Part shown: positions 1 through 64,000 of the stretch, piece after piece | Position numbering within the stretch: position 1 is the first letter of the stretch | Layout: every line of letters begins with the position of its first letter | From: Cyanophora paradoxa CCMP329 | Taxonomy: Eukaryota > Plantae > Glaucophyta | Direction of reading: 5' to 3' | Length of the DNA: 64,000 nucleotides | Assembly: GCA_004431415.1 (NCBI GenBank) | Contig: QPMI01000525.1 | Location: 1 to 64,000, forward strand | Notes under the pieces: generated by a model | Seen by the model: the letters and a program-made list of their open reading frames with translations, nothing else | What the model was told of the DNA's origin: nothing | Databases searched by the model: none | Position numbers and translations under genes: made by a program

Positions 1-3000
1 AAGATGCGCAGGCATTTGTCGTGGCCGCCCGAGACCACGCGCGCCCCGTCCTGCTTTTAATTCAGAATTCGAATTCGAAGATGCTTGGAAGATCGAGGGC
101 CGCACCGACGAGACGGCGACGCACTGGACGTCGAGCGAGTGTCCGGGGGCGTGCGCCTCGCCAGACTCGCCCGCCTGCGCATGCAAATCCCATCTCAAAC
201 ATATTGGCGCACGTTGGCGCGTGGGCGCACTTCGGCGAGCGAGTGGGCGTCCCAGACGTGGATGCGCCCGGCCATCGTCGTAGAGCAGAGGCGGTCGCCG
301 GCGGCGGAGAGCGCCACAGAAAGGATTCGATCCCGCCCCACCCGCTGCTGGGCGAGCGGCAAGCCGGCCTGCGACAAGCAGAGTCGGCTGAGCTCAGATC
401 GGATCGGATCGGATCCGAACGGATCGGGTCGCACCTCCGCGTCCCAAAGGACGACCCGTCCCGCGGTAGATCCAGTGGCGAGCCGGGATCCGTCCTAATC
501 AAGGAAGAACAACGTCAGACACTTGAGCTTGAGCGTAGATAGTGGAGCCTCGAATTCGCACCGAAGAGATGGCGAGCGCCGTGACGCACTCGAGGGCGTT
601 GGCCCGCGGGAGCGTCACGAGCAGCGCGCCGCTCGTCGCGGAGAAGACGCGCACGGCGGGCCCGTCGCACGTCGCCGCGCGGCGGCCGTCCGCGGAGAGC
701 ACCGCGCAGCAGACGCCGTGCGTGTGGCCCGAGAGCCGCGCGATCTCGACGCCGAGGCAGTCGTCCCACACGATCGCTGTGCCGTCTTCGGACGCCGAGA
801 GCGCGCGGTTGCCATTCTGCGGTGCCACAGTCGAACGGGGCGAAAACGCCCGTCTAGATTCTGGAAGGTCCCTCTTAAGCTTGCGCACCGCCGAGAGGGA
901 GACGGCAGTGACGGCCTTGGCGTGGCCGGCGAGCCGGCGGAGCAGCCGGCCCGTGCGCCCACCGTGCAGTCTGACGCCACCGTCGCTGGCGCCCACCACG
1001 ACCCGCGACCCGTCCTGCGTCAACGTTAGCGCGGTTTCACGCGAATCCGTTTTCGAAGCCTGTCACCTCGCTGAGGGCGATGCAGGCGGCGGGCCCCTCG
1101 GTGCCCGTCGGGTCGCGGTCGAGCACTGCGACGTCGGCCCCCGTCTGGGCGTCCCAGATCCTCGCCGAGACGGAGCCGTCGGCCGCCACGACGGCCGAGG
1201 CGAGGCGGAGCCCGTCCTAATACCCCGCGTCGTCAGGCGCCTCTGAACACGTACACGCTTAAGGAAATGAAGGCGTCGCCGCACCGACGAGAGGGCGACG
1301 GGGCCGAACGCCTTCAATCCCGACTCGGGCCCGCACACCGCCGCCAGCTCGGCCCCAGTGATGCCGTGCAGGACGCGGATCCGCCGGTCGCGGCACGTGG
1401 CCGCCAGGCGCCGCCCGTTCGCCGAGGCGGAGAGGGCGTGCGCCGGGCAGGCGACTTGAAACGGGGCCGCGATCCCGTAGGCTATGTCCTCCAGCTTGGC
1501 ACCGCGGATGTCGGCCCCGGCGAGGTTGGCGCCCGTCAGGTCGCATCCGGTGAGGTCGGCGCCCTGCAGGTCGGCCCCCGCCGCCTCCAGACGGCGCAGG
1601 CAGGCGCCGGCGATGCGCACGCCCCGCAGGGCCCGCCCCGCCAGCGACACGCCGGCGGCCGCGAGGACCGTCGCCGCGTTGGCGGCCGCCACGGCCGAGC
1701 CGCCCGCCTCGCGGCTCGCCGTCACCAGCGCGAACAGAGACTGGCAAGGCGAGTCAGGCACTCTCCTCGACTTCGAAGCGCAGCGCACGGCAGATTCAAG
1801 GTAAAAAAACGGACCGAGGCGACGCCGGGGCGGCCCTCTGTCTGGATCGCGTCCGCGAGGAACCGCACGAGCGGCGAGCCGCCCCGCCAGAGGCTGCGCG
1901 AAGGGCCGGGGGTGCCCCCTTAAGCCCTGGAGAAGGGCGGGAAGCAAAAGGCATAGGGGGCGGACCGAGCTGAGATGTCCGCGCCCCGTTCCTCCGCACC
2001 CGTGCCCTCAGGCCTAGGGTTGCCGTCGGGCACGAGCTGCGAGAAGAGCCAAATCCAAGTAAGCACAAAAGGGGTACGCGCGTGTACGTTTGTGGCGCGC
2101 GCACCGACTGGAGGAAGGCCTCGGAGGCGAAGAAGTCCTGGAAGGAGGGGTGCGAGAAGGCGAAGACCAGGCGCCCGCGGGCCCGCCAGCGGCGCAGCGG
2201 GCAGAGCTCGCGGAGCGCGGGGCCCGCCCCCCCGCACAGGGCCCGCTCCGCCTCGTCTGGATCTCCGGATCCGCCCGCCTCCCCCTCCTCCGGGATGGCC
2301 CGGGTCGGGTCCAGGGGCACCGAGACGCGGCGGCGGCCGTCGCGGAGCATCGCGGCCGCGAGGCGGCGGCAGAGGGCCAGGCAGAGGGGCAGCAGGCGCG
2401 CCCGGCCGCTGCTGCCGCCGCCGGCGCGGGCGATCTGCGCGCGGGCGAGCGGATCGGTCAGACGCGACGTTCGCGGCGCCGTGTTCCGGTCTCCTTAAGC
2501 TTGGAATCGCACCTCGCGGCGTACGATCGCCTCGAGGTAGAGTCTGTAGAGGCCGCGCACGCCCACGCTGCCCGAGATGCCGTACTCCGTCGGACTGCCA
2601 GCAAGGCGCAACGTTCAGTTTGTAGAAACTCCGGATGGGCACGGCATCGATGAAGGCCTCATTACTATCTACAAAGCCTAGATCTAGAGCGGGGGCCGGG
2701 GAGGGGGGGGGGGGAAGAAGAAGTTGGGGGGTAGGCGTGGCGAACCAGGTGCAGAGGGTGGGGATGTCCCGCGCAACCATGGCGAGGCAGAGGCCGTTCT
2801 GCGCCAGGCACGCCGTCCCCGTCCGCCGCCGCAGCTGCCGAGCGTCAGGCGGCGGCGGAGAAGGAAAGGAAAAGAAAGGAAAGCGGAGGCACAGAAAGAA
2901 AGAAAGATCAAGCGATAGAAAGTGTAAATTTAATCAAGCAAACGTCCGACGGTCCGACGGTCAAAAGGCGGAAAGCGCAGTAAAGAGAAAGTGGTCTAGA

Positions 3001-5889
3001 GATGGCAAAAGAAAGAGTCGAAGGATCTAGAAAGATCTAGAGAAAAAGTTCGGCCCGGATCATCCATCTATATACGGACCTGCGATTCGTACTCGGCTGC
3101 GGGGATGGCGCCGATGGTCCCCTCGTGCAGCTCCGCGTAGTCTTCAAGGTACTCGTCGATCTGAGCGGGCGGGGTACACAGATAAGGGCTCGTTGCAGCG
3201 CGCATCGAATTTAAGGTAAGATTTAAGATTTAAGGTAAGAAGATCGGCCGCTTTATAAGATTTAAGATTAGAAGATCGGCCGCTTAAGCTTTGGGCGCCG
3301 GCGCACGTCGGGCTTGGTGAGGGGGCGGACGGTGAGCTGGAGGAGGCCGTTGGGGCGGGCGGCGCCCCCCTCCCGGTCCGCGGGGGCGAAGATCGCCTGC
3401 AGAGTACAGACAAGGTCAGACGGGGCGGCCGCGGGTCCGGAGCGCGTTTCACGACTCGCGTGGAATTTCTTGAGAGGGTCGCTTAGTGACAAAGCGATCG
3501 CGAAGCATGCGCACCTCGGTCTGGGCGAGGGAGAGGCGCGAGCGGAGCTCCGAGCCACACGCGACGACCGCGCCGCTGGCCCACGCGCCCAGGTCCCCGC
3601 CCCGCCACAGGTTCGGGTCCCCGACGGGCCCGGCCACGATCCGCCCCCCCTCGCCCGCGACCTCGTCGTACCCGTCCAGCAGCAGGACCAGCCCGAAGCT
3701 GCGAGAAAGCAAACAGATCAATGAGCGAAAACGAAGGAGCGATCTGGAGGAGAAAATTGCGCACCGGTCCCGGATGGCGGGGAGGGCGGCGGCGGGGACG
3801 CCGAGCCTCCGCGCCGCGAGCCGCCGGAGGGCGGCGAGGGGCCCCGACGGCCGCGGGTCGTCCGCGACCTCGTCGAGGGGTACGAGGACCGTCGGGGGGA
3901 TCGAGGGGCCCGCCCCGCCGTCCGCCGGCTGCGCCCACTCGCGGCACGATTCGCGGTGAAGCCGCCGGAGGAACGTCGACTTGGACGCCCTGGATCAAAT
4001 CGGGATCAAATTTCGGATCAAATTCGAATTCGAGCGATGGAAGAAGCCGTACCCCGAGTCGCCGACGAGGAGCAGGACCTTATGGTGCGGGGCGCGCCCG
4101 TCCGGCCCCTTCGCGAGCTCCAGCTTCTGCGGGCGAGAGTTTCAGCCCTTGCACGCGGCCAGCTCGCGATTGCAATCCGGAGGGGATTTTAGGGGGCCCA
4201 GCTGTGCGTGCACCCCCCTCGAGCTCCGAGATCGAATTAATAAATCGCGCGCACCGCGAGGAAAGCGTTGACCTCGGCCCGAAGGTCCGTCGTCACCTTT
4301 TGATCGGCACTGGCATCAAATCTCTTCCCGATCGCGAGGCAGAGGAAGCTTAAGGGGTCAAATCAGATCGAATCACCTTGGAGGCGGGGCGCGCGGCCCG
4401 CGGGGGCACGTAGGGCTCCGGCGGCTGCGGGACCGCCAGCTCCCGTCGCGCAAACTGTGAAGCCCTCGAAGTCAGAGGGGGCGGGTTCGGGCCCGGCCCG
4501 AGCCAAGGCGGAGGCCGCGGCTGCGCGTGGAGGAGAAAAGGCGTACCCGGGCGACGGCCGCGAGGGCGGGGTCCCGTTCTACGTCCTGATCACGAGGCAC
4601 GTCTAAAATAAGCACGGGGGTACGAGTTCGAGTCCGAAGGGGGTACGCGCCTTGGGCAGGTCGTGAACCCCGGGGCCGGGGGGGGCGGGGGCGCCCCGGG
4701 GCCGCCGCGCGTCGCGCAGGAGAGAGGCGGCGAGCGATTCGATCGCGTCGTCGCGATCAGCCGGCGAGGCGCCCGGCGGCAGGGCCGTCCACTGCCGAGG
4801 CGCTCAGGGATCAGAGGAAGAGCGAAGCGAAGGCGGCGGCTAATTATAGGCACCTCGAACTGCGCGAGGCGGCGGGCGAGGGCCTTCGGAAGGGCCGCGG
4901 CGGCCGCGCGCTGCTCCTCGAAGCAGACGGGCCGCACGCAGCGCCCGTCGTCCACCGCCGCGTCGAGCGACTCGACGCACGCGGCGTCCGCCGCCGTCGC
5001 CGGGCGCGCGACGAGCAGGAATGCGCGCGCGGGGCAGTCCGACGCGTCCGCTGCGGCGCAGGGCCCCGCCGCGCCGCTGCACGCGATCGCAACCGAATCG
5101 CCCGTCAGCCCGTCAGCCGCGCTTGAGCTCGAGCTCGCGCCCCGTAAGGAACCCGGCGAGAGCGAACCAGAGGCGGAAGCCGTACGTATCGTGCAGCTCG
5201 GCGAGGATGCCGCCGGCTGCCGGAACGTCCTCGGGGACCGCGCAGACGTGCACTGCCGGCCGCATCGAATCCAGCAGCTCCTGCGCGCAGAGCGTGAGCC
5301 CGAGCGAGGCGTACGTGCGCGTGCGCAAGCTGGAGGGCTGCGGAAGGCTCACCTGGATGCTTGCGCCCCCATCCGCGTCCGCCACGCCGGCGCCGTGCTC
5401 GGATTCATTCGAATTCTCACACGTGCACTCGCTGGCGCTAGCGCTGGCCATCGGCGGCGGATCGTCGACATCGAGCTCGAACTCGTCGAAGAGAGGGGAG
5501 AGAGGCGGCGATAAGCGCTTGGGAGACAGGCTGAGTGCTGGCGTGCCGTCGCTTGCCCCATCGGTCGGAGGAAGGGAGAGATGCAGGCTCCCGCCCGCGC
5601 TGCTGCAGCTGGCGCTGTTGCAGCGCCTGAGGAGGAACCTCTCCTTAAGCCTGAACGATCCTGAGGCCTTGAGCTGCTTTATGCTGCGCACGCTGCCGGC
5701 GCGCTGGATCGGAGCGCTAGCATCGATATCGGAATCGACCGCGCCCTTTCTCCGCGGCTCATCCGCCTTTGCGCACGCCTTCGATCCGATCAAGGCCGGC
5801 CCTACGATGATGAGATCACCGTTGGAGGCAGGCGCCGCCGATCCCACTGAGCTACGCCGAGCTCTAGCCTGGCCGCAGCTGTTGCCCAT
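1..5889 (-). CDS. NLR-like protein, copy A (TIR-like - NACHT - pentapeptide repeat - WD40); multi-exon, 3' end outside window
   Basis: ATG at 5889 (MGNSCG). Spliced exons give a TIR-like segment (AFLLVARPATAADAACVESLDAAVDDGRCVRPVCFEE), P-loop VLLLVGDSG|ASKSTFL, Walker B LVLLLDGYDEV, NACHT motif FSHPSFQDFFASE, pentapeptide AAANAATVL...GADLQGADLTGCDLTGANLAGADIRGA and WD40 blades (LAGHAKAVTAVSLS, SASEDGTAIVWD). It is the reverse-complement paralog of 19244-25322. Confidence 0.85.
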
Positions 5890-6725
5890 CCTACCGCGTG
5901 CCGCTGCCGATGCTACGCGACGACACAGCTCAAAGCGCGCATGCGAGCGCCTTCTGCACGCTGATATCAAAAAGCCGGCCCATCCAAGCGCTTATGCGAC
6001 GCTTCCACGAACGAATTGCAAGTTTGCAACTCCTCCCCCCCTCGAGCCGCCTGACCGGGTCAAATCTTGCAATTGCGTCACCGTGCGCGCACGGCAGCAC
6101 GAGACGCAGGAGACGCGCTCGAGTAAGCAGGCGAGTCGAGGCGCTCGCCGAGTCGGGAAGGCGGCAGCGCGGCACTTGCCGGTTCGGGCCCGTCTGGCTG
6201 TACCCCCCTCCAGCTTGCTCCCCGAGCTCGTTGCGTCGATCAGAGCTGTAGCGTCGATCGTAGCCTGCAGCACATCGTGCTGCTCGTCAGGGTGCGTCCG
6301 CCTACCAGGCTAGTGGGCTGGCAGCCGCCCGAACACCTGCACACCGGTCCTAGCCGGCGTGGCAGCGGGACACCGATCGTGCATCCCAGTGAGCGCCTGG
6401 CGTGTTTGCTTTGATTTGGGCGCTTCTAAACTCGAGCGCGCCTCGCCGCAGCGTCGGATAGCCAGGGCGATATCGATCTTGGATCGGCAACCGGAACGGT
6501 CGGCCGGCAGCTGCCCAGCGGGCGGGACTTCCGGCGAGGCTCATTTCCAGCTTCTTTCGTTAATGCAACGCCGCCAGCATCGTTTCCGAGGCTGAAACAG
6601 GCCCGGCAGGAATCGACGTGACTCGTAAACGTATACGTACAATTGCAAACAAGCTAGGCGTTACACGTTGACTACAACCGCCGGCCCACAGCCAGCCTGC
6701 AGCTGCTATCCTCTGAGCCTGCCAA

Positions 6726-7829
6726 ATGAGCTCGCCGTCGGGCGTGAACAGTAGGACGCGGAATCGGCTGCTGGATGCCCGGCAGCGGTCGTTCGAGCTC
6801 GGGGACGGGCAGCCGCAGCCGCCGGCCAGGGACGGCAGCCCGGCGAGGCCGCGGAACGGGTCCCGTCGCTTCACGATCGGGTCCATCATGCCCGAGAAGC
6901 TCGGCCTGCCGCCGGCCGCCCCCGAGGAGCCGGCGAAGGACGGGGACTCGGACTCGGGATCGGAGGGCGCCGCCGCCGCCGCAGAGGCGCTGGCGCGGGC
7001 GCAGGCGAAGCACGCGGCGCAGATGGAAGCGATGAAGGCGCTGCTGGAGCGCGAGCGGCGCAGGGCCGAGGAGGCCGAGATGCGGGCCGAGATGGTGCGC
7101 ATCTGATCCCGAATTCGATCTGAGATTCGATCTCCTCATGGGGCGCGCGGGCGGACAGGCGGAGCGCCACGCGCAGGAGGCGGCCGAGGAGGCCAAGCGG
7201 CGCGCCGAGGACACCGTGGTGCGGTCCCTTTACCCCCCCCTCCCATCCCCCCCCCACCTCCGCCCCCACCTCCGCCCCCCCCCCCTCCCCCCCCCAAGGG
7301 GCTCGGGGTCTGGGGACCAGCCTGGCAGGGGACGCATCGCGCCAAACAGCTGGGGACGCCTGGCGCCGTGTAGCTAGCTGCTTGGCGAGCGCGCGAGCCA
7401 CGCCTTGGGCTAGCGCCACCCTAGGCCCCCGCCCCGCCCTCCAGCGCGCCTAGCTACTGCGTTGTACGGAAGCCGGCGAGCCGCGCCTTGCGCCGCGCCC
7501 CCTCCGCCCCGCAGGCGGAGGCGGAGCGGCTGGGGCGGGACGCGGCGCTCGAGGCCGAGCGGCGCGCCCTCGAGGCCGAGGGCGACGCCGACCGCCGCGC
7601 CGAGGAGGTGCGCCGCGCCCTGTACCCGGGCTTCGAGCCGGACTTAGGAGCTTAGAAACTAATGAGCCGGCTTAGGCGGACTCGCTCTCTGGCTGGGCTG
7701 ACGCGGTGCGTCCCGGGCGCGTGCGCGTGCGGGCAGGCGGAGCGGCGGGCGGAGGAGGCGCGGCGGCGGGCGGAGGCGGCGCACGAAGAGAGCGCCGCCT
7801 CCACCAACGTCGTCCGCACCTCCGAGGAG
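6726..7829 (+). pseudogene. Truncated 5' copy (first four coiled-coil exons only) of the TIR/beta-helix gene
   Basis: MSSPSGVNSRTRNRLL...AEMRAEM|AERHAQE...|AEAERLG...|AERRAEE...SEE matches the exons at 18373-17369. Homology stops in the poly-C intron (7840-8230) and I found no downstream exons (AWRRILADL, TIR, beta-helix) on this strand. Confidence 0.7.
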
Positions 7830-8235
7830 GTGCCGTTCGCCCCCCCCCCCTCCCCCCCCCCCCCCCCCCTCTCCCACCTCCCAACCCTCACCATCCTCTA
7901 AGCCCTCCCCTAACCCCCCTCTCTTCCCTCAACCCGCCCCTTCTCCCTGCCCTCCTGCCCCACCAACCACCGCCTCCTAACCCCTCCCTTCCCTCCTTGG
8001 CTCCTCTCCCTTCCGTCTCCCGGCTCTCTCCCGCGCCCTATGCCCCCCCCCTCCCCGCTCCCCCTCCCTTCCTCTCCACTCCTTTTTCCCCTCGCCCCCG
8101 CCCCTTTAACGTACCCTTCGTTTGCCTCCCCCACCCCCTTCCCGGCTCCCCTTCCTTCCTTCCATCTCTCGCCCGCCCCCCCCCCCCCCCCCCGCCCCCG
8201 CCCCCCCCCCCCCCCCCCCCGCCCCCGCCCCGGCA

Positions 8236-8530
8236 TTCAAAAGTCAAAGTCAAGGCATTCAAAGTCGACCAAAGTCAACCGGCGACGAATATTAATTATT
8301 TGTGACCCTGCATGTACATGTACATGTTTGAAATAAAATTGTGTTCGTGATATCGATGCGTTGTGTTCGTGATGCGATGATTTGGAAATTGAGACTGAGA
8401 CATAGTACAGCCACATGTATGTGTCCAGTGCAAGCTTGCATGATACTGACAAAAATAATGCTCCTATGTACACAAGTACTACGCCCCCAGTCTACGGGAC
8501 TACGGGACAAAAATAATGCTCCTATGTACA
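8236..8530. repeat. AT-rich junction sequence with short direct repeats next to the duplication breakpoint
   Basis: caaagtc iterations (8237-8278), tgtgttcgtgat x2 (8340, 8362), gacaaaaataatgctcctatgtaca x2 (8448, 8506). Confidence 0.7.
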
Positions 8531-8931
8531 TGATCATGAGTACTGCGAGTATGCGGGGCTAGCGCTGCTCCGAGGCTCCCCGGCAAAACAAAGGCTCCAA
8601 ATCTAGCTCACAGGATCGAGCTCGGAAGAGCTCGAGCCTCGAAAATGAATCCGATGATTCAATGATTCGCAGACTCGCAGTTATACCCGCGGCCGGGTGA
8701 CCGCGCCCCTGGTCAACCGATTTCCGCATGCAACACGAGCGAATAAATAAATACCGTTACCCCTATAGCTAGAAGATGCGAGGATTCGAGAAAAGCGACA
8801 AGGTATGTGACTGGCGGGGGACTAAATTTCGCAAGAAAACTCAGTGACTAATTCATAGTATGCGGAAGTGCAGATCTACGTATACAAGCGGCACGAAATA
8901 GTATAAGAAGAAGACGCTCTTCGGGCTCGGC

Positions 8932-11900
8932 TCAGGCCGAGGCGACGATGTTGTTCTGCTGCTTGAAGCTGAGGGACCCGCGGCGCGCGGGGGCGGCGCC
9001 CTTCGTCAGAACGACCACCCCCCCGCTCTGCGGAGCCGAATTTCAGGACATATGAGAATGAGGCACTACCCCCGCATGGCCGGGGCAGGCATAGGGCCCG
9101 GGGCTCAGGCGTCAGATTATTAGAAACTAAACCCGCTATATTATATATTCTTATGTGCCGCCGAGACTGGCGGGGGTCCGGACGTCAGAAGGGAGCCACA
9201 GGGCCGCGCGCGCGCGCGCGGGAGGGGGCGGAGGGGGGGGGGGGGGGGGGGGGGGGGTGACGCTGGGACCCTCGGGCGGCTCTTCATTAACTAGAACATA
9301 GAACATAGAAGATCGAAGAACATCTTAAGAAGAAAGCCTTGGGTGGCCTATGAAATCAGGCGCGGACCTGCCGGAAGGAGCCCGCGATGCCCTTCTCGAA
9401 CCGGTTGTCGGCGATCGTCCCGAGGGCGTCCGCCGCCACCTGAGGCGATTGCAGAGCACAGAACTCGATTAAGAGCAGAACTCGAAGAGTAGTGGGGGAG
9501 ATAGATTAATATGTAGATTTTCTAATAGATTCGCGTCTGAGCCAACGGAAATGCACAGATCTAGAGCGGACCTGGGTGCTCATCTTCTGGTTATAATAGA
9601 TTTATATATAGATCTTCTAATAGATTCGCGTCTGAGCCAACGGAAATGTACAGATCTAGAGCGGACCTGGATGCCCATCTTCTGGTCGCGGACGCGGTTG
9701 GCGCGGACGGTCGGCTCGGCGCCGTCCCCGACGAGCACCGCCAGTCCCCCATTTTTGAAGATCTGAGCGGCCCGCCCATCAGCGAGCGCCATCTCTAAAT
9801 CTCTACGTATACTTATCTGTCGATCTACAGTGATCTAAGAGACTCAGTGAGACAAGCTTAAAGAGGCTCACGACGCGCCGCCCAATAGGTACTTCGAGAT
9901 CTTTATATACGTAGCCACCTATTTCTCTAAAGCTATGCGATCAGTGATCGCTACATCTCTCTCTCTCTCTCTGCCTATCCATCTATTTATCGATCTAGAT
10001 CTCTAAACAAGATCTAGAGGCTCTAAACGCTCCGCCCTTAATGAAGACGAGAGGCCCTCGACGGCGGCGGGCGCGCACCTCGCAGCGCTCGATGACGGGG
10101 CGGGCGGCGGCGGAGGTCACCACAATCGCATTCTTCGCGCAGTCGTGCACCAGGCACCTGCGGGCCGGGCCGGGCCGGGGTTGGGCCCGATCGCGCGCGT
10201 GCTTTTGCGGACGGTGGGGGCGGTGCCGTCTAGAGCTCCGCGCCTAAACTACCAAGCTTATATAGCTTACGCTCTCTTAAGCTTAAGTTCTAGCTTTACG
10301 GTCGATCCAGATCACTTCAGCTTTACGCTCTTTTACGCACTTGCGGACGGTGGGGGCGGTGACGTCGGGGTACGCCCCGCCGCGGATCTCGAGGGCGCCC
10401 CGGGCGGCGTCGAGGACGGCCCCGGAGACATCCAGCTCCTCCAGCGCCGCCCGGCTGCATTGTGTTGCGAAACGTTAAGCGATATATATTATATGACTTA
10501 TCTGCTAATTTGTTTATAGTTCTCAGCGCCGATCTTCTATCTTGAGCTTGAGCTTGGGTTGCGGTGGGACGGCACCTCCCGGACTCGACCACGATGGCGG
10601 GGTGGCGGGCGCTGCGGCCGCGGATGCACAGCCCCTTGACCTGCCGGCCGGAAGGCGAATTCGAATCAACGTCAGCTGCAGCCGGACGCGATCAAGCTGC
10701 TCCAGCTAAAAATAGCTCACCTGCCCCGTCGCGCGGGGACCCCTCAGAGAGAGCACCGTCCCGACGCTGCAGCGGACCAGCCACGTCATGATCAGTCAGC
10801 GAGCCGGCGCAGCTAATCATGACTCCAACAAGAAGCTGAAGGGCGTTCCGTATAATCCGACAAAAGAGAGAAGCTTAAGGGGGCCGCCGGCGCGCGCGCC
10901 TGTACTCAAGGACGGCGTCGTGGGAGCCCTCCAACGAGATCTCCTTCTCGACGGTTACGGCGCCCCAGTAGCGCCCGGGCGCCACGTAGATCGTCTGCGA
11001 TCGGAGCGCGGGGGTCTAGGCGTCAGCCCCTTGCGCTTCTTGCCCGGGTTTCTAGATCTAGGCCTAGACTTCGGGGTCTAGGCGTCAGAGAGGCTCTCGC
11101 GCGCGGTCGGTCTTGGAAGGATCTACGCGCCAGCTCCTTCTCCGCTCTATCCGCCGGGCCGCTCTCTTCCTCCCCGGTCTCTGGAATGCGAAGGGTTGCC
11201 TTACGGACCTGGCCGGCCGAGGCGTACTGGACGGCGGTGGCGACGCTGTCGAGCTCCCCAGCCCGGCCCCTGTCGACCGCCCCCGCAGAGCCCGGCCCCA
11301 GGTCAGCGGCCAGGCGCGCGCTAGCGTCCAGCGCTAGCGCTAGCGGCTTAGGCCTAGGACAACACTGACGGGGAAAAGCGATCATCCCCAGCAGAGATGC
11401 GATCAGCAATTCGAAGCGCTAGGGTGACCTCCTTGAGCTCGTTCGCGAGGGGGGCGGCGCCGCGCATGCGCACGAATCGCACGAATTCGAAGCGCTAGGA
11501 TGATTTCCTTGAAAGAAATAGAAGAGATATAGCCTTAGACACGCGATCGGTGTCCTATAGCTATTTCACCTCTAACGGTCCCTTAGACTATATCTCTCAG
11601 CGCTGTGAATGCGCACCGGGCGTCGACGATGATGGCGCCGCGCTTCCGCGCCGCCTCCCGCCGCCCCGCCTCCCTCCCCCGCGCCTCCTCGAACCGCGCC
11701 TGTACGCGCGCGCCCGCCCCCGCGCACGCACGTAAGCTCCGGTCCCAAGATATCATAGTATCACATGCCCCGGCTCTAATAGAAAACTAGAGACCGTACG
11801 CTTAAGGCTCATTATAAGCGCGACAGATCCTTTAATCTGATGCCTCGCGAGTATTCTTCTGTAATCTCGAACCCTCTCTCAAACATCTGTCTTAGAATAC

Positions 11901-14900
11901 AAGCGCACCTCCTCTTCCATGAGGATGTTCTGCTTGAGGACGGGGGTCCCGTCTAGCACCTGCGCCCGGGGAGCGAACTCGAAATCAAACTTTGAGAGCA
12001 CTTATCAGAAAAGCTCCTTCGGGGGGCGCGCTCGCCCGCCTTAACGCCGCCGGACTCGGCATAGTCGATTATCGCTTGGAAGCTTACGAACGCTCAAAGC
12101 TTGAATTCGAGCTCCCGAGAAACGCGTTACCCGCCTAATGTGCTGGAAAGCTTGAAAGCTTGATCATGAAAGCTTAACGCTTGAATTTAAGCTGCTAAGA
12201 AACGCATTCGATGCCTATCTCTGGCTTTGTTTCGCGCGCGGACCTTTATGCCGCCCGACTCGGCACAGTCTCTTATAAATATATATATATATAACGCTTA
12301 AAAGAACGCTTTAAAAAAGCATAAATTGTAGCTTCGTTTTGCGCATGCGGACCTTGATGCCGCCCGACTCGGCGTAGTCGATGTCCGCGATGCGCTCCAG
12401 GGTGTTCCCGAGGATCGAGCCCGCCCCGCCCGACGAGACCTGGGGGGGGGGGGGGGGGGGGGGGGGTTGGGTAGGGGGCGGGGTGAGATGGAGGAGGGGA
12501 AGACAGAAGGCGGGGGAAGGGTGGGGGGAGGGGGGGGGAGGAGACTAGTCCGATGTGTTGGGGGGGCGGGGGGGGGGGGGGGGGGGGGGAATCGATGGAG
12601 GAGGGAGGCGAAGACTAGCCCGATGTTCCTCACGCTTCACGTAGATTGGGTGGGTGGGTGTGGGGTTGGCGGGGGGTGGGGAGGGGAGGGGGCAGGGGGC
12701 AAGGAACGCGCCTGGATGCCCCTGGCCTGGTCGTAGACGTGGTTGCCCTTCACGAGCGGCTGCGCCCCGTTGGCCACCGCGACGCCCGCCAGCCCGTTCT
12801 TGAAGATCTGCAGATCAAATCGAAGGCAAAATCAGCAAGGGACGCCCGGTTTTTAAGCTAAAATAAGCTAAGGACCTCGCAGGACTCGACGCGGCCCTTG
12901 CAGGCGTCGAGGAGGACGCCGGCGCCCTTGCCGCCGTGGACGCGGCAGCCCCGCACGAGGGGGTCCGCCCCCGCCGAGGCCTGCGTGCGTGTATACGCAT
13001 AGTTAATAGTATTCGATAGCAGCCAATAGTATAATAGCTATTAATAGTAGTTGATAGTATATTATTTAGTCGATAGTGCGTTGGGGTGTCCTTAGAGCTC
13101 GACAGCTACAAGGAAAGTAGTCTTAGTTCGAGCTGGGCCTGTCTGGTCTCTCTGACCTCGACCCCCGCCTCGCGGCTGCCCTCGATGTCGCACGCGTCGA
13201 GCGTGCCCTTCGCCCCCTTCGAGAAGACCACGCCCGTCTGCACGATAGGAGGAATTGATCGAAGAAAGAAAGAAAAAGACGGGAGAGAAGAGGGGCGAGC
13301 GAGCCTGTCCGCAGTTCTTGATGGAGCAGGCATGAAGCATTGGCTCCGTCCCTTCGCCAGAAACCTCCACGCCGCGCCTGCGCGCGCGTGTATAACAAAT
13401 TATAAGATCGCATCAATTAAGGCTTAAGCTAAGTTTGCGTAAAAACGGACCCGGCGCTCTCCACGAGGAGTCCGTCCAGAGCCGCTCGGCTCCCGCCGGC
13501 GATCCGGACCGCGGCGCCGGCGGCGGCGCCCGTGGCGCGCACGGCGAAGCCGCGGAGCGAGGGCGCGGCGGCGCCCTCGCAGACCAGCGGCGGGGCCGAG
13601 CCGCACTGCACGACGGCGTCCCGCGTGCCGGCCACGTGGACGTCCTTGTCCAGGGTACAGGATTCCTCGTAGGTCCCGGGGGCCAGGAAGACGCTCTGCC
13701 CGGGCGACGCCTGTGCGATCGCCTGCGCAGAGTTTAGTAGACCGCGGCCGCGGGCCCGGCGCGAGGCCGGGCCTGGGGGTACAGGTAGCGATATAGGGTC
13801 GAACGGACCTGGGAGAGGGTCTTCGAGATCCCGGGGAGTCCGCGAAAGTCCACCAAGATGCCTGCAGCTAAAAGAGTTAAAAAGGAAAGAATTAAGGGAT
13901 CGGCCGGAGCTAAAGAGTTTATAGATTAGAGCCTAGGCCTACGACATCATCTATCTCTAATTGACCGTATACGTATACGTAAGAAAGTGAAACCATCTAA
14001 GATGCCTGCAGGCACGCGATTCGTCATGACTCAGTGATCAGTAACATTGCAGTCACGTCGAGATCTAGAGCAATCCGCGCTCGAAGTTCGCGGGGAATTC
14101 GCACCGCCGCGGGCGAGGCACTGCCTGAGGAGCGGCCGCGCGCGCCGCCGCGCCGCCTCGAGCTCCCGCTCCCGCTCCGCGTGGGCCTTCACCTGCGAGC
14201 GAAGCAAGCGGCCGGTCGGACCCTCCCTCCCTCCCTCCTTTTAGATTCTTCAACTGAAGTTCCTCTGTTTCTCTATTATATTAGCGCTCTTGTTTAGCGC
14301 TCTTTGGCTGAATTTACATATTCTAAGGCTCCCTCCGCTCCTTCAACTGAAGCTCCTCTGTAGCTTGCGTATATATAGCTTTTAAGCTTCTTATAGAACT
14401 CCATCGCCAATAGCTTGCGCGCGCGCGCTCTCTCTCTCTCTGTCTCGCCCACACACACCTTCCCCGCCACCTCCGCCCCGGCGCCCTCGAATTCCTCCGC
14501 CTCCGCCGCGCTGACCACCGCCGCTCTGCGCGCGATCGCGAACTCAATTCTTCGCTTCGGATTCGATTTTTCGAATTCGTTTCGCGTACCCCGGGGAGAC
14601 GGCCTTGGCGAGGGCGGTGGCGTCCCTCGTCAGGGCGATCGCGAACCGGGGGCGCCAGGGGTACGCCTTCGCGAAGCGCGGCTCCTCTGCGCATACGAAC
14701 AGAGCCCCGTTAGATTCTAGTACCCCTTGCGGCCGACACGGCCGGCTCCGCGTCCCGGAGTCCGGTCTCACCCTCGCAGTGGCACTCGGCGTAGGATTTG
14801 GAGACGAGGGCGACCAGCGTCCGAGACTCCTTCAGCGCCAGCTGCCCCCGGTGGGGTAAGGAGCGGGGGGGGGGGAGAGGAGCGGGGGGGGGGGGGGGGG

Positions 14901-17900
14901 GGGGTTCGGCGCGCGCACCGCCACCTCGTCGGCCCAGATCTCGCCCGTCTCGGTGCCCTTGTCGTACCTGCGGCCGGCCCGTTCATTTCCGAGCTTGGGA
15001 GGGTAGGGCGAGGGGTGGGAGTGGGTAGGAGGAGGAGGGTGGGGAGGAGGAGGAGGGTGGGGGTGGGAGTGGGGGGGTGGAGGCGGGGGCGGGTTGAGGG
15101 GGGGGAAGGGGAGGGGGGCGAAGCGAAGGAGGAGGAGGGAGGGGAGGGGGCAGGTGGAGCCCCAGTGGGGCGGGCGGGCGGCGAACCACACGGCGAGGCC
15201 GGAGGCTTCGAGGCGGGCGGCGAGGCGCGCAGCCAGCTCCACGTCCTGCACCCCAAACAGTTGAGCGCGAGGGCTTCTTATTATAAAGCCCTATAATAAA
15301 ATCAAGGACTCTTGAATATAAGATTACAGGCCGACCTTGTGCGTGCTCGAGATGAAGGCCTCGTAGCGGTAGGGCGCGCTCCCCCCCAGCAGCGCCATCG
15401 GCGAGTCTGCCGGAGAGTTCGGGATCGCAGAAATGTTCGGGATCGAAGAAGAGTGTTCGGGATCGAAGAAAGATGTTCGGGATCGAAGAATAGAAGCACC
15501 TGGGGCGGCGCCATCGCCGATGCGGTCGTCGTGGAGGGAGTCCGCCCCCGAGAAGCCGTGCGGCTGGCCCTGGCCTTCGTTCGTGCCCGCGCCCGCCTCG
15601 GCCGATGCTGCGGGCCCCGATCAGCTATTAATAGCTATAGGCGACGGGGTACGGCGCACGGAGGCCGCTGCCGGCGGTGGCTGCGGCGGCGGCAGCGGCG
15701 TCGGCGCGCCCCGCGCGCCTGCCGGCCTCGTACGCCTGCCGCGCCCCTGGCCCTCGACGTCAGCGACCCTTCTCAAAGCTCCTAAGCTTATCTCCGCTAT
15801 TCCGATTCTAGAACTTCTTGGTTCGAGTTTCTTCGTTCCCAAGCGCACCTCGAGTTCTATATGCTATACACCTTATGCTCTTCTCAAAGCCTAAAGGGCG
15901 ATAGGCGATAGGCCTTCTCTCAAAGCTCCTAAGCTAGGCTTCGCGGGTCCGATTCTAGATTAGATCTAGATCTAGCTCTAAATGAGGTCAGATTCAGATT
16001 CAAGATCAGATCCTTAAAGCTTGCATAAAACAGCTTCTCGGAGATGGCTCAGTTGACACAATTGTATAACGCTTTATTCAGCTCGACTTCAGTCGTTGAG
16101 CTGAGCCAACGTCGCTGCGAACGCGTTTCCAGGCGCACGGACCTCGGCCCAGCGCTTTTCGGAGATGGCTTTAAGACTTTAAGATCTTAGACTCGTGACT
16201 CGTTGAGCTAGGCCAAGGTCGCTGGGCTAGGCTAGGCTAGGCTTCGCGCGGACCTCGACGCGGCGCTTCTCGGAGATGTCGAGGCGCGCCTCGAAGTCCC
16301 CCCTGAGGCGCTCCTCCTGCGGAGGAGGAGGAGGCCGCAGGCAGTCAGAGGAGGCGCGAAGGTCGGACAAGGGGAGGGTGGGTGGGGGGCGTCAGGGCCC
16401 GGCGGCCTCGGAAGACCTAGCGAGCGCTATCTCGGGCTTCTCTGGCTCTCTAGCGTTATCTAGATTGCTGCAGGCTGAAGCTAAGCCGAAAACGGATGTA
16501 CCAAAAAGGTCGCACCTCGGCGTGCTTGATCGTGAGATCCTGGACTTGCTTCCTCAGGTCCGCCAGGATCCGCCGCCACGCCTGCCCGGCCCGAGCGGGA
16601 GCGCGCGCGCGGCGCGAAGGTGAGCGAGCGGCTGTGATCGATATCGATCGAGTTTGGAGCATTCCTAGAGAGCGGTGCGGGGCGCGGCGGCGCCTGAAGT
16701 GGGCACCCCGGCCCAGGCGCCGGCTCAAAGGAGCCTTCGTATGGGGACGTACAGGCAAGGAAGAGGGAGCCGGAGGAAGGGAGGGGGGGCGGAGGGGTAG
16801 GGTGATGAAGGGGTACGGAGAAGGCGCGGGTGGTGGGAGGTGGGAAGGGGCGTGGGCGTCGGGCGGGAGGGAGGGAAGGCGGGGGAGTAGGGCAGACGAA
16901 GAGGTGGGGGGTACGGAGCTTAGAAAGGGGAAGGGGTGTTGGGTGTGTGTGTGTGTGCGGAGGAGAAGGTGTCGGAGGGGGTTAGGAGGGAGGTGGTACG
17001 CTCGAGGGGTGACTGGGGGCGGGGAGGGGGAGGGAGGGGGGGAGGGAGGGGGGCCGGGTAGAGAGAATAGGCAGAAGAAGGGGTGGGGTAGGGGTGGGGA
17101 TGGGGTTTGGGGGGCGGGGTGGGAGGGGAGGACCGGGGGGGGGGGGGGGGCAAGCGGGGGGGGAGCGGGGGGGCGGCGGGGGGATGTGGGGGGGAGCAGG
17201 GGGGAGCGGGGGGCGGGGGGGAAGGGGGCGGGGCGTCCCAGGCGCCGGCTGAAAGGATCATTCGTATGGAAGACGTCGGGAGAGGGTGTTGGGGGGTGAG
17301 AGGGGGCGGGGCGGGGAAGGAGTCGGGGGGAGCGGGGGGGAGGGGGGGGAGGGGGGGGGTAACGGTACCTCCTCGGAAATGCGGACGACGTTGGAGGAGG
17401 CGGTACTCTCTTCGTGCGCCGCCTCCGCCCGCCGCCGCGCCTCCTCCGCCCGCCGCTCCGCCTGCCCGCACGCGCCCGGGCCGCGCCCCGTCAGCCCAGC
17501 CAGAGAGCGAGTCCGCCTTAGCCGGCTCATTGGTCGCTAATTTCCTAAGTCCGGCTCGAAGCCCGGGTACAGGGCGCGGCGGACCTCCTCGGCGCGGCGG
17601 TCGGCGTCGCCCTCGGCCTCGAGGGCGCGCCGCTCGGCCTCGAGCGCCGCGTCCCGCCCCAGCCGCTCCGCATCCGCCTGCGGGGGGGGGAGGCGAGGGT
17701 CAGGGCGGCTCAGGGCAGCAAGCCGGGCAAAGGGGCGAGGAGCTGATTAGGGAGAGGGAGGTCTTCAGCAAGGCGTCCCCGGCTGTATGGCGCGAGGCGT
17801 CTCTTGCCAGACTGGTCCAGACTGGGGGGGGGGGGGGGGTGGGGGGGGGGGAATGGGAGGGGGTACAGGGATCGCACCACGGCGTCCTCGGCGCGGCGTT

Positions 17901-18373
17901 TGGCCTCTTCGGCGGCGTCCTGCGCCAGGCGCTCCGCCTGCCCGCCCGCGCGCCCCGTGAGGAGATCGAATCTCAGATCGAATTCGAATTCGGGATCAAA
18001 TGCGCACCATCTCGGCGCGCATCTCGGCCTCCTCGGCCCTGCGCCGCTCGCGCTCCAGCAGCGCCTTCACCGCCTCCATCTGCGCCGCGTGCTTCGCATG
18101 CGCCCGCGCCAGCGCCTCTGCGGCCGCGGCCGCGCCCTCCGATCCCGAGTCCGAGTCCACCTCTTTCGCCCGCTCCTCGGGGGCGGCCGGCGCCAGGCCG
18201 AGCTTCTCGGGCATAGATGCGATCGTGAAGCGACGGGACCCGTTCCGCGGCCTCACGGGGCTGCCGTCCCTGGCCGGCGGCTGCGGCTGCCCGTCCCCGA
18301 GCTCGAACGACCGCTGCCGCGCATCCAGCAGCCGATTCCGCGTCCTACTGTTCACGCCCGACGACGAGCTCAT
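8932..18373 (-). CDS. Coiled-coil - TIR domain - tandem right-handed parallel beta-helix (pectin-lyase-like) protein; roughly 30 exons
   Basis: Phase-compatible splicing joins E/A/R-rich coiled-coil exons to YEAFISSTHK|DVELAARLAARLEASGLAVW|YDKGTETGEIWADEVA|LALKESRTLVALVSKSYAECHCE|EEPRFAKAYPWRPRFAIAL (TIR_2 pattern, ~15370-14590). Two beta-helix units follow, each with an N-cap (AIAQASPGQSVFLAPGTYEE; VATAVQYASAGQ|TIYVAPGRY) and repeats such as IFKNGLAGVAVANGAQPLVKGNHVYD. TGA at 8934-8932. Some internal exons are uncertain. Confidence 0.8.
15416..15490. repeat. Intronic minisatellite, ~19-bp unit gttcgggatcgaagaa(n) x4
   Basis: Directly visible tandem copies inside the intron preceding the first TIR exon. 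Confidence 0.85.
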
Positions 18374-21300
18374 TTGACAGGCTCAGAGGATAGTAGCTGC
18401 AGGCTGGCTGCGTTGTAGCTACAACGTTAACACCGATGTCTTGTCGGGCCTGCAGCTGAGCCTGTTCAGCCCCGGAAACCCTGCAGGCGGCGTTTCGTTA
18501 ACAGAAGAAGCTGAAAACAAGCCTCACGCGGCTTCCCGATTGCTGAGCGAGCCGATCGCATGCGCACCGGTTGTCGATTCAAGATAAGGCAACGCTGCGG
18601 CGAGGCGCGCTTAGAAGAAGCGCCCAGATCAGAGCAAACACGCCAGGCGCTCACTGGGACGCACGATCGCTGTCCCCAAGGCACACCTGCTGTTAGCTAG
18701 GCCTAGGACTGGCGTACGCGTCGTGTGTTCGGGCGCCTGCCAGCCCACTTGGTGGCCGCGGGCTGAGCAATCTAACGAACAGCACGATGTGCTGCAGGCT
18801 ACGATGACGTCGACGCTAGCGCACGGCTCTGATCGACGCAACCGCTCGGGGGGGAAGCTGGAGGGGGGTAGTCGGACGGGCCCGGCAATTAAGCTCGGCG
18901 CGGCGCCGCCGGCCCGGCCCCGCGCGCGCTGCGCAGCTGCCGCCTCCCCGAGCGCCCCGTTTCGACGTCGACGCGCTCTTCTAGAACTGGCCATGGGTCT
19001 CGCATTGTCGTGCGCGCGCGATGACGTCGACGCGGTCGACGTCAGCTAGCGCTGGCGGTTTTGAGGGAGGGGGGGGGGGAGGGGGGGGGGAAGTTGGTGA
19101 AAATGAAGGACTTGAGAAGCATTTTCACTTCGAATTCTTCGGGCGGGGACCGTTCGGGCTGTTCAGTGCCGGCGCGTAGAAGGCTAGAAGCACGACGCAT
19201 GCCGCAGTGCGCGTCGTCGCGCGCGTAGCATGAGCAGCAGCAGATGGGCAACAGCTGCGGTCATGGCCACGCAAGCGCTGGAGCTCGGCCGCGGCGTGGC
19301 TCCCTTGGATCCGTCGCTGTGGGCTCGGCGCCTGCATCCAACGGCGATCTCATCCTCGCAAAGCCGGCTTCGATCGGATCGACATACGCAAAGTCAGCAG
19401 ATGAACCCCGGCGCAGAGGCGCAATCGATTCCGATGCGCACATCGACCCGCATGCATTTGCGAGCGCCCCGATCCAGCACGCCAGCAGCGTGCGGAGTTT
19501 GAAGCAACTGAAGGCGTCCCTGTCGGGGTCGCTGAAGGAGCGGTTCTTCCGTCACAGCGCCAGCAGCAGGGGTGGGAGCTCGAGCATGCAGCTCTCAATC
19601 TCCGGCTCAGCGGCGCTCAGTCTGTCTCCCAAGCGGTCGTTGCCGCCGCCTCCTCGAGCTCCTTCTCCCCGTTTCGAAGAGTTCGAGCTCGACGTCGAAG
19701 ATTCGTCGCTGATAGCTAGCGCTGATCATGATCATGCATATGCGAATTTGACTGGAGCGGAGCGCGGCGGGCCCGAGGCGCCGGCGGACGCGGATGGATC
19801 CGGAGGCCCAAGCATCGAGGTGAGCCTTCCGCAGCCCTCCAGCTTGCGTACGTACGCCCCAGCCCGCTCGGGCTCACGCGCCGCGCGCAGGAGCTGCTGG
19901 ATTCGATGCGGCCGGCAGTGCACGTCTGCGCGGCCCCCGAGGACGTCCCCGAGGCCGGCGCCGTCCTCGCCGAGCTGCAAGACACGTACGGCTTCCGCCT
20001 CTGGTTCGCTCTCGCCGGCCGCCGGTTCCTTACCATGGCCAGCTCGAGCGCGGCTGATCATGTCGGGCTATCCGGTGGCGTGCAGCGGCGCGGCGGGGCC
20101 CTGCGCCGCACCGGACGCGTCGGACTGCCCCGCGCGCGCGTTCCTGCTTGTCGCGCGCCCGGCGACGGCGGCGGACGCCGCGTGCATCGAGTCGCTCGAC
20201 GCGGCGGTGGACGACGGGCGCTGCGTGCGGCCCGTCTGCTTCGAGGAGCAGCGCGCGGCCGCCGCGGCCCTTCCGAAGACATTCGCCCGCCGCCTCGCGC
20301 AGTTCGAGGTGCCTTAGCCGCGATTTTAATTTGGCTTCGTTCTTCCTTTGAGCCCTGGGCGCCTCGGCAGTGGACGGCCCTGCCGCCGGGCGCCTCGCCG
20401 GCCGATCGCGACGACGCGATCGAATCGCTCGCCGCCTCTCTCCTGCGCGACGCGCGGCGGCCCCCGGGCGCCCCCGCCCCCGCCGGCCCCGACCTTCACG
20501 ACCTGCCGAAGGTGCGCACGTACTCCCTTTGAACTCGTACCCCCCGCGCTAACTTTCAACGCGCCTCGTGCACGTGGTCAGGACGTAGAAGGGGATCCCG
20601 CCCTTGCGGCCATTGTCCGGGTGCGCCTTTTCTCCTCCACGCTCAGCCGAGACCCCCGCCTTGGCTCGAGCTCGAACCTGCCCGGAGCCCCTAGCCTTCT
20701 GATCATGACTTCGAGGGCTTCGCAGTTTGCGCGACGGGAGCTGGCGGTCCCGCAGCCGCCCGAGCCCTACGTGCCCCCGCGGGCCGCGCGCCCCGCCTCC
20801 AAGGTGATTCGATCTGATTTGATCATGATTCCTTGCTCTGCCTGGAAAGAGATTTGATCCCGATCAAAAGGTGGCGACGGACCTTCGGGCCGAGGTCAAC
20901 GCTTTCCTCGCGGTGCGCGCGATTTATTAATTCGATCTCGGAGGGGCGGCCACGCAAATCAAAATTAAATCAAAGTTGGCCCCGTTGAAATCGGAGGGTA
21001 CAAGCACAGCTGGGCCCCCTAAACTCTCTTCCGGATCGCAATCGCGAGCTGGCCACGGGCTGAAACTCGCCCGCAGAAGCTCGAGCTCGCGAAAGGGCCG
21101 GACGGGCGCGCCCCGCACCACAAGGTCCTGCTCCTCGTCGGCGAATCGGGGTACGGCTTCTGTCGCTCGAATTCGATCCGAAATTTAAATTTGATCCCGA
21201 TTTGATCCAGGGCGTCCAAGTCGACGTTCCTCCGGCGGCTTCACCGCGAATCGTGCCGCGAGTGGGCGCAGCCGGCGGACGGCGGGGCGGGCCCCTTGAT

Positions 21301-24300
21301 CCCCCCGACGGTCCTCGTACCCCTCGACGAGGTCGCGGACGACCCGTCGGGGCCCCTCGCCGCCCTCCGGCGGCTCGCGGCGTGCAGGCTCGGCGTCCCG
21401 GCTGCCGCCCTCCCCGCCATCCGGGACCGGTACGCAATTTTCTCCTTCGGATCCTCGCGATCGTTCGTTCTCGCTCGCGATCGTTGATTTCTTTGCTTTC
21501 TCGCAGCTTCGGGCTGGTCCTGCTGCTGGACGGGTACGACGAGGTCGCGGGCGAGGAGGGGCGGATCGTGGCCGGGCCCATCGGGGACCCGAACCTGTGG
21601 CGGGGCGGGGACCTGGGCGCCTGGGCCAGCGGCGCGGTCGTCGCGTGCGGCTCGGAGCTCCGCTCGCGCCTCTCCCTCGCCCAGACCGAGGTGCGCATGC
21701 TTCGCGATCGTTTTGTCACTAAGCGGCCCTCTCAAGAAATTCCACGCGAGTCGTAAAACGCGCTCCGGGCCCGCCCCGTCTGACCTTGTCTGTACTCTGC
21801 AGGCGATCTTCGCCCCCGCGGACCGGGAGGGGGGCGCCGCCCGCCCCAACGGCCTCCTCCAGCTCACCGTCCGCCCCCTCACCAAGCCCGACGTGCGCCG
21901 GCGCCCAAAGCTTAAGCGGCCGACCTTCTTATCTTAAATTCGATTCGCGCTGCAACGAGCCCTTATCTGTGTACCCCGCCTCCTTCAGATCGACGAGTAC
22001 CTGGGGGAGTACGCGGAGCTGCACGAGGGGACCGACTACGCAATCCCCGCCGCCGAGTACGAAGCCCAGGTCCGTTGGCTTGTTTAAATTGACACCTTCT
22101 ATCGCTTGTTCTTTCTTTCTTTCTTTCTTTGAAGCCCAGGTCCGTATACGTATACGTGTACGTTAACATGTACATGGTAGATGGATGATCCGGGCCGACC
22201 TTATTCTCTAGATATAGATCTTTCTAGGTCCTTTGAATCTTTCTTTTGCCGCCTCCAGATCACTTTTTCCCTACTGGGCTTTCCGCATTTCGACCGTTGG
22301 ACGCGCTATCGACGGGCCCCAACGGCCGCACGGACTGTCTTTCTTTCTATGGATTCCCCTGCCGCCATTACTTCTCTTCACTTCGCCACCGCCACCGCCT
22401 CCTCCTCTTTCCTTTGATTTTACTTTCCCATTCCGGATCCGCTTCTTCTTCTCTGCCGCCACCTGCAGCTGACGCGCGGCAGCTGCGGCGGCGGACGGGG
22501 ACGGCGTCGCTGGCGCAGAACGGCCTCTGCCTCGCCATGGTCGCCCAGGTCCTTCCCGTTCTCTCCACCCGGTGCGCCAAGCTAAGCCTTACGGCTCGAA
22601 TGTTAAGCCTTTTCCCTTAAGCTTCATGATCATGATCATGATCAATTGCAAGCCTTCATCGCGTCCTTTTTCGAGTACATTCCAACTTTGTGTCTCAATC
22701 GTAATCCAACGCATTCTGCCGGCAGCGTGGGCGTGCGGGGCCTCTACAGACTCTTCCTCGAGGCCATCATTCGCCGCGAGGTGCGAATCCAAGCTTAAGA
22801 AAACTGGAACACAGCGCCGCGAACGTTGCCACTGATCATGACCAATCCGCTCACCCGTGCGCAGATCGCCCGCGCCGGCGGCGGCAGCGGCGACCGGGCG
22901 CGCCTGCTGCCCCCCTGCCTGGCCCTCTGCCGCCGCCTCGCGGCCGCGATGCTCCGCGACGGCCGCCGCCGCGTCTCGGTGCCCCTGGACCCGACCCGGG
23001 TCATCCCGGAGGAGGAGGAGGCGGGCGGAGATCCAGACGAGGCGGGGCGGGCGCTGTGCGGGGGGGCGGGCCCCGCGCTGCGCGAGCTCTGCCCGCTGCG
23101 CCGCTGGCGGGCCCGCGGGCGCCTGGTCTTTGCCTTCTCGCACCCTTCTTTTCAGGACTTCTTCGCCTCCGAGGCCCTCCTCCAGTCGGTGCGCGCGTCA
23201 CAAACGTACACGTGCGAATCCCTTTTGTGCTTACTTGGATTTGGCTCTTCTCGCAGCTCGTGCCCGACGGCAACCCTAGGCCTGAGGGCACGGGTGCGGA
23301 GGAACGGGGCGCGTACATCTCAGCTCGGTCCGCCCCCTATGCCTTTTGCTTCCCGCCCTTCTCCAGGGCTTAAGGGGGCACCCCCGGCCCTTCGCGCAGC
23401 CTCTGGCGGGGCGGCTCGGCGCTCGTGCGGTTCCTCGCGGACGCCATCCAGACAGAGGGCCGCCCCGGCGTCGCCTCGGTCCGTCCATCCGCGCTTTAAA
23501 TCTACCGCTGCGCTTCGAAGTCGAAGACAGCGTCTGACGTGCACACGCCTCGCCAGTCTCTGTTCGCGCTGGTGATGGCGAGCCGCGAGGCGGGCGGCTC
23601 GGCCGTGGCGGCCGCCAACGCGGCGACGGTCCTCGCGGCCGCCGGCGTGTCGCTGGCGGGGCGGGCCCTGCGGGGCGTGCGCATCGCCGGCGCATGCCTC
23701 CGCCGCCTGGAGGCGGCGGGGGCCGACCTGCAGGGGGCCGACCTGACCGGATGCGACCTGACGGGCGCCAACCTCGCCGGGGCCGACATCCGCGGGGCCA
23801 AGCTGGAGGACATAAACTACGGGATTACGCCCCCGTTTCAAGTCGCCTGCCCGCCAAACGCCCTCTCCGCGTCGGCGAACGGGCGGCGCCTGGCGGCCAC
23901 GTGCCGCGACCGGCGGATCCGCGTCCTGGATGGCGTTACGGGGGCAAAGCTCACGGCGTTGGGCGGGCCCGACTCGGGATGGAAGGCGCTGGGGCCAGTC
24001 GCCCTCTCGTCGGTGCGGCGACGCCGTCATTTCCTTAAGCGTGTACGTGTTCAGCGGTGCCTGACGACGCGGGGCCTCAGGACGGGCTCCGCCTCGCCTC
24101 GGCCGTGGTGGCGGCCGACGGCTCCGTCTCGGCGAGGATCTGGGACGCCCAGACGGGGGCCGACGTCGCCGTCCTCGACCGCGACCCGACGGGCACCGAG
24201 GGGCCCGCCGCCTGCGTCGCCCTCAGCGAGGTGACAGGCTTCGAAAATGGATTCGCGTGAAACCGCGCTAATTTTGGGGCAGGACGGGTCGCGGGTCATG

Positions 24301-25322
24301 GTGGGGACGAGCGACGGAGGCGTAAGACTGCACGACGGGCGCACGGGCCGGCTGCTCCGCCGGCTCGCCGGCCACGCCAAGGCTGTCACTGCCGTCTCCC
24401 TCTCGGCGGTGCGCAAGCTTGAGAGGGACCCTGCAAGACGTGCGGGGTTTTCCGCCCCGTTCGACTGTGGCACCGCAGAGCGGCAACCGCGCGCTCTCTG
24501 CGTCCGAAGACGGCACAGCGATCGTGTGGGACGACTGCCTCGGCGTCGAGATCGCGCGGCTCTCGGGCCACACGCGCGGCATATGCTGCGCGGTGCTCTC
24601 CGCGGACGGCCGCCGCGCGGCGACGTGCGACGGGCCCGCCGTGCGCGTCTTCTCCGCGACGACCGGCGCGCTGCTCGTGACGCTCCCGCGGGCCAACGCC
24701 CTCGAGTGCGTCACGGCGCTCGCCATCTCTTCGGTGCGAATTCCAGGCTTTCTTTCAATGCGGCGCTGATTTCGAGGTTTCAAATTCGCAACGCTGTTCG
24801 AAGGGCGGTTCGCGGCTCGCGACGGGATCCAGCGACGGACGGTTGGTCCTTTGGGACGCGGAGGTGCGATCCGATCCGATCCGATCCGATCTGAGCTCAG
24901 CCGACTCTGCTTGTCGCAGGCCGGCTCGCCGCTTGCCCAGCAGCGGGTGGGGCGGGACCAGATCCTATCTGTGGCACTCTCCGCCGCCGGCGACCGCCTC
25001 TTCTCCACGATGCGTACGCTATCGTTGAGCGGGCGCATCCACGTCTGGGACGCCAACTCACCCGCCGAAGTGCGACCATAGCCAAATGCCGCGCGCCTAC
25101 CTCCATGCCGCCAACGAGGCCTATGTTTGAGATTGGGTCTGCAGGCGGGCGAGTCTGGCGAGGCGCACGCCCCCGGCCACTCGCTCGACGTCCAGTGTGT
25201 CGCCGTCTCGTCGGTGCGGCCCTCTTCCTCATCCAATGCCTTCAATTCAAATGTCTTCTGATTTCAAAGCAGGACGGGGCGCGCGTGGTCTCTGGCGGAC
25301 ACGACAAGTGCCTGCGCGTCTT
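17360..25322. repeat. Right arm of the inverted segmental duplication
   Basis: Reverse complement of 1-7840 with substitutions and intron indels. Confidence 0.95.
18374..19243. promoter_or_regulatory. Putative bidirectional promoter between the divergent TIR/beta-helix and NLR-like genes (duplicate at 5890-6725)
   Basis: 870 bp between two divergent ATGs; partly conserved in the duplicated arm. No specific motifs identified. Confidence 0.55.
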
Positions 25323-27210
25323 CGACGGCAATGGCGGCGCGGAGCTCAGGCGCATCCAGGTGCGCTCGCCATTAATTATATAATACTCGACGCTTTTACC
25401 GGCGTCGACGGGATTCACGCGCGCTCTGAGCTTGGAGATTATATGTCGCAGGTCGGAGTCGGCTCGGGCTCCGTCTGGTCCGTCTCGCTCTCGCCGGTGC
25501 GCAGTTTTTCGGAAATGAAGAAAGGAATGAATCCCTGACCTGCTCGCGTCTGACGTCCGTCGCGGCGCAGTGCGGGCGGTGGGCGGTCGTTGCTGCATGG
25601 GACTTCGTCGCTCGCATCTTCGACACCTTGACCGGCGTGCAAGTGCGCTGCGTGCACCCCGCCTCGCAGAAAGAAAGTTTATGTAAGTCTATATCTGAAT
25701 GATCGCGCTCGCAGGTCGGGCGTCTGAAGGGGCACGAGAAGGAGGTCCTCGCCGCTGCCTACTTTCCGGTTCGCATTTTCAGGAAGAAGCTTTGAACGGC
25801 TAGCTTTTACTTCAATGCGTGGTAATTGTAAGAAACCATAGTAGTTATAATATAAGCGTCCCTGTTTGTTCCTCCACGCTCGTCTAACGAATCTCCGCTG
25901 CTCAGGACGGGAATCGGGTGGTGACGGGGAGCCACGACCGGACGGTCCGCATCTGGGACGCGTCGAGGGGCGAGGAGCTGCGGAGGATTGCCGAGCACAG
26001 CGATACCGTCACCTCCGTCGCCGTCTCCCCGGTCCGCGTGTTTGGCTCGCTTCTCAGCTCCAGCTGAAGCTTTAACTGCCTAGGATGGGGAATGGCTCGT
26101 CTCTGGCGGCCACGACGGATGCGCGAGGATCTTCGACGTCGCCACGGGGCGCCAGGTAGGCAGACAGTTTTCAGTGTGTGTAGATGCTTATTTGTTATGA
26201 GCTAAGATGCGGGTTTTGCGATCGCAGACACATTTCCTCTCCACCCACAAAGCGTGGGTCGAATCCGTCGCGGTCTCACCCGTGCGCCCTCTGCTTTAGA
26301 CCAGAGTTCGATCAATTCGCGCGTTTGACGCGCCGCGCTTCGATCTCAGGACGGGAAGCGCGTCGCGGCGAGCTGCCGCGACGGAGGGATCCGAGTCTGG
26401 AGCGTCAACAGCGGCACCGAGCTTCTCCACGTGCGCTCGCTCGAAATTACGTGTGATTAAACCTCGCTCTGATTTGCGCGTTCTCGCAGATGCGGGGGCA
26501 CGTCGGGCCCGTGTGGTCCGTCGCCTTCTCGCCGGACGGCGCGTGGCTGGCCTCTGCCGGCGAGGACGGCACCGTCCGCGTGTGGGACGGCGCCACGGGC
26601 TCCGAGCTGCAGCGGCTCGCCGGCCACGCCGGCGCCGTCCGATCCGTCGCCGTCTCCTCCGTGCGTCGGCGTTTCGGCGCCTCTGACGTCGACCACGACC
26701 GAATTCGAATGCTCGACAGACGGACGCCGGCGCCCGCATCGTTTCGGGCGGCGCGGACGCCTCCGTTCGCGTGTGGGCGGCGCCGCCGCCGCTGCAGCCT
26801 CCGACGCGGGCGGGTGCAGAGGCGGGACCTGCACATATTTGCCCCCCGGTATGCTATACTTTCTTTCCGCACTTCAATCTGATCTGATCTGATCTGACCT
26901 CTTCCTCCTTTTCCCAGCGCTTCCTGTGCCTGCGGCGCATCCAGCGAACAACCAAGCTCGAGATGTCCAAAGTTAAGGTGCGATTAATTGGTGGCCCTCG
27001 AATTCAACTTGCAGCCTTTCCCTCCCAAGCTTTTATATATAGATATCAATAGACCTTGCATGGCGATCGCATAAGCTTCAGCTTGAGGGCGATTCTTCTG
27101 CCGGGCCGTGGATTGACCGCTGCTCGCGGCAGATGGATGCACCGAGCTCGAGCTTGAGCTCGAGCTCGAGCCCGCCGAATTCGAAGCCTCATGCACATAT
27201 GCCAGTCTAA
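19244..27210 (+). CDS. NLR-like protein, copy B: MGNSCG - degenerate TIR - NACHT (STAND NTPase) - pentapeptide repeat - 14 WD40
   Basis: ATG 19244; intron 19820-19890; TIR-like ~19906-20450; P-loop VLLLVGESG|ASKSTFL across intron 21151-21210; Walker B LVLLLDGYDEV ~21514-21546; FSHPSFQDFFASE ~23135-23173; pentapeptides ~23610-23810; 14 WD40 blades ~23830-26780 (e.g. RGHVGPVWSVAFSPDGAWLASAGEDGTVRVWD). The last exon and stop (27208-27210) are tentative. Confidence 0.88.
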
Positions 27211-27550
27211 TATTATTGATGAGCCCCGTGAGATTGCAATCCTGCAGGGTTGCCAATTGGCATTATTATTTATGTAACTACTAGGCTAATTGAGTCTACG
27301 TTACTAGGTTAGCGTTATCGCGATCGGAATCGTGATCGGAAAACTCGCCGATAACTTGGCGATAATGTATAAGAAGGATCTGGCCCAGTGGATTCTGGCA
27401 GTGGATGCGGATCCGAAGATTCCGATTCTTTTTCCGAACGGCTTCAAATTCAGGTCATGGACATTGATGATTGATGGGCAATGATATCGATGGCCCGCTG
27501 GGCCGCTCGGACTCCTCGCCGACTCGACGCCGAGTCCTCGGAGCCTACTA

Positions 27551-27814
27551 CCGTGTGGCACTATAATACCGCGCCCACTTAATTACCGCGGTACCAAATT
27601 ACCGCGTCGAGAATTTGTAATTTAACGCGGTAATTTGGTACCGCGGTAATATGCTGCAGCCAAGTTGCTCCATACAATATCCCCCACGATTACCGCCCCA
27701 TACAAGCCTCAAGTTTGTTAAAACGCGGTAATTTGGTACCGCGGTATTTTGGCCACCCTCGGGCCGGAGTTTTTAACGCGGTAATTTATGCCGCGGTAAT
27801 TTAGTGCCACACGG
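27551..27814. mobile_element. MITE (264 bp) with CCGTGTGGCACTA terminal inverted repeats, Tc1/mariner(pogo)-like ends
   Basis: ccgtgtggcacta at 27551 and tagtgccacacgg ending at 27814, with imperfect IR extending to ~35 bp. Flanked by TA on the left and CA on the right. Multiple internal (a)attaccgcg / cgcggtaat(t) motifs. No coding capacity. Confidence 0.75.
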
Positions 27815-28691
27815 CAGGCTAGTCGGAGGGAGGCTCAGGGAGCCCCCGCTCCTCGTTGATGGCCATGGGAGTTTTCGGGCAGATTTCAGACATCAATTTA
27901 TGATGGACCATTGATGATTCGATCTTTCGGGGCCCGGGGGAATTTCAGATCGCGATTCGATTCGTCCGCGATCTGAAATGACACTGATGATGACAAGCCG
28001 TGAGCCTGCGTGAGGATCCGATGACCGTGAAAAAATATATGCTCGGATAGGTCCGGCCAGGCAGGGAGGGGGTTGCCCCCCTCCCCACGCGCCGCTGTTT
28101 CCAGCGGCTCGGCCGGACCCTATAGCTAGAGGATCCGATGATCCGATGATCGTGACTCCATTAATATTCAATGATTCTGGCCCGGGAGCTGGCATGTTCA
28201 TGCGCCACCTGCCGCGGCCGCCGGCTGCTGGCCAGCGGCGGGCCGCCGGCGGCCATGCACCGCGGACAGCGTAATCACTAATCAGTATCAGCGTTCACGG
28301 TTTACGCGGGAATTCAAAATTACGCCTGCGTTTGCAGTACTAGTCAACTTTGCACCGCTGATTATGAGTCAATTAATGACTCGAATTTTATGAGCTGCAG
28401 ACTGCAGTATTTTAATCAAGTTAGCGTTTACGGCCGGACCAGCTGCAATCTGCAAATTACACACAAAAGGCTGCAATTACATGTACAGCAGCCTGTAAAT
28501 TTCTTTCTCTACGTACTGGTTAACGGCAGGATCGGAATGGGGGTCACCGGGTGCGGGGGAGCTTGCCCCCCTGCTTGTATAACATGCGAATGTACAATGC
28601 ACGTGCGTATACGGTCCATGCACCAAGGCACATATTTACCAGTACGTGAGCTCGCTAAAAGAAAGCATCCGTCTACGTCGCGCCGGGCAGT

Positions 28692-28872
28692 GGCAAGGAA
28701 TTCGAAGGGGGGCTCGTACAGAGTCGTACTGTCACAGTGTAAAACACGAAATCTCCGACGGCACTTAATCATTGAATATTCGGCGCTTTTCGGCGTTTTC
28801 GGCGCTACTCGGCGCTTTTCGGCGCTTTTCTGCAAGGAATTCGAATATTAAAGGGGGCTCGTACTGTAAAAC
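28692..28872. repeat. Direct repeats gcaaggaattcgaa...gggggctcgtac...tgtaaaaca enclosing ~5 tandem ttcggcgctt units
   Basis: Copies start at ~28693 and ~28832; 10-bp tandem array at 28779-28830. Resembles transposon subterminal repeats. Confidence 0.7.
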
Positions 28873-31800
28873 AATGTACATGTTCAGATGTCTGGCAGCT
28901 GGCAGAAGAGGGCTGTACGGATGTGTTGCCATGGCTGTACGCATGTGTTGCCAAAAATATGATGACGACAAAACCACAATTTCGGCGCATTTTTCGTATT
29001 TTGCCTAAATAAATTCAGACTGGATATTGCATGTTTTACAGTATGTATATTGTGATTTCAATTTGGCCTCTACGGGCGGCGGAAACGCATCAGCGCTGAG
29101 ACATCTGAACTAGCACGTACACTATATGATTGAGTCATCGATATCGGTTGTACAGACCCTGAACTGGGCCACAACTGGCACGTGCACTATACATATCATA
29201 ATACGTATACTCTGCCAGAGTGCAAATTAGATTTGGATCATGCCCCACCTTGCCTGTATACGCCCCCACAGTGCTGGAGTAGACTAGAGGCTGTGGCCGG
29301 TAATTCACCAAAAACAAATTAGATTTGGGCTGGATAATATATATTTTATTAATTATTAGATGTGGCTTGGGAGTTGCCGGGTTGGTGCTCCAGCCGCTCC
29401 GTTTCCGTGTCTGCGATCGGGATTAACCTCTACCTCGGTTTCTGGATCTGGAGAGGAGCGGGCCGGGGTCGAATTAAAAACAAACGTACGTAGCCGCTAG
29501 TGTGCTCTGTGACGAGTGCTCTGTGCGAACAAATCTGCGCATTAATATTGTCATGTGAGAGAAGCTCGATAAAAGGCACATATATATGCGTTGAGATCAC
29601 TGCAGTTGCGATCGCGAGCGGACCGAGAAGATGGTGGATCATTATTATCGTCTGCAATTGTTGAAAGCGCATCTATGTGGTAAGAAATTCGTGTACATGT
29701 TTCGAAGTGATTGCAAGTTGCAGTCGGTCTGCAAGCCGCACCAAGAGAGCTGTTGACATTATTTCGACGACGTTGCCGGAGCTTGATCTGCGAATCTCGA
29801 CTAGCTGAAAGCGCACGAAGCGATCACGCAATGACCGGTGATTTTCACGATTGGGATCCGGAGCCTTGGACAATAAGGATCCAAGGAAGGTCCCGGCGAA
29901 CACAGCGGTACCCCGGGCCACCATGAAGAAAGTTTCAAACGTGACGTGTGCCCTGAATATGTTTACAAGATGAGAGATCTAGAGCAGAGGGCTGCTATAA
30001 TCATGACTGTGACTGATATCGATACGCTTTCACTCACCGAAGGACGTTCAAGTCAATGTTTGCGCCGGCTAGTGTGAAGAAGGGAATGAACACCCATCTG
30101 GCGACCTGCTCTCGCGTGCGGCGCGGTGTTGATGATTTTCATCTTTGCCGCCAGAAGGGTGTTCAAATTACATGAGAGAGGTGGCGTTTGAGTTTCGCAG
30201 CGTGCGAAGTTACGTTCGAGACGAAGGCCCCTGCGACAATGAACACCTGAAATCCAAACCCGCGGACGTCAATTCATCACCCCGAAAGCTTATTAATTAC
30301 GATCTAGACACTAAAAGCGATTTCAAGTACCAGAAGTGGTTCTATATCAATAGTAAGTGGAAGCGTATGGCGTTCGGAAGCTCGAACAACGGCATCCGCT
30401 GCGGCGTAGAAGAAGCATCCCACGGGCATCTGCGTTATCGAATGAAAATATATATATTTCTAGACCTCTCCACACGGTCTCAGCTTTGAGCGATGCATAC
30501 CACGAGCCAGAGAGCGCGGAGCCTGCCATAGGCGATCGCGAGAAGCAGCTTAAATAGGAGCCCCATGCCGAGCCTGCAATATCAGGAGGCGTCACTGGTG
30601 GTACAAGGAAACGGGTGCGCATGCACACACACAACTTGGCATACCCAATTACAAAGGACACTGCCATTCTGTACCGGATCCGGAGAAGAATCGTCGTGTG
30701 GTATATAAATGAAAATCGAAGGAAGGGAGAACGGAGCCGCGCGCATGTGAGAAATGAGAAAAAGAAAGCATCAGATCCTCGAGCTTGCACCTCATTGAAA
30801 GCACGCCTGTTCGCAGATCTCTGAAGCCTCGCCCTGCCGTAGTGCGTATCGCTCTTCAAATGTTTGCCGAGTCGGAGCACTGCGCATGCAATTCTAGATC
30901 TTTATTGAATTCAAATCCATATGTACGTATACATTCTGCCTTGTGACCCCACGCCGCGCGTGCACCGCGCCGTCGCGCGCCATGCCATTATTATAAGATT
31001 CATTATCACGTAATCATACGCACCAGCAACGCAGGTCGCCTTCGTGGGTTCTTCGAGAGTAAACGTGAAGAAGATTAATCCGATCACATCGCCTGCGCAC
31101 GCACCATGCAAATACCGATGGTTTCAGTTTCAGAGGCGCTCTCGAAAAGCGGAAGCAATCGCGGAAGCAATCCCCAAATCAAAGCCTTACAAACAACAAT
31201 TGCGCCCTGCGAGCAACACGCATGTCGAAAGTAAAGATTCTGGATTTCGGCCCGGAAATTGTTTTAAAAGCGATCGGAGCGTACCAAAATTGCTTTTGTA
31301 ATGGGACGTCGGCCTTTGGACTTGAGCTCTTTCATCTGGGTAATGAGAAGATCCCGCATTAAATATTCAATGCGGAAACTGGAATATGTATTGTGCTGGA
31401 ATGTGTTCCAGCGCTGCGAGATCACTGAGCGCTCGAACTAGATCGAGATCGATTGCCATGGTGTTGCGTTGCGATATATACATTTATGACAGATCTAGAA
31501 TGCGGACTGCGCACCTGATTAGGAGAAATTGCATGTAGCTCATTGCCAAGTTGATTTTGCCCGCGGCCGGCTCTCCGGATCCGTTCATCGATATCGTAGA
31601 TCTAGATCTAAAGTTGTAATCACATGCATATTATATGCACTGCGGCATATGCATATGCGCATGCACATGCATTTATGCGTCTTGCGCTTGCGCGGTTATA
31701 GCTGTAAATACATATATATGTGGCGCCCGGCGCGCGTCCGACCGGCGTCGTCGATCGCGATGGTCGACAAGGCTCGAGTTATCCAAATGTCACAGGCCTA

Positions 31801-32700
31801 GGGCCGCTGGCAATCTCTAGCTAGCTAGCTATACATGTATTGCAGTGCTATATATAGCTAAGGTAGCGCAAGCGCTCGAAGGTACAGTGCAAGCCCGCGG
31901 CCGATGATCAAGCCCAGTGCAAGGCAATCCTACTAGGGCCTACCGGGTACTACGGTAGTACCGTAGTACGGAACTGCCCGCGCGGGCCGAGGGCCGGCCC
32001 GGCGGGCCCCGCCGCCCGGGGCCCGGCCCGGGCCCGGGGGCCCGGGGGCCGGGGGGTGCGGGAGTCAGCGGGACTCGGGACTCCGGGACTGTCACAGTGT
32101 CAGCCTGGCAGTGTGCAGTGATGAGTCTCTAATTTATAATACAAAATAATACTCATTTATATAATTATTATAATAAACATTACTGTAATAGTCCCAGGGC
32201 GGCAGTTATCGATAACAATAAAATAACCGGGGGGGATACAGGCTACAAACACTCTAAACGCTGCGTAATTCATGCTTAGCAACGCCTACGTCAAAAAGAA
32301 ACGATGCGCAGCAAGCTATAAGAGTCGTACAGCATCTTTGGCGTTCCGGCAGGTCGCCCGCCCGCCCGTCCAGCCACGGGGGTACAGTGGGTACGGCGCC
32401 TCCCTCTGGTGAAACCACGGGAATTTAGATGTCTGCATTCTGAAATCCACAGTATAATAGCTTAGGCGATGTTCTTATCCCTTTTCTAACGTTTTCGAGC
32501 TGTACTGTGAGGTGCGGGGGGGCCCTCTCTATGGAGCGTTATTTATAATACGCTAATCGTTATAAAAATATTATATAACGTTAGTGTAATATTATAATAA
32601 AAGTGCGGATTTTGGCCTAATCTGTAATCCCATCACTGGCAGTGTGAGCCTCAGTGTGAGGTCGAGTCGGCACTGACTCGGCAGTGACTCGGCACTCGGC

Positions 32701-32865
32701 ACCGTAATGCAGAAAATTAAGGTCTGTACTTTATTATGTCATCCCCAAATTATGTCGCCTCGGATGTGAGAGAACGACATAATTTGGGACCGTCATAGTA
32801 GAGCACGCTCAGTGGTACCCCATCAAATTTACCGTCCCATGCAAGCCTGAAAATAATTTGGGGAC
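32701..32865. mobile_element. Degenerate fragment related to the 27551 MITE family
   Basis: ccccatcaaatttaccgtcccatgcaagcct resembles cccccacgattaccgccccatacaagcct (27681-27709). Contains a 14-bp hairpin cccaaattatgtcg / cgacataatttggg. Confidence 0.45.
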
Positions 32866-32889
32866 TGTCACAGTGTCAGTGCACGTGTG

Positions 32890-33420
32890 AGCTCGAGTCG
32901 GCAGTGAGTGCCAGTGACTCGCCGAGTCGGCACTCGGTACTCGGAATTAGTCGGGAGTCGCGAATCGCGATCGGGCCCGGCCCGCGGGGAGTCGGCAGGG
33001 AGTCGCCGGGGACTCGGCCGCCGGGCGCCGGGCGGGGACTCCCGGCTCCGAGGGCCGATGCTCGGGAGTCGGGAGTCGGGACTCGGGACTCGGGACTCGG
33101 GACTCGGGAGTCGGGAGTCCGAGGTCGCGATCCGATGATCGGGACTCGGGACTCGGGCCCGGGGAGTCGGGAGTCGGGACTCCGGTACTACGTAATACGT
33201 ATATACGGTAGTCGGGACTCGGGAGTCGGGAGTCGGGACTCGGCCCCGAGTCGGGACTCGGGACTCGGGACTCGGGGAGTCCGACGGTCGGGACTCGCGA
33301 TCGGGAGTGAGGACTCTGGGGACTCAGTGGGGAGTCGCCGAGTCGGGACTCCGGGAGTCGGGAGTCCGACGGTCACCGACTCGGGCCGAGTCGAAAGACT
33401 CGAAACTCGAGTCCGACGGT
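32890..33420. repeat. Degenerate 7-bp satellite alternating GGGACTC and GGGAGTC
   Basis: Dozens of gggactc/gggagtc units, e.g. 33061-33120 and 33211-33300. Confidence 0.9.
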
Positions 33421-34603
33421 CGAGATCTAGAGGCGGGCTCAGGCGGGCCTGCCGCCTGAGGCGGCCCGCGGCCCGCCGCCCAACGCGTACGTGCGGGCCG
33501 GTGCGGCCCAAGCAACATCGCGGAATCGACGCGACGCGGATTAAGTTATATTCGAATTCGCGGTTATATCGCACTACTGTAGTATATATGTACGTAGCTT
33601 GCGCCGGGGAATTTGAATTCAAGCCGGATATTTGCTCGATCATATGTATATGGTTTTTTTGAGAGACTACGTACGGTGGGGCGAGATCGAGCACACCGTA
33701 GGAAGTAATATTACTAGCTATAGCTATAGTTAATTATAAGCCTTGAAGAGATACCCGTAGGGCCGTAGCTCATGTTGGGTCGACAATTGCGCTGAAACTT
33801 CACTCGGAAAATCACCTGAAAATTGGGCTGAAAAAGGCCTGAAATTCAATGACTCGTTTTGTCCGACGCGTGCTGTCACGACTTCGCATCGTGAGTCGCG
33901 GCGTGACGCGGCGTGAGTCGCGTCGACTCGCGAATCGCGATCGGCGATCGCGACGTCGACGTCGCGGGGTCGAGTCGATCGCTGATTCGCTGTCGACGTC
34001 CGACGGTCGACCAATGACGACCATATGCATCGGATCGTCTGACCCGGTGACCGTCGGACCGTGGGCCGTGCCACGGTTGGCGTCGGTGGCCCGTGGGTCC
34101 GTCAGTGACCGTCACGGTCCGTGACCGACCGTCGGCCGCGGACGTCACCGTCACGTCGGACCTTTAAAAAATTTGTTCTGACTCAGTGAATTTTCCTGAA
34201 CAGGAGGTACGATCTTTGCAAGTTGTTCAGAATCTTCGGATGAATTTCAGCCGGCCCGGCGGGCTTATTATTCACCGAGTCAATGATTGCGCATCCGGGC
34301 GATGATCATGATCATGATGCGGGCCATCATGCGGCAAGTCGCCGGCAACTGGAAATGCAGCGGCAATGCTGCGGGCCTGCGGCATATGCGCAATGCGCAT
34401 GCATGCATATGCCGCAGTGCCGCAGTGCCGCAGACTCCCGCAGTGCGGCCGCGTGCCCGGCGGCCGCGGGCCGCGGCCCGCGCGCCATAACTTGCAATTG
34501 GCCCATAACTTGGCCATAAGCATGCCATGACGTCGACTCAGTGATCATGATGCATTCTAGTATATGCGGGCCAAACTACTACTGTAGTATTATGATACTA
34601 TGA

Positions 34604-35170
34604 TACTGTGGTGTAATATTAATGCGGCCCATCGCCGCCGCCCATGCTGCGTTATCAAATTTGGACGCTTGTATACGCGTACGTATGGGGCGGTAAATTT
34701 GGGGGGTACTGTATGGGGCAACTTCGCACTGCGGGCTTAGTCTGCGCGGCGGCAGTTGACGGTATCTCTAGCTTTAGCTCTTCTTCGTGTCTGTCCTCCT
34801 CTGTCACTAGATCTAGATCTGCTCGGTCTGGTTCGCTTCTCATCTCTTTTCGATCTGCCTCTGTGCCTTTCCTCTTTTATTGTCGATTTTGGCTTTTTGT
34901 CTTGTCATTCTTCGTCACGGCGTGCTTTTGTCTTAGTTACTTTGCTTCTTTTGTCCCTGTGCCCCCTGGGCAGCCCCCGCAGTGCTGGCGTCTAGAGACC
35001 GTGGCCGGTAATCATAGTAATTCACCAAAAAAAGTCTACGGCAGCAGGTTATTACCGCGGTACCAATTGCAAATTACGGCGTTATTATGATGCATGATTA
35101 ATATTTCGGCGCGCTTATTTGGTACCGCGGTGATTATAATCAATGATTAAGTGGGCGCGGCGCGGTATGT
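34604..35170 (-). mobile_element. Longer, diverged, inverted member of the 27551 MITE family
   Basis: Reverse complement of 35041-35168 matches 27566-27660 and that of 34650-34725 matches 27661-27725, with ~310 bp of extra internal sequence. Confidence 0.65.
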
Positions 35171-35662
35171 ATGTTTTCTAGATCTACAGTATATGCATGG
35201 CCATGGCCCATGGGCCATGGACCCTAGCGGCTGGCCCCTGGACAGTGACCGACGGTCTTACTAACAGCCTAGCCTGGCAGGCTGGCACTGCCAGGCTGCA
35301 GCTACGGCCGCCGGGCAGTGAGATTCTATATACTTTTGATATAGCTATATATATGTAGCTAGCAGTGCCTAGCACACAGCCCAGCAGTGCATCCGACGGT
35401 CTACAAGACTACAGCGAACGCGCACGAGCTCTAGCTCAGCGGCTATATATAGATCGTATCACTCATATCCATATCCTTAAGCTTCAGTGGGGAATTTCGA
35501 AGGGGAAACTCGCGATCGGATCGGATCGGAGCGAATTCGAAGCACCGTACGCGCGCGTGGCAGGCGCACCGCAAATTAAAGAGAAAGCAATATATAAAGA
35601 CAGCCGCTGAGCAGTATTAGCTCTAGCGTACGTATTACGTTACTCTCGGCCTACATATAGAT

Positions 35663-37124
35663 ATGGCAACAATATCGAAGATCGAGCACGGAGGCTGGCC
35701 CTCGGAAATCTTCGAGGAGGGTGAGGAGGAAATGGCGGAGAAATTGGAATTGTTGTGCCCCATCTGCTTAAAGGTGATGCGAGAACCCGTGCGTCTTGCA
35801 CCTGTGTCCAGCGTTTGATATTGAATCTAGAATTAAATGAAAGCTAACCGTTGCGCCCAGACGCTGATTCGATGCACAAACGAACATGCTTTGTGCCGTA
35901 CTTGTGCAGATGCGCTGGCGCGGGGCACATGTGCACCGCACGGCCAATGCGACCCTTGCCGAGACGAGCACGCGTGCTTAAATGCGCGGCTGAAGTGCCC
36001 GCTGGACCGCGAGTTCATCAACCGGGATCTCTTCTGGCCCGCCGCCTACCTTCGTCGACGCATCAATGAACTCAGAGTGCAGTGAGTGCATGCCGTGCCA
36101 TGATATGTATACTACTAATAATGACCATAAACACATATATCTACGTATACGTGCGCCGCGATCCAACGACTCAGCGACTGATCCATTGCCCTTGCACGTG
36201 CACTCGACTCGTAGCTGCGCTCACAAAGACCGCGGATGCGGCTGGATAGGCGACTTGGGCTCCTTTTTGCTGCACACCAATGAGTGCACAGTCGGGCACT
36301 CTGTACATGTCGGAGGCGAACGCTGCCCCGGCTGCGCATGCGCGCAGCTCGTTTCCTCTGTTGACATATCGGTGCGGCCGTATCGTATACGTACGTGTGC
36401 CATATATATATATATATCAGCCTATAGCAAGCTATATATAGCACAAGCGCGGGTCTAGCTATAGAGCTCTCCGAGATTTGAGAGATTGAAAGAGAGAAAT
36501 GCTCGAGCTCGGTTTCTCTGAGCTGACGTACCTTCGCGGAGGGACAGGGGCACGAGAATGCTTGCCGCCCCTGCCCATACTCCAAATTTGGATGCCGCGC
36601 CATGGTACCTCGGGCCGGGCTCGATGCACACATGGGTGCGTCCAATCCGTACTTTCGTGTCAACTTGCAAGCCTTGAAGCTTTTGTGAGAGCTGTCGGTC
36701 TCAATTTCGAGCGCACTTACGCGAATGCACGCAGATACGTGCGCGTGCTACGAAAGCCTTGTCGTCCGCCTTGACAACAAAACCCGTGCGTTGTCTCACT
36801 TCAATACGTATATATGTATACGTACTATAAGAATTCGACCGTTCGATCGGCTCGCCTGACTTTACATTTTGCGTTGATCGGCGCACAGGAGAGCTGAGAC
36901 GTCAACGAGTAGTGCTTGGCTTCTTTCTACTTTTGTTATACATAGTGCTTTGGCGGTACATATTCGCAGGCGTAATTCTCGTCATTGTGTTGATCGAGAA
37001 GGCCGTTCTTGCAGTATTCTCTCACTGGATGTACTACTCGACTTTCCTTTCCTCAGTATTGATCTTGAGCGCTGTGATCGCCTATGTCTATGACGAAGAC
37101 AATGTCGATCGTTCGCATTTGTGA
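35663..37124 (+). CDS. TRAF/SINA-type RING (C3HC4-like) zinc-finger protein with C-terminal hydrophobic segments
   Basis: ATG 35663; LLCPICLKVMREP|..RCTNEHALCRTC...CPLDR...YLRRRINELRV|CAHKDRGCGWIGDL..HTNEC. The last exon has 2-3 TM-like stretches. Middle exons (36460-36890) could not be framed cleanly, so it may be decayed. Confidence 0.65.
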
Positions 37125-37494
37125 ACGATGTATACGTATACGTAGCTATAATATATATATAGCATGTACATGCGTATGTACATGTGTAATCGATATCCCG
37201 GTCGCGTGCACGTGTATATATGCATATGTGCCGTATACATACGTACTTCGGTAGGCTCACGTGCACGGTACCGGTTCCAGCGCTAGCACTAGTACAGTGT
37301 ACATACATATATATATATATATTCGAGCTCGAGCTCGTCTTCGAATTCTCGGATTGAGAAACACGAACGTGTACAGCCTGGCTGTGTTTCATCGATGTAA
37401 TTTTCTGAGCTACTAGGCTACACGGCCGATACCAAGTTATATATAGCTAATTAGTTAAGACGCAAAAGGACCGTCGGACACTTGCGATAGGGTG

Positions 37495-37526
37495 ATACGT
37501 ACTACGGTATATACCGTAGTACGTAT
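37495..37526. repeat. Perfect 32-bp palindrome ATACGTACTACGGTATATACCGTAGTACGTAT
   Basis: Self-reverse-complementary; same core as the hairpin at 31947-31969. Confidence 0.9.
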
Positions 37527-38144
37527 ACCCTCGCGCGATCGCAACAGACAGCAATCATAATTATAGCCCGGAGGCCTCAAATCTACATGTCGCCCCCGAC
37601 CTTAGCTACTGCGAAAGGCTGCACGGTGCGCGATCGGGGGGGAGGGGGGGGGGGGTCGGAACTCTGAAAGCTTAAGACGGTGGTCGGAGTAGACGGACTG
37701 GAGAAGCAGCTCAAGGAGGCGGATCGATGTCGGAGACCGCGAGGCTAAGAAAGCCCTGTTAATATATTATATATATATATATTGGGGGCATGTGTACGGG
37801 AGACGGGAGCAGGGGGAAGTGGGGGGAAGATGGGGGGGGGGGGGGAGGGGGGGGGGCGGCGGTGCCCCCGGGCCCCCCGAGGAGGCCTATTAGGCTACCC
37901 CTGAAACGTCAGCGGAAGATCTAGAGGGAGGGAAATGAGGAGGGGGAGAGGAAAGGAAGGCGGAGGTGGGCACGTGGCTCAACGTCACCACTGACGTCAG
38001 CGGGAGGAGACGGAGACCGCCGGCGCCGGCGCCCCGCAAGGAGTCGGCTCATGATCTTCATGTTAGATCTTAATGCGAAGCTTCGAGCACGCGTAATATT
38101 TAAGATTAAGATATAAAATTAAGATCATGAGCCGAACCCTATAG

Positions 38145-40472
38145 CTAGCTGTAGCGGGAGGTGACGGAGACCGCGGGGCGCCCCGCGAGGAGGCCCCGTA
38201 TGGCCTCCAGCCGCTTTTCCCAGCTGCAGGCCCCCGGGTCCCCCGGGTCCTCAAGCTCGTACCCCCCCTCCTCTTCCTCCTCCCCCTCGCCCCGCCGCCG
38301 CCGCCCCCGCCTCTTCGGCTTCGGCTTGAAGTACTTGGCGAACAAGCGCGCGACCTCGTCCGGGCGGTGCACGAGCCGCAGGTCCAGGGCCACATGGGGG
38401 GCGAGGGCCCTCAAAACCTGGCGGCCGCGCGCGGGCAGTGTGAGCAGGGGGCCGCGGCCCGGGGCGAGAGGCTTCGCTAAGAGTAGTGTAGATATGAAGT
38501 AGCTGCGCTTCTATTGATGCTAAGCTTCGAGCGCGCTTAGTATTAAGATTCAATTGCAATAGATCTAGACCACTCTAATTATAAGCCCGAGCTTCGCTAA
38601 TCATGAGCTTCGAATTCCTAGGCTCGCTCAACTCATGCAGGATCGCACCTCGAAGGGGCGGAGGGGTGGGAGCCAGTGGGAGGCGTACGAGAAGGCGAGC
38701 CGCTCGAGGGACCCCAGCGCCAGAATCGCGCGCGCCTCTGCCGCGGAGAGCGGCCAAGCGGCGTCCAGGCTCAGGGACACGAGGCAGCGCTGCACGCCGG
38801 GGCTCCGAAGGAACTCCGCGAGTCGCCCGGGGCCGAAACCGCTGCTACGGAGGTACATGCGGAGCCTTGCCGAGTCAGGCAGGCGGGAGGCGAGGTCTGC
38901 CAGGGCCACAAGAGCCTCGTCGGAGTCTGTGCCGCTAGCTATAGAGGCTTCGAAGTCCACTTGGCACGCGGCGCGGGCGAGGGCGAGCAGGCACGCCGGC
39001 GGCGAGTCGGCGAGCTGCGGTCGTGCAGAAGTCACAGTCAGCGCAGGACAGGCCAGGGTTAGGTAAAAACACGAGGCGCCTGCAGGGTTTTGAGGGACTC
39101 CAGCCTCGGCATGCGGCCCAGGGCCAGAAAGTCGGCTTCCGAGATTCGAAACCCGGCAGGTTGGCGTTCGGCATATGCATGGTCCTGCGTCCTCGGAAAT
39201 TCTCCATGCCTGCATGCACCGCTCCCTCTTAGCGCGATAGAAGCCAAAGAGGAAATCGAGGGGCGCAGATTAAAGAGATCTAGAGCACACACCTGTAAAG
39301 GCGAGTCTCGTCGCCGGCGAATTCAATGCTTCGCAGGCTCGCGCCCGCGGCGCCGCCCGCAAGCGCCGACACGACGCCGGCGACGTCTCTGTCCTCCCAC
39401 TCACGATCGGGCAGCCCGACCAGCGCAATGTGCTCGAGATGCGCCAGGGGCGCGAGGGCCGCCAGCGCCGCCGGCATCGACGAGCTCGAGCTCGAGTCTC
39501 GTGGATGTATGCTGAGGGAGCGGAGGAGGGGGCAGGCGGCGGCGACGGCCGCCGCGGCGTCCGGACCCAGCCCCCCGTCGATCGGACCGAAGAAGATGTG
39601 GAGCGAGCGGAGCCGGCCGAAGGGGGCGAGAGCGGCCTGCAGCTTGGCGGCCCGGGGCCAGTTGAACCGATCTCCGCAGCTGCTGTACTTTGCCATGGTG
39701 AACCCGATGCTGAGGCTCTCCAGACTGCTGGGCGCGCCGTCCGCCGCCGGCCGCAGCGCCCCAAGCACGCCGAGCAGGGACGCGCGCAGCATATTTAGAG
39801 GCGTCCGCCGGGAAGGGGAGTGGAAGCCAGTCCCGCCCATGAGCTCGACGATGACCCCCCGCAACTGCGCCGGGCCGCTGTGGCTTCGCGCGATCGCTCT
39901 AAGGATCCGGCACGCTGCGTCTACTGCCGCGCCCGCCGCGGGCGAATCCCCAGCGTACGCTGGGAGCTCCACCCGCAGCGAGACGCTGCCGCCGCGGCCG
40001 AGACGCAGCTTTCGATGCTCGAAGAGCGCCGACAGAAGCCTGGACAGCTGGCGGTCCCGCGGTCTCGAACTCGCGCTAGTGGTGCTTGAACTCGCTGCAG
40101 CTGCTGCTGCATCGCTATCGCTACCGCTGTCGCTTGTCCACGTCAATCTCCACCTTTCCCTGATCATGATCCACAGCTCTACGCTCGCCCACTCCATCTC
40201 CTCGACCACCTGCCGCCACCGCCTGCGGTTCGCTGCGTTCTTAGCCATGGCATATGCATGTGCATGCACTCGTTCAGCGCTCGACATTGCAACGCGCACC
40301 TGCAGACGCCGCGCAGGGGCCAGCTCGCCTGCAAGCCGAGCGCCTTGAAGACATCGCTCATGACCGCGTCTGGCAGCGCATCGAACGTCCGCGGCCGTGG
40401 TGGAGGCGCTGCTGCAGGGTCGTCGACGCGGGCCCGCTTCCTCGCGCGCCCAGCCGATTTCCGACCAGACAT
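38145..40472 (-). CDS. F-box protein with LRR-like C-terminal region
   Basis: ATG 40472; F-box FDALPDAVMSDVFKALGLQASWPLRGVCR|RWRQVV; LRR-like LESLSIGF, LRSLHIFF, CPLLRSLSI, LAHLEHIAL. Probable stop at 38145. Confidence 0.8.
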
Positions 40473-42885
40473 CGATATCGTAGGACGCTCCGACTCGGCC
40501 CCTGGTGCCGGCAGATGTGGATCTCTGGATCACTTGGGATGCGATCCCATGCACTAGCCTGCAGCTCCCGCGGTCAGCAAGCGTCAAACCCGCCGCGCAG
40601 CCTCTCGAACCTTCTGCGGCAGCACTCCCGGAGTCCTGGTGCTCGATCCGCGGCCAACAACGCACTGGCGTTAACGTACCCCGGCTTAAACGCAGGGCCG
40701 TCGCAGGCCGGCCCGTCGCAGGGCCGTCGCCGGCCGCGGTTTTTGCGCAGGCCTGGCGGTCCTAATATGAATACGCTAAATGCGTGGGAGCGGATTTCTC
40801 ATTCAGCCGGTGTTCTCACCAGCGCCGCGCGCGTCGCACCGCCCGCCGGTCAGCCAAGTCAGCGGCTTCGATAATTTCGCCCAGCTCTCGACGCGGCGAG
40901 ACTCCGCCGCCACCTCCGTGCTTAGTGTGTGAGTACGGTGCGAGCTTCGCTCGCCTGCCTGGCCATACGGTTATATGGGGGCTGACTGGAGCCGCAGGAC
41001 CCGTTCCCGAGCGCGCGGCGCACGCGCGACTGCATCGATATCTGGTCGCGCCGCGCGCGTGCGCGTGCGGTCGGGCGCGGACGCGCCGCGGCGCACGCGC
41101 CTCTCTCGGGCGCTGCTGAGCTCGAGGGCGCCTCTGTCGTGCCGATCGCCGCTCTCTCTCGCGATCGCAGGAGCCGTACGTGTGCCCGGCCGCAGCGCGT
41201 TCGCGCTCGCCGAGTCGCCCGTGCACGTGGCGTAACCTTGCGAGCTTCTGACAGCTGCAGGCTCTCGCGGTCTTTAAGACTTTCATGATCAAGTGTGCGC
41301 ACCGACCGCGGACCCGCCTCACCCGGTGCCTCTCTGTGCAGGCGTCCTGTGTGGGCCCTTCGCGCCTCTGACCAGGCCCCAACCCACACAGGTCAACCGC
41401 GGGCCGGGCCCCAGCCCCACACATCCGACCGCGGGCCAACCGCGCCTCGTCGCGCCCGTTCGAATGATGTGCAGCATGCCGCGGGACGGGTGTGCGCGCA
41501 CCCCCCTCCCCCCCTTCGAATTTTCCGCCCTATACCCCCCCCCCCAGGTCCTTCCCCCTGTAATACAGGACCGCAGCCCCAAGCGATGCCTCCGCGCGAA
41601 TCTCACGCCCCCGCAGCGCTGTGCAGATGCAACCTTCCGCCCCCTCTTTGGCATCGTATCCCGCCCCCCCCCCCCCCCCCTCCCCCCGCTTCTCTGGCAT
41701 CTCCCGCCTTTCGGGTACGCGTCGCCTGCTCGCCCAGCGCCCCGCTCCATTCTCCCCTCCCCCGCCGGGGCCGCTTCCTGCCTCCGGCGAGCTTCACTAT
41801 ACAGAGTGCCGTGCACCGGGCTGGGTGGCGGAGAGGGACGGGGGTACGATGCGCGTTGCGGGCCCCGGTACCCCTCTGCGGCTCTGAGCCCCTGCCCCCC
41901 CTGCAGCGGAGCAGCCAAAGGCGTCGCTCGGGGCAGCGACGGCTCCGGCGCGGGGCAGGTCGCGTACCCCCCCCCCCACCCCAGCCCCCCCCCCCCTCCG
42001 GATCCCCCCCCTCCCCGAACCGAGCGAGCCTGCTGCGCGCTCCTAACCTCCTCGTATCGATATCCTTCTTGAGTCTTGACCCCTCCCCCAAATTCGAAGT
42101 TCCTCCCATCCCTTCGACTCTCGAGCTCCTCGCCCTCGACCCCCTACGCGTACCCCCGGCCGGTGCCCTCGCGATCGCTCCCACCCCGCCCTCCCTTTAG
42201 CTTCCGAGGGTAACGTTCAGGCACTGCGGCTTAAGTAGCTTCGCCGCCTGCAGCTGCCGCCCGCCCCCCATATATGCATCGCCGAGTCGATATCCCGCCG
42301 CTTATATAACACGAGTGCATCCTCCCCAGCGCTAGCCTGCAGCTGGCAGCCTCGGGCCTATAGCTATAGCTAGGCCTAGCTAGGCGCCGATCGCGAGGCC
42401 CGAGGCTACGATCGCGCGCGCGCGCGCAAGGCGCGTGCTATACTGAGGCTTTACTATGATAGCGTTTATACATGTAGCTATAGGCTCGCGCGCGCCGCGG
42501 CCGCGGCGCCGGGCGCCAGCGCTAGCTGCGCATGCGCGCGCGCGCGCGCGCGCGCGCGCATATGCATGCACTGCGGCAGCTCAGCGGCTACCGCGCGCTG
42601 TGCAGGGCGGATCGCGCGCTTAACTCGAGGTAATTGGAAGGCGTCTAATGAAACTAGCGCTAGCTATAGCGCCGCGCATGCGAATCCCGGCGCCGTACGC
42701 GTATATGGCGGCGCGCGCTCAAACGGCGGTATGCGCCTGTGCAGCTGCGCGGTGTACATGAATGCGGATTCGAATGCAAAGCGAGCCTCGTATCGATATC
42801 GGTCTGCCTGCAGAACCCTCGTGTAGTCACCGTTGCGGATCTCGTGTACCCCATAAAGTCTCCGAAGTCTCCGCGCGCGAGAAGG

Positions 42886-45800
42886 ATGCCGGTAGCGGCA
42901 CCTGTGCGGGGCGGCACAGCCGCCCCGCTGCTTGTGATCGATGGGGACAAGCTCGTGGTCCACGAAGAGGGCGTTACTCTGCTGTCGAAGGTAACGCTAT
43001 GGCGCCCGGCGCTAGGCGGGGCCGCCTGTCCGGTACAAACGGCTCTGATTGTCCTACCGCACAGCTCGACACCGAGATTGCCGTGCTCAGCATCATCGGT
43101 TCGAAGGCCTCCGGCAAGTCGCTCCTGGCCAACTCGTTCTTCGAGACGTTTGACGGCAACCACTACGTGAGCGGCTCGTCCGGCAAACCCCCGACCTACA
43201 AGGGCTTGTACGCGTCAGGTCGGCACGCCGCCGCCGCCGCCGCACTGCCGCCACCGGCCGGCACGGCGTTGACCCACGTGTGCGGCAGTCCACCGCATGG
43301 AGCCGAAAGCGGGGCAGCGGCCGATGAACGTGGTGCTTCTGGATGCTCAGGGAGTGGGCCAGGGCAAGGACCACAGCTCGCTCGAGGCGAAGCTCTTTAC
43401 CATCGCGGCCCTCGTCAGTTCGTCGATCGTGTACAACGTGGCCGGCGAGTTGACGCTCGCGTCGCTCCAGCTGCTCATGTGCGCTCCCGCTTCCCGTCGG
43501 TCCCGCCTGACCGCCCGCCCGCCCGCCCGCCCGCGCCGCCGCCGCTAACCGCCGTGCCCAGCGACCGCCTACTGCCGCAGGGGCACCTCGTCTCCTACCC
43601 GGACCGCGTGTCGACGCCGGTGAAGAGCGGGTCGCCGCAGGCGCGCGAGGCGGAGACGGAATCGGCGGACAGCGCCGCGCCGTTCTTCTTCTGGGCCGCC
43701 CGCGACAACCACGGCTCGTTCAAGGACAAGTCGGGCAAGCCCGTCGACGCGACGTGCGCCCATCGCTGCTTTCTTTCTCTTTCTTTCGCCCACGCCCGAC
43801 CGCGCAGGCGCTACCTCGAAGACCTCCTCATCGGCGCCCAGAACAGCGCGCTCCTCGACGAGCTATTCTCGGTCCGCCCCTCCCCGCTCCCTTCGTCCTA
43901 GTCATATCAGCATTAGTTAGGTAGTATTGCTATGCTTAGTCGAAGTCTCGGTCCGCCCCGCCCCGCCCCGCTCCGCTCTTCTCTTCCCCGCCGCCCCGCC
44001 CCACCCGCTCTTCTCTTCCCCGCCGCCCCGCCCCGCCCCGCCCCGCTCTTCTCTTCCCCGCCGCCCCGCCCCGCCCCGCTCCTCTCTTCTCCGCCTCACT
44101 CTCCGCTCGGGCCCCGCTTGCCCCCTCCGTCTAGCTTACCTCTATCTTCCCCGCCCCGCTCCTCCTCTTTCTCTTCTCCGCCGTCCTAGAAGGTGGCACC
44201 AGCTCGCTCGCGCCCTGCGTGCCGCCTAGGCCAGCCTCCGCTGGCGCGCCAGCAGGCGGCGCCCCGCCCCGCTCGGCTCAGCCAACACTCCGCCGCGCCC
44301 CGCGCAGCGCGTCGAGTGCGTCTGCATCCCGCCGCCCGCGGCAACCTCCACCGAGGCACTGTCCCTCTCTTCCAAGCCGTACCCCTCCCTCCCCGCCTCC
44401 TTCCGCGCCCAGGTACCCCATCCTCCCTCCTCCTCCCCCTCTTCCTCTTCCTGAGGGGTACGGCGCAGATCGACATGCTCCGCCAGCGTACCCTCGCCTC
44501 GCTCCTCCCCAAGACCATCTGCGGCGGCCTCCTAAACGGACCCCGTCCGTTCCCACTTCCTTCCCCGTGTTTCGTCCTCCCCCGCTCAAGCATACCGTAC
44601 CCCCCACCGCAGTGTTCGTGCGGCTGCTCCGGCACTACGCGGCGAGGGCCTCGACGGCCGCTTCCTCCTCCTCGTCCGACGGCGGCGCCGCCGGCAACGG
44701 GCGCGCCTCGGGATCCCAGGTGGGCCGCCGCCCTAAATCTAAGCGCTTCGTTCCTTCTGTCTCCCTTCCTCTCTGAGATCGGACAGGGCCTCCCGCCCCT
44801 CCCGGCCGCGTGGCGCGCGGCCGTCGACGCCGAGTTTGAGGACGCGGCGGCGGACTGCGCGGCGGCCTACCGGCAGCAGCTCACCGCCGAGCTCCAGGAG
44901 AAGCTCCCCGTCGAAGCTGGCGCGCCCCTCCTTTCCGTTCTTTCCTTTCCTATCCTCTTTTGATCCTCTTCTCCTCAGCCGAGATGAAGGAGATCCACCA
45001 GCGCTGCCGGGACGCGGCCCTCTCGGCGTTCGCGGCGAAGCCCGTGCCCGCCGGCGGCGACCGCACCGTCCACACCACGCGCCTCCGGGTGCGCTCGGCT
45101 CAGATTCCGCCCGATCTGAGCTAGCTTTCTGAGCGGGCCTCGCCTTGTCCCCCGGCAGGCCGAGCTCAAGCGGGCGTACCGCGAGATCTGCGCCGCCTAC
45201 GAGGAGGTTCGTTCGACCCCGTACCCTTCTTTCGAGTAGCCCTTTACCCCCGTACAAACGCCGCCGTACCCCCGCAGGTCTGCTACGCGGAGTGCGTCGA
45301 TTGCCTCAACGAGCTGTACGCCCCCATCGACGAGAAGGTTCGCGCACCCCCTCCTCCACTCGTGCCCGTCCTCGCAAATGACGCCGTACCCTTCCTTCCT
45401 CCCCCGCAGGTGGGCCAGGAGGCCTACACGACGCTGGAGGAGTACGACGTGGACCGCCGGGTGCGCCGCCGCGCGCAGGGACGCCTAGACCTGCCGGGTT
45501 CGAATCCCCGCGGCGCAGGTTGTTCTGGAGGAGTACATGCGCATCGCGCGGCGGCCCAAGCGCGAGGCGGTCGTCCTCGAGGCACTCCTCCCCAAGGTGC
45601 GGGGGGTACGGGTTCGGGGAGGGTACAGAGGAGGGAGGCCGACCGGGGGTACGCAGATCTACGAGTCGGTGGCGAAAGTGACGGAGAAGCAGCGGCGGGA
45701 GTGGGAGTCGGAGCGGACGGCGCTCCTCGAGCGCATCGACGAGCTCGAGCAGCTCCTCGTCGCCGTGCGTTGTACCCCCCCCCCGGCCCCCGGTCGTCGC

Positions 45801-46935
45801 CTCGTACCCCCCGCCCGACCCGCGCCTTCGTTCGCAGAAGAACCTCGGGGGTGAGGTGCCGCGCTCGACGCAGGTCTCGGGCCGCATCTCGGAGCTGGTG
45901 AACCGCGAGAAGGAGCTCGCCGGGCGCGTCCGCGAGCTCTCCGAGGAGATCGCCCGCATGCAGGAGGCGCGCCGCCGTACCCCTCCCGAACTCCCCCCCC
46001 CTCCCCCCCCGCTCACGATCCGGGTGCAGGCGCACAGGGACGTGGTGGAGGGCATGGAGATCAAGTCGCGGGAGCGCGAGCGGTCCCTTCAGGCTCAGGT
46101 TCAGATGAGCGTCGAGCGCCTCATGGACGTCGAGCGCGAGTCCCTCCGGTACCCCCCTCCCCCTTCCCCCCCCCCTCTGTTCTGAGGCTCCCCGCAGGTC
46201 GCGGCTGCAGCACGAGGAGGAGCGGGCGCGGGCGGAGGAGGCGCTGGCGTCGGCGACGGCGGCGGCGGAGGAGGCGCAGAAGCAGCTCGCGACGGCGCAG
46301 CAGCGGGCGCTGGCCGCGTACACGGCCGACCTGCAGGCCGTCGAGAAGCGGCACAGGGACGAGCGGGAGGCGGCGGAGCGCGAGGGCGCCGCCAAGGTCG
46401 AGGGCCTCGTCAAGGAGCTCGGGGAGGAGCGGGCCGGGCGCCGCAAGGCCATCGAGACCGCCCGCCGGGAGGCCTTCGAGGACGCGCAGCGCCAGCTCGA
46501 GCAGGCGCGCGCGCGCGCCCGCCTTCTCCTTCCCTCTCCTCTCCTCTCTAACTCGCGGTCGCGCAGCTCTACGGGCGGCTCATCGAGGGCCTCACGAGCA
46601 CGTGCGAGTCGGCGCGCGAGAAGGCGAACGCGGCATCGCTGCGGAGCATCCGGCCCTCGATGAGCACGAGCTCGGTGCCGGGGACGCCCTCGCTGTACCG
46701 GTCGCCCAGCACGTCGCAGCCGATCACGCCGCGCGAGGGCCCCAGCGTGCCGCCCCTCCCCCTCGCCGCCCTCGTCGCCCAGCAGCTCGCCGGCGTCGCC
46801 TCCCCCACCGCCCCCGCCTCCGCCCGCGGCTCGGGCCCCGGCCCGACCCCCCGCACCACCACCTCCGCCGCCGGCGGCGGCGCGCCCCCGGTCCTCGTTC
46901 CCCCTACCCCCCACTCGAGCGCCATCGTCTCGTGA
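42886..46935 (+). CDS. Guanylate-binding protein (GBP/atlastin family)-like GTPase with helical and coiled-coil tail
   Basis: IAVLSIIGSKASGKSLLAN (G1), PTYKGLY (G2), VVLLDAQG (G3), KLFTIAALVSSSIVYN, FFFWAARD (G4), YLEDLL; E/R-rich coiled-coil exons and a Pro/Ser-rich tail; TGA 46935. Confidence 0.85.
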
Positions 46936-47263
46936 TCGACGGAGGCCGCGCCCGCCTCCCCCTCTACCCCCACGCCGCGCCCTCCCCAGTGCTTTCCGCT
47001 AGAGAATGAACGAAATGGAAGCTTGGTCCGCAGTCGACTCCACGCGGCATCGAGTCGATCAGGGACCCAGGGACGGGCCCGCGGCCGGAGACGAACCGAT
47101 CCGCTTCTGCATATGCACAGCACAGGCCGCACAGCCCCGTCGTGGCCGGGAAGGACATCAACCACTTCTAGCTCGGTCGTGCAAACGAAATCCATAATAA
47201 CAGGCAAAAGTAACACGTACGGGCCTGCCTACAAGTCGGCCTATGCGAAAGCGGAATCGATCT

Positions 47264-49877
47264 CTAGCGGTGCAGAGGAGTGTGGTACTGGTGCGCGCCA
47301 TGCGCGGCGGCCGGGGCGAGCGGCTGCCCTATCGACGCAAGCAACTCCAGCATGTCCGCATCCACGCGCAGCTCGTTCACGGTACCCCCCTCCTCCGGGA
47401 TGGGGTACGGGTCTTCGAGGGGGGGCGGCCCCTCCAGATGTTGAGGCGCCGGCGTCGCCTGCACCGAGGAGGAGGACGAGGCGGCCGCCGGCCCCGCCGG
47501 CTGGGGCCTGGGGTACGCCAGCTGGGAGGGCGTCGGTACCCCCCGCGGCGTGCTCGACGCGCTCTGCGTCTGCGACGGCTGCGCCCCCTCAGAAAAAGAA
47601 AGGGGAAAGGAAGGAACGGACGGGGGAGGACCTGGCGGCGGGGGGAGAGCTGGCCGCCGGAGGCCGCGGCGCGCTTCTCGAGGCCCATGATGTACAGCCG
47701 CTCGTGGATCGGGGCGCTGTCCGCGCGCTGCAGGTTCTTCGAGTGCTCGTTGATCTCGGGCGTGAAGCGCTCTGCGGCGGGGGCGAGGAGCCGTCGTCAT
47801 TGGGAGCGGCGGGGGCGGCGGCGGGGCCAAAGAGCTGGGAGCGCGTACCCCTCGCCTTCTGCTCCTCGAGCCTCTGCTGCCGCTTCTGCTGCTTGATGTG
47901 GTAGCTGGGAGGGGGAATGAGAAGGTCAGGGGGTACAGGGATTCCGTGCGGAGGGGGTACGTCGCGGCGCACTCGGCGAGCAGGCGGTCCTCCACCGGCA
48001 GTTCCTGGATCTCCTGCCCCCGGCTGGCGATCTAAAAAAGGCACCACGGGGTCGGCCCGTGGGGTACGGTGCGAGAAGGAAGGGGGTAGAAGCGCACCAG
48101 GCGCGACCGGTAGTTCAGGGAGGGCTTGAAGACGAGCGGCGCGGCCTCCTTTGCCTCCTTCTCGGCGCGCGCGCGCTCGATCTTTTGCTTGCGCTCCTCG
48201 TCCCACCGCTGCCAGTCCTTAGCTGTGCGCGCCATCTGCTTCGAGCGCGCCGAGATCATCTGCGAAGGCGCCGGCGCCGTGAGCGGAGAGCTGGGAGATT
48301 GATGCGCCCGCCGGTCGCACCGGCGCCGGCCGCAGCTCGCAGAGCTCCCGCTCCTCGCGCTCCCTCCTGAGCCGGTCCATGCGCTCGGCCGTCGAGCGGA
48401 CGATCTCCTCGCGGAGAGAGTTGTGGTGCTCTGCCATCCGCCGGGACCGCGGGTTGATGCTCGGCGTCGGCTTCAGCTCCTTGACCTGCACGCCGCGTGA
48501 GAAGAAGGAGAAGAAGAGAGAGGGAGCCGGAGCGGGCGGAGCGGAGAGGGGCGGAGCGGGGCAGGCGGGGCGGGCGGGGAGGGCGGGGCGCGCGGCACCT
48601 CCTCCTCGTCCCGCTGCTTCCGCTGCTTCTCGAGGTGCGACTCCTTGCTCCGGGCGCTCCCGAGAAGCCTCGACGTGAGCTGCGTCATCTGCACCTCCCC
48701 CAGCGTCTTGCTGTTCTTCGGGTTCAGCTTTTCTCTGAGGATCTCCACCTTGGCGCGGCTGCGCGCGCGCGCGGGAGTTCTCAGCGGGCGGGGCGCGCGG
48801 AAGCGGGGGCCGGGCCGCGGGCGGCGCTCACTAGCGCTCGCCCTCGGCGATGAGGCGATCGGCGACGTCGTTGCCGGCCTGGTGCGAGGAGCCGGAGTGG
48901 CTCCGCGCGGACGACGTGGGGCTCCTCGCCGTCGGCGGCGGCGAGCGCCACGCGCGGGACGGCGAGCCCATCGACTGACCGAGCATCGCGCGCTGCGCCG
49001 TGAGGCTGCCTTTCCTGAGATTCGGGCTCCGCTTCGGAAGCTCGTCGACGCTCACGCGGATCCCGTTAACCTGCGCGCCGGGGTCGAGGGCGCTCGGAGA
49101 GACTGAACAGGGCGGGCGGCGTACATCGACGTGCTCGCGGTCGTCCCCGTCGTCGTCGTCGAAGCGATCCTCCTCCTTATCGTCGGGAAGGCCGTGGCTG
49201 ATGCCGCGCATCTCGGGGACTGACTGGGCCACCGAGCTGCCCCGGGACCGCCGAAGAGATGCGCGTGGGCTGGGCGTTACCGCCGCTTCTACGGAGCTGC
49301 CGCTGGACGCCAGCGGCTTGCCGGGAGATGGCATTGCTAGCACCGAAAAGTCGATCGGCTTCGTAGGGGACTCCGCGCGGATCGGCGCTGGCGCGCTGGC
49401 TAGCGGAGGCGGAACGGCCGAAGTGAAGGGCGCAGGGCCCGGCTTGGAGGAGGGAAAGGAAGAAGAGGAAGACGTTGGCCGCAACTCAGAAGCCTCGTCG
49501 GGCGACCGCGGCCTTGGCCTCGCGCCCGGAAGGTCTTTCCCGATGAGTGGGCGGACGGCTTCCGGCGAAGACTGGCCGATTTCCGCCGAGATGCGAAGAT
49601 CCCGTCCAGAAGTTGGACCAGAACTGATATCGCCGTCCGACATGTTGTGCTCCTTCATCATGCGGCTAATCTGCGAGGCGAAGTTCATCGATAAGCGCGG
49701 CCTCTCTTCGAGCATCCAGCAATCAAGGCCCAACAGCCCAAACCTGCTTAGAGAGCTTCTCGATAATGCCGAAAGTGCTCGTAAGCGAAGAGGCCTGCTC
49801 GGTGGCGTCGAGCAGGCCCTGCTCCGTCTCGCCTGGGGCCCGCTGAGTGACCGGGAGCTCTTCTGCGTGCTCGCCAT
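47264..49877 (-). CDS. Low-complexity/coiled-coil protein with FxPxIN-type repeats (putative cytoskeletal)
   Basis: MASTQKSS start; Ser/Pro-rich first exon; repeats PTPSINPRSRRMA, FKPSLNYRSR, FTPEINEHSKNL; GT/GC-AG introns. Function is inferred. Confidence 0.65.
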
Positions 49878-50081
49878 GCGGCTGGTATCTCGCTGGACCT
49901 CGGCCGTTCGCGTGCAGGGCTCGGTCGGAGTCGGGGTGAGGAAACGACGAACGCGAGCGCATCGCTGCCGGGGAACGCAGCCGACTGCTTTCCCGCGCCC
50001 GCGTCGAAGGATTCGCAGCCGATCGGAGCCCGCCCGCGATGTTCGCAAACTGTTGCCCGGGTACACGATCGCCGTCAAGGG

Positions 50082-52986
50082 ATGCGGACGGCGCTTGTGA
50101 GGCTGGCCCGGGGTGCGTGGCAGCCGCGCGCGGCGTTCATTGTCTGCTATCTGATCGTGTGGTCGCTCCCCTCGGCAGCGGCCGAGCCGAGATCAGTCGC
50201 TGGCTCGACGCGGCGACCCCGGGCGCGCGCGAATGCGGCCGGTGGAAAGAGGCCGTCTCCGAGGCGGCCTGCGCCCCCGCCGGATGCCGTGATCGTCGAC
50301 GCCATTCGAGAGATCGCACCAGTGCGCACCGCCGCCTTCCCTCCTGCCGCAAGACCGAGCGGCGCGCAGAGCCAGAGCGATCGGCTGGAGTCCAAGCAGA
50401 AGGCTCACATCCGAGCGGCCCTGCAGGCCGAGCGGGCGCAGCTGAAAGCGCGCCCGGCCGACGCCGATGCGGTGCTCATCCGGGCGCGCCGGAGGCGGGG
50501 CGCGCGCGAGCCGGAGGAGATCCCGGAGCTCACGGGCAGGGAAGAACCGCTGGAGCCGCCGCCCGCCTCTGCGTCCCTCGACGACGTGCTCCTGTGGATG
50601 TTCAACCGCGGGCTGCCGCTCCCCCGCGGCCTCGCGCAGCGGCCCGAGCGCTCGGCGGTGCAGCACAGGTACCTCCACCAGCGCAACGCGGCGGCCGCGG
50701 CGGCGATTGCGCGGCTGGCCGGCCTGGGCCGCGTCGACCTCGCGGAGCGCACGCTCGTCCTCCACATCGAGTGGCGGCTCCGGCCGCTCTTCCGCGTGCG
50801 GGGCGACCGGGAGCCGGCGCTCACCGCCGCGCCGTTCCACGCGTCTATGGAGGCTCACATGCGCGCGGGCGCGCCCGACAAGGCGCTGGAGGTGCACCGC
50901 CTCATGGTGCAGTACGGCGTTGCAGACCGGCCTCGGACGGTCGAGCTGGTGGCGCTTGCGCACGTGGAGGCGGGGGACGCGGAGGCAGCGATCCGGTTCG
51001 CGCGGCGCGCGGCAGACGCCGGCGTCCGACTGTCGCGCAACGGGCTGGCGAGGCTCGTGCGCGCGTGCGCGCGCTCGGGCGGCGGCCCCGAGCTCGTCGA
51101 GGCGGCCCTGGCGCTGGGCGGGGAGCCGGCGGCGCGGCACGCGCCGACGCTGATCGAGCGGATCGCGGCGGCTCGCTCCTCGGGCGAAATCGCGGACCTG
51201 GTCTCCGGCGTCCCCGGCGCCGACCGGCCCTCGGAGAACCTCGGCCGCGCCGTCGTCCGCGCCTACGGCCGCGCCGGCGACGTGGCGGCCGCCGCGCGCT
51301 ACGCGCACCGCGCGGCGACGGACGCGGAGCGGGCGGGGCGGCCGCTGCCGCTGGGGGCCCACGCCGCACTCTACGACGAGTTCCTCCGCCTCTGCGCCGC
51401 CCGCTGCCTCCCCGCCGCCGCCGCCGGTGCCCTTGTAGAGCTCCGCAAACGCCACCTCCACCCCTCCAAGGAATCCTTCCGGTACCCCTCCCCCTCCCTC
51501 CCGCTTCGCCCCTCTCTTTCCCTGTACCCCCTTGCGCCGACCTCTTCCCCCAGGGCGCTCTTCCACATGGCCTCGGTGCTGTCGTCCCCCTCCGCCTCCT
51601 CCCCCTCCACCACCGCGGTGCCGTACCCCCCCCCCGCCCCCCCGCCCCCCCCCCCCCCCCCCCGAAACGTCTCCCGCCCGGATTCGAACCCCCTTTCCCG
51701 CGCAGTTCGCTGCGGGTCCCATCACCATCGAGTCCCTTTGGGTCGGGGCCGTCGCCGGTGAGTTCCAAGTCGGCCGTCCGGGGTACGGGAATGGTTCTCT
51801 TGTCTGACTCCCGCCTTCCAGCCGGCGTCGCCCGCCGGCCCGACGTGTACCGGGCTGCCGTCCACGCCGCCAGCGCCGCGCGCGACGTACCCGCCCTCCA
51901 GGTTCGCCCTACCCCCCCCCCCCCTCTTTCGTTTCTCTTTCGTCGGACTCGTGTTTCACGCTGGGCCGTTTCGCCGCAGCGGTTCCTTCGGGACCTCTCG
52001 CTCGACCCGGCGGGCCCGACGACGGGGGCGCACCCCTCGTCGCGCTGGGCCAGCGAGGGGGCCTCGATCTCGGCGGCGGGGCCCTCTGTGGCCTGGGAGG
52101 AGGGCGACCGGGCGCGCATCGTGGGCCGCATCGCCGCCGCCATGTGCCGGGCCCGGGACTTTAGGGCCGCCAAGCGTGCCATCGTCGGCGCCGGCCTCCA
52201 GGGCAACGAGCAGGTGATCCGTCTACCCCAGCTACTTTAACTTGAACTTTTAACCTAGCTACTTGAACTTCAACTTAACTTTTAACCTAGCTACTTTAAC
52301 TTGAACTTTTAACTAATTTTTAACCTAGCTACTTTAACTTTCACTTAACTTTTAAATCTAGCTACTTCCCGCTCGCTCTGAGCTTTGACTCTGCCAGGTG
52401 CTCGTGAGCCTGGTGAGGGGCCTGAACCGCGCCGAGGAGCTGGGCCTGGCCACCGAGGCCGTCGCGTACATGGCCGCCAACGGCGTAGCCCCCTCCAAGT
52501 CCGTCCCGCGTACCCCCCCCTCCACCAGTTCGAATTTGATCCGATTCGGAGCGCAGGTGCACGGCGGACGAGCTGCTGAGGCTCTGCGCACGGGCGCGCG
52601 AGGCGCGGCGGGACGGGCGGCGGGCCGACCACGTGCACCCCTCGAGCGAGCTGCGGCGGGCCGGGGTACAGGTCCCGAACGAGCCGGCGGACAAGCCGGC
52701 CGCCGGCTCGGACCCCGTCGGGCACGCGCTGTACACGCTGGAGGCGGCGGCGCGGCTGGGGGGCGACAGGGGCCGCCGCACGGCGGGGGACACTATCTCC
52801 TCGGCGGTCGTCGGCGCGGCGCTGAGGCGCGTGGGCGAGCTCATGGGCCTCGCCGACGACGCGGAGGCCGTCCGACGTCTGTTCGGCGGATCGGGGGGCG
52901 AGGCGGAGGAGGAGGGGGGGAAGGAGACGGGGGAAGGCGATGAGGGGAAGGGCCAGGGCGGAGGGGATGGCAAGGCGGCCTCGTAG
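50082..52986 (+). CDS. Degenerate pentatricopeptide-repeat (PPR)-like protein, possibly organelle-targeted
   Basis: Arg/Ala-rich N-terminus; PPR-like FHASMEAHMRAGAPDKALEVHRLMVQYGV, LARLVRACARSG, AVVRAYGRAGDVAAA, LVSLVRGLNRAEELGLATEAVAYMAANGV. Divergent from the upstream gene with ~200 bp between ATGs. Confidence 0.7.
52231..52368. repeat. AT-rich intronic minisatellite (~30-bp unit, core ttttaacctagctactt)
   Basis: 4-5 degenerate copies within an intron of the PPR-like gene. Confidence 0.8.
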
Positions 52987-53210
52987 GCGCTGAGGTGCTG
53001 CATACCTGTGTGGTTCTCTAGATCCGGTCCGTAGGTGATAGCTAGAGCAAGTAGCGGCACCTTGATTTCATTCTCTTCATTCGGTTAGCCTTGGCAAGGA
53101 AAAGCCTGTGGCTGGCATGGGGGAGGGGGGGGGGGGGGGGGGGGGGGGAGGAGGGGGCTGCGAGCGGGTGTCAATTCGCGTATCCCCCGGCCACGGCTCA
53201 CCAAGCGGTC

Positions 53211-53305
53211 GGCAGTTGCGGCAGTTCCGGCGGTTGCGGCAGTTGCGCATGCGGCGGTTGCGGCAGCTGCGGCAGTTGCGGCAGTTGCGGCAGTTGCGCA
53301 GCTTG
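53211..53305. repeat. 9-bp tandem repeat (GGCAGTTGC)n, ~10 copies
   Basis: Directly visible; intergenic. Confidence 0.85.
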
Positions 53306-53842
53306 CAATTGGGCCGGTAGCTTCGCGACGAGCGACATCGAACGCGCGGCGGACCGACGGCGGCTTCGCGATCCAGCTTCCGACCGCGTGCGGGCCACGG
53401 TGAGGCTTCGAATTCTCGTCCTGCCGCGCCGCAGAACCAGCGCTTACATCTGCGCTAAATCGCCCGGGTGGGACGCCGACCTACGGCGCCGCGGATGCAT
53501 ATGCATATGGATGACAGCTATATAGCTAGCTATAGCAGCGCACTTGCATATGCATGCGCGCATGCAAGTCATCTCCCGCTACGTTGACACGCTTCGCAGA
53601 TCGCCGCGCAGCGATCGTCGCCTGCAGCTGCGGCCTTCGCATGCGCACCGGCGCGCGCCCCGCACCGGCCGCGGCAGCTGCAGCGTAGCTGCAGTCGCAG
53701 ATCAGCAGAAAGCTTCCCGACGTTAAGGTGCATCCGCGCGCTGCCGGCCCCGCCCGCGGGGCGCCGCGCGCGCCGCCGCAATAGCCTGTTGGCGCTGGTT
53801 GACTTCCCGACAGCTGCAGGCGCCGGCGTTCCACAGCGACAC

Positions 53843-56800
53843 ATGGCCAGCTCAAGCGGAGGCTCGGAATTCGCGATCGGCTCCTCGAGCAGTTCTCAAT
53901 GCAATGCTCGAGCTCCGATCGATATCGATATCGCGACCCATGCAGCAGATCTCGACAACGCAGCAGCTGCAGCTGCATCGCTCGTTCCCCCACCAGCTGC
54001 AGCTGCAGCTGCGCATGCATGCGCAGCTCCAGCCCATGTCGTCATCGAGCTGTCATCGGACGAAGAAACGGCAGGCCATATGCATGGCCCGCCTAGGCCT
54101 GCCGCGCTCTCCAAAACGCTGGCACGTGCACCTACGTCGAGCGACAGGGAACAGCTGCAGCTAAAAGGTGTACGGCATTGCACTAAACGCGGCGACTTTG
54201 GCTTTGAGTTCCGGTGGCGCGGACAGTTCTCTGCCGCAGAATTCTTTTTCCCCCAGGTGTGTTCACAATCTTTCGCTCTTCATGATCAATGCGCCCGACG
54301 GTCATTCACAATCAACTCATAATCATTATTGCGTGCAGGCTGCGGCACGGTTTCGGGACCGCTGCATTCTCGTTGCGCAGTGGCTTGACCGGCGCGACAG
54401 GCGCACTGACGGGCCCTCGGACGCCGACCTCAGCTATGACCGGCGCGAGTACGAGGGCGACCCGCTCTTCGCGAGGCTGGAGGAAGGAGCGCTGGACGGG
54501 ATCGATGTTGCGGACAGCCGGCAGCTCAAGCAGGCGGTGAGGGTTTTGGTGCAGCGCTGGACGGAGCCAGTCCAGCCAGAGTCAGAGGGTGCGTCGGAGA
54601 GAGCTCGAGGGGTGGCAGACAACGTAAAAGATATTGAGCCCGTGGCGGCAGCAGGCAGCGCAAATCCGCAGCAGGAAGGGCCGCTCCCGAAGGGTTTGAG
54701 ATGGACAAACGACCAAGGGCGCTATCGACTGTACATTTCATTCCCTTGGCGTGGCCGTGCGTTCATTGCTTCCGGATTTGGCTTGGAAAGATTTGCAGCT
54801 GTGGTATGAACCCCTCCACACCTAGCCTGACTTGCAGTGTTGGGTTTAAATTTAAATTGGGGCGGGCGCAGGAGACAGCTGTGCGGTTTCGGGACCGCTG
54901 CATCCTCGTTGCGCAGTGGCTCGACCGGCGCGACGGGCGCACCGACGGGCCCTCCGATGCCGATCTCAACCGCGAGCGGAGCGAGTACGAGGGCGACCCG
55001 TTCTTCATCAAGCTCGAGGAAGGAGCGCTGGACGGGATCGATACGGGGGACATTCTACGGTTGTTTCCCGCGGTCAGGACTCTGGCATGGCGATCGACTG
55101 CGGCGGTCGATGGCAAGACGAGAGGTGGCAAGAAGTCTGTCAAGAAGCGCTGGGGCTCCAAGATGGTTAAGGCAAAGTCAAGGCCCACTGCGGAAGAAGT
55201 TCTGCGTGCGCGCTGCACCGCACCGCATCGCCCGTGAACCGCTCTCTAAGTCTGAAGGCCGTGCACAGATTTCATGCAGACAAGGTGGCGAGACTTGGTA
55301 AAAGTTCCGGTGACTTTTCAACACTTTGTTTTCTAAACACAGAGCAGAAATCTGAAAATCGCTCAGGTGAATCGCAAGCTCCTCCAGATGGCGTTTTGCA
55401 TTGTCAGAATCCGAAAGGTAAACTCTACCCCGTGGGTCTACGTGCGTGCTAGTATCCTTTCATTTATCTCTCAAATCAGGAAGCGCCTCTTGTGTACAGC
55501 ATCTTCCCAGGATACTATGTGACCGCCTTCTATCTGGATGAGAAGAAGGTGTCCTTTCTTGAAAATATTTTATTCCTGTCTTTTGCCTTGAATTGATTTC
55601 ACCTGTTCAAGCATTTGCGCGCGCTGCTGCGGGTCGTCTCGCCCCTCCTTCCATCGGTCGAGGAAGCTTGGCGCTTCCGGGACCGCTGCCGGATTGCATG
55701 GTGCGGACCTTGAGTTTGCACTGCTTAGAACTCGCCTCGCTTTCTCTAGCTTGTGCCAGGCGCACTGAGGAGACCAACAGGTCTGGCCCGGAGGGCCCCG
55801 CAAGCCCGGGCGACGCACTCAACTTCCCGTTGAAAGGCGCGTGCTCGTTATAACTAATTTACGGATTCACTCTGCTAACTATCGCCTTTAAATTACTCAG
55901 AATACAAGAACGAGTCGTTCTACAGGAAGCTGTTCACTGGCCCGGAAGCGAAACGGCCCCCTATCGGAGGCAACGATCCCGCGTACGTGTCCGCCCTATA
56001 AATATGTGCCCCGGCCCCTCAGCAATATTCGATCAACCTCGGGGCTTGTCTGTAGGCGGCAGTCGAACCATTTGAGGGTTATGGGGGCTGTGGCGCGGGT
56101 GGTCACGTTCGTGGCGGAAGAATCAGGTGTCGTGGAGGTGCCCGACTTGCACTGCAGCCGATCTCGCCCCACACATAGCGTTATCGATGCACGCTGATGT
56201 CGACTTTGTTCAGGAGGGCGCGCCAGATGGCATGGACGAAGAAGAGGACGAGGACCTCGACGAGAAAGACGAGGAAGATATAGGCGAGGAGGAGGAAGAG
56301 GAGGAGGATGAGGAGGATGAGGAGGAGGAGGGCGAGGAGGAGGGCGAAGAAGAGGACGAGGAGGAGGCGGAGCTCGAGCCGGGCCCGGCACCGGAGGCGG
56401 CGCGAAAGAAACAGCGCCGCTGCAGCACCTGCACGTGCAACGACTCGGTGGGAAATTCAAACAGCGGAGGCATGTCGTCGAGCTCGATTTTGCGTGCGCA
56501 TTTTACCGCTTTCGATTGCACTGTTATTCGCGCAATTCTATCATCGAACTAATTCGGTTCAGGTGCAGCCATTCCAGCGCCCGTGCATGCGCCGGCGCCA
56601 CTGGAGCTGGCTGCCCCAGCACGCTCTAGATTTAGCACGCTGCCTCCGGCGACCTCTGAGTCGAGTTCGAACGTTTCTGGATCAGGTGCAGCCGTTCCAG
56701 CGTCAGCACAGGTTCCGCTGGAGCCGGCTGCAGCCGTCCCCGCAGGCCCCATGGCCATGGCCAGCTCGAGCTTGCCGCCCCCGGCTGCCTCTTCAAGCTC

Positions 56801-57531
56801 GAGCTCGAGCTCGGTCCCCGCGCCCGACCCGGCGAGAGTGCTCGAGTGGCCCTTTCCAGTGGCTCTGGAGTGGCTGCGCCGAACGTTCTTCCTCTCGGAG
56901 GCATCCCCCGAGTGCGCACTCTGGATTCTAATCTGTTTGGTTTTAATTCGTGATGGCACAGTGTGCTGCCTCCTGAAATAATTATTACCCGTACAGGCTG
57001 CAGTGCCTGCGGCGGCTGGCGCTGACGGGGCGGGCGCTCCTGATGCGGCCGGCGGAGGCGCTGCGGGGCCGGCTGCTGGAGAAGCGGCGGGAGCTGTACC
57101 CCGACGCCGGCCTCGACCTCGTCGACGCCCTCGACGCGGTCCTTGACGCCCTTGACGGCGAGGTGCGCGCGAAATTAAAGCTTTCCGCAAAAACCGACTC
57201 GCAATAACTGACTTACCGCAAGCATCATGACTAGCGATCGCGATTGCCCATGCAAACCGTGACCGGTTGGACTCTCGCAGGTTGGGCTCTTGGTCCAGAA
57301 TGCGACACAGCGGTGCGAAATCGTGACCTCATTTTGATCTTCCCATTTGTCCCTGGGGCGCCTTCTGAATTTCGCTTTCTGAATTTCGCCCTCAGGTGCG
57401 GGGACCCTGCGGTCGCTGCCGAGATTCACAAGCTCCACGCGCTGAGCCAGCGCTCCGCCGCCGGCCGCGAATCCGGAGCTCGCGGCCCTCAAGATCGCAC
57501 GGAGCCCATTGCAGTTTCGCATTATGTCTGA
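53843..57531 (+). CDS. Protein with three divergent AP2/ERF-like repeats and an acidic tract (putative transcription factor)
   Basis: Repeats: KGVRH...|AAARFRDRCILVAQWL...LSYDRREY; KGLRW...|ETAVRFRDRCILVAQWL...LNRERSEY; DGVLH...VEEAWRFRDRCRIAW...ALNFPLKEY (compare AP2 EEAARAYD...LNFP). Poly-E/D at 56234-56370. Phase-consistent exons run to TGA 57531. Confidence 0.6.
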
Positions 57532-58123
57532 AAAGCGTGCCGGTTTCAGGGTCCCGCGGTTGCACACGCCATGTGAGTCATCTAGGGCGTGTGACATTAT
57601 GAATATATATATTGTGCATTCGAACCATCATGAGCTATTCGAAACAAAATTGTGAGCAACAGGTTTCCACTTTAAGCGCTAATTACATCAGATATCCCTC
57701 GAAAACCCCGCTTTCAACGCCGGATCCGGAGGCCCAGTATGTCTGAGAAAGCTTGCAGGCTTCGTATGCCCTATGGACTATATATAGAGCGGTGGCGCAG
57801 CTGCAACTACTAGGTACACGGGCTATAGGCTAGATCTGAAGGCCCTCGAGCTCACGCATTGCTCAGTCATGATCACTGAGTGCACAATAGCTGCGTCTCA
57901 AATTAAATATTTTATTTCCTTGCGCGTGCATGTGTGTCCGAACAAATCGTTCGAATTCGAATTATACAGCTATCCTCCAGCTATCGATATCCTGTTCGAA
58001 TTGAAGATTATGCGAGTACATGCACGCCCATCTAGATCCCCGCGGCCCATGGCCAGCGCCATTATTCATGATCAGGATTATTAACATTTACCGTTGCAAT
58101 TGCGCAAATCGCGATATGCATGA

Positions 58124-61100
58124 TCAAGTGCCGGTGCCGACAGGGTGTGATTGGAGGAGTGAAGGCGCATGCTCTTCGATCGTTGCCAGGAGGACGTTCT
58201 TCCGGAGTGGCCTAGAAAATGAGTGAAGGGCGATGAGAAAAGGGGCGCTGCAAGATTGAATATTTAAATTGTATTTGAAAAGTACGGAGCGCACTTCAAG
58301 AGGACTCCGTTCATGCCCACCTCCGTGCAGCGTCCCACGCCCTCTCCGACGGCGTTCGCCGTCTACACGTGCAATGCGTAAGTTGCAGTGAGATTTCGAA
58401 TTCTGGACGTCGACTGCGGCCGGCAGCACGCACGAGGGCGAGGATGGCAGAGGGCGGACCGTTCGTAAGCCCACCCGCCTCCTGCAGCATTCTTTGATCA
58501 GTGATCTGGAGTGCATGTGCGCTGTATATATAACTTTTGCAAGCGTCAGCACGTCGCAGTTTCTCACTACACACAATCAAAATATTATGTAAGCTTACGA
58601 TCCGACGATGGAGGCATCGACTCTAGATTTTCGAGTCCTATATGTACAAGGTCTCATTTGCCGCACCAGCTCTCGGATCTCCCGTGTGGCATCGATCCCT
58701 CCCAGGACCGGCATCTGCGGGCCCGCGGCGAGGGACGGTCGTTGAAATTTAAAAAGCGGATCGATATCCGGATTATAATCAGTGCAGACATTGAATTTAG
58801 AGTTAACGGCGCCTGTAGCCGAATCGAGCTTAAATGTCCATGGGAGCTTAAGCTTCAGCCAAGCGTAAAAGCTCTGAGATTCGCAGATCTAGACCTAAAG
58901 CGTAAAAGCGTAAAAGGTATCTGCGATCTGCTCTAGGCCTAGAAGTGAAAGTTCACATCGCGATCGATATTGCCTACGGCAGGATACTAGTGCGGAGACT
59001 CCGCCTAGATAATTTTTCTCTGTTCTTCTTGCAATTGTTCCACGACTTCCCCGATATCGATTCCCGGATTTCCGGAGCCAAATTCAAGGGCCGGCGCCCT
59101 CTCGAGGGCGGAGCGGACCTCGAGGTCCATGAGGATGAATGCAGACAGGGAGATTAATATTATATATAAGGAACTTGTAGCCGAATCTCTTTGTTATCTA
59201 TAAGGAATTTCTTATAGTTCTAGTGAACTTGACAGCGCGGGCCTCGAGGTCCATGAGGATGAGGGCGAAGGGCGGGGCCCCCGCCGCCGCCCGCCCCCGC
59301 ACCGCCTCCACCGCCTGCGCGCGCGATTTATTCCCGGAGTCGCGTCAACGTTCCCAGCGCGAATTGATATCGTTCCCACGGCCAGGCGGGCTTGAGCTTT
59401 GGATGCAAAGCAGTGCTGGCCCGGTGGAGGCGCGCAGCTGGACAGCCGCTGCTCCGTTCCAGAAGCGCTAGCTTTGGCGCCCCTAGATAGATAGATATTT
59501 TTTCCATGATCTTCTTAGATTTTTATACAGGCCATAGGTATATATATAAATATATATTCTTCGTTAGATAGATGGGAACGTTAGCTGCCGCATGCGCACC
59601 GCGCGACCGTGGATGGCCGTCGCGGAGGGGAAGCCGGCCTTGGCAAGCATAGAAGAGACCACTTTGCGGCTGCAGGGGGCGCGGGGAGCGCAAACGGGGG
59701 CGCACGCGCGCCTCCGTCAGCGGATCGGAGGGGGAGGCGGGCCGGAAACTCAAGGGCGGGTGACCCTCACTTCATATCCACGTCATCAACAACGCTGCCG
59801 TGCCGAATATTAATCGAAGGTGATTCAGAGAGAGGGGTGAGAGTAAGAGATCTAGAATGCGCATATCTCGTTGTTAACGTTTCTGTAATGATATAAGAGC
59901 TATAGATGGACGGCACATGCACGCACAGCACTCCAGGAGCGGCGGGCGCCGCCGCAGAGGGCGGCGCGGGCGGCTCCGGAGGAATTGAAGCCCCCGTATC
60001 CGTCGCGGATTTCGGAGCGGCGGCCGCATTCTGCGGTGCGAGCGCGTCGGATGGCGCCGGTGCGCCCCAACGCACTTTCGGTTTGGGGGCTTTGCATACG
60101 TCAGCTGCAGCCGGAGCCTCCGGCGGCAGCGGCGGCGGTGGTGGCGGCTGCGCCGGCTGCGCAGTAACCGCTGCAGCTCGTCCTGCGCGTGCACGAGGAT
60201 CAAATCGTTGGGTCCGGAGCCCGGATCCGCTGCGCATGCCAAGCGCCGCCCTCGCGGCAGCGTGGGTCATTAGTATTAAATATTGCCACATGCGCACCGC
60301 CTTCGACCGGCGCCTCTCGGTCCGATGCCGAGTTTTCAGCTGCAGCTGGCTGGCCGGAAGTTCCTGCAGCTGCAATTTGTTCCGGGCTTTCCGGGATTTC
60401 CTGCAGCTGGCCATGGGGCCCTGGCCATGGGATCGGGGCCGAGGGGCCGGCGCCGGCGCCCTCGCGATCGGTCCCGGGAGCGCTGCAGCTGCCCGCAGCC
60501 ATCGCGCTTCCCTCCGCTTCTTTCTCTGTCGGACGGCGCACGAGCTCGACCTCGCGCACGCGTGCCATCTGGAGCGTCCATTGGTCGGAAATGTGGAAAT
60601 TAAATGTGGTAGGGTCGACGACGGGGCGCACCGCCCGACGAACGGCGGCCGCGGTGGCGCAGAGGGCGGCCCCCAGCCTGTGGAGGCGGACCGGCTTCGC
60701 GAGGCGGACGACGTGGAGGGCCGCGCGCTCGGCCTCCGACGTCGACGAGGCCGCGGACGGCGCCGCCGCCGGCGCCGCCGCCGAAGGACGCCGACCCTCG
60801 CGATCGTCGCTTTGCCGGCGGCTCTCCCGCCTCGCACGCGGCACAGGTGCCGTCAGCCGCAGGAGCCCGAAAGGGCGACTGCGCGCGCGAGCAGGACCGT
60901 CGGCATTGCAAGCTTAAATTTACGCGCGATTTCGAATTCGAGATCGAAACTCAAGCGTCGAATGAAGTCGACCGCGCACTTTTCTGCGGCACGCAGTAGA
61001 TCGTCGTCCGGTGTCGAGGCGTCCGCGAGCAACACGGCAGCCGCTGCTCCCGTCGAGACGGCGAACGCGTTGGGGTCCGCCTCGCACGGCCAGCCCAGGC

Positions 61101-64000
61101 CCCGCACGCATGACCGAAGGATCGCGGCGACGGCGGCGTCGGGGTGCAGAACGAGTACCTGACAACATCGCGATCGAAGATTAATATTATTGTAACTGCG
61201 ACGTATGTCCACGTTGGCGGAAGGATCTCTAGATCTGCAGACACAGCCAGTGGTGATCTAGTGGTAAACGGACCGTCGGCGTCTGGGAGACAGCGGGGAG
61301 AGCTCCCGCCGGGATGCGACCGGTACCGGCCCGGCCGCCTATGCACGTGGAGAGCGGCCCGAGCGAAGGGATCTCTTCCAGCCTCGCGAGCGCTTGCTCG
61401 GGCTCGGGCTCGGCCTGGATCAGTGCTATGGTGAGCACTCAAGCGGCAGAGGCGCCCGCGAGCGCGAGACGCGGGGGGCCGTAATTGTGAATGTCGACGT
61501 CGACGGAAACCTCAAGCGTGAGGCTAGCCTATACCTAGATCGTCCACTAGTGTTTTGAATTGCGCGAAATCTATAAGTAGATATTTAGATTCCTCGTTCG
61601 CATAATATTCTCACGCGACTACCGTTAGTACTCACTTGCTCGCCCCAGGCTGGCTGTGCTTGCGGAGATCCAGAGTCCGATTCCAGCTGCGGAAGGGATA
61701 CCTAGACACATGTACAGTGACGTCGACACATTGGCAATCAATACATGAAAAATGCTGGAAACGTTGTCACAAGCCGAACGCGCCTCGAAGAAAAAGGTGC
61801 TGCCATGGCCCGGGCTCGAAATCACGTCGATCACACCGTCCATCTGTTCGACGAGCCTCTTCGACACGGCGAGTCCCTGGGATCGAATCCCGCGTATTAG
61901 TATTCGAAGAGAGAATCGGCGCCAAGAAATAAAGAAGAGAATAAATAAAGACAGAAGCGAGCACCATCCCCGTTCCTCCGAAGAGGCGAGTGATGCTCTG
62001 GTCAGCCTGCCTTACGTCTTCATGATTAGAAAGGCCTGCAAGGCCACATGCAAAAAGGGAAGTGCGCCTGGACGTAATCCTAGGCCTGCAAGCTTTAGAG
62101 AACATGCGACATTTAATTATAAACGTGCCTGGTTTAAACAAGTCTTGAAGGACATGCGAAATTTAAAAGGAAGCTTTAAAGAACATGCGAAATTCAAAAG
62201 GAAGTGCGCCTGGACGTAATCCTTGAAGATGCGGTGCTGTCCCTCCCTGTCGCGAGGTAGCTTTTGTTAGATTCCGAACAAGCAGCTTCAGCTTGCGATT
62301 TGATCTCACTTCGCGATTCCCAGGCCGGTGTCCGTCACTGAAACGCGGAAGTTGACCTGAACAAGGCGGCACTGAATAGGTTTAAGGCTACGCATAGTGG
62401 AGCGCAATCGCACCCGTCCTTGCCCAACGGACAGAATGGAGACAGAGACAATGACGTGCCCCCGGTGCGTAAACTGCGAGTTCAAAACGAGGAAATATAC
62501 GCGATGCCTGGGAATGCCCCATGGACTTCAAATTTAAGCGAGAAATTAAAGCGATCTGACCTTCACTCCGTTGAAAGTCAGGTTCGTCACTATCTGCTTT
62601 AGTCTGCGCGCGCGCGCGCGCGTGCGCGTGCGCCCCGCCCACTCAAACGGTCGCCTGATCTAGAGACGTAGACCTAGGCCTAGACCTCCAGCTGTACGCG
62701 ATCGGCATCGGCGTCGCTCGCCTGCACGGGTCGCCGACGAGCTGAAGGGGCCCGGGGGCGCAGGCCTCGCGCTGCACGGCGGGCTCCGGATCGTCCTCGC
62801 GCCAGTTCCAGCGCGGCGGGGCGTACACCGCCAGCTCGACGCCCTTCGAGAACGCCGCGGGCGCCACGGCCTGCATTAATATTCACGGAATTAATTGAAG
62901 CTTAAGTTCAAGCAGAACAAAGTTAAGTTCAAGCAGAACAAAAGCTGAGATTGATGATGAGTTATGTATGTATGAAGACTGTGATTCGAATTCGATCCGA
63001 TTAAAAGCGCGAGGTCATATGATCACCTCCACGACCTCTTCGACCACGCATCGAAGATCGAACGGGATAGACTCCAGATCCAGCTTCCCCGCCTGCCGCA
63101 TATATACATAAGTGAAGCTCGTAACTTTGACGTCACATTAAAAATATTAAGATCGCGTCGAACGCAGTAGGTAACTAGGGGCCCGGCCGCGTTTGGCGCG
63201 CCGGGGGTGCAAGGGGGGAATCGGGATCTAATGAAAGAGGCCCGGTCGGCGTGCTCGGCCGGCACACGCGGTTCTGCAATATAAGCTCGATATAAGCTCG
63301 ATATAAGCGCAGCAAGAGAGTACGGTCTAGATCTGGCCGGCCGGGCGTGCTCGGCTGCGATCAGCTGCAGCGGCGCAGGCAGCAACGCAAGCAGTTTCTA
63401 GGCGGAAATCTAGAGGAGACGTTGACAGGTAGAGAGAAGTGGTTCCATGCAGAACCGCGCAACGAAGAGCAAGGCGTACGCGACGCACTGCGTGGAAGCC
63501 GAAATCTAGAGGAGACAGCTAGGGAGAACTGGTTCCATGCAGAACCGCGCAAGGAATTCGAAGACCGGAGTTAGAGAGAAGTTAGTTTTCCCCTCGAAAA
63601 CCACTTTTTCCCCTCGAATTCGACGCTCGAAAGTCGAGAGCTGACCGGTCCACCGAGCCAATCGGAAGGCGAATAACCAACATTTTCGTTGCAGACTGGC
63701 CCTCGAAAACGGCCTCATAGAAAAATTTTGGCTGAAGCGAGGGAACGGGAAGCAAGGGGGCCCCCTTCCCCCCTTGCAATTATATAATCGCACCTCCATC
63801 TTGTGAAGCTGCGAAAGGTGACGTTTACAAGATTGGTTACAGTAAAATAGGTAGACGCGACTAGAAGGCCACAAAGACATCTAGATTTGATTTCCATTCT
63901 TCGCACGTCGAGCAGGTCGTTCACAATGACGAGCATCTGTGAACGATATAAACAGCTTAAGCACACAGGAGGTCACTAAAAGCCTATGCGCTCTTGTAGA
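58124..64000 (-). CDS. Hybrid histidine kinase (end of HisKA - HATPase_c - pseudo-receiver - receiver); 5' end outside window
   Basis: MLVIVNDLLDVRRME|AGKLDLESIPFDL; GDPCR|LKQIVTNLTFNGVK|FTHRG (N box); VTDTGLGI (G1); IFKDYVQ|ADQSITRLFGGTG..GLAVSKRLVEQMDG..GHGSTFFF (F/G2); receiver VVDDVDMN...LILMDLE|MPVLGGIDATREIR...|TANA...GMNGVLLK|PL. Confidence 0.92.
63405..63552. repeat. Intronic ~50-bp direct repeat pair (aaatctagaggagac...tggttccatgcagaaccgcgcaa)
   Basis: Copies at ~63406-63462 and ~63502-63552. Confidence 0.75.

Follow-up and report, generated by a model that had tools for sequence, protein, structure and literature searches.

Background

Fungal HET-E/HET-D and NWD2 are NACHT-WD40 STAND receptors, and NWD2 activates an effector encoded by an adjacent gene. 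The NACHT-pentapeptide-WD40 proteins of Mortierella, Mycoavidus and ciliates presumably share with gene A of this study an AAANA-type helix and, after it, pentapeptide repeats, both placed between NACHT and WD40, an architecture on which our literature search found no paper. Among receptors with a TIR-type N-terminus, TEP1 is a TeTIR-NACHT-WD40 protein in which the TeTIR is active (bioRxiv 10.64898/2026.09.21.753143), and TIR-NB-WD40 proteins have been described from Chondrus (PMC7145615). In the plant pairs RRS1/RPS4 and CHS3/CSA1, divergent genes encode a sensor with a relaxed P-loop and a TIR lacking the catalytic Glu, and an executor with a highly canonical TIR that binds the sensor constitutively; RRS1 functions without its P-loop (PMC13725568).

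A sequence-only reading of a 64,000-nucleotide stretch of the Cyanophora paradoxa contig QPMI01000525.1 (the window) proposed a sensor/executor pair of this kind, in which a NACHT-WD40 receptor (gene A) senses or scaffolds and a head-to-head TIR/beta-helix protein (gene B) supplies the enzyme. No description of the A-B locus or of the Cyanophora TIR repertoire was found in the literature searched. We report here that gene A encodes a transcribed, NLR-like receptor under purifying selection, with Ser in place of the catalytic Glu of its TIR-like domain, and that its relation to gene B is probably looser than proposed.

Results

Gene structure and transcription

The genes are divergent, as first read, with start codons at 18373 (-) and 19244 (+) and a spacer of 870 bp (Table 1). 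Spliced models of both, assembled from coordinates for the analysis of reading frame and GC3 only, have GT/GC-AG introns and open frames with zero internal stops; searches were run exon by exon or with the public model tig00020999_g16967 (P0106), which includes exons 2-12 of gene A in identical form. The splice sites of gene A are conserved in an inverted paralog, A'. RNA-type contigs of two studies (X17 and X19) join exons 1-4 of gene A as modelled, at a depth of 11-15, with transcript contigs beginning at 19155 and 19176. No RNA contig was found on exons 1-13 of gene B in X17, X19 or X21; such contigs show presence, not absence, and B may be lowly expressed or inducible. RNA confirmation of the models is thereby confined to exons 1-4 of A, and the expected co-expression of A and B was not seen.

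Table 1. Features of the A-B locus and its inverted copy (positions in the window)
Feature	Position	Strand	Description
Gene A	19244..27210	+	36 exons, 1587 aa; acylation-like start, disordered N-terminus, TIR-like, NACHT, pentapeptide, WD40 repeats
MGNSCG start of A	19244..19261	+	Candidate myristoylation and palmitoylation signal
Degenerate TIR of A, exons 2-4	19891..20460	+	Ser codon 20192-20194 in catalytic-Glu column
NACHT-type STAND module of A	21077..23478	+	Walker A GESGASKST split by intron 8 (Ser codon 21215-21217); Walker B LLLDGYDE intact
Pentapeptide repeats of A	23695..23811	+	Pfam PF00805, E 2.9e-12
WD40 array of A	23850..26790	+	About 14 blades by eye; exon cross-matches
Intergenic region between A and B start codons	18374..19243		870 bp
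Gene B	8932..18373	-	33 exons, 1033 aa; coiled coil, TIR, two beta-helix modules
B N-terminal low-complexity and E/R/A-rich coiled-coil region, exons 1-6	16254..18373	-	Sequence composition
TIR of B, exons 9-14	14459..15372	-	Glu codon 14684-14682, then Pro
First pectin-lyase-like beta-helix of B	11909..13722	-	Exon 17 similarity search
Second beta-helix of B	9368..11320	-	Internal duplicate of first; exon cross-matches
Paralog A' (public model g16963)	1..5889	-	Runs off window start; same Ser substitutions
Truncated B'	6726..8230	+	Exons 1-4 only (coiled coil); homology ends in C-rich intron 4 near 8214

Gene A encodes a receptor-like NACHT-WD40 protein with a degenerate TIR

The N-terminal motif MGNSCG is identical in A', though exon 1 overall is only 62% identical between the two copies, and A may be acylated at this site. 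The domain encoded by exons 2-4 aligned to a TIR profile without gaps (hhalign P 5e-4), its ESM features reached 0.93 to TIR_2 clusters with the ten best all in agreement (10/10), and a TIR-guided AlphaFold model (pLDDT 91.7) had the MyD88 TIR as its best match (TM 0.70), a test that is partly circular. An unguided model (pLDDT 46) was uninformative, and a fold search from it carries no meaning; Pfam gave no TIR match for the domain even at E 10, and an atlas search with exon 3 alone returned no matches. The modelling predicts a TIR-like fold of the five-strand, five-helix, flavodoxin-like type. The motif reads ACIESL in A and ACVESL in A', with Ser where 86/86 references have Glu (a set skewed towards one TIR_2 subfamily), in agreement with the original reading of this gene. 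Catalysis by a TIR NADase calls for that Glu on helix alphaC, and the A domain is accordingly predicted to be non-catalytic.

The models of A best match the adaptor TIRs of MyD88 and MAL, which would suit a reversed polarity: B would sense through its beta-helices and the non-catalytic TIR of A would serve as the adaptor, much as a TLR uses MyD88 or MAL, A then relaying the signal. A beta-helix tail with swappable heads resembles a sensor, and standard cultures contain A, whereas B may be an induced gene. However, the MyD88 match is only marginally above that of SARM1 and comes from the guided model, A lacks a further effector domain to which the signal could pass, and NACHT-WD40 proteins are the receptors in known systems such as fungal HET-E/NWD2. 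We regard reversed polarity as very unlikely.

NACHT was the top Pfam family on the STAND module of A (E 0.012, under the curated cut-off), and the region had no match among solved structures or plasmids. The altered P-loop, GxSGASKST, was found in both copies (GESGASKST in A and GDSGASKST in A'), in departure from the canonical GxxxxGK[ST]; the Walker A change is Gly-to-Ser, with Lys, Ser and Walker B retained. Bacterial genomes scanned with the exon that encodes the pentapeptide repeats yielded pentapeptide-only proteins. Exons 21 and 33 match Pfam WD40 at E 6.6e-8 and 1.9e-17, respectively, and the order of N-terminal signalling domain, NACHT and WD40 is that of a tripartite NWD-type protein.

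Gene B carries an atypical TIR on a beta-helix scaffold

When the 69 exons were scored one by one against TIR profiles, exon 3 of A and exons 12 and 10 of B were the top three, which, with the order of the B exons on the profile given below, exceeds what chance would produce. The sole Pfam match in B was of TIR positions 52-69 to exon 12 (E 0.13). Exon 9 ends at profile column 10, exon 10 covers 11-29, exon 11 covers 37-46 and exon 12 covers 49-67, so that exons 9-12 are collinear with the profile from betaA to alphaC, as expected of a TIR; the domain was scored by exon rather than as a joined whole, and exons 13-14 gave no TIR score on their own. An ungapped PSSM test was weak, placing B exons 9 and 10 correctly and misplacing B exons 11-13 and A exons 2 and 3. 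Both domains can be taken as TIR-like, as had been claimed, A by profile, ESM and guided model and B by its collinear exons.

The motif of B, HCEEEP, reads C-E-E-E with Ala four residues on. The Glu is present, and it falls in register only if a one-residue gap is placed upstream. The spacing before the alphaC Cys is 7 residues, against 8 in 84/84 TIRs of the same skewed reference set, the residue after the Glu is Pro (0/86 references), and the conserved Tyr after betaA (83/86) is Ser. Judged by the Tyr, the loop length and the hydrophobic residue after the Glu, the pocket does not appear intact, which argues against B as the competent enzyme that was proposed. Tyr and Trp mutants matching the positions altered in B impair SARM1 (PMC8266388), and the Glu alone is no predictor of TIR activity (bioRxiv 10.64898/2026.04.20.719644). 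A sequencing error in HCEEEP was rejected, as a DNA contig over those letters shows 0 differences, and so were alternative splice sites that would restore the spacing, since the deletion lies within exon 12 and the Pro within exon 13.

The beta-helix modules of B arose by internal duplication, exon 17 matching exon 26 and exon 21 matching exon 31 (56%, both 96 nt), and GC3 is 0.93-0.95 along the whole gene. No public protein model for B was found in protein searches. A search with exon 17 returned 102 proteins at E<=0.001, the best being Cyanophora Beta_helix proteins (45-51%). On many contigs this type of beta-helix carries other heads, among them TIR, SAM-TIR-ARM, TIR-WW, kinase, RING/Sina, lipase and F-box, and B is best read as an atypical member of a Cyanophora family with interchangeable heads. 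All five paralog TIRs examined (5/5) have canonical spacing and a Glu followed by a hydrophobic residue; better executors than B therefore exist in this genome.

The head-to-head cassette was duplicated in inverted orientation

An inverted copy spans 1-8200 and includes all of exons 1-25 in A'. A and A' are under purifying selection (dN/dS 0.38, dS 0.10, p 1e-9), as are exons 1-4 of B compared with B' (dN/dS 0.36, p 0.003). The equal dS of 0.10 for the A and B pairs of copies supports duplication of the cassette as one unit; linkage amounts to a cassette copied once, the copy retaining only exons 1-4 of B. Downstream of these, no TIR or beta-helix exon was found, and read-through stops within intron 4. 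The assembly may be misjoined at the C-rich breakpoint, and our search for the body of B' elsewhere would show only copies at least 95% identical. An assembly echo was rejected, given the dS of 0.10 and the separate public model of A'. The spacer is 81% identical to its copy (aligned columns) versus 88% for the introns of A, which gives no hint that a shared promoter is under added constraint. Protein searches found no ortholog in another species.

Both TIRs could be catalytically dead or decaying, with B recently silenced or drifting and the TIR of A vestigial, A signalling otherwise or acting as a decoy or repressor. The several active-site departures of B and the lack of a B transcript would fit, as would its longer introns (median 180 vs 72 nt), four of which repeat, in part, the end of the exon before them, and the truncation of B'. 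The TIR exons of A also have the highest dN/dS within the gene (0.53, p 0.09), a value at which selection is not significant, so that this TIR could be vestigial. Yet the 33 exons of B still form an open frame of 1033 codons at a GC3 of about 0.95, exons 1-4 of B are under purifying selection, and the A domain still models as a complete TIR. We consider general decay rather unlikely.

Discussion

If A and B form a dedicated pair, A (and A') would use WD40 to sense and TIR-TIR contact to hold or activate B, and the TIR of B would cleave NAD+. Such a pair is suggested by the head-to-head arrangement at 870 bp, by Ser versus Glu in the catalytic column with a Walker A change in A only, by duplication of the cassette as a unit (dS 0.10 for both genes), and by the plant precedent of RRS1, which acts without the Glu and without its P-loop. 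Against it stand the lack of a B contig where A is present, the spacing, Pro and Ser of the B active site, the SARM1 mutants and the poor predictive value of the Glu. B moreover lacks an NB domain, brings a putative sensor of its own and is one of a large family with variable heads, and A' was kept though its neighbor lost the TIR. The TIR-like domains and the altered A of the proposal hold, and the cassette was duplicated as a unit; enzyme competence, co-expression and dedicated pairing are not supported. A working sensor/executor pair is possible, and a dedicated one unlikely. A variant, in which a linked module evolved independently in the glaucophyte, with the pseudo-TIR receptors A and A' flanking and activating B as a non-NLR enzyme expressed on induction only, is distinctly unlikely.

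We favor, at about an even chance, a reading in which A is a receptor, its TIR now serves as a non-catalytic scaffold for recruiting an active TIR in trans, and B is a co-duplicated neighbor. An acylated N-terminus would anchor this NLR-like STAND receptor of NACHT-pentapeptide-WD40 type at the membrane, the WD40 propellers would bind a ligand, and NACHT would bring several molecules of A together, its dependence on nucleotide possibly weakened by the Walker A change. TIRs gathered in this way would nucleate assembly with a separate, active TIR protein and so yield a NAD-derived signal, in a role that may be immune. Any one of the genome's numerous TIR proteins, not necessarily B, could be the partner; B would adjoin A as a result of the abundance of such genes here and of the joint copying of the two.

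Recruitment in trans is consistent with the transcription and splicing of A in two studies where B is undetected, with purifying selection on A and A' and the Ser substitutions in both, and with retention of A' beside a neighbor without a TIR. The many heads of the B-type beta-helix, the canonical paralog TIRs and a spacer no more conserved than introns point the same way, and with family sizes assumed at 100-200 genes and no clustering, a chance neighbor pair has a probability of 0.2-0.4. On the other hand, a receptor without Glu and with an altered P-loop beside a divergent neighbor with Glu is the plant-pair pattern, B lies about 3 kb from A' and could serve both receptors, the TIR of A could be vestigial, and contigs do not prove that B is silent.

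Should the pair work, a split between a catalytically dead sensor TIR and an active executor would have originated outside land plants as well, on unrelated scaffolds, in the earliest-branching Archaeplastida lineage. Should it not, the locus is still a case of an algal NLR-like receptor that is expressed, is under selection and bears a pseudo-TIR. Head-to-head position and a reciprocal Glu pattern are weak evidence in a genome so rich in TIR genes.

The locus resembles RRS1/RPS4 and CHS3/CSA1 in its divergent genes and short spacer, its receptor TIR without catalytic Glu and its relaxed sensor P-loop. In plant paired TNLs both partners are NB-ARC receptors, whereas here A is a NACHT-WD40 protein and B has no NB domain; the TIR of B is atypical where plant executors are canonical, and no co-expression was seen where plant partners bind constitutively. 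The TIR-beta-helix proteins of Cyanophora (g13970, g9712, g15404 and g1009) and of a JGI metagenome (P0108) have, as in B, a TIR followed by a pectin-lyase-like (FBXO11-type) beta-helix. B differs from them in also having a long coiled coil and another beta-helix, and its TIR departs from theirs at the active site. The guided model of A shares the TIR fold of MyD88, MAL and SARM1 (TM 0.56-0.70, identity 17-20%), with the difference that the TIR of A is fused to a STAND receptor. With NACHT-WD40 STAND receptors A has in common an N-terminal effector-type domain, a STAND NTPase and a C-terminal WD40 sensor, and it differs from them in a TIR without Glu, an acylation-like start, pentapeptide repeats and a Gly-to-Ser Walker A.

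Gene models and transcripts

The window is eukaryotic DNA, rich in introns and high in GC, and the closest relatives of both genes are Cyanophora paradoxa proteins in EukProt. A sequence-only reading had placed two genes head to head 870 bp apart. This was borne out by models built from coordinates for gene A (an NLR-like receptor gene with TIR-like, NACHT, pentapeptide and WD40 parts) and gene B (its divergent neighbor, with a coiled coil, a TIR and two beta-helices); both keep an open frame over their whole length, their introns are of GT-AG or GC-AG type, and the start codons lie 870 bp apart. The joined models served for frame and GC3 checks, and searches were performed with single exons or the public model tig00020999_g16967 (P0106). 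The direct public-model matches to the window were tig00020999_g16967 (gene A) and g16963 (P0107; A', a paralog of gene A). GC donors are also predicted for A' exon 4, and intron length in gene B is 2.5x that in gene A.

Coordinates of genes and other features in the window
Feature	Position	Strand	Description
Gene A	19244-27210	+	36 exons, 1587 aa; model built from coordinates
Gene B	18373-8932	-	33 exons, 1033 aa; model built from coordinates
Inverted copy	1-8200		A' (all exons to window edge), spacer, gene B exons 1-4 only (B')
Inverted arms	1-8230; 17000-25322		Enclose gene B exons 5-33; break in intron 4
Gene A 5' leader	19199-19243		Out-of-frame ATGs at 19199, 19230
First WD40 blade	23820-24012 (A); 1285-1480 (A')
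Predicted GC-AG introns, gene B	13304, 12711, 10899	-	n=3
Partial exon copies, gene B introns 6, 22, 29, 31	16140-16170, 12040-12270, 10205-10230, 9500-9690		3' end of preceding exon, with donor site
G-rich intron 4, gene B	16790-16990		Eight G insertions in DNA contig X1 relative to the window
Region without clear genes	27300-35300		~8 kb, 47-56% GC, with palindrome-rich stretches
Tandem array	33060-33370		7-bp unit
RING/zinc-finger gene	35735-36900	+	Spliced; Sina/TRAF-like by eye; starts MAEKLELLCPIC
ORF	50082-51758	+	559 aa; weak PPR_long match, E 0.003

Contigs from two probable RNA runs of different studies join gene A segments 19155/19176-19817, 19889-20002, 20085-20306 and 20369-20512 with no differing letters. 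Because they cover the exons contiguously and without mismatch, exons 1-4 are spliced as modeled and the MGNSCG start lies within the transcript. Every letter of exons 2-12 is present in tig00020999_g16967, which has a different first exon, without RNA-contig support, and ends at exon 12. Both leader ATGs lie upstream of the MGNSCG start, and that at 19230 is missing in A'. Pfam gives clear scores for the pentapeptide and WD40 exons; for the NTPase region its best family is NACHT, under the cut-off (E 0.012). Walker B is canonical, and the altered P-loop claimed for gene A was indeed read as GESGASKST, with Ser replacing the Gly before Lys and with Lys and Ser kept. In Ras, the corresponding Walker A change reduces nucleotide affinity.

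TIR domains

The TIR of gene A has no Pfam match but is real: exon 3 gave an ungapped profile match across betaC-alphaC-betaD (P 5e-4), language-model features lay nearest TIR_2 clusters (0.93, 173 features in common), and an AlphaFold model guided with 49 other TIR sequences reached pLDDT 91.7, with the MyD88, MAL and SARM1 TIRs as its (partly circular) top structural matches. Its catalytic column holds Ser versus Glu in 86/86 references, its betaA motif is eroded too, and it is very probably non-catalytic.

In gene B, the sole Pfam match of exon 12 is the TIR family, at the expected positions (E 0.13). On TIR profiles built in this analysis, exon 9 ends at column 10 and exons 10, 11 and 12 occupy columns 11-29, 37-46 and 49-67; the best three of 69 exons were gene A exon 3 and gene B exons 12 and 10. 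The proposed Ser/Glu pattern stands for both residues, but in gene B the HCEEEP motif aligns its Glu with the catalytic column only given a one-residue deletion between betaC Ser and alphaC Cys. That spacing is 7, versus 8 in RPP1 and 84/84 motif-matching references, Pro follows the Glu (0/86 references), and Ser follows betaA where 83/86 have Tyr, in a reference set skewed to one TIR_2 subfamily and in part chosen on the betaA Tyr motif. All five Cyanophora paralog TIRs examined retain the spacing of 8 and a hydrophobic residue after Glu, and the letters of gene B agree with a DNA contig. The corresponding Tyr and Trp are important for SARM1 activity (PMC8266388), and several Glu-bearing TIRs are inactive (bioRxiv 10.64898/2026.04.20.719644). 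Gene B retains its Glu, yet given these departures and precedents its enzyme activity is doubtful. The eight-G difference in intron 4 reflects homopolymer errors in the assembly and is noncoding.

Inverted duplication and expression

Between the copies, dS is 0.10 for gene A and 0.10 for gene B, and dN/dS is 0.38 for gene A versus A' (p 1e-9) and 0.36 for gene B exons 1-4 (p 0.003). For the TIR exons of gene A alone it is 0.53 (p 0.09). Homology of B' ends inside a C-rich intron, and its splice sites and frame are intact. A' is retained although its head-to-head neighbor carries no TIR, which weakens strict pairing. The single intact gene B sits between gene A and A' and could serve both receptors. 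Hypothetically, if the arms recombined, the segment between them (gene B exons 5-33) would be inverted, which would join the TIR-beta-helix body to the 5' end and promoter of B'. The first WD40 blade is 80% identical between A and A', versus 98% for the pentapeptide stretch that adjoins it in that exon (dS 0.23 vs 0.08); at dN/dS 0.45 it is more diverged, with no sign of positive selection.

Co-expression failed to appear in the contigs. Gene A reached depth 11-15 in two probable RNA runs, and in those runs gene B exons 1-13 had no contig piece longer than ~28 letters among those listed, with empty bins for TIR exons 11-13. This is contrary to what a shared constitutive promoter predicts, and amounts at most to a difference in level, because contigs drop rare transcripts. 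Identity to the inverted copy is lower in the spacer (81%) than in introns (88%).

Gene B exon 17 found a beta-helix family that numbers at least 20 Cyanophora models, spread over many contigs and headed by TIR, TIR-WW, SAM-TIR-ARM, kinase, RING/Sina, lipase or F-box domains. The TIR-beta-helix combination is seen as well in one JGI metagenome protein (P0108). The second beta-helix of gene B is an internal duplicate of the first. Sina RING/ZnF heads on some paralogs recall the RING gene in the window. The ~8-kb region without clear genes possibly represents remains of non-autonomous transposons.

Discussion

The first observation, of two divergent TIR-bearing genes with the reported features, is confirmed. 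The most likely reading, at roughly even odds, is that gene A is a membrane-tethered receptor whose scaffold TIR would recruit an active TIR in trans, with gene B a neighbor duplicated along with it. That the TIRs of both genes are dead or decaying seems fairly unlikely, a dedicated pair unlikely, and reversed polarity quite improbable. The chance of one random neighbor pair is 0.2-0.4, assuming family sizes of 100-200 and ignoring clustering.

Our literature search turned up no publication dealing with the TIR or NACHT genes of Cyanophora. TIR-type domains occur on a NACHT-WD40 scaffold in TEP1 (bioRxiv 10.64898/2026.09.21.753143) and on an NB-WD40 scaffold in Chondrus (PMC7145615). In plant paired TNLs, partners bind constitutively and the executor TIR is highly canonical (PMC13725568). 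This locus shares with them its orientation, a sensor TIR without Glu and a relaxed P-loop (PMC13725568). Plant pairs, however, have NB-ARC receptors on both sides, and gene B has no NB domain, so the locus is not a member of this class; it may still operate like one.

Follow-up and report, generated by a model that had tools for sequence, protein, structure and literature searches.

A TIR-like domain fused to a right-handed beta-helix in an intron-rich nuclear gene of Cyanophora paradoxa

The minus strand of the window (the whole 64,000-nucleotide stretch of DNA analysed) carries a genuine, intron-rich nuclear gene of Cyanophora paradoxa whose expression is low (contig depth ~5 in a probable RNA run). 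The gene model has 33 exons (3051 nt, 1016 aa) with zero internal stops and a TGA at its end. Exons, phases and splice sites are mutually consistent along the predicted gene, and the predicted exons carry a codon signature, a periodicity not seen in the introns. No model of the locus was found among the 1.84 billion representatives searched. The product is most probably a protein of 1016 residues, consisting of an Ala/Glu/Arg-rich helical N-terminal region, a TIR and two beta-helices, 1 and 2, with a short charged linker between them. In the list below, X1 and X7 are probable RNA runs; their RNA status is a tool's guess, for which the spliced form is the sole support. P0009 (tig00020801_g13970.t1), P0010 (tig00000157_g9712.t1) and P0039 (tig00000042_g15404.t1) are annotated C. 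paradoxa EukProt proteins that have TIR_2 and the same beta-helix.

18008-18373, minus: U1, predicted first coding exon (ATG 18373-18371); 122 aa, open frame, GT donor, GC3 0.92
17878-17937, minus: U2, predicted Ala/Glu/Arg-rich helical segment; AG/GT borders, phase 0, GC3 0.90, no RNA support
17585-17677, minus: U3, predicted Ala/Glu/Arg-rich helical segment; AG/GT borders, phase 0, GC3 0.97, no RNA support
17369-17461, minus: U4, predicted Ala/Glu/Arg-rich helical segment; AG/GT borders, phase 0, GC3 0.90
16516-16581, minus: U5, predicted, helical, heptad-like by eye; AG/GT borders, phase 0, GC3 0.91
16254-16316, minus: U6, predicted helical segment; AG/GT borders, phase 0, GC3 1.00
15660-15735, minus: U7, predicted Ala-rich linker, weakest exon in the model; AG/GT borders, open frame
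15500-15607, minus: U8, predicted linker preceding the TIR; AG/GT borders, GC by codon position 0.81/0.60/0.91
15336-15406, minus: TIR exon 1, putative beta-A strand with F-I-S motif, in-frame ATG 15398; hhalign, paralog TIR alignment columns 4-16, P 0.04
15187-15245, minus: TIR exon 2, putative alpha-A helix and start of beta-B; hhalign P 0.00047, columns 23-35, per-exon shuffle p 0.001
14919-14967, minus: TIR exon 3, putative end of beta-B and loop region; phase-compatible, split Trp codon shared with exon 2
14772-14841, minus: TIR exon 4, putative beta-C strand and start of alpha-C; Pfam PF01582 TIR, hhalign columns 60-70, per-exon shuffle p 0.0005
14590-14686, minus: TIR exon 5, remainder of alpha-C and putative beta-D; X1 spliced contig for 14590-14681
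14459-14525, minus: E6, linker exon; X1 spliced contig, joint 14590/14525 GT..AG
14105-14192, minus: E7, linker exon, charged helix; X1 and X7 spliced contigs
13809-13861, minus: E8, beta-helix 1 lead-in strand; X1 and X7 spliced contigs
13451-13722, minus: E9, beta-helix 1 N-terminal cap and first turns; acceptor 13722 confirmed by X1 and X7
13305-13377, minus: E10, beta-helix 1 turn, GC-AG intron predicted next; tblastn of P0009, frame check
13157-13237, minus: E11, beta-helix 1 turn; X1 contig 1 over 13156-13221, donor confirmed, tblastn
12876-12980, minus: E12, beta-helix 1 turns; X1 contig 1 confirms both borders, Pfam Beta_helix E 0.02-0.18
12712-12807, minus: E13, beta-helix 1 turns, GC-AG intron predicted next; acceptor 12807 confirmed by X1, Pfam Beta_helix E 0.13, tblastn
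12353-12439, minus: E14, beta-helix 1 turns; 60% identity to P0010 residues 529-558
11909-11959, minus: E15, final turn of beta-helix 1, where paralog P0010 stops; frame, borders, P0010 C-terminus compared by eye
11617-11699, minus: E16, charged linker and predicted beta-helix 2 lead-in strand; in-frame join to 11269, no RNA support
11209-11269, minus: H1, predicted beta-helix 2; frame, tblastn of P0009
10900-10994, minus: H2, predicted beta-helix 2 N-terminal cap, GC-AG intron predicted next; 48% identity to P0009 residues 261-293
10721-10766, minus: H3, predicted beta-helix 2; frame, parallel to module 1 by eye
10576-10640, minus: H4, predicted beta-helix 2; tblastn of P0039 (45% identity), frame
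10341-10454, minus: H5, predicted beta-helix 2; tblastn of P0039, frame
10079-10157, minus: H6, predicted beta-helix 2; tblastn of P0039, frame
9667-9762, minus: H7, predicted beta-helix 2; 38-47% identity to P0009, P0010 and P0039
9368-9439, minus: H8, predicted beta-helix 2; frame, borders
8932-9027, minus: H9, last exon of predicted beta-helix 2, stop TGA 8934-8932; frame closes at the stop, weak tblastn match

The first-pass annotation had placed a TIR peptide on five small, phase-compatible exons, and frame, AG...GT borders and codon signature confirm this. The peptide is encoded exactly by minus-strand exons at 15406/15398-15336, 15245-15187, 14967-14919, 14841-14772 and 14686-14590 (14590-15406 overall), each flanked by AG...GT, with GT-AG borders and compatible phases. 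Codons are split at two introns (Trp at exons 2/3, Glu at exons 4/5), each of the five has a third-position GC of 0.89-1.00 in the predicted frame, and the frame continues open through the next four exons. By hhalign, exons 1, 2 and 4 fall collinearly on the paralog TIR alignment, exon 2 with 77% identity across 13 residues. Exon 3 finds no place on that alignment, and its shuffle p of 0.002 against the mixed profile goes with a location that is probably wrong. The sole Pfam match of exon 4 is PF01582 TIR (E 0.13, profile positions 52-69). Exon 5 alone had no significant profile match and was not placed on the TIR profile. At ~105 residues (318-423 of the model) the domain is short, and its C-terminal third does not resemble that of the paralogs.

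Spliced contigs of X1 and X7 join 14590 to 14525, 14460 to 14193, 14104 to 13860 and 13808 to 13721, all four joints being GT..AG on the minus strand; the DNA run X2 reads through this region without splicing. Positions 14590-14681 lie within an X1 spliced contig, whereby the donor at 14590 is confirmed, and the E6 stretch in the X1 contig is 6 nt longer than the predicted exon, still in frame. One X1 spliced contig leads from TIR exon 5 through three linker exons into E9. The last TIR exon is thus linked to the first beta-helix exon, and physical fusion of the TIR-like domain to a right-handed beta-helix is therefore supported for beta-helix 1. E9 matches the NosD family TIGR04247 (E 2e-6) and is 45-51% identical to Cyanophora beta-helix proteins (E down to 5e-18); its homologs carry PF13229 (E 1e-39 to 1e-54). 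Of the fusion to two beta-helices that had been claimed, the part concerning beta-helix 1 stands, and beta-helix 2 belongs to the open model only. Among the X1 and X7 spliced contigs there is no joined transcript for TIR exons 1-4, the exons upstream of the TIR or beta-helix 2; TIR exons 1-4, the ~300-residue N-terminal part and the second beta-helix are predicted from the single open 33-exon model and its codon signature. The join of E16 to 11269 recreates the lead-in motif of module 1 and P0009, and it is plausible but unproven that the second beta-helix resides in the same protein as the TIR and beta-helix 1.

Upstream of the TIR, U1 has zero Pfam matches and no known domain; an X1 contig spans 18277-18399 and further, over U1, which presumably belongs to the TIR/beta-helix gene. 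The only Pfam match of U4 is weak and of the long-helix type. The coding signature of U7 is ambiguous because its GC is elevated at every codon position. U8 has no in-frame ATG, and an upstream coding exon is therefore needed. The upstream helical exons may plausibly, if not provably, share one open 1016-aa model with the TIR.

Could the five exons encode some other small alpha/beta segment that resembles a TIR by chance? No single exon passes a curated family threshold, PADLOC and NCBIfam gave no matches for the five, and local HMM matches of single exons are not significant. Against this, the exon-by-exon collinear score with the mixed TIR profile is 59.2 bits, compared with 38.5 +/- 3.1 for shuffled exons and 35.5 +/- 3.0 for random open stretches of the window. 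This score was reached by 0/2000 controls of either kind (z 6.8-8.0), i.e. it exceeds 4000/4000, and with two further TIR profiles 0/2000 shuffles each reach the observed score. TIR is also the only Pfam family of exon 4, and three paralogs carry a TIR in the corresponding position, ahead of the same beta-helix. Chance likeness is very improbable, and the earlier reading of the peptide as TIR-like is upheld: the sequence comparisons support a TIR-like domain made up of the five exons. Is this domain active? Three consecutive Glu, then Pro, straddle the exon 4/5 junction in a register ambiguous by 1-3 residues, and the acidic run has no preceding Trp. At the expected Glu position, bacterial spacing gives Arg and P0009 spacing gives Pro; Glu falls there only with a loop shorter by 1-2 residues. 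No Glu can be assigned with confidence to the catalytic position, and this, the short, divergent C-terminal part and the low expression would fit a TIR that is catalytically dead or decaying, either an interaction module only or part of a gene turning pseudogene. Such decay is somewhat unlikely, however, given 33 exons with an intact frame and full coding signature, three Glu no more than 2 residues from the expected position and correctly spliced transcripts.

The limits of the gene can also be drawn differently. A shorter protein is possible because the TIRs of P0009, P0010 and P0039 lie within 50 residues of the N-terminus and the ATG at 15398 is in frame. U1-U6 would then be a separate coiled-coil gene ending just past 16254; unspliced U6 meets a stop 8 codons later, AATAAA occurs near 16080 and the U6-U7 joint is absent from the RNA contigs. 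This start is unlikely, as U8 has a clear coding signature, enters the TIR frame via a canonical intron and lacks an ATG, and the chain from 18373 is open throughout with canonical sites. At the other end, the TIR/beta-helix-1 protein might stop just after 11909 by intron read-through, leaving beta-helix 2 (11754 to 8932) as a separate beta-helix-only gene. The end of P0010 matches E15, translation into the unspliced intron would meet a stop after 10 codons, an in-frame ATG lies upstream of E16, and beta-helix-only Cyanophora paralogs of 163-332 aa exist. Yet the GT donor of E15 is strong and of the type used gene-wide, E16 is in frame with both E15 and H1 and restores the conserved lead-in of the module, and several beta-helix stretches are found in paralogs P0008 and P0015; a division into two genes is rather doubtful.

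The preferred reading, likely as a whole, is the single 33-exon gene, coding for a TIR domain, then a linker, then a NosD/CASH-type right-handed parallel beta-helix. The first-pass annotation had called the architecture unusual, a view that does not hold: TIR_2 occurs with the same beta-helix in the three C. paradoxa proteins and in an ESM Atlas cluster whose 107 members are largely bacterial. As this build recurs in the C. paradoxa genome and in bacteria, the gene is a further member of an uncharacterised family. The family is lineage-expanded and combines one beta-helix module with interchangeable heads (TIR, Sina-type RING, kinase, lipase).

What might such a protein do? By eye, the exons show no signal peptide or membrane helix, and the protein is therefore probably cytosolic. 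Its most likely role would be that of a cytosolic sensor, with the beta-helix as sensing part and the TIR as the effector coupled to it. Binding would fall to the beta-helix, as it does to the CASH domain in FBXO11; bound ligand would draw TIR domains together, perhaps aided by the helical N-terminus, and the TIR might then act as an NAD-cleaving effector, or as an assembly adaptor if the catalytic Glu is lost. Gating by glycan, NADase activity and coiled-coil oligomerisation, as initially suggested, are hypothetical properties of the encoded protein.

In the closest relatives, P0009, P0010 and P0039, the TIR is likewise followed by a linker and a NosD/CASH-type beta-helix. They show 43-45% identity to E9, and the beta-helix exons that come after it are collinear with them; in the TIR, the alpha-A helix is identical to that of P0009 at 10/12 residues, whereas outside alpha-A the domain has strongly diverged from all three. 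They have a single beta-helix, where two are predicted here, and lack the ~300 extra N-terminal residues predicted for the gene; P0010 additionally has a WW domain. The structure model of P0009 has a beta-helix with pLDDT >95 that matches clusters of alginate epimerases, polysaccharide lyases and FBXO11. The ESM Atlas cluster (n=107, ~521 aa; Beta_helix 99%, TIR_2 98%, NosD 97%; Bacteria 90%, Actinomycetota commonest) is nearest to P0009 (language-model features 0.94; shape 315 residues, rmsd 2.0). Like the gene, it has both Pfam families in one protein, the match having been made with paralog P0009 and not with the gene; unlike the gene, its members are bacterial and intron-less, with one beta-helix. 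The AlgG/AlgE mannuronan C5-epimerases, polysaccharide lyases and NosD share the right-handed parallel beta-helix fold (paralog versus AlgG, E 1.6e-6 by sequence; versus the whole group, Foldseek E 1e-5), but they are enzymes or chaperones that are secreted or reside in the periplasm, whereas the protein here seems to have no signal peptide. SARM1/TIR-1, an NAD+ hydrolase, is the best solved TIR match of the paralogs' TIR (E 1e-5, catalytic Glu aligned); the gene's TIR shares its beta-A, alpha-A, beta-B, beta-C pattern when compared piecewise and not as a whole, and the ARM and SAM domains of SARM1/TIR-1 are absent from the gene. FBXO11/FBXO10 (F-box, CASH) offer a cytosolic eukaryotic precedent, in which a NosD/Beta_helix-type beta-helix is a binding module beside a signalling head. 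They are among the closest shapes to the paralog's beta-helix, with a TM by target of only 0.31-0.35 (the paralog, not the gene, was compared), and carry an F-box as head where the gene has a TIR.

The window consists of GC-rich DNA of eukaryotic type. The first-pass annotation had proposed a TIR domain spread over five small exons, and five minus-strand exons do encode exactly the peptide that it quoted, at the following positions:

15406 (or from the ATG at 15398) to 15336, minus strand, TIR exon 1, AG/GT borders
15245 to 15187, minus strand, TIR exon 2, AG/GT borders
14967 to 14919, minus strand, TIR exon 3, AG/GT borders
14841 to 14772, minus strand, TIR exon 4, AG/GT borders
14686 to 14590, minus strand, TIR exon 5, AG/GT borders

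Introns interrupt two codons, one for Trp, shared by TIR exons 2 and 3, and one for Glu, shared by exons 4 and 5; the open frame continues from the TIR exons into the downstream exons. GC content in the predicted frame is 0.89-1.00 at third codon positions vs 0.43-0.66 at second positions in each TIR exon; the same periodicity was looked for in the introns between these exons and none was seen. The coordinates are thus taken as correct, because borders, phases, open frame and a periodicity present in exons and lacking in introns all agree. The predicted intron directly before TIR exon 1 carries four tandem copies of a unit of ~20 nt (window positions 15415-15493).

Is the encoded peptide a TIR domain? 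The tests were made exon by exon, and since the pieces measure 16-31 residues, curated libraries detect little. Exon 4 as a single-exon query has one sole match among 24,736 Pfam models, TIR PF01582 (E 0.13, profile positions 52-69), at 12.5 bits where the curated cut-off is 21.3. Exons 1, 2, 3 and 5, queried singly, have no Pfam match; PADLOC and NCBIfam give no TIR match among open stretches or single exons, and exon 4 has no match in the PDB. When the open stretches in the window were all searched with local HMMs, no single exon was significant, either with a profile of three paralog TIRs or with one of 120 bacterial TIR_2 proteins, a narrow profile given that its members are all at least 74% alike. 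With two Rhodococcus plasmid TIR proteins, tblastn against the window returned short, non-significant matches only, and a word search with the TIR domain of P0009 had P0009 itself as its sole match.

The evidence that carries the assignment comes from the paralogs and from exon order. Three C. paradoxa EukProt proteins, P0009 (tig00020801_g13970.t1), P0010 (tig00000157_g9712.t1) and P0039 (tig00000042_g15404.t1), were retrieved via a beta-helix exon, and all have an N-terminal TIR_2 domain; their joint TIR profile matches SARM1 and TIR-1, whose TIR domains are solved, at E 1e-5. On the paralog TIR alignment, hhalign places exon 1 at columns 4-16 (P 0.04), exon 2 at columns 23-35 (P 0.00047, 77% identity) and exon 4 at columns 60-70 (P 0.12), in the expected order; exons 3 and 5 obtained no placement there. 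A collinear score was then defined as the best ungapped segment per exon, with exon order enforced on the profile. Against a mixed TIR profile of 25 bacterial TIR_2 sequences and the three paralogs, the five exons reach 59.2 bits, a value attained by none of 2000 sets of internally shuffled exons (38.5 +/- 3.1 bits) and none of 2000 sets of random pieces from other open stretches in the window (35.5 +/- 3.0 bits); two other TIR profiles give z values of 6.1 and 4.9. On the mixed profile, exons 1, 2 and 4 occupy columns 3-13, 21-37 and 58-72, and the core elements fall in collinear order: beta-A (F-I/L-S), alpha-A, beta-B (V-W-x-D) and the hydrophobic strand beta-C. TIR identity is therefore well supported, at the level of sequence, from beta-A to beta-C, which make up the first two thirds. 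The whole is short for a TIR, ~105 residues, and its last third (exon 5) is divergent.

The position of the putative catalytic glutamate depends on how the preceding loop is aligned. Three Glu stand in a row across the junction of TIR exons 4 and 5. If the loop is given the length it has in the bacterial profile, ungapped, Arg falls in the catalytic column; with the loop spacing of P0009, Pro falls there; a Glu enters the column only with a loop 1-2 residues shorter.

Four public runs were aligned to 12400-18399, of which X1 and X7, RNA by the tool's guess, are taken as RNA because their contigs are spliced. A 456-nt contig of X1 comprises 14681-14590, 14525-14460, 14193-14104, 13860-13808 and 13721-13573, with four introns spliced out, and a contig of X7 repeats the last three of these segments. 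In a second X1 contig, 13221-13156 is followed by 12979-12876 and then by sequence from 12807 onward. Every one of these junctions is GT..AG on the minus strand, and a contig of the DNA run X2 crosses 13552-14857 unspliced. As the 456-nt contig spans both parts, one transcript holds TIR exon 5, the first beta-helix exon and the three linker exons between them, with the TIR frame kept. The annotated fusion of the TIR domain to two beta-helices is thus borne out for the first of them, whereas no transcript brings the second into the same protein. TIR exons 1-4 are covered by no listed RNA contig; they are placed in the gene by their splice sites, phase, coding signature and homology.

In the linker exon E6 (14460-14525), the X1 contig has 6 nt more than the window, with the frame kept, perhaps because a GCGGAG-type repeat varies in length or was assembled differently. 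The introns at 14858-14916, 12440-12600 and 16600-17370 hold long C-rich (G-rich on the plus strand) homopolymer or low-complexity tracts, and such tracts draw false short alignments from unrelated RNA contigs. Three long-range RNA joints, 15706|17573, 16338|17300 and 13530|15683, were rejected as false alignments, since their ends are non-canonical and their sides, 20-21 letters each, lie in low-complexity C-rich DNA.

How far does the gene extend? A chain built from splice sites, phases and paralog homology has 33 exons on the minus strand, from an ATG at 18373 to a TGA at 8934-8932; its 3051 nt (1016 codons) are free of internal stops. The predicted product is divided as follows:

residues 1-308, largely Ala/Glu/Arg-rich and helix-like, with no known domain
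residues 318-423, TIR domain
residues 476-748, beta-helix 1
residues 776-1016, beta-helix 2

The 32 introns of the model are GT-AG except for three predicted GC-AG; the latter have minus-strand donors at 13304, 12711 and 10899, which are required by the frame and the beta-helix repeat pattern and are covered by none of the RNA contigs.

Both ends of this model have an alternative. The protein might begin at the TIR domain, as the paralogs do, and an ATG is present at 15398; against such a start, the exon just upstream (U8, 15607-15500) shows a good coding signature but lacks a start codon, an argument for a translation start still further upstream. No RNA contig spans 16254 to 15735. At the other end, the protein might stop after beta-helix 1, the position at which P0010 has its C-terminus; yet splicing in frame at 11909|11699 and 11617|11269 restores the conserved lead-in to the second module. 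We consider it fairly probable, for the upstream N-terminal part and for the second beta-helix each taken separately, that the extension is part of the same protein. An unspliced X1 contig (18277-18399) spans the predicted start codon and continues upstream past 18399; it may mark the 5' end of the TIR/beta-helix gene or of the divergent neighbour. At 18364, about half of the X2 DNA depth has G in place of A.

That neighbour, head-to-head on the plus strand (19229-27000), is a gene rich in introns; it encodes pentapeptide repeats at ~23713-23811 (Pfam E 1e-11) and, at 24326-24766 and 26457-26879 (E 6e-17), several WD40 repeats. Pfam finds no TIR in its 5' part, where a TIR profile has a weak, non-significant match at 19873-20001.

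The first beta-helix exon, E9 (from 13722), has a match at E 2e-6 to the N-terminal portion of TIGR04247, the NosD family, and exons E12 and E13 match Beta_helix PF13229 at E 0.02-0.18. Searched against 1.84 billion representatives, E9 retrieves 102 proteins (best E 5e-18, 45-51% identity), and these relatives match PF13229 at E 1e-39 to 1e-54, with strong NosD matches too. A word search with the 167-aa open stretch surrounding E9 gave no match, which is attributed to the length filter. In the AlphaFold model of P0009 the beta-helix reaches pLDDT >95; the model is similar to alginate epimerases, polysaccharide lyases and phage tailspikes of the PDB and, among the Atlas clusters, to FBXO11/FBXO10. 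The first module can thus be assigned, from its sequence, to the right-handed parallel beta-helices, with a predicted N-terminal cap and repeated turns. For the second, P0009, P0010 and P0039 give collinear tblastn matches at 10997-10899, 10691-10578, 10456-10334, 10162-10052 and 9762-9658, and it is a clear internal duplicate of the first, lead-in strand included. The last ~20 bases of exon E14 and its donor occur three times (12026-12066, 12230-12270, 12339-12379); the two copies in the following intron, at 85% and 73%, are decayed and resemble remnants left by small tandem duplications, or pseudo-exon ends.

The architecture had been called unusual, a view that does not hold: TIR_2 with the same beta-helix occurs in three annotated C. 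paradoxa proteins and in a mostly bacterial cluster of 107 members. This ESM Atlas cluster is the closest to P0009 (sequence features 0.94; shape over 315 residues, rmsd 2.0), 98-99% of it has TIR_2 and Beta_helix, and its bacteria are chiefly Actinomycetota. The best protein relatives found are all from C. paradoxa (EukProt set EP00741), and four family members lie on one contig, tig00000157. The same module is joined to other heads in P0002, P0012, P0014, P0015 and P0010, and its partners in this species include a Sina-type RING with zinc finger, a protein kinase, a class-3 lipase with alpha/beta hydrolase, and WW. A species-genome scan for a bacterial TIR/beta-helix gene gave 9 loci matching the beta-helix part only (three were checked, with no TIR), and a plasmid search gave Streptomyces beta-helix-only proteins. 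No paper was found on Cyanophora TIR proteins or on a TIR/beta-helix family, and a survey of TIR architectures makes no mention of a beta-helix. The locus itself is apparently absent from the published protein set. The gene is one more variant in an uncharacterised but recurrent TIR/beta-helix family.

What might such a protein do? No signal peptide or membrane helix was seen by eye, neither in U1, the first predicted exon, nor at the ATG of 15398 for the signal peptide, so the protein should be cytosolic. TIR domains are a common executioner or signal-making part of immunity in bacteria, plants and animals, and the sensor attached to them varies; in FBXO11, a beta-helix of this kind is a binding module. 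Head swapping in C. paradoxa fits a sensor with exchangeable effectors. In the likeliest mechanism, a ligand bound by the beta-helices would cluster the TIR domains, and clustered TIR domains would cleave NAD+ or nucleate a signalling assembly. We think it unlikely, though worth stating, that the beta-helix is a true ligand sensor replacing LRR or WD40, that TIR/beta-helix proteins form an undescribed class of cytosolic pattern receptor in bacteria (Actinomycetota) and this alga, and that this gene is a two-sensor, coiled-coil-assembled form whose TIR cleaves NAD+ once its sensors are engaged. A family present in bacteria and multiplied in a glaucophyte with swapped heads (TIR, RING, kinase, lipase) makes a testable candidate for a new class of receptors, and it may be an instance of an immune module from bacteria retained in an early-branching alga. 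The present gene is one more member of it, perhaps one in which two sensors are combined with an extended helical N-terminus.

We know of no studied example of a sensor in which a NosD/CASH beta-helix stands next to a TIR domain. The likeness to pectin and pectate lyases is one of fold class only. Compared with its paralogs, the gene is distinguished by a predicted tandem beta-helix and a long helical N-terminus, and its TIR domain has drifted far from their SARM1-like TIR.
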